DNA of 54,984 nucleotides from Thraustochytrium aureum (Eukaryota): assembly GCA_012862495.1 (NCBI GenBank), contig BLSG01000291.1:120105-175088 (forward strand), read 5' to 3'. This document shows, in pieces, positions 1-54,984 of this stretch. The notes under the pieces are model-generated. The model was not told the origin of the DNA and did not search any database. It saw only the letters and a list, made by a program, of their open reading frames with translations. The translations under genes were made by a program, and so were the position numbers. Position 1 is the first letter of the stretch. Each line of letters starts with the position of its first letter.

Positions 1-130
1 CGCCAGCGCGCTTGCCTTTGTCAGGCCCCGTGGCCAGCGAGCGAGCGCTCGGCGGCCTGCCTGCTGGGCCTCGCCTGAGCCCTGGAGCGGGCGCTGGAGC
101 TGACTTGCGGCGCGGTTTGATCTTGGCGAG

Positions 131-1611
131 ATGGCGGCCGCGCCAGACGTCGTGCGCGCGGGCGTGGGCGGGCTGGAAGCGCCGGAAGAGGTGCGCGCGG
201 GGCTGGGCGGGCTTCTGCTCATCGTGTATGAGTCTTGCGTGGACGACGTCAAGTCCTCCGTCAGTGGCTTTCAATCTAGAACAGGTTTTGCACGAGAGCT
301 CTTGCTCAAGCTTGAAACTGCTGTTCCACCAAGCGCCCCGGGCTGCGAGGCCTGGGTGGTCGAGAAAAGCGACCTCAAGGCCTGCCTAGATGGCTCGTCG
401 CCTCGGCTGAGCGGCATCGTTGTCACCATAAACAAGACTTCTTCCGCGCACGACAAGGTGAAGGCCGTCATTTCCGACAAAACTGAAATTGAGCTGGGGC
501 GCCTCAAAGCTACACGCGTCTTTGTGCTGGTACATCAAGTACTTTGAACGTCGTTCAGCTCAGTTTCGATGAGGGCCAGGAGGAGGATGTTGCCGAGTTT
601 GTCAGTCGGATGCCAAAAGTGCAGTACGTCGTCCTCTGCTCGATGAAGCTTCGCGAGCTCGCATTTAAGCTTCGTCGCATCGGCGATCTCCAGCAAAGCC
701 CTTTCGTGTTCTTTTTCGACGAGCCTGTTTACGATGATGGGGTCAAAGTCGAGAGTATTTGTACTTTCGTGGGGTTCCTGCTCAGGGGGAGGATAAAATA
801 CATCGAAGAGGAGGGGCGATTGGCTCCGGGCGGCAACCCGGCGCCGCAAACCGAGCAAGTCGCTCAGGCCGAGTTGGCGCTCAGGCAGGCCTTTAACGAT
901 GCCCGGAGAGAGTATGAAAACGACCCTAGAACCGGCACGACAGGGCCAAGGCCATTTGTCCTGCCGCGCCCGCGCTTCGTTGTCAGCAATGCGTCGCTGC
1001 TTGTGCAAATGTTCTACGTCGAGATAGGCCATGCCGTGACGCAGCTTCGCCAGCACGTCGAAGGGCCCAGAGTTATGCCACCGGATGAGGGACTTCAGGC
1101 CTGGTCTCCAAAAGCATTTGCCTTGCGACGCAAAGCTTTTGTTTCGCGCGGAGAATCTCTCTTCTTTGACATGTCCACGGCGTATCTCATTGGCGCGCTT
1201 TGTGCTAGGCTGAGCCTTGCGCTGCGTTGCGCACCGTGTCCAAAGAAGGAGAGGAAGGGGAAGCGCGAGACAGCTACCGAAAAGGCCGTCAAAGTGCTTT
1301 GCAAGGCTTTGTGCGCGGCTCCTTGTGAACCTTGCCTCCTGCGATTCTCACACTCTGCACAGTGCGCGCACTTGGAACCCAACGAGGTCTGCCCGTTCGA
1401 GGTTGTTGCAAAAGCCTTCACAACTCCGAGCGACTTCCAAGTCATCCAATTCGTTTCCTTCAAGAGCCAGCTTAGGCGCGATGACCGCGACAGCAAGCCT
1501 CTGAGGTGGCTTTTCCACGCCATCCGCGACTCACCCTCGAGTTGCATCGCAAAGGAGAGCGTCTTCGAGGCCTTGTCTTCCCTTATGGAGGTAGACTTTC
1601 TCTTTGACTGA
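131..1611 (+). CDS. Hypothetical protein, possibly with a CHAT (caspase-like peptidase) domain; split into ORFs 131-547 and 544-1611
   Basis: Two abutting ORFs. They join in frame by a 1-nt indel near 540 or by a tiny GT-AG intron (530-558 or 539-558). The segment VFVLVH...YVVLCS...FFDEPVYDD...TFVGFL...AFNDAR loosely follows the CHAT His/Cys pattern (inference). Confidence 0.45.
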
Positions 1612-2620
1612 CGCGTGAGGCTGCGACAAGACTCATCACTGCACAAGATCATGATCACTTGTAAACAACCTCTCGTGATCATTTGAAAGCAATTCCCTTT
1701 TGAGCTACAAGAGCTCTACGAGGGCTGCTGTTGACGCCGTTCGACCGTTGCCAGCGACTTATCGCTGCCCGTGCACGAGAAACCAGGAATCTTTTTTTAG
1801 ATCACGGCACGGGCGTCCCACGCGCAGTGCCAACCAGAACAGCGCGGTCTCTTTTGCGCATAGCTCCTTGTGTCCGCGGTATTTCAATTGAACGATCGTC
1901 ATCTTTCTTGATCAATCAAAGGTTGTAGCACAAACTCAAACTCTCTACTGCTAAAAGTACTCTGTAGCTACAGACGAAGGCCATGCTAAGCCCTGTCGCT
2001 CATTCGAGCTCTGCAGAGCGAGAGGGGCCGCAAACGAGCCTCGCGGCGCGGGGATGTCGGCCAGCGTCTCGCCATGAATCTCAAGCAAGATAGGCCTACA
2101 TCCTGTCTTCGTTCGTTTTGATCGCCCTTGCGAAACGGTCAGGCCAGCTTCCATCATCACGGCAAGACGACACCGCCATCGCTCAATCGAAGCGGGCCGG
2201 CAGCTGGCAGACCTGCAAGGCGAGCGGCGCAGAGGGCGAGGGAGAGGCGCGGCGCTGGCGCGAGGGAGAGGCGAAGAGCGCGTTCGTTTCGAGCGCGTTN
2301 NNNNNNNNNNNNNNNNNNNNNNNNNNNNNNNNNNNNNNNNNNNNNNNNNNNNNNNNNNNNNNNNNNNNNNNNNNNNNNNNNNNNNNNNNNNNNNNNNNNN
2401 NNNNNNNNNNNNNNNNNNNNNNNNNNNNNNNNNNNNNNNNNNNNNNNNNNNNNNNNNNNNNNNNNNNNNNNNNNNNNNNNNNNNNNNNNNNNNNNNNNNN
2501 NNNNNNNNNNNNNCATTTCGTGCGCGTTCATTTCGTGCTCAACACGCTCGTGCCTGGTGGGTGGCGCAAACCTGGGTGGCCGAGTCGCGCGGCGTGCATG
2601 ACTGCGGGCGGACGCCGGCC

Positions 2621-4046
2621 ATGGCGACGCCGCAGCAGCTGCTGGATGCTGCCCTCTTCCTGCGCGACGCCTCTGGGGAGGAGGATCTCGGCAAGGTGAC
2701 CAACCTAGAGATCATTTTCGCCGACATGAGCGGGTTTGAACACTTTGGTTTACTGCAAAATGTGAGGAAGCTGACCCTGATCGATACCAAGCTCAAGCGC
2801 ATGGCCAACCTTCGCGCCATGGGGGCGACACTGCAGTGCCTGACACTAACAAAACAAGGGATCCAGCGGATGGAAAACCTTGGCTGCCTGCCAAACCTAG
2901 CCGAGCTGTACCTCCACCGAAACCAGATCACCCAGATCGAGGGCCTCGATGGGTGCCGCAAGCTTCGCCGATTGTGGCTGAGCGAAAACCGTCTCCAAGC
3001 TATCTCTGGGCTGGAAAACCTCGCCGACCTGCGGGAGCTCTGCGTTCAGGGCAACAGGATCAGCCGGCTTGCCGGTCTGGAAAGCAATAGCTGCCTTCAG
3101 GTCCTCGACGCTTCACGCAACAACATTAGCAAACTCAACGCGATCGACGAGCTCGGCCACCTCCGGCACCTGCGCCAGCTGTCCCTCCAAAGCGACACCT
3201 TCGGGGCCTGCCCCGTCGTCTACCAAGAAAACTATCGCCGTACGCCATTTGCTCACTCAAGCAGCTGCCACCCTCGATGGCGTCGCTGTGCAGGAAAGGG
3301 ACCGCGCCGAGGCCGAAGACAACTTTGTGCAAAAGACGCTCGAGTTCAACGACAAAGTGGACGAGTTGCACCGCGTACACCGCGACCAGCTTCGCATGAT
3401 CGAGATGGACCGCCTGAAAAGCATCCGCGACGCCGAGGAGACGAAAGCGAAACTTCTTGCGCAGTTCGCCAAGCTCCAGCAGGTCGTGTCGGCGGGCCGA
3501 GAAAAGGTTCGCGCAGAGCAGAACAAGCAACTGTTGCTGCGCGAGCAAAACATGGACCGCCTCAAGTCGCAACTCGTGGATTTGCGGCGACAGCACCGCG
3601 AGATCCTCGACTCCCTCATCGAGGCCGAGAAGCGCACTATGGAGCAAGAGGACCGCGCTTTCGCGCACCTTTCAAGGCGTGCGAGACTTGAGCTTAATGA
3701 GGCTGTGACGATGGCGGAGTTAGCGCATGGGCGCCGCTTTGGCAGCGAGGGTGATGGGGCAGGACTAGGCCCCCAATCTCTGTCGACTGAGGCGCATGGC
3801 GAGCCGTCTCCCCACGCTAGCGGGCAAGGCTCGGAGAGAGTCGCCTTCCAGGTCCTCTGCAACGAGTCGTCGGCAGCCATCTCCATGTCCAGCGAACTCA
3901 AGGCGCTGTGCCTTGCCGTCCGAGCCGCCCAGGCTCACGAGCCACGGCTCAAGGTCTATCGAGCGGCCAAGGTTTTTAGTGCCGCGCTGTACAACGCGCA
4001 CACTCGCCTCGTGGACGGGGCCGTTCGCGCTGCGGCGCGCGCTGCC
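2621..4046 (+). CDS. SDS22-type leucine-rich repeat protein with coiled coil, LRRC9-like (3' part lost in gap 4047-4977)
   Basis: ATG at 2621 (MATPQQ). Repeats LxxLxLxxNxIxxIEGL. The LRR cap ENYRxYAICSLKQLATLDG is restored by two 1-nt corrections near 3240 and 3266, and is followed by a coiled coil. Confidence 0.75.
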
Positions 4047-5264
4047 NNNNNNNNNNNNNNNNNNNNNNNNNNNNNNNNNNNNNNNNNNNNNNNNNNNNNN
4101 NNNNNNNNNNNNNNNNNNNNNNNNNNNNNNNNNNNNNNNNNNNNNNNNNNNNNNNNNNNNNNNNNNNNNNNNNNNNNNNNNNNNNNNNNNNNNNNNNNNN
4201 NNNNNNNNNNNNNNNNNNNNNNNNNNNNNNNNNNNNNNNNNNNNNNNNNNNNNNNNNNNNNNNNNNNNNNNNNNNNNNNNNNNNNNNNNNNNNNNNNNNN
4301 NNNNNNNNNNNNNNNNNNNNNNNNNNNNNNNNNNNNNNNNNNNNNNNNNNNNNNNNNNNNNNNNNNNNNNNNNNNNNNNNNNNNNNNNNNNNNNNNNNNN
4401 NNNNNNNNNNNNNNNNNNNNNNNNNNNNNNNNNNNNNNNNNNNNNNNNNNNNNNNNNNNNNNNNNNNNNNNNNNNNNNNNNNNNNNNNNNNNNNNNNNNN
4501 NNNNNNNNNNNNNNNNNNNNNNNNNNNNNNNNNNNNNNNNNNNNNNNNNNNNNNNNNNNNNNNNNNNNNNNNNNNNNNNNNNNNNNNNNNNNNNNNNNNN
4601 NNNNNNNNNNNNNNNNNNNNNNNNNNNNNNNNNNNNNNNNNNNNNNNNNNNNNNNNNNNNNNNNNNNNNNNNNNNNNNNNNNNNNNNNNNNNNNNNNNNN
4701 NNNNNNNNNNNNNNNNNNNNNNNNNNNNNNNNNNNNNNNNNNNNNNNNNNNNNNNNNNNNNNNNNNNNNNNNNNNNNNNNNNNNNNNNNNNNNNNNNNNN
4801 NNNNNNNNNNNNNNNNNNNNNNNNNNNNNNNNNNNNNNNNNNNNNNNNNNNNNNNNNNNNNNNNNNNNNNNNNNNNNNNNNNNNNNNNNNNNNNNNNNNN
4901 NNNNNNNNNNNNNNNNNNNNNNNNNNNNNNNNNNNNNNNNNNNNNNNNNNNNNNNNNNNNNNNNNNNNNNNNNNNNNGTGCGAGAGCAGAGAACGTGGGA
5001 ACGTGTTTCGTAACGGGGCAGAAGAATCTCGCCGCCATCAGCAGGGAACAGTAGAATTTCGGCCGTGAAACTCGCGATTTCGAGTACTCGCGACTAGTAG
5101 GTAGGCCAAGCTGTTGCCGAGTTCGATCGTAAACGGCGCAAACCCAGAATTCCAAACGCGAGAATACCTCTTGAACCCGTCGCTGCCAACCGAGTCGTCC
5201 TTTCCATCCGAAGCCCAAGCATCGCAGGTACTTACGTCAAAGTGGTGCCCAACCGCGCAGCACA

Positions 5265-6512
5265 ATGCCGAACGAGCAAACCTCCATAGCGCTCAGCGAG
5301 AGCCAAGATGTCAAGGGCTGGTACGAAGGCATCGAGAAGGAAAACGAGCTGGTCATTATCATGTACATCCGCGGAATTTGGTGCCCGTTTTGCGCGGCGC
5401 ACGCCAAGGCGCTGGCGGGCATAAAGGAGAAGGTCGCCCAGCGCGGCGGCAAGGTCCTCGTCATCTCGTCGCAGACAAGCGAGAAGGCCGAGGAGATGAA
5501 GGCGCGGTGGGGCTTGCCAATCGAGTTTGACGTCATCGGCGACCCGGACCACAAGCTCCTCAACTTTTTTCGCAGCTGGCTCTCGCCAGTGACGACCCGA
5601 GTCGTCGGTAAGGGCGGCGATCGCGTCGACAGCGTTGTCGACTACGGGTCGGAAGAGTGGCGCAACAACAAGTACTACAGCAACTACGAGCACGGCGCGA
5701 CCCAGCCCGCGCTTTACGTGGTTCGCAGCGGCAAGCGCGAGGTCTTATTCGAGTGGTTCATCGAGCCAAGCAGCGCCAACTATGGAGGCGCGACCGACCG
5801 GCCAGAGATCAAGGATGTGTGGTCGCAGGTCGAAATCACGCTCGACGGCGGCGAGGGCAAGCACAACTCGGCGGGGCTCAACCTCATCAAATTTCAGCAC
5901 GAGATGCCAGGCTCCTGGTGGGAGCTCACATTCAAGCACGACGAGTGGGCGTTTCTGGTCCTTGTCTACTATCGCGGAGCCTGGAGCCCAAAGTGCACAG
6001 AATACCTGGAGGAGGTCAAGAAACTCTGGCCCGAAATAGCGGGGGCAGGCGGGATTGTGCTTGCCGTGACCGCCGAGTCGCAGAGCTCTGCTGACAAGCT
6101 CAAGCAGGACCTGGTCCTCCCCTTTGAGGTGCTTGGCGACCCGCGCCACAGCCTATTGCGGTTTTTGCGCCAGAAGACTGGCAAGACGATCGCTGTCATC
6201 CAGGGCAAAGGCGGTGACGAGGGCTACGACACGGCCAAGGACAAGGACCACAACATGTTCAAGTTTTATGAGCACGGCGTCGCAGAGCCTGGGCTTCACT
6301 TCTTGCGCAAGGATTTCGTGAGCGGGTTTTCCTGGAATGCAACCCCGACATCGGAGAATGGCAACGGCGTCATCGGCCGACCGAGCTTTGCGAATGTCTG
6401 GGCAGCCGTGCGCCAGCGCGGCAAGGCGCTGCACCAAGCGAAGGAGCGCTCGGGGGACGCGCCTCGGATCGGCATCGTGCGTCAAGCGAGTGGCGAGAGG
6501 CTCACCGCCTAG
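5265..6512 (+). CDS. Tandem AhpC/TSA (peroxiredoxin-like redoxin) double-domain protein
   Basis: Intact 415-aa ORF with an internal duplication: YIRGIWCPFC...GDP...HGATQPA...DRP and YYRGAWSPKC...GDP...HGVAEPG...GRP. Confidence 0.85.
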   Translation: MPNEQTSIALSESQDVKGWYEGIEKENELVIIMYIRGIWCPFCAAHAKALAGIKEKVAQRGGKVLVISSQTSEKAEEMKARWGLPIEFDVIGDPDHKLLNFFRSWLSPVTTRVVGKGGDRVDSVVDYGSEEWRNNKYYSNYEHGATQPALYVVRSGKREVLFEWFIEPSSANYGGATDRPEIKDVWSQVEITLDGGEGKHNSAGLNLIKFQHEMPGSWWELTFKHDEWAFLVLVYYRGAWSPKCTEYLEEVKKLWPEIAGAGGIVLAVTAESQSSADKLKQDLVLPFEVLGDPRHSLLRFLRQKTGKTIAVIQGKGGDEGYDTAKDKDHNMFKFYEHGVAEPGLHFLRKDFVSGFSWNATPTSENGNGVIGRPSFANVWAAVRQRGKALHQAKERSGDAPRIGIVRQASGERLTA

Positions 6513-7293
6513 TCGCACCCTGCGCCCTTCGGGTCCTCTTCCTTTGTGGGCGGGCGTGGAAACCGGCTAAAGAGAATTTGCCCATGATCAGTCGTCGTTG
6601 CCTGAGCTAGAACAGGAATCCACCGACGTTGCGGGCCATCCACCGGGGCTACGAGACAGCGATGTTCCGATGATGGCAGCAGCCAGCGTGCGTGAGTCTC
6701 GTCCATCTTCCCGTCCAGTTGCTCGTAGACAACACAACACGCCCATGCCGCCACAGCCTGACGTGCACCTCAGGCAGCGCCAACAGGCGTCTCGAGTCAA
6801 GCAATTGTTCAAACAAGAGCCGCGCGCATGCCAAGCGAGCTCGTTTCAGTNNNNNNNNNNNNNNNNNNNNNNNNNNNNNNNNNNNNNNNNNNNNNNNNNN
6901 NNNNNNNNNNNNNNNNNNNNNNNNNNNNNNNNNNNNNNNNNNNNNNNNNNNNNNNNNNNNNNNNNNNNNNNNNNNNNNNNNNNNNNNNNNNNNNNNNNNN
7001 NNNNNNNNNNNNNNNNNNNNNNNNNNNNNNNNNNNNNNNNNNNNNNNNNNNNNNNNNNNNNNNNNNNNNNNNNNNNNNNNNNNNNNNNNNNNNNNNNNNN
7101 NNNNNNNNNNNNNNNNNNNNNNNNNNNNNNNNNNNNNNNNNNNNNNNNNNNNNNNNNNNNNNNNNNNNNNNNNNNNNNNNNNNNNNNNNNNNNNNNNNNN
7201 NNNNNNNNNNNNNNNNNNNNNNNNNNNNNNNNNNNNNNNNNNNNNNNNNNNNNNNNNNNNNNNNNNNNNNNNNNNNNNNNNNNNNNNNNNNNN

Positions 7294-10104
7294 GCGCTGA
7301 CCCTCCTCGAGCGGCAGGTCCTCGACGTGCTCAAGATGCTCGTGCAGGCGAGCGCGCGTCAGGCCAAGGCCCTGGCGACCGCAGTGTCGTCGCTGATGAA
7401 CAGCATGCTAAAGGTGCGCGAGATCAACCTCGGTGGCCTTGGGAGCGCGGGCCCGGTCCCGGTGCAGCCCGTGGCGCGGGCCGCTGCGGCGGCCGTCATC
7501 CGCGTGCACGACATGCGCAGGGCTGAGGAGGCCAAGCACAAGGCAAAAGAGGAGGAGCTTGCCGTGAGCGCCGCGCTTGCCGCGGGCAACACTGCTGCCG
7601 TCTCGAACCTCGCGCAGGGCGCCGCGCGAGTTGCAGAGCTGGAGACAAGCGTCCTGCCGCTGCTCCCGCGCGGCGACGCGCTGCAGCTAAACAGAGCGGG
7701 AAACTGAGCACGGGGGACTCGCGCGCCTCTTTCGCTTGCGCGACAGCGGCCGCAAGTTGGTCGACCTAACCGATCGCTGCCTCGAGTTGAGCGCCATGGG
7801 AGGTTCCGGGGCCGGGGCTGTGGAAGCGGCCCAGCCCATTCACGCCAAGCTGGCCGCTCTTGGCGTCCCGGACGTCGACGCGCTCATCGCGGGGACCCGC
7901 CAGCGCGTCAACGCGCTCAAGACCGCAGCCCTCAACGCCACCAAGACGCTCCAGGAGGCGGTCAGCCAAACCCCGCCCGACGCACAGACTGCCCAAGCGC
8001 GCATCCAAGTCCTCAAGGCCGACCTTGGCCAGTACAAGGAGCAGCGCCGCGAGCTGATGGTGCAGCTGGAGGACCTCGACCGAAAGATTGTCGCGCACAG
8101 CGACGAGCTGCGTCGCCTCGATCTCTCCCTCAACTCGGTGCAGGCCGAAGTGGAGCGCGAGGAGGAGCGACTCCGCGAAGAAGCGAACAAGAGCGTGGGA
8201 GGCGTTGTTTTCGAGGAGATGAAGCTCGCCGCCCTCGCCAGCCTCAAGCACTTTAGCGACGTAATGCTTGAGACCGTTTCCGCAGTCAGCCCCGCGCCGG
8301 AGGCGCCATCCGCGACGGGCCCGCCAGCGTTCAGGTACGCGACCAACCCGGTGCACGAGTGGCGCATCCGCCACATGCTCGCTGCCGAGCGCTATCTCGG
8401 TGTCGAGGCGGCCTGCGTTGACCTCCTCCAGCACCGCTCCACGGAAGCGGCCAGCAAGGTCGTCGAGCTTCGCGGCAAAATAACCAACTTGATCTCGCTC
8501 AACATGCCGACGCTCGCGGATGAGGCTCGCGCGCGCATCACGCAGGAAACAGAGCGTCAAATTGAGGACTTGAGCGCCATCGAGGCGCTCAAGGCTAGTG
8601 CGAAGCGCGCAATCGAGCAGCTCCTGGCGGTCTTTCGGGAGGCGCGCAAGGACCGCTCGTTTGTGTTCCCGCCGTTTGTGGCTGCGGCTCTCCACCGAAG
8701 TGTCGACCACGCCGCCAAGCTTGGGTTTTCGGGCGTGTTCTCGAGAGAGGCTCTCCCTGTGCCCCCGCCGGCCAACTCGCCGCTCGCGCTCGACCCAGCG
8801 GCTGCCTCGCTTTTGGTGCCGCCCGAACAGCCCGCTGCGCAAGTCGCGCTCAGCGCGACGCGTCAAGAACCCGCCGAGCAGGCCAAGCCGGTCTTGCCCC
8901 CGCCAATCCCGCGGTCGAAGCCGGTCATGGCGCCAGCGCCAGTCCCCGTTGCGCCGCCAAAGCCTGCTGCGCCGCGCCCGGCGCCCCGTGGATGGGGCTC
9001 CGTGCCCAGTGCGCCGGCGGCGGCCTCGTTTGCACAAATCCAAGCCGAGCAGGTCAAGACGGAAGCCCCTACGGAACCTGCGGCGCCTGCTGCGAAGCCC
9101 GTGCAAGTCGGTGGCAGCTCCCCTCCGGAACCCGCCGCTGTCGAGGCGGTGCAGGGGGGCGTCCACGATGTCAACGACAACGACGGCAAAGAGGAGGTGG
9201 AGGTACACGCTGATGCCGACGAAGAAGATCAAGCAGAAGGCGGCAGTGCGGAGGAAGTACGAGCTCCTATCGAAGAAGAGGAAGAGCAAGCGGGCGACGT
9301 TGGCGAAGAGCAAGTGGTGCAAGCAGCCGTCCAAGGTGAGGGCGAAGGCGACGACGGAGACGAGGCTCCAACTGTTGTGCCTTGTGGAAACGGCACTCAC
9401 CAAACGCCGAGCGTGGCCGCGGACATCCCTGTCCCCGCCAAGTATACCGACCCGGAGACGGCCGTTTTTGAAGACGACCCCGCGCTCGGCAGCGAGTGCC
9501 CCTCGATGGCCGGGCTAGAGTTTTTCAACGGGGATGCGGTTCACGTGGGCAAGGGCCGTCCTGTCGTGATTACCTTCTACAGCAAGCTCAACAAGAGCGA
9601 CATTTGCACTCTGAGCCTGCTGACTCGCATCAAGAACGGGCTCCCGGAGAACACGGTCGACTTTGTCGGCGTCTCGCGCGACAGTGATGCCAAGCCGGAC
9701 GCCTTCCTGGCAAAGTACCAGGGCACGTTTATGGCCGAGTCCCCGGCGCCGAACAACGACGAGTCGCTTAAAACGGTCAACGTAGGTTCCCGCTCGCCTT
9801 TGACGCCGACTCGGCCTTTAATGCGGCTCTCAAGTCGGCCATGAAGAAGGCTGTCCTCGGCGTGGGCATGGTGATCGTCGTTGACGGGAGCGGGGTGATC
9901 CGCTGGTACGAGCACTTCATCCGCGGCGTCAACCCGGCGGACCAGTTCGAGTACCAGCTCAAGTGTGTTGTGGAGGGGCGCAAGCTCGTCTCGAACGGCC
10001 CTGCGCCGCAAGTCGAGGACGACGAAGAAGAGCTTGGCGGAGAGGGCGAAGGGGGCATCCCCGACGACGTAGACGTCTTTGCGGCCAGCGGCGACGCATA
10101 CTGA
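7294..10104 (+). CDS. Coiled-coil / Pro-rich / acidic protein with C-terminal thioredoxin-fold (TlpA/redoxin-like) domain; 5' end in gap
   Basis: ORFs 7294-7707, 7736-9844 and 9841-10104 join through a probable intron (acceptor gacag near 7747, donor unclear) and a 1-nt shift near 9787, giving VDFVGVSRD...FPLAFD...MVIVVDGSGVIRW, a redoxin-fold pattern. Confidence 0.65.
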
Positions 10105-10414
10105 CCGTGTGCTGGCTAGGTCAACGCGGCTTTCGCCGCCTCGCTGCGGGCTAGTTGAAGTAGAATTGCGCGGCACTGAATGCTTGCAATCCCTTCCGTT
10201 TCGCTTGTGCGCGCTTACCTTGTGCAAGCAAGACACGATCTGGCGCGGGACGCATTTTCGTTTTTTTTCATGATCTTTCTCAATTGATCAAAAACCAGCG
10301 AGCGCCGCGGCGCGCGGGCGCCCATCGCTTGCGAGAAAGCGCGATCCGCGGCGCAATGCAGCGGGATCCTTCGTTCAAGATCCACAAGCGGCGGCTGGCG
10401 TCCAGAAGCGCTGA

Positions 10415-11175
10415 TCACGAGTGGCGCGGGCCGTCCGGCATCTGGAGGTCTGCACGTGGTGTTTGCCCCAGGCGAAGCAGGCAAAACGTCAGTAAAGTAC
10501 TCGAGAGCTGCGACGGGCATTTTCCCTCCGCAAGCACACCTTCGGAAGGCACTTACACTTGGGGAGCGCTGAAGAGGAGGAAGACGAAGCCGGGCCGCAA
10601 GCGTGTCGTCAGAAAGTGGCCGATTAAAAAACCTGCGCTGCAGAGCCGACAAGCAAGCCAGCCAGCCGAACGTACAGTCGGAGACGTCAACGATGCGAGA
10701 GTCGTAGAAGATGTGCTGCTTCGGAGCGTACACGTCCGCGATGGGGTCCTGCGAGAGACCAATAGGCAGTGCGTACACGCCAAGGACCGGGCGGGCGTCT
10801 TCGGCGATGTACGAGCCGCACTTGTTGCAGTACCTGCGCGGCACCTTGGAGTTGGGCGGCGTGTAGTCCCGGATGTTGGCCTCGCCGTGGAATACGACGT
10901 TCTCAGGCTTGAAGGCCGCGGCGCCCACGAAAGCGGCGCCGCCCGAGCGCCGGCACAAGCTGCAGTGGCACTGCGTCACACAACCACGTCGCGTCAGCGC
11001 CCAGGAGCGCCGCAGCCTCCACCAAAAGCTCAAAGCATACTTACTAAAATGTCACCGCGGGTTCGCCGATGCCTTCCCAGCTCGTCGCGCCGCAGTGGCA
11101 CCGGCCGACCAACTTGGACACGGCGCACTCGTTGGCCGACAGGTGGCCCGCCAACTTGTCGACTCTGCAAGCCAT
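10415..11175 (-). CDS. GFA / CENP-V family Zn protein with N-terminal PTS2 (exons 11175-11045, 10970-10676, 10568-10557, 10449-10415)
   Basis: Spliced product MACRVDKLAGHL...GRCHCG...YCHCSLCRR...YCNKCGS...HIFYDSRIVDVSDSLPKYLQMPDGPRHS*. All GFA Cys motifs are present and the introns are GT-AG with CTGAC. One base must be added at the exon 1/2 junction. Confidence 0.85.
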
Positions 11176-11792
11176 CCTCTTGCCGCCGTAAGCCAAACGC
11201 TTGCGATGCCTGCTTCTCTTCGCTCGTAGCTGCTCGTTGTCGCTCTGCGTCGCGTTCGGGCTCTGCCGCCATCGAGGAGCGGGCTGCGAGACCGGCTGAG
11301 ATAGGACGACCGGGCGAAACCTTTTCCCAGCGAATCAATTACCAACTTTTTTAATGCACGAAATACCTTCGCTAAACGTCATACACAGCAGAACTTGCAG
11401 AAATAAAGTCCATGTCTGCCCTCTGCAGCCCCGATCCCGCACAGCGACCAGCGCAGCGACCGGCGCAGCGACCGGCGCCCGCCAAGACCCCAGATTCTTC
11501 GGCGCCACCAGCCCCGCCCTGCATTCGATGCCCGCACCAAGCAAGCCCAACGACGCGCTGCCTGCTGCACGTGCTGGGCATGAATGCAATCGGCTTGGCC
11601 TGCGCTGGTACAAACAGATGGGCGTCAAGACCCCGAGTTTCGCGTTAGAAACCGCCGTGACGGAGATCGCCTTGGCGCCTTTTCCTGACACGACACGAGA
11701 AAACATTACTAGGAGTCACTAGGTCGGGACGAGCGATCAGTGCCTGGCACGACAGGCAGGCAACCAGGCCTTTCAGGACCGAACACTCCACC

Positions 11793-11888
11793 TCAATCTT
11801 CGTCCGTCTGTTTCGTCAATCTTCGTCCGTCTGTTTCGTCAATCTTCGTCCGTCTGTTTCGTCAATCTTCGTCCTTCTGTTTCGTCAA
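11793..11888. repeat. 23-bp minisatellite, (TCAATCTTCGTCCGTCTGTTTCG) x4
   Basis: Four head-to-tail copies with no spacers; one mismatch in copy 4. Confidence 0.95.
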
Positions 11889-12533
11889 GAGGTTGCTCGG
11901 TGCAACAACAAGAGTTTCGATTCCCAGGCGATCGACAACCATTTTGCCGCGGGCGTTTCGTGTCAACATCGGAATGCCTCAGGCTTCTGGCTGTGATTGC
12001 AGTGCCTACGAGACCGCTGAGGAGTCTCTTCAGCACGCGGGTTCTGTCGTGCGCAGAGATGTCCCGTTCCAGATGGAGGAGTAGAAAATGGGTCTCAACA
12101 AACTGCAGAGTGGACCGACTCGTAGCAATGCGAGCATCCAGGAACGAGCCATCGGCGACGCGGCCGCTGCAAGTGCTGCTCCGTTGCGAACTACCTTCGG
12201 GTCCAAGTAAACTGCAGCCCATCGAATCTGAAGTGGGCGACGAGGCGGAGGCTGACTCACAGACATTTGTATCCATTTTTCATGAGCGGGCCGACTCGTA
12301 GAGTGCGCGAGCAACCGACACTATCACGTTGAANNNNNNNNNNNNNNNNNNNNNNNNNNNNNNNNNNNNNNNNNNNNNNNNNNNNNNNNNNNNNNNNNNN
12401 NNNNNNNNNNNNNNNNNNNNNNNNNNNNNNNNNNNNNNNNNNNNNNNNNNNNNNNNNNNNNNNNNNNNNNNNNNTTGAAGAAAAATACCTTCAAGTTGCT
12501 GTACTTTACACGTTGCTGTACTTTACAAAGTTG

Positions 12534-15500
12534 TCAAACGATTGCCACGTCTTTGCCGATGCTCGGATTCGCAATGGCAAGGGCCGGCTCCGGCTTGCTT
12601 GGATGCTCGCTCAGGCCCGAAGCAGTGTTGCGCCGCTGCTTGATCACAACAAACCCGACGACAGCCGCGACGACAGCGAGGGTAACGAAAACGCCGATCG
12701 CAGCACCCGCGCCGCCGGAGAGGCCAGCGGTGTCGCTTTCGGAAGCCTCGCCGTCGCCCTTTTCTCCCTCCTTGCCCTCACCACTGCCGTCTCCTGGCCG
12801 GTCTCCTCCATCCAATGCGAAGCCCAGCGTAGCGGGAATCTTACAGCTTGGCTTGACGTCGTTGGCGGATACCTTGACGTACAGCGCGAGCTGAAGGTAA
12901 ACAGAGTCGAGGTGCGATTCGATCACCTTGGCATACGGACCGAGAGTGATATCGTACTTGGCCAGGAGAGGCGTGGGGTCCAGTTCGACGCGCGGATTCT
13001 TGATGCAGAGCCGAAAGTCGCTCGGGAGCCGAGTCCCAACATGTTCATCTTCCGCCACCTCAGAGCAGGACTGCGCTGTTACGATGGTTGGGTGCCCGGC
13101 CGGATCTTGGACGTCTGCGATGCGAAACGCATGACGCCGGCCCTGTTCGTCGATTTTAATGAATGGACCTCGCGGCTGAACGTTGATGGGAACAAACGTT
13201 GGCGAGCCCCCGACCCAATCGTCAAGGATTACAGGCCTGCCTTCGTCGGCGAGGTTCTCAAGCACAGCTGTGACGGCGAGGACTTCAGCACGGGTACCGC
13301 ACTCGGTCCCAATGCGTCGGGTCAGGTCGAGGGTGACGACAGTCTCGGAAGAGAGCGAACCGTTGCTTGCCAGCGCAGCGACCTCAAGCGCAGACATAAC
13401 TGGGAAGCGGACCCAGTCATCTCGCTGGACGGGGGCGTTGAGGATTGTGTTCGAGACGTCAGCCTTGACAGTGTTGATAAAGGCGCTCAGGCCGTCTTTC
13501 GGGTCGGTCGTGGAAAACACCTGGGCGAGGTTGCTGCTGCACGAGGCAGGAGCCTCGAGGGCTTGATACCAGGCCTGCGCGCATGCGTCACGTACGACAC
13601 CATCGTGCGCCTCAGAAACAAGCTTCTCAATGCGCTCTGCCACAGCCGCCCCCTTGACAACAGTAAGCTCTGGGACAGTGAGCCGAAACTGGTCCATGAC
13701 GTCCTTAAAGTCCAGAAAGAAATCGCTGATGGCGCCGTCCGAGGCCGAGGCCGCAATCTTTATCCGGTCGGCGGCATCCACCCATCGTGACTCGCTCTCC
13801 CCGTTGACTTTGGACTCGAGTCTCGCGATGCGCAAGTCTCGCGATGTCTGTACCAGCTCGACCATGCTGTCGTGCATGGTCTCGCCGAAGAGAACGACAC
13901 GATCGAGGATGTGGAGGTACTGATCCAGCTCGGCCAGCCCGCGCTGCGCCAGGGGGACAACCTGGTCGCAACCCTCCTTTTCGTTGAGAGCACGCTGGAG
14001 CTGCGCGCTGGATCGAGGCGGAGCCAAGCTGGTCTGCGTCGTTGCCCGCATTTTGAGCATTGCGGACGCGGGGAGCGCCGCAGCCGACTCGCTGCCCTCG
14101 AGCAGAAGCCGCCGCCCCGACACCGCGTCAGTAAAGTCGGCGTACATCTCTGAGGTCTTGAAGAAGCGTACCACCCGCGCTTGTACATCGCGCCAAAGCG
14201 AGCGCGAATTCGATTCGATCGACGAGACTCCTGCGGGCGGCTCATCAGAGGACATGATATCATAGACTTCGAGCAGGAGGAACGCTGAGGTCTCGGCAAG
14301 CTCGGTCACTGCCGTGGCAACATCCCTAAAGGTTTCATCGGCGGCCTTGAGGCCAGCATTTGCTGCATCCTCAATCCCCTTGCGTTGGCGGGCCTCGTCG
14401 ATTAGCGCGTAGACGCCGCCGAGCAGCTGTGCGGCGCCATCCATGCCCGGCACGCCGAGCGAACCTAGCGTTCCGAGGTTGCCCTGTACAAAGGTGACCC
14501 AGCCCTTGACGTCTTGGAGCTTTGGATTTGTGAGAAAGTCGATGCCGTTTGCGATGCCATCACGGATGATGTTTTTCTGCTCGTCGCTCAGGTCGGGCAA
14601 GTCCTCGCCAAAGTCTTGAACAAAATCGTCAAACGAGTACTCATCTCCCTCCTTGTCGTCACCATCGTCCTTGGTTCTCTTGCCGCGGCGTTTGCCGCGC
14701 TTGAACTTTGACCGCAAGAGCTTGTTGGCGTTCGACACTTGCTTGCTCATCGTTGCGCCAGCTTTCGCGGCACCTTTCTTGAGCGACGAGGCGCCTCCAG
14801 AAAGCACAAAGGCGCCGATCTCGCCTGCCATGGAGCCCGCGCCGATAATGACATCAAAAACCGCCGTCACGCGATTGCGGGCTAGCTGCGCGAGGGCCTC
14901 CTGCTTGCGGCACTCGTAAAACTCGCCAGCGGTGACGTTGAGGAAGCCCGAGTTCTCCACCAGCTCCTCAAAGAGCTCGGCAAAGCTCTGGTTGTCTGAG
15001 ATGATGCGCTCAAAGACGCTGTCGAGCTTGTCTTCGCCATCCACGACCTGAAGGTCTGCCACATTTTTGCGCCCACCGGCGTCCTGTGCAAGATTTCCAG
15101 CAAGCTCGCCAAACTTGGATGCCTGATCCTTGCTCACTTGGGCGTTGACGTTGGTGACGAGTTGGCCGAGCGCCGCGATGTTGATCTGCGTCTGCGAAAA
15201 ACCACTGCTGATCTGTTCACGCAGAGCGCTCCACGAGTCAAAAATGGCAGCGCTCAAAAACCCATAGTTTGCGTTGAGCTGCTCGAGGATGCGGGAGGTG
15301 TCTAGGTCGCTTTTGATGCGATCCAGGTTGCCAGGGCAGCCAAATCGGCGGCACACGCGGGGGACCCGCACCACGGTCTGCAACCGGTTTGCGTTGGCAG
15401 AAGACACTTCACGGGCAAGCCTGTCCAGCGTTGGGCTTAGCTCCAGGGCTACTTGCAAGTACGGGCTGGCCTTGCCCTCGAGGATTGCGAACCCGGCGCG

Positions 15501-18236
15501 GTGGCCGGCCATCGCCACGTCACGCACCGCTTGCAGAGCGCGGTGCGTGGCTCGAAGATCGGGCTCGATCCACACGTTGACCAAAACCGCTTCGCGCGCG
15601 GCGACGAGAAGCGACAGAGCCAGGGGCGTGCCTGCGAGGTCCTCGACGACCGAGCAGTACGCGATGGCAGCCACCGTGGTCGCCCACTCCGAGCGGGGAA
15701 ACGCAAGGCACTCTTTTGCTGGGTCAGCACGCATCGTCCCGGACGGACAGTCAAAGCTTGCTGCTGCGCGAGCACAGGTCCGGAACAGGGCCGAGGGTCC
15801 AAACGCCCGCACATAGCCGTCCACATCAAGGGTTTGGCCTGGGCCAAGCTCGGGCCTGAACGTGGCGTCCATCGTAAACTGAGGTTGCGGCGGGAGCAGA
15901 AGCGAGTGGGCCTCTTTCGAGCCGCGGCAAGGCTGTGCCAGCAACTGAGGCAATGTAAGTGTGTGGCGGAGCCGCCGTCTAGCAGGCCAACCTTGACNNN
16001 NNNNNNNNNNNNNNNNNNNNNNNNNNNNNNNNNNNNNNNNNNNNNNNNNNNNNNNNNNNNNNNNNNNNNNNNNNNNNNNNNNNNNNNNNNNNNNNNNNNN
16101 NNNNNNNNNNNNNNNNNNNNNNNNNNNNNNNNNNNNNNNNNNNNNNNNNNNNNNNNNNNNNNNNNNNNNNNNNNNNNNNNNNNNNNNNNNNNNNNNNNNN
16201 NNNNNNNNNNNNNNNNNNNNNNNNNNNNNNNNNNNNNNNNNNNNNNNNNNNNNNNNNNNNNNNNNNNNNNNNNNNNNNNNNNNNNNNNNNNNNNNNNNNN
16301 NNNNNNNNNNNNNNNNNNNNNNNNNNNNNNNNNNCCTATCCCGCAAGTACTGCAGCTCGAGCCACGGGTCGGAGCCTCCGGGTGGCGTGTGTGAGCACGA
16401 GGAGGCCGTCCCATCGGTGAAAGAGGAGGTTGTATCTCCGTCGATCGCGTGCGAGGCCAGATACACGGAGAATTGCTGGCTTTGACGCGCCCCGACGAAC
16501 GACACCCTTCGCCCGCTCTTGGTGGTGCCCATGACTTCGCATACGGTGAGGATCTTGTCCTTTCCAGGAAGGACAAAGCGCACCGTGCCGAGCGCGTCGC
16601 AGCGCTCCTTCTTCGGCACCAGGCGCCAGGCGGCCGAGACCTGTGCCAGCAAGCTCTGTCGTTCGATGTTTGTATTGTCGGCTGCTGTGCGCAAGCTGTC
16701 CAAGCTGGTGCGCATTTCGGCCAACTCGTCTGCGAAGACATGCTCGGCGTATCGACTGTGCCGTCCGACGCGAATCTCTGCAAGGAGCTCCTCGGTGCAC
16801 TCGACGAGAATCTCCAAAGCGTTGTCCAGGTCCTCCTCGGCCGTGGTGTTCAGGACTGTTGTCACGAACGCGTGCATAGCAGGAATGTTTGGCTTGGCCT
16901 TGCATCGGTTTTTGGAGGCATCCCAAATGAGCGCGAGTCCCTCAGACTCGAGGCCAGTGCATACCGACTGTCCCGCGTCGCCGGTGGACTGGCCGGCCGG
17001 GCACTTGGTGCAGTTTTGGGCGTTGGCTTCGTTTGGTGTGCTCCCGATAGGGCACGGTGTGCACGAGGACTGGCCACCCGCGGTCCCAAACCCATTTGAA
17101 AGCGAGCACTTGTCGCACGAGGTCATGCCGAAGCCGCTTGCCTTGGTGCCGGGAAGGCAACTGTTGAACCTGGACGCTCCCGTCCCGGGCACGACAGTTC
17201 CCGGAGGCGCGCTTTTGCAGCTTGTCTGGCCCTTTTCATCTTGGTACATGCCAGGAGGGCACGCGGTCTTGGTGTTTTCCGAGCACTTCGACCCCACTGG
17301 GCAAATCGTCCGCACCACATTGTTCGAAGCCCCGATTGTGCAAGTGTAGCCTGGAGGGCACGTGGTGCAAACCGATAGACCACCTAGCGTGTTGTGGGGG
17401 CATGGTTCGCACGTCGTCTTCCCCGAGCTTGGCTGGTATGTCTGTCGGGGGCAATCAACGCAGTGGTTTATCGAGGTCCTGGACTTGGTTGAGTCGCCAA
17501 ACTGGCCCGACCGGCACTTTATGCATACTGAATACCCCTGACGGGACCACGTCCCGGCTACGCAGGCCCTGCAGCTGGTTGACCCGGAGGACGATGACTG
17601 GCCAGCGGGACAGGGTTGGCAGCCCGTTGCGCTTACGCGCTTCTGCCCGGCTGGGCACACCGCGCAGAAGCCACCATTCGCGGCTTCGCTCGACTTTTGC
17701 TCAGAGGCGCTGCATGAAACGCACGAGACTTTGCTTGCGGCGGGTTCCTCGCCCGCCGGACACCATCTAGTAGTGCTACCGCCGTTGCAAACTTTGCCGC
17801 GTGGACAAGTGGAGCAAATGCGATCGACTCCCCTGCTTGCCTCGCGCGTGCGAACCTCGGATCTCGAGCACGCGGCAGTCTCGGCATCCGACACGGTGTA
17901 CCAACCGCGGCAGACATCTGTTGCCGACCAGAACGCAGCGCAGTCTGCCGTGATTCTGCTTGCCCCAATCTGTACGAGATCGAAGGCTTGGTTGGTCCGA
18001 TGGCTCCTCAACACTCGGTTCGAGGAGTCGTAAAACGTGATCACGATATCGTGGTGGTTTTCCGGTTCGTACTTGATCCACATCGCGGGTTCGCGTTTGC
18101 TGGACGTCCATACTAGGTCTGGAGCGCTAGCGTGGTGGTCGTGCCTTTCCCTTCCTCCCGAGACAGAGGCCCATGTTCTCGTCGCCTGGGTCGTAAGGAC
18201 AACGGCCAAGATGAGGTTGCGCAGCGTCGCGCGCAT
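12534..18236 (-). CDS. ~1900-aa type I membrane protein: signal peptide, Cys-rich (GCC2/GCC3, TNFR-like) repeats, F-type lectin-like domain, long helical region, beta domain, TM helix
   Basis: N-terminus MRATLRNLILAVVLTTQA. Many CxxCPxG repeats (~16950-17830). QSQQF...ASHAIDG...SCSHT...DPW is a fucolectin-type motif. TM AAIGVFVTLAVVAAVVGFVVI is followed by KQRR. The gene spans gap 15998-16334. Confidence 0.8.
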   Translation of the reverse strand: MRATLRNLILAVVLTTQATRTWASVSGGRERHDHHASAPDLVWTSSKREPAMWIKYEPENHHDIVITFYDSSNRVLRSHRTNQAFDLVQIGASRITADCAAFWSATDVCRGWYTVSDAETAACSRSEVRTREASRGVDRICSTCPRGKVCNGGSTTRWCPAGEEPAASKVSCVSCSASEQKSSEAANGGFCAVCPAGQKRVSATGCQPCPAGQSSSSGSTSCRACVAGTWSRQGYSVCIKCRSGQFGDSTKSRTSINHCVDCPRQTYQPSSGKTTCEPCPHNTLGGLSVCTTCPPGYTCTIGASNNVVRTICPVGSKCSENTKTACPPGMYQDEKGQTSCKSAPPGTVVPGTGASRFNSCLPGTKASGFGMTSCDKCSLSNGFGTAGGQSSCTPCPIGSTPNEANAQNCTKCPAGQSTGDAGQSVCTGLESEGLALIWDASKNRCKAKPNIPAMHAFVTTVLNTTAEEDLDNALEILVECTEELLAEIRVGRHSRYAEHVFADELAEMRTSLDSLRTAADNTNIERQSLLAQVSAAWRLVPKKERCDALGTVRFVLPGKDKILTVCEVMGTTKSGRRVSFVGARQSQQFSVYLASHAIDGDTTSSFTDGTASSCSHTPPGGSDPWLELQYLRDRXXXXXXXXXXXXXXXXXXXXXXXXXXXXXXXXXXXXXXXXXXXXXXXXXXXXXXXXXXXXXXXXXXXXXXXXXXXXXXXXXXXXXXXXXXXXXXXXXXXXXXXXXXXXXXXXXQGWPARRRLRHTLTLPQLLAQPCRGSKEAHSLLLPPQPQFTMDATFRPELGPGQTLDVDGYVRAFGPSALFRTCARAAASFDCPSGTMRADPAKECLAFPRSEWATTVAAIAYCSVVEDLAGTPLALSLLVAAREAVLVNVWIEPDLRATHRALQAVRDVAMAGHRAGFAILEGKASPYLQVALELSPTLDRLAREVSSANANRLQTVVRVPRVCRRFGCPGNLDRIKSDLDTSRILEQLNANYGFLSAAIFDSWSALREQISSGFSQTQINIAALGQLVTNVNAQVSKDQASKFGELAGNLAQDAGGRKNVADLQVVDGEDKLDSVFERIISDNQSFAELFEELVENSGFLNVTAGEFYECRKQEALAQLARNRVTAVFDVIIGAGSMAGEIGAFVLSGGASSLKKGAAKAGATMSKQVSNANKLLRSKFKRGKRRGKRTKDDGDDKEGDEYSFDDFVQDFGEDLPDLSDEQKNIIRDGIANGIDFLTNPKLQDVKGWVTFVQGNLGTLGSLGVPGMDGAAQLLGGVYALIDEARQRKGIEDAANAGLKAADETFRDVATAVTELAETSAFLLLEVYDIMSSDEPPAGVSSIESNSRSLWRDVQARVVRFFKTSEMYADFTDAVSGRRLLLEGSESAAALPASAMLKMRATTQTSLAPPRSSAQLQRALNEKEGCDQVVPLAQRGLAELDQYLHILDRVVLFGETMHDSMVELVQTSRDLRIARLESKVNGESESRWVDAADRIKIAASASDGAISDFFLDFKDVMDQFRLTVPELTVVKGAAVAERIEKLVSEAHDGVVRDACAQAWYQALEAPASCSSNLAQVFSTTDPKDGLSAFINTVKADVSNTILNAPVQRDDWVRFPVMSALEVAALASNGSLSSETVVTLDLTRRIGTECGTRAEVLAVTAVLENLADEGRPVILDDWVGGSPTFVPINVQPRGPFIKIDEQGRRHAFRIADVQDPAGHPTIVTAQSCSEVAEDEHVGTRLPSDFRLCIKNPRVELDPTPLLAKYDITLGPYAKVIESHLDSVYLQLALYVKVSANDVKPSCKIPATLGFALDGGDRPGDGSGEGKEGEKGDGEASESDTAGLSGGAGAAIGVFVTLAVVAAVVGFVVIKQRRNTASGLSEHPSKPEPALAIANPSIGKDVAIV

Positions 18237-19358
18237 GATCTCCCTTGCGCTCCTTCGCGCGCTTGCTTTCAATCAATCAAACGCTGCTCCTGCGCCCGCT
18301 CGCCCTGTTGTTGGCTGTTCGCTTTCGTTGTTCCTATGCCACTTGTTGCTTCGCGCAGCTCTTTCACTGATCAGCCTGAGCTGATGGGGGGGGGTTTGTT
18401 GGCCTTCTTCCTGTCCATGCGTGCGCCCACGTTGAGAGCCCCATCAAGGAGGCGCCACGGCGGTGAGATAGGCGTACTCCAAACAAGTAGACGGTAAGGA
18501 CCACGAGGCGGAGAGCCTGCGCGCGCTCCGAGCTGAACCTCTGATGANNNNNNNNNNNNNNNNNNNNNNNNNNNNNNNNNNNNNNNNNNNNNNNNNNNNN
18601 NNNNNNNNNNNNNNNNNNNNNNNNNNNNNNNNNNNNNNNNNNNNNNNNNNNNNNNNNNNNNNNNNNNNNNNNNNNNNNNNNNNNNNNNNNNNNNNNNNNN
18701 NNNNNNNNNNNNNNNNNNNNNNNNNNNNNNNNNNNNNNNNNNNNNNNNNNNNNNNNNNNNNNNNNNNNNNNNNNNNNNNNNNNNNNNNNNNNNNNNNNNN
18801 NNNNNNNNNNNNNNNNNNNNNNNNNNNNNNNNNNNNNNNNNNNNNNNNNNNNNNNNNNNNNNNNNNNNNNNNNNNNNNNNNNNNNNNNNNNNNNNNNNNN
18901 NNNNNNNNNNNNNNNNNNNNNNNNNNNNNNNNNNNNNNNNNNNNNNNNNNNNNNNNNNNNNNNNNNNNNNNNNNNNNNNNNNNNNNNNNNNNNNNNNNNN
19001 NNNNNNNNNNNNNNNNNNNNNNNNNNNNNNNNNNNNNNNNNNNNNNNNNNNNNNNNNNNNNNNNNNNNNNNNNNNNNNNNNNNNNNNNNNNNNNNNNNNN
19101 NNNNNNNNNNNNNNNNNNNNNNNNNNNNNNNNNNNNNNNNNNNNNNNNNNNNNNNNNNNNNNNNNNNNNNNNNNNNNNNNNNNNNNNNNNNNNNNNNNNN
19201 NNNNNNNNNNNNNNNNNNNNNNNNNNNNNNNNNNNNNNNNNNNNNNNNNNNNNNNNNNNNNNNNNNNNNNNNNNNNNNNNNNNNNNNNNNNNNNNNNNNN
19301 NNNNNNNNNNNNNNNNNNNNNNNNNNNNNNNNNNNNNNNNNNNNNNNNNNNNNNNNNC

Positions 19359-19844
19359 AAGTTTCACGAGCGCTCCAGCGAGTGGACGTTTGCGAGGGGG
19401 AATAGCAACGCCCTTCTCCCCGCCCCCGACCACATCGAAAGGGACCACAGCACGTACTTTGCGGGCGTCCTCGACTCCGCTTTGGGAATACTCTCCGCGG
19501 CCGGCGACGCGATCCAGTCGGGCAAGCTCGACGACTTGGTGGATCGTCGCAAGGGGACGCTCTACGACGACTCGCTGTCTCCTTTGCTCTGGTATGTATT
19601 CCCGGAAGAGGTTCTCGACAGCGTGTCAGTGGACCCGGGCGGTGATCCTGGCCTGCACCCTGAAGAGTATTGGGAAAACGTGGCCGCGGCCGAGGCGGCT
19701 AATCGAGCTGCAATCGGGCGCAAGGGCAAGGGCCTGGCCGCGACGCCCAGCGACTCGCTCAAGAAGAGCCGCCTGACATCCTTGCGCGCCGTGCTGTCCG
19801 TCCGGAGCAAGAAGCTCGCGGAGCTTTTGAAAGTCAACTCGTAG
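19359..19844 (+). CDS. 3' end of a hypothetical protein (5' part in gap 18548-19357)
   Basis: Open frame with coding-like composition running out of the gap to TAG at 19842-19844. No recognisable family. Confidence 0.5.
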   Translation, partial: KFHERSSEWTFARGNSNALLPAPDHIERDHSTYFAGVLDSALGILSAAGDAIQSGKLDDLVDRRKGTLYDDSLSPLLWYVFPEEVLDSVSVDPGGDPGLHPEEYWENVAAAEAANRAAIGRKGKGLAATPSDSLKKSRLTSLRAVLSVRSKKLAELLKVNS

Positions 19845-20179
19845 GTATGTACTCGAGTACCTCTAGAGTCACTGCAAACAGCCGTTTAATTCTGCTGCGC
19901 GGAGTGAATCCGCCATGCTTGCCTTCCCTGCAGGTGCGCCGCGACTTGAACTCTGCGTTGCCATGCCGGTAGAGAACGACACTCGAAATGCAGCCTCCTT
20001 CCCTTGTAGAGTAGGGTAGGTACTCGACGTGCCTTCAAATGACGTGAATACGGAGCAAGGAGCGCGTGGGCTTTCGATGAATCGCGCTGGCCGTTACCAG
20101 GGACTGGCGCTGCGCGCGTCGCGCTGGCCAGGGTACCTACCCTCTACTCGCTAGAAACCTCTTTGGACACACAGACGAG

Positions 20180-20277
20180 AAACCTAACCGAACCTAACCG
20201 AACCTATCCAAACCTATTCGAACCCTAGCTAGCGAACCCTAACCAACCCTAACCAACCCTAGCTAACCCTAACCAAC
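20180..20277. repeat. Degenerate telomere-like (AACCCT/AACCTA) tract
   Basis: aacctaaccg aacctaaccg aacctatcc ... aaccctaacc aaccctaacc aaccctagct aaccctaacc, with a period of about 10 nt. Confidence 0.8.
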
Positions 20278-20695
20278 ATGATCGGGCTTTGTTTGTTTTG
20301 TTCTCTCTGCTCTCGAGTACTCCACCATGATGACGTCCGACTTGCCGATCTACTACTACATATCTTGCCTGGCGTGGCACTCGAGCGCGAAGNNNNNNNN
20401 NNNNNNNNNNNNNNNNNNNNNNNNNNNNNNNNNNNNNNNNNNNNNNNNNNNNNNNNNNNNNNNNNNNNNNNNNNNNNNNNNNNNNNNNNNNNNNNNNNNN
20501 NNNNNNNNNNNNNNNNNNNNNNNNNNNNNNNNNNNNNNNNNNNNNNNNNNNNNNNNNNNNNNNNNNNNNNNNNNNNNNNNNNNNNNNNNNNNNNNNNNNN
20601 NNNNNNNNNNNNNNNNNNNNNNNNNNNNNNNNNNNNNNNNNNNNNNNNNNNNNNNNNNNNNNNNNNNNNNNNNNNNNNNNNNNNNNNNNNNNNNN

Positions 20696-21749
20696 ACGCC
20701 AGACGTGCAGGTGCGGTCCCACACGACGCGCTGTACTATGGCAAGTGCCTTGCGGGCGGCGCGTTGGCGTGCGGCGTGACGCACACCGCGCTGTGCCCCG
20801 TGGATGTCGCAAAAGTCTCGATGCAAGTCGAGCCGCAGAAATACAAGTCGCTCGGTGGCGCGCTCAGGCTGCTCTACGCCGAGAACGGGTTTGGCGGCAT
20901 CACGCGTGGCTGGGCGGCCACGGGATTCGGGTACTCGCTGCAAGGCATGTTCAAGTTTGGCCTGAACGAGGTCTGCAAGGACGAGTTTGCCAACATGGCT
21001 GGCGAGGAAAACTCCACCAAGTATCGCGGCCTGCTGTGGGCCGCCTCGGCGGCGTCCGCCGAACTTGTGGCTGACGTGTTCCTCTGCCCTTTTGAAATGG
21101 TCAAGGTCAAGCAGCAAACCGCGTTTGATTTCCCGGGCCGCTTTGCGGCCGCTGCGGCAGCCATGAGCGCGGATCGAGCCAACACGCGCTTTCCATTCGG
21201 GTCGATCGGTCCGCTCTGGGCGCGCCAAATCCCGTACACTGTTGCCAAGTTCGTGGGGTTTGAGTTTGTGGTGGAGCAGTTCTACACGCACGTCTTTCAG
21301 GCTCCCAAAGACTCGTACCCAAAGTCGACGCAGCTTGGCATCACCTTTAGCTCGGGCTGTAAGTCTTTTGTTGCTGCTGGGGTTTGCTTGCTTGTCCCAC
21401 CGGATGTTGAGTTGTTGGAGTTTTCGCGCCGCACGACGCTGACATCAGACACCCCGACCTCGAACCCGGCGTGCTGCTCTTGCTCCGCGCAGACATCGCC
21501 GGCGTCTTTTGCGCTCTGGTCAGCCAGCCGGCAGACAACCTCGTCAGCCAGATGGGCAAGTCCAGTAACAAAGGCAAGGGTTTCGCGGAGATCGCTCGAG
21601 AGGTCGGGGCGCGCAACTTGTTCCTCTCTGGCCTGGGCAGCCGCATGTTTATGATCGGCACGCTTACAGGCCTCCAGTGGTACATTTTTGACACCTGGAA
21701 GGTGGCCGTCGGTCTCGGCACCACTGGAGGAAACCACGCCCAAAAGTAG
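20696..21749 (+). CDS. SLC25A3: Mitochondrial phosphate carrier (SLC25A3/Mir1/Pic2 family), paralog 1; intron 21359-21492; start in gap
   Basis: Motifs ACGVTH..LCPVDVAK, GYSLQGMFKFG, LCPFEMVKV, RQIPYT, SQPAD, RMFMIGTLTGLQW. GTAAGT...GCAG intron with CTGAC. Confidence 0.93.
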
Positions 21750-21938
21750 CCGCAAAGCGCCGTGGGCTTCGGCAGGCGGTCGCTGGATGCCCTCGAACGG
21801 ATCGAGTACGGCGGAAGCGAGCGGGCCCGGCCCCTTGGCGTCCTGGGGGCGTGCGGCAACAAACGTAAATAGATGCGAAAAAATGATGATTCACATCACA
21901 TGGTCCGCCGCCCGGCCCGCGGCGACCAGGAGTGCTCA

Positions 21939-24900
21939 CTAGATGCGGGACTTGACACACTCCACGTCCGTCATGTACCACTTGGCCAACAGCAACCGCC
22001 TCGGCGCGTCCTCGGTGCGGCTAATCACGCCAAAGAGGTTGTCCAAGAACCACTCGTGTGTGAGCGGCGCGACTTTGGCAATCGCAACCCCCGTCCTAGT
22101 CTTGTACACGTCGTTGCCTTCAGCCTCGGCGTCAACGCCTTGCGCGGACTGCTCACGACCAGCCCCGGGTCGTTCTGCAAAGCCTCCAAACGCGGCGAGC
22201 GCCAGACCAGGTCGGCGGCACCCTCCAGAGCGAGCGGGAGCGCCGGCAGCGACAGCGCTTTGAGCGAGGTGAACATGAGCGTGGCCAGCGTGGCCCCATT
22301 CCCGCCAGGCCCGCCGGCGCGGCCCGCCATGCGCTCGTCAACTGCAAGCAGCAGTCTGCGGAACGCCATCACGGCGACCGTTTGCGCTCGCACATCCGGG
22401 TCGCGGCCTAGAGACGTGCACAGCGACCCGACGACGAAGGAGAGCAGTTGGGTCGGTGTGCCGTGCGGGTGCGACGCAACGGCTGTCTCGACGTATCTCG
22501 GCACAATTGCCAGCCGCAGCGGCGGCGGGCGCACCAGCGCTTCAGCCGAGAGCCGCCTCCCAGCTGCCTCCTCGACACTCGCGATAGCAGTCGTAGCCAT
22601 CGATGCGACCTATGATTAAGGTGAACGAACGCATGCCGCACGCCAATTTGGACAAGCACGTCCGCCAAGAGGCTGGCAAGAGCTCTACGCCGCTCCAGCG
22701 CGTCTACATCACCAGCAGGGCTCGCCTCGGCATTGGCGCGTTCAGTGGCTTGAGCCGCTCTTTTGGGAGGGCGTCGCTTTTGCTGCTTTCCTGTGGCCGC
22801 CTGGCGTCGCTCCCGATCAAACGCGTCCAACACAGACTCTGCCGAAACCACCACAAAGCCGACGCCACGATGGCTCTCTGCGACCGGCCCGCCGCTGTCC
22901 TGATCCAAAAGCTCGTCAGGGGACGAGAGCGCCGGCAGCTTGCATGATTCCACGAACGCGTCCAGGAGCCATCCCTCCCCGAGACCGCACAGAAATTCGA
23001 CGCGGGCCCCGAGCACCCAGTCGTGGACCTGTCCCAACTGTTTGGAATTCTCGGCGGCGCCTTGCTCGACAATCGCCGACTCGCTTCGGTCCACATGTTC
23101 CTGCAGCAAAGTGCCAAGCATAAAGGCGCTGTCTGGCGCTGGGCTCATCTGGATCAGTGCCTGCAAAAGGCCCTCAAGCTCCACGGCGTCCTGCACACGG
23201 ACCTGGAAGGCGCTCAAGTTTGCGACGGCGTCCAAGAGGGCCATGGAAATGGGCGTGTCCACGAGCGGCACGCACCTAGACCCGAGAATCACGGTCGCCA
23301 AGTAGCCCATCTGAAGGAGCCGAGCGATTCCAGAGTGCACGCCGAGATACTCGGCAAGTGGGTCCGTCGGCGGCGTCGGCGGCTGCTTTGGCGACGGAGG
23401 CTTGGCCGCGTGCGATTCATCGTCCTCAGCATCGCTATCGTCACTGTCTTGGCCGACGGCGTCGCCTTCTCGCTCGTCGCCTTCCTGCTCGATGCCTTCT
23501 TTGTTCGTCGTCGACCGTGCGTGTGCCGTCGTCGGTCTCGGCAACCTCCTGGCTTTCCGCTTCCTGGGGGGCAGATGCCCCGGCATCTGCTTCTTTGCCG
23601 GTACCGTAGACAAGTTGAACCGTTCGTCGAGCGACCACCCCGCAGAGCGCGGGCGAGCCGCGGCAGCACCAGTACACTTGCCTCGAAAACCGCTGGAGTC
23701 TGCCAATCATCCAAGCTGACAAGAGGCTGGCGTGCGAGTCGCCCCGGGCTTGCGCAAACACGCCTTCCCCAGGCAGGCGCCCGAGCACCGTCGAGACAAG
23801 CTGCGGGGCGAGTTTGAAGAGCTCGGTCTCTGCAAATTCCCGCGCAGCCTCAGCGCGCCGGTCAAGCGAGAGGTCCCGCCATGGCTCTAGCGCTTCGCCG
23901 CACCAAAGCGAGCCGTGCAGCAGTCCCTCGGTGGCAGCTTGCAGAACCGCCGTGTCCCACTCGATCTGGGCGTCTGCGTAAACCGCCGCTAGGCCCACAT
24001 CCGCAACGAGGCCTCTCGCGCGTCGGGCCTCGCTGTCTAGAGGGGTGGCAAGCGCAGCCGAACTTGGTCTGCGCGATTCGACCATGTCGCAGCGGACCAC
24101 GGCACGCCGGGCTGCTGCGTGGAGAGACCGTTGCACCGCTGGCTGGGGGCTCAAGGACACGTTGGTTGCCCAAGCATAGTCGGGGGCGCCGCGAAGCAGT
24201 CCAGCAGCAACATAGGCAGCTGTATCATGCAGCTCGTCTCGCGTGCCCTCCAAAATCTCCACAACGCAGGCCACGGCAGGGCCGCTCGCCGCCTCGTAAG
24301 GCTGCAGCGACGCTGCACTCATAAAGTGGCCGTGAATCGCGCGCGCGAGAATCGAGCCATGGGCAAAGCCAACAGAGTCGCTCGATCGCCAAAGGCGCAT
24401 GATGCGCCGCAGCAGGTCGGAACCCACGACAAAGTGGAGGTTGACTTGCTGCTGCTGCTTGAGGCCGTTCTTGGCATAGGCGTCCAACTGCGTCGCTCGA
24501 GCTGCGAGCTCGGCAAGTGCCTCAAGAAGGTCTTGCACCGCACTAGGCTCGAGCGGCGCAGGAGGCCCGAGCTCGCTGCGGTCCAACACCCGCGTTAGCA
24601 GCTTGCAGGCAAAGGCTACGCAAGCAGGGGCCACGCGAGCAGGCCGGGCGCGCGAAAGCGCAGTGGCCATGAGGGCAATCGCGCGCGCACCAAGGGCTAC
24701 GTTGCCATTCTGGTGCGCTTGGCTGGCTGCCCGCTCGGGCGGCGAATCGATGCGCTGCAGGATGTCTACGCAAACGTTGATTGCGCGCTGGAGCGCCCGC
24801 CCCGTAGGCTCCATGTCTTCCGCCTCAACAAGGCGGTCGGCCCGAAGCTTGCGCGTGGGGATGGTCGAGATGTGCGAGGGGACCAGGTCGATCTTGGCGC

Positions 24901-27900
24901 GGATGGCCGCCTGCAGAACCTCGTTCTCCGTGAGCCCCTTGCCCTGCAGATATTCAACGCGCTCCTCAAGTGGAACCATCCTGTTGGACGGGTCTTTCAG
25001 GAAGGCCGCCCCGCGTTCTACATACTCGTCACGGACTGCAGCCATGTCCAGAGCGGGCCGCTCTGTCCCGCTGAGCCCCGAAAGCTCGATCGCAGCCGCT
25101 ATCTCCGACTCACTCAGTCCCTTGCTGCGAAGGTAGGCGACTCGCTCCTTAGGGTCCACCGTTTGCGTGGATGCGTTCCCAAGGAATGTAGCGGCTTGCC
25201 GTACAAGCGCATCTCGCTCCCCCTCTGGGCCCAAAGCCTGGGCCTCCTCACCCCCCCCAGCGGCCCCATCGGAAGGCGGCGCGATGCCAGCCACCGCTAA
25301 CGCCTCATCGACCTGCGCCTGGGACAAGCCTTTCTCGCGCAAGAAAGCAACTTGGCGCGCAGCGGTATAACCTTGGGCGCTCGTCTTGCGGAGGAAAGCT
25401 ACGCCCTGGGCCACGAGCGGATCGCTCGGCTGCGCCGCTCCACCGGCTGTTGCGGCGCTGTGGAGCTCAAATGCGGCGCCAATCTCCACATCAGAGAGGC
25501 CCTTGCTCTTCATAAACGAGAGCTTCTCCGCGTCGCTGTATCCGGCGCTCTTTAGGTTGGCGAGGAAAGCGCGTCCTTGCTTGACTTGGTCTGGGCGGGC
25601 CCCAGGATGGGATTCGAGGACGGCCCGCTCAACCTGCACGGCGGCTTGCCTTTCAACTCCCACTTTGGCAAACGCAGCATCGATCTCGGCCTCAGTGAGG
25701 CCCTTGTCGCGGAGGAAGCCGACGCGACTCTCGATTGAGGCACCGAGCGTTGAAGGATTGCGAAGAAAAGTAGCCCCTTGCTCGACTAGAGCACTCCGCG
25801 CGGCCCTTTCGTTGCTCTTGTCGTCGTGGACAGCATCGCCGTCCTCGGTGNNNNNNNNNNNNNNNNNNNNNNNNNNNNNNNNNNNNNNNNNNNNNNNNNN
25901 NNNNNNNNNNNNNNNNNNNNNNNNNNNNNNNNNNNNNNNNNNNNNNNNNNNNNNNNNNNNNNNNNNNNNNNNNNNNNNNNNNNNNNNNNNNNNNNNNNNN
26001 NNNNNNNNNNNNNNNNNNNNNNNNNNNNNNNNNNNCTACCGACGAGGACGACCCGCGCGTCTTCTCAAGGAAGGCACTTCCGGCGAGGACGCGCTTCGGG
26101 TCTGGCTCTGCGTTGCCCTCCGCCGCCGCCGCCTCAGCGTGTAGGGCTTGATCCAGAAGGTTGGCGTCCAGGCCCGCCTCGGCGCCGGCGCTGCGAAGCT
26201 GCGCATCGGTCAGTCCTTGCAACCGCAGGAATCCAGCTTGTCTTTCATCGGCTTGGCGGCTGTGACCGGGTCGCGTAGAAACCGCGCCGCGCTCGCCACC
26301 ACCGGCTCCTTCGGCTCTGCCTGCGCGTCGCCAGCATCGTGGGCCGCCTCCGCGCACGTGTCTGCAATCGCTTGGATCTCGGCTAGTTCGAGGACTTCCC
26401 CGACCATCGCGAGCGCCTCCTCAATCTCGTCAGCGGAGAGTCCTTTGTCAACCAGAAAGCGAACTCTGTCGCCGATTCCAGAGCTGGCCGCGCCCTTGTG
26501 CCGCAGGAATCGCTCGGCTTGCTTGATGCGCTTTGCGCGCGCGACGCGCTTGGCCGTCTCCTCCGACGCGTCCCGGTGGCTCGAATCGTGCTCTGCGTCG
26601 ATGCCCGACGTCTTCGCTTCTGGTTCACTGCTGTTGGCCGTCTCGTCATCGCTAGGCGCGCCACGAGACGGACCCGCCTCGCGCTCCTCCCCGCCTGCGC
26701 CTGTGCAGTTCATAGAAAGATGGGCGCTTGTTGGGTTTCGAGATAGGCCAGCCGTGCGATTGGGGCCAACGCCTCCAAACCCCGAGTCGCCCTTCGCCAG
26801 CGCGAAGGCCTCTTTGATTTCAGCGTCGGAAAGGCCCTTGGAGCGCAAAAAGCGGACCTTCTCAACATCCGAGCGGGACTTGGCCGAAGGGTGCCGAAGG
26901 AATTTGACCGCGTTTTGGACGCTCGCGGATGCGGACGCACCGTCGTTTGATGCAGCCCCCCCGGCTTTGCCCATGGGCGCGGCGTAAGGCGAGCCGGACT
27001 CCTCGCAAGCGGCTTGGATTTCAGGCTCTGTGAGACCTTTGTTGCGCAAAAACGCGAGCTTTTCCTCGGTGGACTTGCCAACAACGGTTGGGTGCGTCAG
27101 GAACGTGACACCCTTTTGCACCATCTCGCGCCGGTTTGCACCAGGCTCCACAACACCGGCAATAGACTCTGAGCCTCCTCGAGGTACCGGACCAGCGACC
27201 GGTGAGGCGGCGCGCAGGCTCGGTTCAGCCGCACCAGGGCCATCGATATACTCGGCGCGCAAGGCCGGAGTCAAGACGACACCGGCTCGCTCGCAAGCCT
27301 GGTCTATCTCGCGCGAGATCAGCCCCTTGCCCTTGAGGAAATCAAGCTTTTGCCGCAGCGTCTTGGCCTGCACCGACGGGTGCTTGAGGAAGGTTGCGCC
27401 GTTGCTGACCATGTCCTCGCGGGCTTCCCGAGCCTTGTAGGCGGCAAGACGGTCTAGCTGCTCAACGGTCGGAATGTGGTCTGGCTGTGACAGCTCGCAG
27501 GCTCTGATGATCTCGGGGTTGCTCAAGCCCTTGGCCTTGAGGAACGCGAGCCTCTCGTCAACTGGCTTTCTCTTGATTTCGTCCATGGCGAGAAAGGCAG
27601 CGCCGTTCTCGACCATGTCCTTGCGCAGGGGCTCGTTGAACTGGTAAGATGCGGGCGGTTCAATGCCAACCTGCGCGCAGGCAATGCGAATCTCCGTGCG
27701 GTTCAGGCCCTTGTCTGCAAGAAAGGCCAGCTTCTCGTCGATGGAGCGCCCCTTCACTTGGTCGTCTTCCAAGAAGGTCACTGCGGAGTCGATCAGCTCG
27801 TCGCGCAAGGGGTCTTCGATCGGCACGCCGTCCTCGGGCACATTGGCTTGCAGTTTTGCTGCCCACCGACTGACCAGCCTCAGGGCCTGGCCCTGGAGGC

Positions 27901-28090
27901 CTGCGAGCTTGTCGTCCCGACTGGCGGCCAGCTCCAGCAGCCACTCGACATGCTCGAGGTCAAACACAGCCTCGCACCCTTGCAAGATCTCGACAGCCCG
28001 CTCACTCTCGCCGTCCCGAGCCGCGCGCCTGGCCAGCTCGACCGGCTCGAGGGCATCGGCGCCACTACTGGTCCGTGTTGCCGCCGCCAT
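21939..28090 (-). CDS. ~2000-aa protein with at least 13 tandem Pex14 N-terminal domains and a PEX8-like helical C-terminus
   Basis: The unit R..lV..A..FL..P.v......eKl.FL..KGL...EI..A recurs 13 times between ~27810 and ~24900. The ORFs are joined across gap 25851-26035 and frame breaks at ~26232, ~23710, ~22610 and ~22160. The protein ends LFGVISRTEDAPRRLLLAKWYMTDVECVKSRI*. Confidence 0.75.
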
Positions 28091-28326
28091 TCCGTGCCCA
28101 GGCAAGCTGAAACAGCAGTGACCGCGCAGGTCCCCGGAGCGCCCAGCTCGCCCGCTGCGCGCGAGCCAGCAACGCCTCGGCCGTCCCGGCGCCACAGCCT
28201 AGGCCTTTCGGGGTCTGCCGGAGACACCAAGTCAGACTGCGGCTTTTCGGCCCCAAGGACGTGGGAATCCTGGAAAAAAAATGCAAGAATGGCGCACGAT
28301 GGAGGTCTGCGCTGGACGCGCACGGC

Positions 28327-31254
28327 CTAGAAGACTCCGTTGGAGAGCTGAAGAGCGCAGGGAAATGCTCGGCAGCTGCGGACAGCGCGCGCCCGTCGAA
28401 TGAGCCGCTGACGAGGATTGGGACAAGTTGGGAGAAGGTGGGACACGCTGTCGCAGGAAGCGGCCACCGGTGAAAGCGACCGCGACAGCGACAGCGACAG
28501 CGACGGCCGAGCTGCGCGGTTGGCGTGCGAGCGGAGGTCGTGGTTCCTGGCGTGATGCATGTTGACAAGCTTGGCGAGCGCCGAGAGGCGCCGGCTGGAC
28601 TTGGGGCCTTCCCCTTTCGCAGTTCAGGAAAACTGAAGTGGTCAAAGTTGGGTTGAGACAGCGATCAAACAGTTGCTCGGCTTTGCGCCAAAGGTTGCTA
28701 GACGCCCTCGGGGCGAGCGGGGACAACGCCCCCTTCCAGCTTGGTTGCGCTGCCGCTGAACGCCGAGTCTGCCCCGAGTCTGAGCTCTTAATGAGCGCGT
28801 AGCCTATGAAGCCAACGAAGGCGACGCCAAGAATCGAAAACACAACGCTCTGCCAGACGGTCGAGGCGGTCCCGGCGCTGGCGTCCGCATCCGGCTGGTC
28901 GACTTCAGCGACGGCGGCGGAAGACCGGCACAAGAGCGCGTCAGCGTCAGCGTCATAGCTTGCAATCCAGTCGTCCCGCACAAACACCATCGTCGCGTAC
29001 GGCGGCACCTTGGTGCCCTTGAGGAGGAGCCTGGCCACCCCGTCCTCGGCCGTCTTCGCCGTCGCCGAAAAGTTCGAGAGGATGTCGGTGTACGNNNNNN
29101 NNNNNNNNNNNNNNNNNNNNNNNNNNNNNNNNNNNNNNNNNNNNNNNNNNNNNNNNNNNNNNNNNNNNNNNNNNNNNNNNNNNNNNNNNNNNNNNNNNNN
29201 NNNNNNNNNNNNNNNNNNNNNNNNNNNNNNNNNNNNNNNNNNNNNNNNNNNNNNNNNNNNNNNNNNNNNNNNNNNNNNNNNNNNNNNNNNGTGGCCTCTG
29301 CGCCATGGCCATTGACAACAACGACGACTTCCTGGTCCTTGGTCGTGCGCGAGAACGCGACCAGGCCTGCCGATGCAGACAGCTGGCCGCCGGCCTGGCG
29401 GTACGTCTGGGCGCCGCGGCGAAGCGGGGCGCACGAGTCGCGCACCACGTTGAAGCGGCGGATCGCTGCCGCGATGGGGCTGTCGAGCTTGAGGAATGGG
29501 TCTTGCTTCCAGTTCTTGGTGAACGGGTTTGGCCCTGACCGAGAGATGTTCATGAGGGCGCTGGCGCGGGACGCGTCGGCCATGCCGAGGTTGTAGCCCG
29601 CCCCAGCCCACATTGTCTGGCGAAAGAGCGAGTCGAACCAGCCGCCTGACCAGGTCCCGTCGCAGTGCTCGCGAATCAGCTTGGTGGGATTGTCGTTTCC
29701 AGTCTCGAAGCCAACGTTGATGGCGGCATAGCTGCAGTTCCCGTTGAAGCCCTGCTCGCTGCCGTAGTAGACGAGCGGGAGGCCCTCGGCGAAGTGCACG
29801 TAGGACTGGGCAGCAATGGCACCCGGCTCGTTGCTGAGCCAGCCCGGGTCGTCGCCCTTGCGGTGGAGGAAGCGCTCCTTGTCGTGCTGGTCGGCGTAAA
29901 GCCAAAAGTTGGTCAGGTTTGCTGCCACCGCGAGCTCGGCTCGCTCCACTGACCCGAGCTGCGACGTGAAGCGGGATGCCGGGTTGGCATAGCGGCCCCA
30001 CTGGCGCAGCGCGTTGCTGTGATCGAAATCGTAGGCGCCGGTCCAGCCCGCAAATGGCTGGTTCGGGTGCTTGGAATAGGTGGGCTCGACGGCACCAAGG
30101 ACCTGCGCAGTGCGCGCTGTGGTGAAAGCGTTTGTGGCAACTTGGCCGACCTGGCGGAGCTGGAATTCGGCAGCCTTTTCGTCCGAAGCGATCTCGCCGA
30201 TCATGAAGAGGTTGTCCTTGCCCAGCGCGAGGGCGTAGTCTCGGACGTGCGTGCAAAAGTAGGCCGCAAACGAGTCGGAGGTGTGCTTGACTGCGTCGAG
30301 GCGGAAGCCGTCCACGTCGGCGGCGGCGACCCAGTACTTTGCCATCTCGGTGAGTAGGAGCTGAACGTCGGGGTCCGCCGAGTTCAAGTCAAACATGTAG
30401 TTGTCAACGAAATCGCCGTAGATTGTCTCGGACGGCTTGTCGCTGAGCGTCCAGTCCACGCCGCCGCAGCGGCTGAGAAAGTCTGGGTGGCGCAGCGGCG
30501 GGAAGAACGAGTCGGCAAACAGGACCTCGCGGCGGCCTCGGATCGCCTCCTTGGCGATTGTACCGTTCTCGTGCGCGTACATGTCGTCGGTGCATGCGTA
30601 GTGGTCGCGCGCCCAGTCCCAGTCTTCCGTGGCGTTGTACAGCGTGGCGGGGTCGCACACGTGGTTGACGACAAAGTCCATGATGATGTACATGCCCCGC
30701 TTGTGCGCCTCGCGGGTGAGCTCCTGGAGGTCGGCCAGCGTGCCGAATGAAGGGTCTATGCGCAAGTAGTTGCTCATGCAGTACCCGTGGAAGATGCTGT
30801 CTCCGTTGAAGAGGAAGCTGGTCAAGAATACAGTGCGGGCCCCAAGGGCTTTGATGTAGTCGAGGCGGTCAGTGACTCCGCGAATGTCGCCGCCGTGCTT
30901 GTACTTGTACGTGCTCCAGTACTGATCATTGTCTTGCTCCCACCGTTGCCAGGGCGGCAGGTTGAGGTCGTCGTTGCTCGAGTCGCCGTTGTTGAACCTG
31001 TCCGTGAAGATCTGGTACACCGAGTGGTCGCCCCACGCTTCGGGGCTCGGCATGCGGCCAGTGCCGCCGGCGTCGGCGTTGGCCGCGGCAAACTCTGTCT
31101 CGCCGATCGCGGCCAGCCCCTCGGCCCACTGCCTCACGCTTGCTTTGCCGCCAGGCGCGCCGGCGTCGGGGAGGTTTTCGTCCCAAACGCCACCATTGGC
31201 TACTGCGACGAGGGCAAAGCAGCCAGCGACTGCTCGTCGGGCTGCGCGGCCCAT
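28327..31254 (-). CDS. Secreted, membrane-anchored GH13 alpha-amylase family glycoside hydrolase (3' end uncertain, about 28232-28330)
   Basis: Signal peptide, then YQIFTDRF.NGD, GGDIRG...LDYIKALG, HGY, DFVVNH, DGFRLDAVKH (nucleophile D), IGE (acid/base), QHD, GLPLVYYGSEQ. After gap 29095-29290 comes a TM segment VVFSILGVAFVGFIGYALI. Confidence 0.9.
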
Positions 31255-32175
31255 TCTCGCTTCGTNNNNNNNNNNNNNNNNNNNNNNNNNNNNNNNNNNN
31301 NNNNNNNNNNNNNNNNNNNNNNNNNNNNNNNNNNNNNNNNNNNNNNNNNNNNNNNNNNNNNNNNNNNNNNNNNNNNNNNNNNNNNNNNNNNNNNNNNNNN
31401 NNNNNNNNNNNNNNNNNNNNNNNNNNNNNNNNNNNNNNNNNNNNNNNNNNNNNNNNNNNNNNNNNNNNNNNNNNNNNNNNNNNNNNNNNNNNNNNNNNNN
31501 NNNNNNNNNNNNNNNNNNNNNNNNNNNNNNNNNNNNNNNNNNNNNNNNNNNNNNNNNNNNNNNNNNNNNNNNNNNNNNNNNNNNNNNNNNNNNNNNNNNN
31601 NNNNNNNNNNNNNNNNNNNNNAGGAAACGACGGGCCTCGGAACACTCGCGACGAGCAGGGGCCGCCAGGTCAAGATGGCTCGTCTCCGTTGGCAGTGCGC
31701 ATCTTTGAGGATGATGAAGGATCCGACCGCGTGAGCGCGTGAGGTATCGGATAGAGTATGCGTGGTGGCTGACTGCGCGGCGTCGCTCGAGACCTGGACA
31801 ACGTCAGTTCGAGACCAAGCTGGGTTTTTGTGGCACTCGCTGTTGCTCAGCAAGTCTGGCGGCCCGAGGCTGGCTGGCCCGGTCTGCCGCGCAGGCGCGG
31901 GCGGATCCGAGTGAGTCAACGTGGACGTGCCGGCACGCCGCTCAGGATGGACCATGCGGGAAGCTGCCGCAATTGAAAAACCTTCTGCTAGCCCGCTTCG
32001 AAAGCAGCAGGCGCGAGCGGCGGGAGTGCACGAGCAGCGGGCCACTCGCGCACCCAGGGCGGGCGGGCGGGCGGGTGGCACGGGACAACCCCGGTTTTCT
32101 CGCTCTGACGGGGCAACGCAAAAGAAAAGAAAAGCGATTGGAGCTGGATGGAGCTGGTTCTCGCGGGTTGAGGGC

Positions 32176-33309
32176 TTAGTGGAGGGTGGCCGGGTCGGTG
32201 AAGTGGAACTTCTTGGCGCCGGTGGCGGCCATGACGATGTCAAAGATGCCGAATTGGCCGGCCGTGAGCGTGCCGATCATGACGCAACGCGGGAGCAGGC
32301 CAGTGAAGCAGAGGTTGACAAAGCCCATCTCGGCGGCGACGCGGCCGAGGCGCACGACGATCGAGCCGTCGCCACCGGCGCCGGGCTTGTTGATGACACT
32401 GAGGAGGGTGTCGGCGGGGTGCGAGATGACGGCAGCGGCAACACCGGCGATGACACCAGAGGACAGCGAGATGGTGAGCTTGGTGGAATCGGAGGAGGTG
32501 GCGAGCTCGGTGCCGGTGGCGATGCAGATCTGCTCCTGGGCCCAGCCCTGGACGGCGAACTTGGCCATGGTGTACGGGATCTGCTTGAACAGGATGGGGA
32601 CAAAGCCGGAGTAAAAGCCCTTGACGAAGCCCTCGTCCTTGATGATCTTGGGGAAGGCGCCCAGCAGGCCGTTGGCGTAGCTCGGGTTGGCGACGAGCTT
32701 GATGCGGGTGGCCTCGAGCGGGCAGAGGAAGCAGTCGGCGATGAACTCGGCGCAGGCGGCGGACAGCAGGTAGATGGGCATGCGCATCTCCCAGGCCTTC
32801 TCCACGCCGAGGTACTGCGCCTGCTGGATCTTGAAGAACTCGACACCGCCAAACTTGAACCAGCCCTGGATGAAGTAGCCGACGGCGGTCGGGCCGAGGC
32901 CGGTGGCGAGCGCGCCGACACCCTCGTCAGCGATGACGGTGCGGAAGCCCGAAATCATGCCCTTGTTGTACTTTTTGGGCTCGAGCTGGATGCGGGTCTT
33001 GACGACGTCCACGGGGCAAAGAGCGCCATGGGTAATGCCGCAGCAGATCTGTCGTTCCAACGCCGGTCAGAAAACATCCCGGCGCGCCGCCAGCCAGCCA
33101 CCCAGCCAGCCACCGCCCCGCCGCAACCTCCCCTCAGGCCAACGTACCCCACCCGCGAGCGCCCCCTTCAGGTAGTACGTCAGGTCAAACGGGCCCTGCT
33201 CGCCGCTGTACGCGCGCACAGCCGGCGAGAACGCGCGCACTTTCGGCGCGGCGACAACAGCGGGGGAGCGCTGTTCCGCCTGGAGCATCTGAGCGATCGG
33301 GCCAAACAT
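32176..33309 (-). CDS. SLC25A3: Mitochondrial phosphate carrier (SLC25A3/Mir1 family), paralog 2; intron 33049-33147
   Basis: GALAGG|ICCGITHGALCPVDVVKTR, GYFIQGWFKFGG, LCPLEATRI, KQIPYTMAKF, SHPAD, RCVMIGTLTAGQF. The 99-nt GT-AG intron contains CTGAC. Confidence 0.95.
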
Positions 33310-34393
33310 CCTCGCAAGTCACGTCCACCCTCAATACGATCCGATGCGACAACCGGTTGCGCGCTGCTCTCTCCTGACGCTCCTCGGCCTCCTTCCCTCC
33401 TGCTGCTCGCTCTGCTGGCTGCTGCTCGCGCGTTACAGCTCTGCCGCTCTGCCTTTCTGCGGGAGGGCGGCTGGCCGGCCGCTCGACCGACGCCCTGACC
33501 CTCTATATCTACACGCCGCACCTTACATCCAGGCACGTGGCGAAATAGCGGGCCTTCGACGCGCGCGCCGCCCTAACCGAGCGGCTTAGGGCGGTGGGCT
33601 CCGGGGAAACTCTTGGTTCGCGCGGCGGCGGGAACCTAACCCAGAACAACCGGGAGCGAGGTGAGAACCTAACCCGGGGGCGGCGTCGGGGGAACTGGAC
33701 CGAGGTTTGCCCGAGGNNNNNNNNNNNNNNNNNNNNNNNNNNNNNNNNNNNNNNNNNNNNNNNNNNNNNNNNNNNNNNNNNNNNNNNNNNNNNNNNNNNN
33801 NNNNNNNNNNNNNNNNNNNNNNNNNNNNNNNNNNNNNNNNNNNNNNNNNNNNNNNNNNNNNNNNNNNNNNNNNNNNNNNNNNNNNNNNNNNNNNNNNNNN
33901 NNNNNNNNNNNNNNNNNNNNNNNNNNNNNNNNNNNNNNNNNNNNNNNNNNNNNNNNNNNNNNNNNNNNNNNNNNNNNNNNNNNNNNNNNNNNNNNNNNNN
34001 NNNNNNNNNNNNNNNNNNNNNNNNNNNNNNNNNNNNNNNNNNNNNNNNNNNNNNNNNNNNNNNNNNNNNNNNNNNNNNNNNNNNNNNNNNNNNNNNNNNN
34101 NNNNNNNNNNNNNNNNNNNNNNNNNNNNNNNNNNNNNNNNNNNNNNNNNNNNNNNNNNNNNNNNNNNNNNNNNNNNNNNNNNNNNNNNNNNNNNNNNNNN
34201 NNNNNNNNNNNNNTCGGGGCACCGCGTCTTCGTTGATCCCGATCATGCATGGGCTCATCGATGTTCTGCATGTTGCGGGCAGATCCTCAACGAGCACGGG
34301 CTACTCATCGAAGCGAGATTGGATCTTGCCTGATACGTCGAGCGGCCTGCAAGACAAGTGGGTGGCGTCCAGCTCGCGTGCGCGTTGCGTGGC

Positions 34394-35467
34394 ATGCAGA
34401 GGAGACTGGGCAAGCTCTTGTGCGCAAAGTCGGTCAAGGCGAGCAAGGGCATCCAGGGAACGAGGACGGCCAGCACGATGCAAGGCGCCAAGACGGCTAT
34501 GGACGAGGTGTCCAAGAAGGGCGCGTTCGTGCGCACAGAGTCGCAGTTTCGCAACTGGATCAAGGCCGACGGCAGCACAAAGTTCGCCCCCGAAGCCGGC
34601 AGGTATCACCTCGTGGTGAGCTACGCTTGCCCCTGGGCCAGCCGCTGCTTGTTCCTGCGGGAGTTCAAGGGGCTGAATGACGCCATCGCCTTCACTACGG
34701 TGCGGCCCGTGATGGTCAAGACCTCGGAAGACCCCGAAGACAAACACCACGGGTGGGAGTTCGACAAGCCCTTCCACGGGGCCAAGACCGTGCGCGCCTT
34801 TTACGAAAGCAAGGCGGACAACGTGGCAAAGTTTACCGTCCCGATCCTGTACGACGAAAAGCTCGGCGAGATCGTCTCGAACGAGTCGAGCGAGATCATC
34901 CGCATGTTCAACAGCGAGTTCAACGAGTTTGCCACCAAGAACAAGGGCGTTGATCTCTACCCGGAGGAGCTCCGCGCCGAGATCGACGCCGCCAACGAGT
35001 GGGTGTACCCCTGGATCAACAACGGGGTGTACCGCTCCGGCTTCGCGCAGACGCAAGAGGCCTACGACGAGGCGGTCACGGACGTGTTCAAGGGCCTCGA
35101 CCGCGCCGAGGAGGTCCTTGCGGCACAGCGGTACATTGCCAGCAGCGAGGAGATCACCGAGGCGGACGTGCGTCTCTTTGTCACGCTGGTGCGCTTTGAC
35201 GAGGTGTACCACGGCCACTTTAAGTGCAACAAGCGACTGTTGGCCCAGTACCCAAACATCCACAACTATGTCCGCGAGATCTACCAGATCCCCGGGATCG
35301 CGGACACGGTCAACATGGAGCACATCAAGGAGCACTACCACCGCTCGCACCCGACCATTAACAAGTTTGGCATTGTCCCCATCGGCCAGGACGCCGAGGC
35401 GGGGTTCAAGGAGCCGCACGACCGGGAGGCCAAGTTCCCGCTCGGCCACAAAAAGCAGCGCGCTTAG
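34394..35467 (+). CDS. Glutathionyl-hydroquinone reductase (GST Xi/omega-like; YqjG/ECM4 family)
   Basis: GRYHLVVSYACPWASR, FTVPILYD, IVSNESSEIIR, INNGVYRSGFA, RLFVTLVRFDEVY.GHFKCN, HIKEHY.RSH..IN..GIVP. Start may be ATG 34394 (basic, presequence-like) or 34478. Confidence 0.95.
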   Translation: MQRRLGKLLCAKSVKASKGIQGTRTASTMQGAKTAMDEVSKKGAFVRTESQFRNWIKADGSTKFAPEAGRYHLVVSYACPWASRCLFLREFKGLNDAIAFTTVRPVMVKTSEDPEDKHHGWEFDKPFHGAKTVRAFYESKADNVAKFTVPILYDEKLGEIVSNESSEIIRMFNSEFNEFATKNKGVDLYPEELRAEIDAANEWVYPWINNGVYRSGFAQTQEAYDEAVTDVFKGLDRAEEVLAAQRYIASSEEITEADVRLFVTLVRFDEVYHGHFKCNKRLLAQYPNIHNYVREIYQIPGIADTVNMEHIKEHYHRSHPTINKFGIVPIGQDAEAGFKEPHDREAKFPLGHKKQRA

Positions 35468-35656
35468 GTGGCCAGCGTCCCGCGCCGGGCGCTCTTGTGA
35501 CAGCTTCCAACCCAAACGGTCTTCGTGCAGCACTTGGTAGAATAAAATTGCCTTTCCTTCCCACCTCGATCGGTGTGTTTGTCAGTTGCCGCTCTGGTCG
35601 TTTGCCCTTTTCGCGTATCCTGCCCTGGCCAAGGGCTTGCGCGGGTTTGGGAACCC

Positions 35657-35759
35657 AGCCAGCCAGNNNNNNNNNNNNNNNNNNNNNNNNNNNNNNNNNN
35701 NNNNNNNNNNNNNNNNNNNNNNNNNNNNNNNNNNNNNNNNNNNNNNNCCAGCCAGCCAG
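35657..35759. repeat. (CCAG)n microsatellite spanning an N-gap
   Basis: cagccagccag on both sides of gap 35667-35747. Confidence 0.6.
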
Positions 35760-35770
35760 AGCCGTCGCAC

Positions 35771-37892
35771 CTAATGGGCAGTTTGGTTTGGCGCCGTGTT
35801 GTTCGTTCTCAGCAGGCCGGCGCCCACAGGCTGCGAGGGCGGCTGGGCAACGACAAGCCCCGCCACCAAAGGCGCCGGAACTGCGTCTCGCTTTTTCGGC
35901 TTGCCACGCGAGCGACCGCGCGAGAGGGACCGCTCCCGCTCGATCACTTCCGGGTCGAACGAGACGCGGCGGTTCGGGCTGTTGAGCGGGCTGTCCGGCG
36001 TGAGCACAATATCCGACACCGCACCGAGGTCAATGTTCAGCGGTGGCTTGCGTTTGGGCAAGCCGAGCTGCCGCACAACAAGGTCGCGCTGCTCAAGCGC
36101 CTTGGCGTAGGTCGGGTTGAGGTCCAGGCTGCTCTCGAAAAACGCCAACGCCTGCACTTTGTTCCCCAACGAGGCGTGGCAGAGCCCAATATTGTGCTCG
36201 GCCACGTGGTGCTTGCCCACCCCGGCGGACGACTTGGTGTAAAAGATCAGCTGCGCGCTCGTACTCGTGGAGGCCGTAGTAGAAGCGGCCAAGCTCGAAC
36301 GCGAGGTCCTTGTCGGGCTCGAGCAAATAGTACCAGTCCCAAGCGCGCTCCATGCCGCGCCGGAGGTCGTTCAGGAGCCGCAACGAGCAAACGCCAAGGT
36401 TGCTGAGGATCGCCTCGCGGAACTTGAACACGAGGTCGGGGTCCCAGTCGCTGAGCTGCAGCAAAGCCATCACGGATCGGATCCAGTCGTCCCCGTTGGC
36501 CGCGACGCTCCCTTCGGCGCTGCTCACGTCGTTTGGCTGACTCTGGCGGCCCGACGCGCTGAGCATCGCGTCGGAGCCAAAGTCGTGCTGCTGCAAGTGG
36601 AAGAACTGGTCGGGCCCGAACGCCGCAATCGACTCGCGGTAAGCGACTCGCAGGCCTGAAAATCGTGCGATGCGGGCCGGCGCAGGGTCGCCGTAGCAGT
36701 TCCAATGCGAGGTTTCAATCGCCTCAGTACCGCCGCCCGCCGCCCTGGCCTCGTCTAGCACAAACGCGGAGACCTTGAGCGAGGCGTCCTCCACGGGGCA
36801 GTGGAGCGCAAAGCCGCCCAGCGCGTCAAACCAGAGCCCAATTGCGTGGTAGTTGACCATGAGCGAGAACGATCCGTGGACCGCGATGTGCGGCTCGCAC
36901 GAGGTCCCTGGCTGCTGGAACGCGACTGTGTTGCTGAGGCCCTTGTCACCCGAGAGGACCATAATGCGCCCGCCCCTGGAGAGCTTGCGAAGGTTGCCGA
37001 GGCAGCTGAGCGACGCTGAGGGCACGAGAAAGCCGGCCTGGCGCTCGCCAAAGTGTTTTTCGTACCAGGCCAGCATAGCCGCGAGCTCAGGGGAGCGCTC
37101 ACGGGCGGCAGTCCCCCCGCGCAGCGCGTCGTGCCACTCGAACCGCGGCTTGAACCGCGTCAAAATGGCCGGCTCGCTCGGATCGGGCTCCACCTGCTTG
37201 CTGAGAACCGAGACCAGCCCCTCCTGCAAGACGCCGCCGCTGACCCGGTAGGCGTCTGCGGGCAGCGAGTCAAAGAGGTAGTTGGCGACGATCAGCAACG
37301 GGTTTACCAGCGAGCCGGGCTCCAGGAGCTGGCCGCTCATTTCGAGCCGGATCGACTGGTCGTGGCAAGCGTCAAGCTTGGCAAAGTCCAGAACCCCAGC
37401 CCGCAGGAAACGCTGCAGGGCGGCGTGCTCGCGCCAGAACCGGAACGGCGCGCTGGAAAAGTCGGTCATCACATAGCGCACCCGAAACGGCACGTCGTCG
37501 CCGTAGCAGAGCTCGAGGCGCTCCAGGAGGGCCTTGACAAGCAAAAACGAAAACTTTCCGCTCCCAGCGCCGAGCTCGACCACGTAAACGGGCTGCGACA
37601 GGTCCAAGTCGCCGCGCCCCAAAAGGTCGCCCAAGTACGCCTGGATGAGCTTGGCGTACTGCCTTGCCACCAGCGCGTTTGTGGTGATGAAGAACGGCAC
37701 GATGCCTTTGCTCCATGCCTCTACGCCTTGGCTCTCGTAAAACCTGCGCATCTGCTCCCACAACACAGACTCGGACAGCCTCTTCGCGCCTTGGACAAGG
37801 AACGGAAACATGTCCTCGCGGTCCTCGTTCACCGGCTCGTGTCGCAGCGCGTGGGCCGCCGGACCACACGTCTCCTTGTTTTCCTCCTGCAT
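35771..37892 (-). CDS. MidA/NDUFAF7-like SAM-dependent methyltransferase with C-terminal TPRs
   Basis: Motif I VVELGAGSGK, plus YVMTDF and IVANYLFDSLP. A frame break near 36250 leads into TPRs (FELGRFYYGLHEYERA; HNIGLCHASLG...ALAFFESSLDLNP). Confidence 0.8.
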
Positions 37893-39081
37893 GTTTTTTG
37901 TTGCCAGGCGCGAATCGGCTGCCTGCCCAGGCGCTCCGCCAAGCTCGAGCTACCGCGTACAGGAGAGTCGGTCTGTGTCAGCCAGATGCGCGGAGAATCG
38001 CGCCAAGGGCGCGCCGCCGCAGGCAGCGCGAGGCGTGGCGAGCGCAGTGCCCCAGCGCGAATCACACGATCGGCGGCGCAAGCTCAACCCAAGCTCGGCG
38101 CCAAGCGCGCGAAGCGCCACCAAAGCAACAAAACGATCCCTCAGCCAGCCCACGACGCGACCGCTGGCTGCCTGGGCGCCTCAACGCGTGCAGGTCTGGT
38201 GGGCGACGGCCAGCATTTTGACCGTTTCCCCCGTTCGCCAAAACAAGCGCGCACCGCCAGTCGTGTTCAACAGACTCGGTTGTGGTGGGGTAGGGCCTGC
38301 GTAAGTAGAGTATAGAGTAGAGTACTGCGGTACTTACCCGGCCCGGGCGGGGTCTGTCTCTTCAGCGCGCGTCTTCGTCTGCCGTGCGCGGCGCCGTTCA
38401 TGAGCGCCAGAAGCATGAGCGCCAGAAGCAACGGCGCCGAGCAACTCTTCCCTCGTTATATCCTCACGAGGATCGGAGGCTAAAACCGTGCGGCGGCTAA
38501 AGTGCTACTGGGTCGGGTGCACTGATCATGACTCGGTGTCGCGGCGCGAGGCCGGCGCGGCGCGAGGCCGGCGCGTGGTTGCGTCACGTGGCGCCGCCTG
38601 CCTCGCGCGCTGCCCGCCTCGCTGCCACACTCTTCCTGGCGTTGGCAGTGTTGCCGAAATGGAGGAATAGGCGAACACGTCCACAACACACACCTCTGCA
38701 CCAGAGGAACTCGATCTTGAGAGCAGCTGAGCAACAGACGCGCAACTGCAGTAGCAGCGGCAGCGGCAGCAGCAGCAGGAGCAGGCGCAGACGCGGCAGA
38801 CCCGCTACAGCAGCCGCGCGGGCAGGCGGGCGAGGCGTCGGGCGCATTCGCATCGATCGAGCCATCTTCATCCATTCCGCGAAAGCGCCGGACTGGAAGG
38901 CCTGGCTGGCTGGCAAGTGCAAGAGCGGCCGAGCTTGTTTGCTGGGTTTGGTGGAGGAGGTCACCGTGTTGTGGGCCGCCCCGCGGTGGATCTATCTCGA
39001 TTGAGTACCGATCAATGATCGATCGATTGTCGATCTGGAGGTGCCGACGCGCCGCGGCTGGTGCAGCCTGGTGAGTGATTG

Positions 39082-41303
39082 ATGTCGGTGGTGGGCGACC
39101 TTGGGGCTGCAGGCCTGGAAGAGCTGTGGCACAATGTGGAGCTCGGGGAGGTGCTGTTCGAGGGCAGCGTCTTGAAGAAGAGCGAGGTGATTGGGTGGTG
39201 GAACCCGAGGCACATCCGCGTGGTAAGAGTCCCCTCGAACGCGCTGGTCTGCATATACTGGACGTCGGCAGTCCACGCACGCAACCAGCCGCGCGAGCCG
39301 CGCGGGATTCTAGATGGTTCGCGCGCAATGCTAAGCAACAACCCAGACCAACTGCAGATCGAGATCCGGCACATTCTGGACCTGCAACGCGAGAGCGACT
39401 GCTTTGGATCCAGGCTGGACATCGTCGTCGTTCTTCGCGTGAGCACGTTGGACGAATTCGAGGCGCTGAGCGGCGCCCTCGGCGGCGCCGTGGCGGCGGG
39501 CGCCGAGCACGCAGTCACCTCTGTTACGTCCTACGAACGCGAGCGGAGGCCGCCCGCCGCTGCCGCGAGCCAAAACCCCAAGGTGGGCACGTCGGCCCCC
39601 GCGCGCCTGGAGAGCGACTTTGTTCTGCTGGGCGAGCTGGGAAAAGGGGCGTTCTCCGTCGTGTACCGCGCACGGCGGCGCGGCCAGGGCGCCAACGATG
39701 TCGCCGTCAAGGTGGTCATGCTGGACAAGATGAGCAGCCGGGAGCGCAAGACACAGCTTCGCTACCTAGATAGCGAAGTCTCCATCATGCGCAAGATCGG
39801 CGAGCGACTCGCGGAGAGCGAGCACGTGGTCAAGATGCTGGATAGCTTTGCGGAGACCAAGCCCTGTTTCCGCGTCTCGATGGTCCTCGAGCTCTGCAAC
39901 GGGGGCGAGCTGTTCGACCGCATCGTTTCGCGCAACTACTTTTCCGAGAAAGACGCCAAGGACGTGGTGCGCAAGCTCGCGTCCACCTTGCAGGCGCTGC
40001 ACGAGGTGGGCATCGTGCACCGTGACATCAAGCCCGAAAACCTGATCTACGACTCGCCCGCAGAGGACGCCACAATCAAGATCACCGACTTTGGGCTCGC
40101 GCTCGACATGGAGTTTATTGAAAAGGACCCGTACAAGTCGCACGTCGTAAGTTGTTCGCTTGCTAGCTGGCCGCCCGCGGCGCCGAAACAAACCTGGCCA
40201 AGGCTGACGACTGCCGCGGGGAAAAGGTCGGGACGCTCTCCTACTTTGCACCAGAAGTGCTGCGTCTGCACTACACCCCAGCCTGCGACGTGTGGTCGCT
40301 CGGCGTCGTCCTCTACATCCTCCTCTGCGGCTACCCACCGTTTGTCGGCAAGACGCGCATGGCCGTCCAAAAGGAAACGCGGCTCGGTCGGTTTGAGTTC
40401 CACATGCCCGAGTGGGCCAGCATCTCGCACGCGGCGCAAGACTTGATCACCAAGATGCTCGACGTCCGGCCGCGCTTTCGGATCCGGCCGGACCAGATCC
40501 TGCAGCACCCTTGGCTGACAAGTGCGCTCGAGGCCGACTCCGCTCCCCTCTCGTTGAACCGCCACAAGCAGTTCAACCACAAGCGCAAGCTCAAGGCGGC
40601 GGCCTACGCCGTCATTTGGGGCGCTCGCCTCTCGGGCAAGCGGAAGGAAAAGCTCGCGTCGCTCGCCAAAAAGCTCAAGCCAGAGGGCTTTGTTTCCAGC
40701 GACCTCGAGCTCATCAAGGCGGCCTTTGCGCGCCATGCCGGTGACGGCGGCGAGGGGGGAGAGGAGCCCGGCGTAACCGACACGGACCAGCTGCGGATGA
40801 TCTTGACCGAGCTTGGGTTTAAGAACATGCCTCTGGGCCGCTTGTTCCAGCTCTTCGACGAAGATGGGGACGGCAAGATCGACCAGCGCGAGCTGCTCTC
40901 GGGTCTCGCCTTGCTGCAGGGGACGGCAGAGGAGTCCCTTCGGTTTTGCTTCAGCTTGTACGATCGAGACGGAAGCGGAGACATCGACAAGGACGAGCTG
41001 AGCCGCATCTTGACCATGTGCATCACCAACGACCCGGACGTTGACCCGGAGGTCGTCGGCAGCGAGCTGGCGTCTGCCTTTGACGCGATTGACGAGGACN
41101 NNNNNNNNNNNNNNNNNNNNNNNNNNNNNNNNNNNNNNNNNNNNNNNNNNNNNNNNNNNNNNNNNNNNNNNNNNNNNNNNNNNNNNNNGTTCAAGGCGGC
41201 GTGCGCCTCGAAGCCGTTCCTGGTCGACTGGCTTTTTTGTCTCGCAAGCTTAACGGGTCGCGTCGCCAGTACGGTCAGCTCCGCTGAAGGAGGGCTCGAG
41301 TAG
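39082..41303 (+). CDS. PH-domain + Ca2+/calmodulin-dependent kinase with CaM-binding helix and visinin-like EF hands (CCaMK-like); intron 40147-40226
   Basis: LGKGAFSVV, VAVK, LELCNGGELFDRIV, HRDIKPEN, DFG, APE, DVWSLG, FNHKRKLKAAA. EF hands DEDGDGKIDQRE and DRDGSGDIDKDE, with a third broken by gap 41100-41188. N-terminal EGSVLKKSEVIGWWNPR is PH-like. Confidence 0.88.
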
Positions 41304-41403
41304 CTCAGCTCGCCCTGACGCGCCCTGAGGGTTGAATTTTTTTTTAAATTGCTGTTCAAAGAACACGGCAGCAAACACAGTGACGCCAAAAACCGCGGTA
41401 GTT

Positions 41404-43169
41404 CTAAGAAATCTCGAGCTGGACACCGCCGCCAGGCGGGGCTCGCGCCAGAGGCGGAACTCGACCCTGCTCCTGGTCCCCGTCAAAGCGAAACCCGTTT
41501 GACCCGCCACGAACAAAAACCATTTCCGCTCGTCGAAGGCCTTCGCCCGTCTCGCCCTCACCAACCTTTTTGCCGATTCGAGCGCCCCTGCGCGAGCGAC
41601 TGATTAGCACGACGGCAGCGCCAGCAACCAAAGCAGCGCAAAAGCTTCCGATCACAATCGCCAGCATGGAGCCGAGGCTGGCACCCGTGAATCGTCTTGG
41701 CCTCGAGCACCCTCGTCGCCGTTATTCGTGGACCCTTTACTGCTCGATGCAGAGCTTTCTGATCCAGGCCTCGTGGGAGCAAGTGACGGTGCGGCTGTGG
41801 GGCGCACCGACGGGGCGGTCGTCGGCGCCTCCGTTGTGGAGAAAAACGCGTCAATCTCCGTGTCGAGAAATGTCCCTGGCAAGCACTTGGTGTGGCCTGC
41901 GTCGAGGCCAAACCCGGGGGGGCAGTACGGGGCCTCGTTGGCGTTGGCACAGATGCACTGACCCTTGACGATGCCCCTCGCATACACCTCGCCGTTTTCC
42001 AGCACCCGAAGCACGGCCCAGGCGAACACGGCCTTGCTTTTGGGGCACTCGATCTCGCACGCGTTCGTGTTGCTGCTCTCTGGCGCAAGCGACCGGCCAA
42101 AGTCGCGCAGTATGCTCACAGTGGCGTTCTCCCCGAACGAGTGCGCTTCGCTCGCCGTGCTGCGCGCGTGGAGCCACTCCCCGAACGCAAGGGGCAGCCC
42201 AACGGCTGTCGCAAGAGAATCATCCGCAAAGGGGACGTACTGCTCGTCGAGCTCTGCCGCCGTGCCCTTGCCTGTCTCGAAATCTGCCGCGCGCACCCTT
42301 TCGGCGGCACGCAGCAGTTCAGCAGACACTTCAGTCCTCGAGCCCTCGGCATCGTCGTGGATGGTCGTCCGGTTTGGTACGAGCCAAGTGCCGTCCGCGG
42401 CGCCTTGCTTGGGCACCAATACCTGCTCCATGTCCATAAACTCCCATAGGGCCACTGTCTCGAGTGGGCAGAAACCCGTCAGGTTCCGCCAGTTCAAAGA
42501 GGCCAGCTCGTTTGCAGTGGCAGACCGGATCGAGGGCAGGTACTTGTTGCGCAAGTACCAGTACATAGCGAAGGCGAAGCAGGCGTTGAGGTCGTCGCGG
42601 CCCACCTCGGCAAAGTCGCCCGCCTGCAACAGCTCGTCAGAGTCGCTCAGGCAAGGCGCCACGAGCTCTCTCGAAAGGCCATAGTCGCCAGAGCGCTCGG
42701 CCAGCTCGCGGCCTCCGGACGACCGAAACGCCTCTGTGGCCCATTCCTGCAGCATCTCCGGCACGAGAAGGTTGCGCGACACGCAGTCTTCGAATGCGTT
42801 GGCAGCGAGATCAATGGTTGCTGCAGTCAGCGTGGGCGCCGTGGTCGGGCGGCGTGTGGGCGTCTTTGTAGGTGTTGCGGTCGTCGGCGCGATTGTCGGT
42901 CGTAGCGTTGTTGGCCTCGTCACTGGCGGCGCGACAGGCGGTGTGGACTTCATGCACACCCAGCAGTGGTAGCAGTAGTCAAAGTCCCAGCAAATGCCAA
43001 TCTTGACGGAGCAGGCCAGCTCCGCAAAGTACGACGACGGGCATCGCTCGCACGTGTAGATCAAGTTTGTCACCTCAAAGCCTTGGTTACAGTGCGGCTC
43101 AGCAGCCACAGCCGGGACGAGCGCTGCAAGCGCAGTCGCAGTCACCGCCGCCGTCCACGTCCACGCCAT
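41404..43169 (-). CDS. Type I membrane / secreted protein with Cys-rich N-terminus and PT-rich linkers
   Basis: Signal peptide MAWTWTAAVTATALAALVPAVAA, a Cys cluster and PT repeats. A 1-nt shift near 41688 joins the TM LAIVIGSFCAALVAGAAVVLI and a basic tail. Confidence 0.7.
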
Positions 43170-43988
43170 CTGCCTCCAGTGGGCTCGACCGCGACGGCTC
43201 GTCCTCCTAGCCCACGAGGCTTTGACGCAGATCTGCCTCTCGCGCAGCAACACGCTCTCGAGCAAGCTCTCTGCGCTCGAGCTCTAGAGCTAGAGCTCGA
43301 GAGAGCAAACAAGCAAGCAGGCAAGCAGGCCCAGACACTGCCCGCTCGCGACCTGCCGCTGGGCTTCGCTTTCGGGGTCTGCTTTCGCATTGTCCAAGTC
43401 GGAGATGGTGTTCGAGCTCGACAACAACTCCGAGTCTACGGGTAGAGTAGAGTACTCTTACTCCCTCCACCTCCGTCCGAGTGAGGGATCATGGATGATG
43501 ATGCGCTCGATCGGTCGATGTCCTGGACCACCACACCGCGGGCCGCCTTCACCTGGAGGACAGACGGGAGTCACGGGACGGATGGGTGAACGAGGAAACG
43601 CGTCAGGGGCGCAGCGTTGTGAGAGCGAAACTGACTCTTTCCGCCGCCCTTGAACGATCAAGGAAACCCGCAAAGGCGAGTTGCTGACCGGAAGGAATTC
43701 GTCCATCTGGGTCTCATGATTCTCATCTTCTCTCGGCGAGCGAGCGAGCGACACGAGGAGCACGCTGTGCTTGGGACGCGGCGGCCGAGCTTGCGGGGCA
43801 CGCCTGATTAGTGCGCGCTGTGGGCCAACCAACCACCTGAGTCCTTCGAGCAAGTGAAAGCAGCATGAGTGAAAAATGTCCAGCTTTTGCGTCGTGTTTT
43901 GGGTGCTCGGGAGTAGGTTTGACGCGGCGCGCGAGCGGACCAGCCGAATCGGTGGGCCAGCAGATTGCGGGCGCGGCCGGCGATCTCG

Positions 43989-46152
43989 TCAGCGGATGCC
44001 GAGGCGGCTGTTGAGGCGCGCCCACATCGCCTCGCGAAGTGACGGCGCTCGCTCAAGTCGTTCGAGTTGCAGCTCGTCAAAAACGAAGCGAAACTCGCGC
44101 GGCGTCTGGCTCCTTTCTGCCTCAAAGTCGGGGCTGCCCGAGGCGTCCAAAGCTAAGCCGTCGTGCAGGACCACTATGGGCTTACCAGACTTGCGCGCCT
44201 CACGGAGCTGCAGCTGCACCGACTTGCGCATGAGCGAGCCGCGTGTCAGCAAAAGCAGGACCGACCTTGTCTGTTCCACCGCTTTGATGACCGTCGCCTC
44301 GCTTGCCGGCTCGGCGCTATGGTCCCACCAGACCTTGAGGCCTTCGCCGAGCAGCTCGAAAAACAGGGCGCCCGCCGCGTCGCCAGCGACGGCGGCATGA
44401 GCGCACAAGAGCACGTCGGATGCAGGGTCGACGACGTCCAAGGCGCCGAGCGTGGCGAGGACGTCGCTTTCGAGTTGCTCGTCATCCCTCGAGCGCCCCC
44501 CAAGCCGCTTTGAGAGCGACTTGCGCAGCGAAAGGCGCTCAGGCTTGGCGGCAGCGCCGTCGCCCTCCTTGCTCTGGCCAAAGACGCCCGGCGGAAGCGG
44601 CGAGTCGCAAAACTCGACAATGGCGGCAAACACGTCGGCGTCTGGGGTCCGCACGAAGATGAGCTTGTCCCTCGCTACGTCGCGCGCGCAAAGCTCAAAC
44701 TCGCCGTCGCGAAAGGCGCCGCGCGGCACCCGCTTGCCCCGCGCGTTGAGACGAGTAGCCAACTTGAGACTCCCAGGGAAGAAGACGAGCTCGACCTGTG
44801 CGCTCGTTCGCAGCCTGCTGGCCCAGCGCGGGATGGTGCTTGGCGACCAGTCGGCACTGGTCGCACAGTGATCACGAGGCTCTCGCGAAACACAAACGCG
44901 TGGCCATCAGCCCACGACTTGGCGCCAGTCGGCTTGTACTCTGCTGGCGCGGACGCAACAAGAACGCCGTGCTGCGCCGGGCTGTCCGGGCTCAAGTGCG
45001 GCACGATGCGCGCCACGTTGACGAGAATCGACTCGCGAACTTGAAAGGCGGCTGCTTCGCGGCCAATTTGGGCGAGGCGGTCCTCTGCAGCGCGCGCCAA
45101 CGCATCCGCAAGGCCGACCGCGCGAGCTGCGGCGGCTCTCGTGGCGGAGCCCGACTTTGCAGCTAACGCAGCGCAAGTTGCCGCGAGCCGAGACGCGAGG
45201 GCCTGCAACGCTGCGGGTCGCTCCTGCACGACCTGAAGCAGCTCGACGAGGGACTCGCCGTGCAGCAAATCACGTGTAAGGCACGTGTCCGCAAACGTCG
45301 CGTCCGAGGCGCAGAGCGTTCCAACTGCGTCGTAGGCGCTCGGCGCCATCGCCTCGACGCGGTTCCAGACCGCAAGATGATTCACGAAGGGGAGCGTCGC
45401 TTGAGAGATCGACGCGGCAATAGCAAGCGTCTCGGCTGGAGCGTTGAGAACGGCGTGCAAAATTTGCGTGGAAAGCGCGCTACTCAGACGCAGGATGGTC
45501 TCCGTGTCGCCAAACACCAGCTGGGTCTCGGCCCGCTTAGAGTGCCATGCTCGAGCGTTGGAAGGAGGAATTCGTCGTGGACTGTGCGGACCCGTCTCGC
45601 GAATTCGACGCTCTCCTCAACGAGATCGCGCGCTGCTCGGGCGCAGGCCTTCTCGTCCAGCGTAGCTGCCGAACCTTGCAACTTCGCAAACACATTTCTC
45701 GCGCCTTGTGCCTGCGAGGACTGGTTGGCACCGCCGTTGTCGGCAACCGCGGGGAGAGGGGAGCCCTCCCTGTACGATTCCCGAAGTCGCATGACGGGGC
45801 CCCGAAGCACATCGTACTCGTATTCATCCTGGATCAGGTCATATTTGAACGTGAAAAACACAAACCGCTTGAAGGCTGTCCAAAGCCGGGCAGCGGCGCC
45901 GGCCTCCTTGACTACTGCGAGGTGCCTGTGGAGGACAATCGCAAAGATGCGAAGCATCTTGGCGAAAATTTCCTTGGCCTTGTGCATAAAGTCGTCCACG
46001 TACGGCTCGGATTCGTCTGCTGGAAAGAGCTCGGAGTCGTCCAGCCGTTCTGCGCGGCGCCGGTCTCGGTCAGTCCTGAAACCCCTCAAACAACAAGCTA
46101 CTGCAACTGGTGTGGTGCACCTACCTTCAATCGCCGCCATCGTGCGGTCCAC
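43989..46152 (-). CDS. MOB kinase-activator + RhoGEF(DH)-like + PH + TIR fusion protein (5' end in gap; introns 46050-46124 and 44796-44866)
   Basis: MOB1 pattern IEERLDDSELFP...AKEIFAKMLRIFAIVLHRH...FKRFVFFTFKYDLI. DH-like RDLVEESVEF...FLLP...ETQLVFGDTETIL (1-nt shift near 45532). PH-like KSWADGHAFVFRESLVI. TIR LKVWWD...AVEQTRSVLLLLT...LREARKSGKPIVVL. Confidence 0.72.
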
Positions 46153-47133
46153 NNNNNNNNNNNNNNNNNNNNNNNNNNNNNNNNNNNNNNNNNNNNNNNN
46201 NNNNNNNNNNNNNNNNNNNNNNNNNNNNNNNNNNNNNNNNNNNNNNNNNNNNNNNNNNNNNNNNNNNNNNNNNNNNNNNNNNNNNNNNNNNNNNNNNNNN
46301 NNNNNNNNNNNNNNNNNNNNNNNNNNNNNNNNNNNNNNNNNNNNNNNNNNNNNNNNNNNNNNNNNNNNNNNNNNNNNNNNNNNNNNNNNNNNNNNNNNNN
46401 NNNNNNNNNNNNNNNNNNNNNNNNNNNNNNNNNNNNNNNNNNNNNNNNNNNNNNNNNNNNNNNNNNNNNNNNNNNNNNNNNNNNNNNNNNNNNNNNNNNN
46501 NNNNNNNNNNNNNNNNNNNNNNNNNNNNNNNNNNNNNNNNNNNNNNNNNNNNNNNNNNNNNNNNNNNNNNNNNNNNNNNNNNNNNNNNNNNNNNNNNNNN
46601 NNNNNNNNNNNNNNNNNNNNNNNNNNNNNNNNNNNNNNNNNNNNNNNNNNNNNNNNNNNNNNNNNNNNNNNNNNNNNNNNNNNNNNNNNNNNNNNNNNNN
46701 NNNNNNNNNNNNNNNNNNNNNNNNNNNNNNNNNNNNNNNNNNNNNNNNNNNNNNNNNNNNNNNNNNNNNNNNNNNNNNNNNNNNNNNNNNNNNNNNNNNN
46801 NNNNNNNNNNNNNNNNNNNNNNNNNNNNNNNNNNNNNNNNNNNNNNNNNNNNNNNNNNNNNNNNNNNNNNGTTGGTGATAATTTGAGTGCGTTACGTGTG
46901 CCTCCGAGACGCTCCCGAGCTGAAGCTGGAGCTCGACGATGGGGACGAGGCCGCGCCGGTGACGGGTGCCAGGGCGTGCTGTTAAAGCGAATGGGGCACC
47001 TCGATGCGCCCGCAAACGCTGCGCCAGCAAACGCTGCGCCAGTCGTTGAAGAGACAACGGTTGAAAAATGCCAAAGTAGCGTGGTTGCCAGGGCCCCAAG
47101 TCGGGAGCACGCAGGTCCTCACAGCCGCGCAAC

Positions 47134-49026
47134 TCACGGCTGCGCGACCGCGCTGTTGCCCGAGCAGCAGGCGCCAGCTGCGTTCTCGCCCGAACGCGCA
47201 GACGAAGATGAGGCAACAGACGAGGGGCGACGCACGACCTTGACGGGCGCCGCTCGCGTGTTCGAGTCCTCCACGTCCTCCATGAAGGCGCAGCAAGGGT
47301 CGGCAGACTCGCCAATGTCGTCATCAGCGCCACCCGCCGCGCCCTTGGCGTCGCCAGCGACACGCTGGCGGTGCATGTTGAGGAGAAAGTGGCCGGTTGA
47401 GAGCCCGAGCACAATTGCGACAAAGAGCGGGATCGCGTACGTCATCGCCAGCAGCATTGCGAGGTACCCGCATGTGACCTGGAGAACGTACATGAGCATG
47501 TAGAGCGAGTTCTCCGCGAGCCGGCTCGAAAAGCGGCGCTCGCGGCGCGAGTTGCGACGGCGGGCATAAATGATCCCCTCCGTGAACATGCCAAAGAGAA
47601 AGGTGCCGATCGTGCCGATGGCGTACTTGGCGGGCGTGTCGAGGGACCACGACTCGAAAAAGATGACCACGCAGGCCTCAGAGGGACCCACGCCGGTAAA
47701 GCCAAGCATGTACATCGCCGTCCCAACCCCGTTGCAGACGCCTTCAGTGTTGACCCTGACCTCCGGTTCGCAGGTAATTACGCAGGTCGGGCAGTGGTCG
47801 TCGCCGGGGACCCAGATGTCGCCGCCCGGTGTCATGCAAGACACGTCGGTGGGCTTGCTTGTCGGCGTGCAGCCCGAGGTTTCCGGGTTGAAGGGGCGGC
47901 ACTCCATCCAGCAGAAGAACTCGCCGAGCGGGCAGCTGTTGGCGGCGTCCGCGAGGCGGCGCCCCTCTGAGCAGCCAAGCGACATGGCCGGCGGCGCCTT
48001 GGACTGGCCTGCAACGACGGCCTCCATCTTGTTGTGACGGATCTCGCCAAACGTCTTGTTCGACGCCTCGTGCACGGCATCCTGCGGGGGCAACATCATG
48101 CGGCCGTACCAGAGACGCAGGATCGAATCGGCGGTACGCTTGGACGAGGAGCAGGCCTCTCCGAGGCGAAGGGCATGCGGCACGCTGCGCATTGGGGGGC
48201 ACCGACCGAACCACTCGCTTGTGGCGTCACCCATCATGAACACCAGGACGTCGCCATCGTCGGCGAAGCGCGGGGCCACGATGCGGCCCGCCGGGTCCTC
48301 CACGTAAAAGCCGAGCGCGGGGTCGATGCCCTGGATGGGGTCCACAGTCGTCGGCTCCGCCCACATGGACGGGGTGAAGGCAATAAAGAGGCCGTCGTCG
48401 GCGTGCATGTCGAGCGTGTTGAGCGCGTTCGGATCGTGGTTGGTGCAGTTGGCTTCGTACGTGTGAAAGTGCTCCAGGTGCTCGCCGGCGTTGAGGAATT
48501 GCCACATGTTTTCATAGTCGGGACGGTGGGCCTCGAGGGAGCGCGCGAAAACCTCGTAACGGTTGGTGTGCGTGCCACACAGCTCGTCCAGCTGCGCAAA
48601 GACGAGGTTGGATACACGGGTTATCAGGTTGCGCAGCGTGGTGCTTTCGCGCTCGAACGCGACGCACTCGGCAGGCACGGTCTCGTTCCCGAACAGGGTC
48701 TGCAGCTCGAGTCCGTACGCCTTGCCGAGCTGCGTGGCGGCCGCAAACGTGCGGCGCACGGTCCCGTCGGGGAACCTGAACGCGTGCAGCTCGTCCGCCG
48801 CCACGGCGCACTTGCCGGCGAGGCCCAGCACCTTGCGGCGCAGCTGAGCAAACCCAGGCACGCCGGTCACCTGAAACATGCCGTCCACAGCGAGCAGCTT
48901 CTTGAGCTCCACTGCGGCCTCATCGCTCACTAGCTGCACATACCCAACCTCGGGCACCGCATACTGCTGCTGCGCCGCCGCGCCGCCGGCAGCGGCGAGC
49001 ACGAGCACCGTGGCCAACGCCCTCAT
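47134..49026 (-). CDS. Signal peptide + 2OG-Fe(II) oxygenase-like domain + Cys-rich linker + Ctr copper transporter
   Basis: Intact ORF. HLEHFH, LDMHADDGLFIAFTP (HxD), RSVPHAL (distal H), RLWYGRM. Ctr part: MYMLGF..FFESW, TM with MLLAM (MxxxM), GLSTG (GxxxG). Confidence 0.85.
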   Translation of the reverse strand: MRALATVLVLAAAGGAAAQQQYAVPEVGYVQLVSDEAAVELKKLLAVDGMFQVTGVPGFAQLRRKVLGLAGKCAVAADELHAFRFPDGTVRRTFAAATQLGKAYGLELQTLFGNETVPAECVAFERESTTLRNLITRVSNLVFAQLDELCGTHTNRYEVFARSLEAHRPDYENMWQFLNAGEHLEHFHTYEANCTNHDPNALNTLDMHADDGLFIAFTPSMWAEPTTVDPIQGIDPALGFYVEDPAGRIVAPRFADDGDVLVFMMGDATSEWFGRCPPMRSVPHALRLGEACSSSKRTADSILRLWYGRMMLPPQDAVHEASNKTFGEIRHNKMEAVVAGQSKAPPAMSLGCSEGRRLADAANSCPLGEFFCWMECRPFNPETSGCTPTSKPTDVSCMTPGGDIWVPGDDHCPTCVITCEPEVRVNTEGVCNGVGTAMYMLGFTGVGPSEACVVIFFESWSLDTPAKYAIGTIGTFLFGMFTEGIIYARRRNSRRERRFSSRLAENSLYMLMYVLQVTCGYLAMLLAMTYAIPLFVAIVLGLSTGHFLLNMHRQRVAGDAKGAAGGADDDIGESADPCCAFMEDVEDSNTRAAPVKVVRRPSSVASSSSARSGENAAGACCSGNSAVAQP

Positions 49027-49767
49027 CCTGCGGGCGAAAGCAAGCAAGCAAGCTCCACGACTTGAACCAGCAGCAGCAGTGTAGCAGGAGCACGAAATGC
49101 AAAACCGCGCAGCGCTTCACGCGGCTCGATGCGCACAAAACGAGGATCCGCCGCGCTGCTCTTGCCCTGCAGGTCCCGAACGATCGGGGTCTGTCGGGCT
49201 CCTCGGCCGCATTGACATCCAGCCGCAGGAAGCGACATGAAGGACTACATCGCAAGAGTCCGGCTATACAGTGTCGTCGGCGAAACATGGCAGTTCAAGC
49301 GCAACATTCAATGATAAGAGGCAACGCGCGCTGGGGTGTATTTGCGGCGATCGCGGCGGAGGTGCCCGTCGGCCAAAATGGCGTGCGCTGGAAGCATGGT
49401 GGCAGGCAAATGGCGTGCAAGTTCGGCGGCGAGGAGGGAGGATGCGCTTGTCTCCTGAAGTGTCCCCTTTTGTCAAGAAAACGGGAGTTGGTTTGGCAGC
49501 GGAGGTTCTTAGCCTGTTGTTGCTGTGCAGCACGGCGCCGAATCCCGGGCTCAACTCGCGGAATTCGCGGCAGTCTGATGAGATGATGACTTGCGTGACC
49601 TGATGAGGAATGAATGCTACTTGCCAGAGCGTGGGTTTCTAAAGAATTCTGAACTGATTCTGGCCGCGGTTCGGCGATTGGGCCCCGGTGTCGGCCTTCG
49701 CGGAGCGGCTAAACGCCGCCGAGTATCGACCGAGGTTCAAGGCGCTCAGCTGTCGAGCTCTGGAGAG

Positions 49768-51436
49768 CTAGAGACGCGAGGGCTTGGACGGCGAGGCAGA
49801 CAGCCGGCCCGCAGGCACGAACAGGGCGTGGAAGCCAAACGGGACGCGCGACGGAATGCGCACAGAGTAGAGCGGCGTGGGCGACATGGTGTATGCATCA
49901 AAAACGCAAAACTCCGACCGCTGCGAAGCCTCGTCGAACAGAATTGTGAGGAGGAAGCCGTCGTCGTCGCCGCGCAACGGGGCGCCTTTGGTCCGAGGGA
50001 CGAAGATGCACTCGCCTCCGAGGCGGTCCGCTCCAAAGTCGATGAAACCCGCCGAACCCGACGAGCTCGCCATGTCAACCTTGTGCACTCCACGAACAGC
50101 AACCGGCTTGTGCGGCTCAAATGCGCAGATAAAGCCAAAGCGCGTTGGGCGGCCCACGCTCTGCGGGGCCACCACCGGGAAGTCGAGCGCTCTGGGAGGG
50201 TCGTCCAGGATGGTCTCGCAAACCACAGACTCTGCCGCGAGGTCGAGCGTGTACTTGCAGAGCTTGTTGCGCTCGTCGTCCGCGAGGTCTCGCTTGAGCG
50301 AATCCAGCGAAAGGTCGAACCGGTCGATGCGGCAGGCCACCAGGCAGATCCGCGACGCGCTCTCTTCCCAGGCGTTCATGATGTGAAACACCATGTGGGG
50401 CTCCGTCTTGAGCCACTTGACGCGCGAGGGGTCCGTCTCGCCCTTGCGCATGACGCCGATCCGCGCCTCCTTGTTTGTGTCAAAGACGAAGGGCAGCTTG
50501 CCGTCGCCCTGGAGCATCGCCTCGCCCTTGAAAGCGAGGCTGAGGTCCAGGAAGATGACATGGTTGGCCGTGATGGCAAAGTCGTGCATCATGATCGGAG
50601 CAGGCAGGTCTATGCCGAGCGTCAGGGTCGGCGTCCCGCGCTCGTCCAGCTCATAGTACTTGAGGAACGGCTTTTGCATCTGGTATCCAAACGCGTGAAG
50701 CCGCCCGGTTTCAGGGTCCACCTTGGGGTGGGCCGTGAATGGCGTCATGAGCGGGAGTGCGATCGGGCCGGCGGTGCCGAGCCGCCCGCTCGCGCTGAAC
50801 GTGAGCTCGTAGGGGATATCGCTCTCGTTCAGGGCCAGAAGGCGCCCCGCGTGCTCGACCAGCGCGGTGTTGGCCGTCGAGCCGCGCTTGCAACCGCCCG
50901 ACTTTACGCGCAGTTCAAAGGCCAGCATGCGGAGGAGGCCGCTCCAGCCGCTCATCTCGCCAATCTTTGGGAAAAGTCCGCGCTGCCGCTTCTTCTCCTC
51001 GAGGAGCTTGACGGTCTCGATCTGATGACGCTGGTACGTGGGGCCTTCGGAGGCGCTCAGCCGCACTGCGTGGCACATGCCGTCCCCGTCGAAAAGGTCT
51101 GCGTCGCCGAGCAACGGGGTTAGCCTCGCCGCCGGGGGCTCTCGCGGGTGCAATGCTTGCCATCGGCAGGGTCGACGGAACGTCTGTGGACTTACGATAA
51201 CCAGCGGTGGGCTTGAAAACTTGGTTGGGCCCGGTGCGCAGAAACCACCCTTCCAGTCCCTCGGGCACCGTCCCGGTCGTCTCGAGCTCATTGCCCCCGA
51301 CGAAGACGTCGCCCTCCACAGGAGCGTAGTTGCCTTCAAAGAGCTCTGCGCCTCGCTTCTCCGCCTCAGCCGAAGTGAGACCAGCGGCGACGGCCTCGAG
51401 CACCTTGGCGAGACCTTCGCCGCCCCACGCCAACAT
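49768..51436 (-). CDS. Carotenoid oxygenase (CCD/NCED/RPE65 family) with C-terminal PTS1 SRL; intron 51099-51195
   Basis: GNYAPV, RTGPN, YHLFDGDG (after splicing), ANT, TAHPKVDP, MMHDFAIT, FHIMNAWE, GGE..FVP, VPFGFH. All four Fe-binding His are present. Ends PSRL*. Confidence 0.93.
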
Positions 51437-52333
51437 CTTTCAGCCACCTAAGCGAGCCGCGACCAACCACGCGGGCGAGCCAACGGGCTTGCAAGCGATC
51501 CAGCTCGAGCAGGCAAGCGCGCCGCCAACTTGTTGCGGGTTTGGAAGCAACCGAGTGCCTTGATGAGGGCCAACTTGGCACGCTGCAAAGTCGACACACG
51601 TCCCGACCTGCCGGACAGACGGCGGCGGGCGCATGGGCAAGCCAAGCCCCTCATGGGCTGCCCTCATGCGCTGCCAGCGGCTGCACGCCAGCCAGACTCG
51701 AGCTCGGGCTCCTCGTTGCGTCCTCGCTCGATGCGCGACTGAATCGGCCAGGCCCGACAGGTGGTTGTGGCTGGTGGCCAAGTCCACAGGACGCCGGCCA
51801 CGCCCTGAAAGGAAGCAGCACGCCCAAGCTGCGCGGGCAGAGCGAACGGGGCAGCGCCCGGCGTGGCGCGCGCGGTCGCTCTTCGAGCTGCAACGCGGCG
51901 CTCGCGAGGACTTGATCTCGAAGCGTTGCCAGGCTTTCTTGCGGTGGTTTTTTTCGAATGAATCATCAAGATACATACAAGATGAAGACGATTGTTTTTT
52001 TGAAAACGGTGGTCGTTGCAGCATGCTGCGCTCGTGCAGCAGTGCCTGAATGCGCCGCTGGGCATCGAGCACAGGGCGGTGCTGGTGGCGCTGCAGCGAC
52101 CTGCCCCCCCGCCCCGGCGCAGCGCTGTGCCTGCGGCCTGGCCTCGCTGCGCCTTGCCGCGAGTCTTGGGCGGCAGTTTGGTTGGTAAAGTTGAACTCGC
52201 CACGGGCCTGCGACAGGTCGGCGGTTTCACGGTGCTGGGCGCGGCTGGAGGCGGCTGTGCTGGCGCTGCGGGCTCGGAGTTTGCTCGGGGTTTGGGAGAC
52301 CGGACCTGCTTGGCCTCGCGTGCGGGCGGTGCC

Positions 52334-54984
52334 ATGTTTGGCAAGTCGACGTCGCAGCGCTTCTGCGGCCCAGAGCGGTCACGGCCGAGCTTGGACCCGG
52401 CGCATATGATACAGAAAGGCAGAGTCTGTGCTGCGCTCAAGGGCGTACCAAAGCCTGCCAAAGTCTGGGACCGAGCGCTTCAACGACCGCTATGGCGACG
52501 AAAACCTTGGGCCTGGCGCGTACAACACGTACCTCTCTAACGTCGGCTCTGGACCCGGCAGCTCCGCTGTGGCTGCCAAGCGAACCGCCACAAAGCCGCC
52601 GCGAAAGTCCACGTCTATAGCGGGGTCTGCTATCAAGCGCCGCGCCAGCATGCTGTCTTCGCCGAGCACCTCGAGCGGCCCGTCGGTTTGCGAGCCAGAG
52701 CCGGAACGCCTCCGCCGCCGCCTACGGCAGGCGCTGGCGGAGCGCGACTCCTTGCAAACACAAAACAATGCGCTTTCGGCCCGCGTTGCACAACTCGGCG
52801 ACAGCGAGCACTGTCTGAAGGAGACGCAAGAGGAGCTCGAGCAGGTCAAGGGGCAACTCCACGCAACACTCACACGCGTGAAAAACGACATTATCCGAGC
52901 CCAAGCGGCGTCTGCTGCAGCGCTGCGCAGAGCAATGCAGCTCGAAGCGCAGGTAGTTGCCTCTCGAGACTCCCACGCAGCCGTGGAACGAGAAGCGGAG
53001 GCGCTGCGAGACGCGGCGGATCGGGCAGCTGTTGAACAAGCTGGGCTCCGCGCAGCACTTCTCAACGCCGCTGCGAGCCAAACCAAGTTGGAAGGCGATC
53101 TCCGGCACACCAAGTTTGCTTTATGGGATGCACGCGAACGACTCGGCCTCGCCGAGCAGCACGCCTCAGACCAAGAGACTGCAGTGCGCGAGCTTGAGCA
53201 GCTCCTCGAGGATCGCGAACAAGACGATGTCGAAGAGCTCCCCACAGTTCGGCACTGGCTTCGTGCAACCGACGAACCGGACCCTGCATCGCCCCAAGTC
53301 CGGGAGGTTGTCCACGAGATGAGCGATCTAGTCGTGTCGCTCTCGGTGCTCGACGCCCAGGAATACAACCTCGAACTGGACGCCGCAGAATCGGCCCTCG
53401 GCGCGTGGCAAAGCGCGGACAGCCTTGTAGCGAGCTGGGCCGAGCACGAAGACGACGTTCAAGTGGAGCTCGACTGCGCCCTTGCAAACCTCAATTCGCA
53501 AAAGGAGCGGGCCGACCGGCTAGAGGTCGCGTACGCGGAGGCTCGCCAGGCAGCCGCCGTCGCGCAGGATTCGCTCGACGAGGGAGTCGCACAAGCAGAG
53601 CGCCTCGCACGCGAAGGTGCTGCTTTGCGGGCGAGACTCGAGGCGGTTCAGCTGGATGCCCGCGAGCGCCAGGACGCGCTTGAGTGCGAGCTAGCTGAAG
53701 CCAAGAGCAGCGCCGAAGCATTTGGAGCGACGAGCCAAGACCTTGCCGCCCAACTCGAGCACGCCAAGGGGGAACTCGGAGCAGAAACAGCCAAGCTGCG
53801 GGGGCTTGAAAACGAACTCGCCGAGCGCCAAGCCCAAGCCCAAGCAGAGGCGGAGATTGCGGCGACTGAGCTGGCAGCTGCCCAGAGCGAAGTGGACAAG
53901 CTCAAGCAGTCGTTCGGCAAAGAAATCTGCCAGGTCCAAGCCCGAGCCCAAGAAGAGGCGGCGAAAGCAGCGTCTGAGCTAGCGGCTATCCAGAACGAAA
54001 CGGTCAGGCTCGCGCAAACTTTCGAGTCCGAGCGCGCTGCAGCTGAGCAGGCGCACTGCGCGCTGGAGGCTGAGCTTTCGCAGGTCTCGTGCCAATTCGC
54101 AGCGCGCTCGAGCGAACTCGCCTCCGCCAAGCAGGAGATCGAACGGCTCGAGGCCACCATGGCCGAGACCCAGAGGGCACTGCAAGCCGCGCAAGATAGA
54201 GTCGAAGCGCTTTCTAGATCCGAGGCCGAACAAGCGGCCGAGGCTGCAGAGGTCCGCGAAAGCCTGATTGAGCTAGAGGCAAAAGTTGCCGAGCTAGGGC
54301 GAACCCTGTGGGAGAGCGGGGCGAGCGCAGAGTCGCTCATGTCGCAGCTAGAAGATGCGCGGCAGGAGCTGTCGTCTGCCCGAGCCGAACTCACTGCCCG
54401 CGAAAGCGACTCCCGCGCCGCCTCGAAGCGCGCCGATTTGGAGGCGCACCGGGCTTGCAAAGCCATCGGGGAATTGGAGGGCGCGCGCAGGGCCAACGCC
54501 GAGCTCGAACTGGCGCGCCAAGAACTCGCATCCCAGGTAGAGGCAACCACTGCAAAGGCGGCCGAGTCCCAGGCCTTCCTTCAAGCCGAGGTCGCGCGTC
54601 TTGAGACAGCAAACCGCGAGCTCGTTGACGCCAACCTGCGGCTCGAGGAGCAGGCGGCGGCAGCGCGGGGTGAGCTTGCGCTCCACGCGCAAGCGACTGT
54701 AGAGAAGGAGAGGGCGCTCGAGGAGCAAGTCGCCCAGGCCACAGAGCGCGCAGCCGCTGTGCAAGCGGCCCTCGTTCAATCCCACGCACGCGAGGAGGCT
54801 GCTCTCGGGTCGCGGGACCGCGCTGAGGAACGTTGCCTCAGCCTGCAAGGCACGGTAGCCGAACTTGGTGCCAGGGCTGTCAGCGCTGAAGAGGCTATGC
54901 AGCGCGCGGAGGCCGCGGCTGGCGAGGCAAAACGACTCGAGGAGACCGTAAAGGCCCTCGCTGAAGAGCGGCTTGGACTAATCG
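52334..54984 (+). CDS. Long coiled-coil protein with N-terminal GPGAY motifs (HMMR/SHIPPO-like); runs off the window end
   Basis: MFGKSTSQRF...LGPGAYD...ERFNDRYGDENLGPGAYN, read with small frame corrections at ~52380-52445, then more than 800 codons of heptad-rich E/A/L/Q sequence. It is absent from the ORF track because no stop is reached. Confidence 0.7.

What the first reader, a model, noticed from the sequence alone, without database searches (positions are those of the whole stretch)
24900..27810. Array of at least 13 Pex14 N-terminal (Pex5-docking) domains in one protein
Seen: the unit REDMVSNGATFLKHPSVQAKTLRQKLDFLKGKGLISREIDQA and 12 diverged copies, separated by variable linkers (one copy is truncated by a gap). 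Established: canonical Pex14 has a single such three-helix domain, which binds WxxxF/Y motifs of Pex5 and is followed by a membrane segment. Inference: a multivalent array could bind the several WxxxF motifs of Pex5 at once, acting as a receptor sponge, unloading platform or condensate scaffold. No Pex14-type TM/coiled coil is evident, so this is not ordinary PEX14.
Basis: partly seen in the sequence, partly recalled or inferred. Interest (0 to 1): 0.9.

Follow-up and report, generated by a model that had tools for sequence, protein, structure and literature searches.

The report
Pex14-domain array fused to Pex8
A marine protist gene encodes one giant protein in which 13 copies of the domain that grips the peroxisome import receptor Pex5 are joined to a domain predicted to be the recycling factor Pex8 and end in a peroxisome-entry-type signal, so it likely sits inside the organelle, catches incoming receptors and passes them to the exit machinery.

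Summary
The array is real: 13 Pex14_N domains (11 intact, 1 split by an assembly error, 1 running into an N gap). All 11 intact copies keep both pocket aromatics. The gene is twice as long as reported. It spans 28090-21939 on the minus strand, about 2018 aa once four single-base errors and the gap are read as in independent runs. After the array comes a ~700-aa HEAT solenoid. Its best structural match in two homologue models is Pichia Pex8 (Z 14.5 against 10.3 next; Z 13.3 against 12.3, a tie). It has a Trp-Tyr pair spaced like Pex8's WWY motif and ends in SRI; 16 of 19 relatives end in PTS1-like tripeptides. The same array-plus-solenoid layout, with 2-13 repeats, occurs in Hondaea, Mucochytrium and unnamed relatives. 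No sequence-level hit to Pex8 was found, and Pex5 binding was not tested. Best reading: a soluble lumenal Pex14_N-array/Pex8 fusion that traps Pex5 by avidity and hands it to the Pex2-10-12 ligase. My six literature searches found no such fusion and no stramenopile Pex8. The scan's notes hold no earlier report of it on other DNA.

The parts
21939..28090 (-). Whole gene, one reading frame of about 2018 aa when four single-base assembly errors and the gap are read as in public runs
   Evidence: tblastn of homologues covers it colinearly in changing frames; run contigs restore each frame; corrected span 6057 nt = 2019 codons
27806..28090 (-). Conserved ~95-aa N-terminal cap, not a Pex14_N repeat, function unexplained
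   Evidence: Aligns in 7 of 9 proteins compared, no match to the repeat HMM; no Pfam hit
27665..27805 (-). Pex14_N repeat 1
   Evidence: 87% identical to repeat 1 of the Hondaea protein
27485..27625 (-). Pex14_N repeat 2
27281..27421 (-).
26993..27133 (-). Pex14_N repeat 4
26792..26932 (-). Pex14_N repeat 5
26399..26539 (-). Pex14_N repeat 6
26172..26311 (-). Pex14_N repeat 7, split by a one-base assembly error at about 26229
   Evidence: two half matches in two frames; contigs of 3 of 4 runs carry one extra base at 26229-26231
25851..26102 (-). Pex14_N repeat 8, first half at 26102-26036, rest inside the N gap (25851-26035)
   Evidence: by eye; one DNA contig bridges the gap with 88 letters, which keeps the frame, and a loose end reads as the second half of a repeat (hand translation)
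25658..25798 (-). Pex14_N repeat 9
25457..25597 (-). Pex14_N repeat 10
25286..25426 (-). Pex14_N repeat 11
25076..25216 (-). Pex14_N repeat 12
24893..25033 (-). Pex14_N repeat 13, position-specific last repeat abutting the solenoid
21951..24892 (-). Pex8-like HEAT-repeat solenoid with low-complexity inserts; assembly frameshifts at about 23500, 22594 and 22170
   Evidence: aligned to homologues; models of homologues P0015 and P0022 match PDB 8rqt Pex8 best; frameshifts absent from run contigs
21975..21980 (-). Trp-Tyr pair in the last helix, 13 and 12 residues from the C terminus, the spacing of W701-Y702 in the WWY motif of P. pastoris Pex8 (700-702 of 713)
   Evidence: motif position and role from 10.1101/2025.08.30.673231
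21939..21950 (-). C-terminal tripeptide SRI plus stop: PTS1-type signal
   Evidence: fits the plant consensus [SA][KR][LMI] quoted in PMC7710942

Best explanation
The gene encodes a ~2018-aa protein with 13 Pex14_N domains joined to a solenoid predicted to be Pex8 and a PTS1-type end, and it likely works inside the peroxisome lumen as a combined trap and hand-off station for the import receptor Pex5. Shown: the architecture, intact pocket aromatics, the conserved C-terminal tripeptide, conservation across labyrinthulomycetes. Predicted: the Pex8 fold. Inferred steps: (1) Pex5 imports the protein through its PTS1; (2) the solenoid docks on the lumenal face of the Pex2-10-12 ligase through its last helix; (3) Pex5 emerging from the Pex13 pore is caught through its WxxxF/Y motifs by several repeats at once, which stops back-diffusion; (4) the tethered receptor's N-terminal helices pass to the Pex8 groove on the same chain and are fed into the ligase for ubiquitination and extraction.
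For: Pfam Pex14_N E 1e-66 and 5e-46. Pocket Phe35 position F in 11 of 11 intact window repeats, Phe52 position F in 9 and Y in 2; both aromatic in 91 of 96 family repeats (residue roles from 10.1101/2025.08.01.668090). A repeat in the P0022 model superposes on T. brucei Pex14 NTD at 1.5 A over 47 residues. AF2 model of homologue P0015 (pLDDT 85, pTM 0.85): Pex8 8rqt is first of 48,161 chains, Z 14.5, 460 aligned, rmsd 11.5, next Z 10.3. Model of P0022: Pex8 first again, Z 13.3, 454 aligned, rmsd 11.4. Both alignments end at Pex8 residue 706, so the C termini are in register. Accepted PEX8 orthologues also superpose loosely (Arabidopsis on yeast 10.3 A over 558 pairs, PMC12264594 supplement). 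C termini: 9 of 19 match [SAC][KRH][LM], 16 of 19 a wider small-basic-hydrophobic pattern, against 0.3% and 0.6% of internal tripeptides, while tail length varies. An aromatic pair of the WY/WF/WW type sits in the last helix in 16 of 19; the other 3 have AY, AY, YY (print-out, read by eye). [quoted passage not shown] Repeats 1-4 and the last are position-specific across species; 29 of 39 listed strain differences are synonymous against 25% expected.
Against: No sequence-level link to Pex8: three family profiles against PDB sequences gave no Pex8 hit at E<=10, Pfam gave no family for the solenoid, structural identity is 8%. Foldseek ranks Pex8 only 9th for P0015 (E 4.5e-3) and does not list it among the rows shown for P0022; in the P0022 searches Pex8 is tied within 1 Z with PP2A-B56 (12.3), a 90S pre-ribosome chain (12.7) and Kap95 (12.4). 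The tool warns that Z under about 13 is common for helical repeats. The window's own solenoid was not folded; both models are homologues about 20-27% identical to it. The 19 C termini are related, not independent, and GKL/GHL/GRL/VRL are non-canonical. Free Pex14 NTD in cytosol blocks import completely (PMC6548129), so a newly made 13-domain protein should poison import unless it is scarce, masked or imported fast; this is unexplained. About half the repeats have Gly where canonical Pex14 has Ala in helix 1.
Confidence: 0.6

Rival explanations
1. The array stands in for the lumenal domain of membrane Pex14: labyrinthulomycetes have lost canonical Pex14 or its N-terminal domain, and this soluble protein supplies all high-affinity lumenal Pex5 sites. 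This extends the best explanation.
For: 13 sites on one chain exceed the 3-4 of a Pex14 oligomer (PMC13591263). Pex14 was not detected in several other chromalveolates (PMC6203080).
Against: In those lineages Pex5 also lacks WxxxF/Y motifs, the opposite of what this array needs; Nannochloropsis and Ectocarpus keep Pex14. The organism's genome could not be searched.
Confidence: 0.12
2. The solenoid is a generic HEAT scaffold unrelated to Pex8, and the protein is a matrix-targeted Pex5 buffer or condensate scaffold with no direct part in recycling.
For: No sequence hit to Pex8; near ties with other HEAT proteins in the second model; Foldseek not decisive.
Against: Pex8 is first in all four VIA searches with the longest alignment and C-terminal register; PTS1-type end and last-helix aromatic pair are Pex8 hallmarks; a chance top hit that is a peroxin, for a protein fused to peroxin domains, is unlikely.
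Confidence: 0.1
3. The protein acts in the cytosol or on the outer face as a Pex5 sponge or regulator, its PTS1 serving to occupy the Pex5 TPR domain rather than to reside in the lumen.
For: Soluble Pex14 NTD blocks import in cytosol; binding WxxxF/Y motifs would mask the motifs Pex5 needs for the pore; Pex14 NTD topology may be dynamic.
Against: [quoted passage not shown]
Confidence: 0.1
4. The repeats bind other short aromatic helices (Pex13 or Pex19 FxxxF-type motifs, a PTS2 co-receptor) and mainly anchor Pex8 near the import pore; different positions may have different partners.
For: Repeats are position-specific, repeat 1 is 87% conserved, and the first two linkers are fixed at 11-13 and mostly 21 residues, which suggests specialised roles. 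Other Pex14_N ligands are recalled, not from a call.
Against: The canonical Pex5 pocket residues are kept in almost every repeat.
Confidence: 0.07
5. The array is an assembly artefact or a decaying pseudogene (four frameshifts, one gap).
For: Four frame breaks in the window sequence.
Against: All four breaks are absent from contigs of independent runs (2-3 runs each) and the gap is bridged in frame; intact homologues of 1610-2200 aa exist; differences are mostly synonymous.
Confidence: 0.01

Closest known systems
PEX14 (Pfam PF04695 Pex14_N; PDB 2w84, 3ff5, 5aon, 5l87)
   Same: Three-helix domain with the two FL motifs and the KG motif; fold and pocket aromatics kept.
   Different: 13 copies in one chain instead of one; no membrane segment or coiled coil found; soluble layout with a PTS1-type end. 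The database name 'Peroxisomal membrane protein PEX14' for the Hondaea homologue GBG28837.1 reflects only these domains.
Pex8 / PEX8 (P. pastoris PDB 8rqt; S. cerevisiae Pex8; Arabidopsis At1g73970)
   Same: Predicted irregular HEAT solenoid of similar length, best structural match, C-terminal PTS1, aromatic motif in the last helix at the same distance from the end.
   Different: 8% identity, no sequence-level detection; described only in fungi and plants, as a stand-alone protein in the papers read; here fused behind 2-13 Pex14_N domains in a stramenopile lineage.
Ternary Pex5 NTD-Pex14-Pex8 complex of P. pastoris (10.1101/2025.08.30.673231)
   Same: The two partners that bind Pex5 NTD at separate sites are the two modules of this protein.
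   Different: Here they are one polypeptide with 13-fold valency; binding not tested.

Membership tests
Pex14_N domain (PF04695) | Match above the Pfam gathering score | tested here: met
   220.6 and 154.7 bits against a cut-off of 23.2
Pex14_N domain (PF04695) | Pocket phenylalanines 35 and 52 | tested here: met
   11 of 11 and 11 of 11 (9 F, 2 Y) in intact window repeats
Pex14_N domain (PF04695) | Three-helix fold | tested here: met
   Homologue model repeat on 5aon: Z 7.8, 1.5 A, 47 residues; the window's own repeats were not folded
Pex14_N domain (PF04695) | Binds Pex5 WxxxF/Y motifs | not tested
Canonical PEX14 | Single N-terminal Pex14_N domain | tested here: not met
   13 domains
Canonical PEX14 | Membrane segment and coiled coil after the domain | tested here: not met
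   No 19-residue window with hydropathy >=1.6 in the three long window segments (the two short last segments and the frameshifted linker were not scanned); at most 2 heptads in a crude scan
Pex8 | Irregular HEAT solenoid of about 600-800 aa | tested here: met
   All-helical model, pLDDT 85; 8rqt top hit, Z 14.5, 460 aligned, rmsd 11.5; shown on homologues
Pex8 | Specific homology rather than generic HEAT likeness | tested here: inconclusive
   Clear lead in one model (14.5 vs 10.3-10.7), tie in the other (13.3 vs 12.3-12.7); no sequence hit
Pex8 | C-terminal PTS1 | tested here: met
   SRI in the window; 16 of 19 relatives PTS1-like, 9 of 19 canonical; by sequence only
Pex8 | WWY-type motif in the last HEAT helix | tested here: inconclusive
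   KWY in the window with matching spacing; W plus aromatic in 16 of 19, but only two of three aromatic positions and no per-residue structural alignment was shown
Pex8 | Binds Pex5 N-terminal helical bundle and Pex2-10-12; lumenal; needed for matrix import | not testable with these tools
   Needs the cognate partners or experiments

The most novel reading that the evidence does not exclude
Labyrinthulomycetes have moved the lumenal Pex5 ratchet off the membrane: a soluble, PTS1-imported Pex8 carrying up to 13 Pex14_N domains does the trapping and the hand-off to the ligase in one molecule, perhaps in place of the Pex14 N-terminal domain. It would be the first Pex8 from a stramenopile and a natural fusion showing that Pex14_N and Pex8 act on the same lumenal Pex5 molecule.
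Probability: 0.3. Interest if true: 0.92.

Novelty: new variant of a known kind. Interest (0 to 1): 0.82.

Why it matters
Two open questions in peroxisome import are on which side of the membrane the Pex14 N-terminal domain grips Pex5, and how the imported receptor passes from the pore to the recycling ligase. A natural fusion of many Pex14_N domains to a PTS1-bearing Pex8 would put that domain in the lumen by construction and link trapping to hand-off. It offers a soluble, purifiable system to test avidity-driven import. It would also extend Pex8 to a third eukaryotic supergroup, which argues that Pex8 is ancestral and may be overlooked elsewhere. Thraustochytrids are lipid-production hosts (recalled), so their peroxisome import has applied interest.

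Tried and rejected
No genome is held for this window, so canonical Pex14, Pex5 and the RING peroxins of the organism could not be sought. Word-based searches for stand-alone forms of the solenoid gave only fragments of family members; these are weak negatives. PDB sequence searches with three profiles and with P0032 found no Pex8. Pfam gave no family for the solenoid; whether this Pfam copy holds a Pex8 model is not known. The protein atlas gave no answer. A locus search in metagenome contigs found no relative. A Pex5 motif scan gave 116 loci (capped), mostly fungal- or algal-looking by eye, none assignable to labyrinthulomycetes. No run was on record as RNA; X1 and X3 were judged RNA from a spliced neighbour. 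No other peroxin among 38 window ORFs scanned. The plant PEX8 alignment in the PMC12264594 supplement is a picture and could not be read. PMC3879566 and 10.1038/emboj.2009.7 are not held. Rejected: recent tandem amplification (repeats are closer to same-position repeats of other species than to each other for positions 1-5, 10 and 13); introns at the frame breaks (no joints, single-base indels); the N-terminal cap as a 14th repeat.
Full report
Observation. The minus strand carries a long reading frame from ATG 28090. Pfam Pex14_N matches the part before the N gap with E 1.1e-66 (6 stretches) and the part after it with E 4.6e-46 (5 stretches); PDB sequence hits are Pex14 N-terminal domains (12 of 13, 11 of 11). 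A repeat HMM places 11 intact copies and one copy split over two frames; 140 shuffles reach 3.1 bits at most. A thirteenth copy begins at 26102 and enters the gap. The count of 13 stands. The copies share 38% identity on average.

The gene is larger than reported. Four full-length homologues of 1610-2200 aa (one named, Hondaea fermentalgiana GBG28837.1) align colinearly down to the stop at 21939, across four frame breaks. Contigs from public runs (4 laid; 3 informative, from 2 studies) carry the frame-restoring base change at each break: 26229-26231 in 3 runs, 23500 in 3, 22594 in 3, 22170 in 2. One contig bridges the 185-N gap with 88 letters. The corrected span is 2019 codons. Of 39 listed strain differences (39 of the 40 rows shown; 24 more rows were not shown) 29 are synonymous in these frames, against 25% for random changes. 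Runs X1 and X3 splice a GT-AG intron in a neighbouring gene, so they behave as RNA; they cover 29 and 21 of 30 bins of the gene stretch at low depth. That suggests transcription, but DNA carry-over is not excluded. One of these runs may be related to the window's own source.

Family. A profile of the C-terminal domain found 23 proteins among 1.84 billion representatives. All 7 that have more than 250 residues upstream of the domain carry Pex14_N repeats; the other 16 are shorter, mostly fragments, and cannot show whether stand-alone forms exist. Repeat numbers run from 2 to 13. Named members are Hondaea, Mucochytrium quahogii and an Aplanochytrium stocchinoi fragment; the first two are thraustochytrids by taxonomy look-up, the third is a labyrinthulomycete by recall. 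The window is therefore most likely a thraustochytrid (inference). Repeats 1-4 and the last are nearest to same-position repeats in other species (the tree has only 47 columns and many open forks), so the array is old and maintained.

Pockets. Phe35 and Phe52 line the WxxxF pocket (10.1101/2025.08.01.668090, passages). The matching columns, 17 apart, are F in 11 of 11 and F/Y in 11 of 11 intact window repeats; both are F or Y in 91 of 96 family repeats; the following Lys-Gly is invariant in the window (its role as Lys56 is recalled). No membrane segment was found in the three long window segments.

C-terminal half. Pfam and PDB sequence searches leave it unnamed. Two homologues were folded with a 32-row alignment: P0015 (587 aa, solenoid only, pLDDT 85) and P0022 (953 aa, whole, pLDDT 69). 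Against 48,161 chains, P. pastoris Pex8 (8rqt) ranks first for both: Z 14.5, 460 aligned, rmsd 11.5, next 10.3; Z 13.3, 454 aligned, rmsd 11.4, next 12.3, a tie. The second-look searches agree. Foldseek is weaker: rank 9, E 4.5e-3, probability 1.00 for P0015, and not among the rows shown for P0022. Three further features fit Pex8. The alignments end at Pex8 residue 706, in register with the family's last helix. That helix has a Trp-aromatic pair in 16 of 19 members, in the window 13 and 12 residues from the end, as W701-Y702 of the WWY motif that is predicted to contact the RING ligase (10.1101/2025.08.30.673231, sections 9 and 12 and passages). The proteins end in PTS1-like tripeptides: 9 of 19 canonical, 16 of 19 by a wider pattern I chose after seeing them, against 0.3-0.6% background; the exceptions are ASL, SAM and NQN. 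The window's SRI fits the plant consensus (PMC7710942, passages). I put Pex8 homology at about 0.8.

Mechanism. PEX5 enters the lumen whole and is held there by the lumenal PEX14 domain, with avidity proposed (10.1101/2022.05.31.494222, passages; PMC13591263, sections 6 and 7). [quoted passage not shown] Pex5 NTD binds Pex14 and Pex8 together at separate sites. A chain that joins 13 Pex14_N domains to Pex8 would do both: catch Pex5 by several motifs, or several Pex5 molecules, and present them to the groove that feeds the ligase. Each of these steps is inferred for this protein. The main difficulty is that free Pex14 NTD blocks import in cytosol (PMC6548129, passages); the protein must be scarce, masked or imported quickly. 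Cargo release by the repeats is unlikely (PMC12738837, passages).

Novelty. Searches Pex14 + thraustochytrid (0 papers), Pex14/peroxins/stramenopile/Labyrinthul (7), Pex14_N/multiple/domains/tandem (1), Pex8 + stramenopile (4), PEX8/homolog/AlphaFold/protist (2) and Pex8/Pex14/fusion/Hondaea (11, none with Hondaea among the 10 listed) showed no such fusion; most were seen as listings only. PMC8172628 (passages) lists PEX8 as fungal; PMC12264594 (sections 6 and 10 part 1, passages, supplement part 1) adds plants; the 2026 review says fungi and plants. PMC6203080 (passages) does not mention Pex8. Subscription papers, a 2026 Plant Cell structure survey and a thesis cited in the review were not read and could list stramenopile PEX8; bioRxiv supplements were closed. 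The scan's own notes held no look-alike and one different Pex14_N fusion.

Verdict. A real, conserved protein: both modules are of known kinds, but the architecture appears undescribed and bears directly on Pex14 topology and Pex8 function. Interest 0.82; mechanism confidence 0.6.

Noticed in passing
window 27806-28090 (-): A conserved ~95-aa cap precedes repeat 1 in 7 of 9 proteins compared; no Pfam match, not a repeat. Repeat 1 and the first two linkers are the most conserved part of the array.
   Followed up: partly
proteins P0029 / P0032 (not in window): Distant relative of the solenoid's C-terminal part (E 8e-4), 469 aa, no Pex14_N hit in P0029, ends in NQN; a candidate stand-alone Pex8-like protein from another lineage.
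   Followed up: partly
window 32174-33227 (-): Mitochondrial carrier gene with a 99-nt GT-AG intron (33049-33147), spliced in two RNA-like runs at far higher contig depth than its neighbours.
   Followed up: partly
window 12534-18272 (-): 1912-aa ORF with ephrin-receptor-like cysteine-rich repeats.
   Followed up: no
window 39079-41303 (+): Protein kinase plus EF-hand domains (calcium-dependent kinase type) split over two frames, by an intron or another assembly error.
   Followed up: no
window 49768-51447 (-), 28804-31803 (-), 47134-49116 (-), 34334-35467 (+), 5175-6512 (+), 2078-3691 (+), 20263-21654 (+): Carotenoid oxygenase (RPE65), alpha-amylase, Ctr copper transporter, glutathione S-transferase-like, AhpC/TSA, leucine-rich repeat and a second mitochondrial carrier gene; none is a peroxin.
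   Followed up: no
whole window: 14 N gaps and several single-base indels against public runs: frame breaks in this assembly should not be read as pseudogenes.
   Followed up: partly
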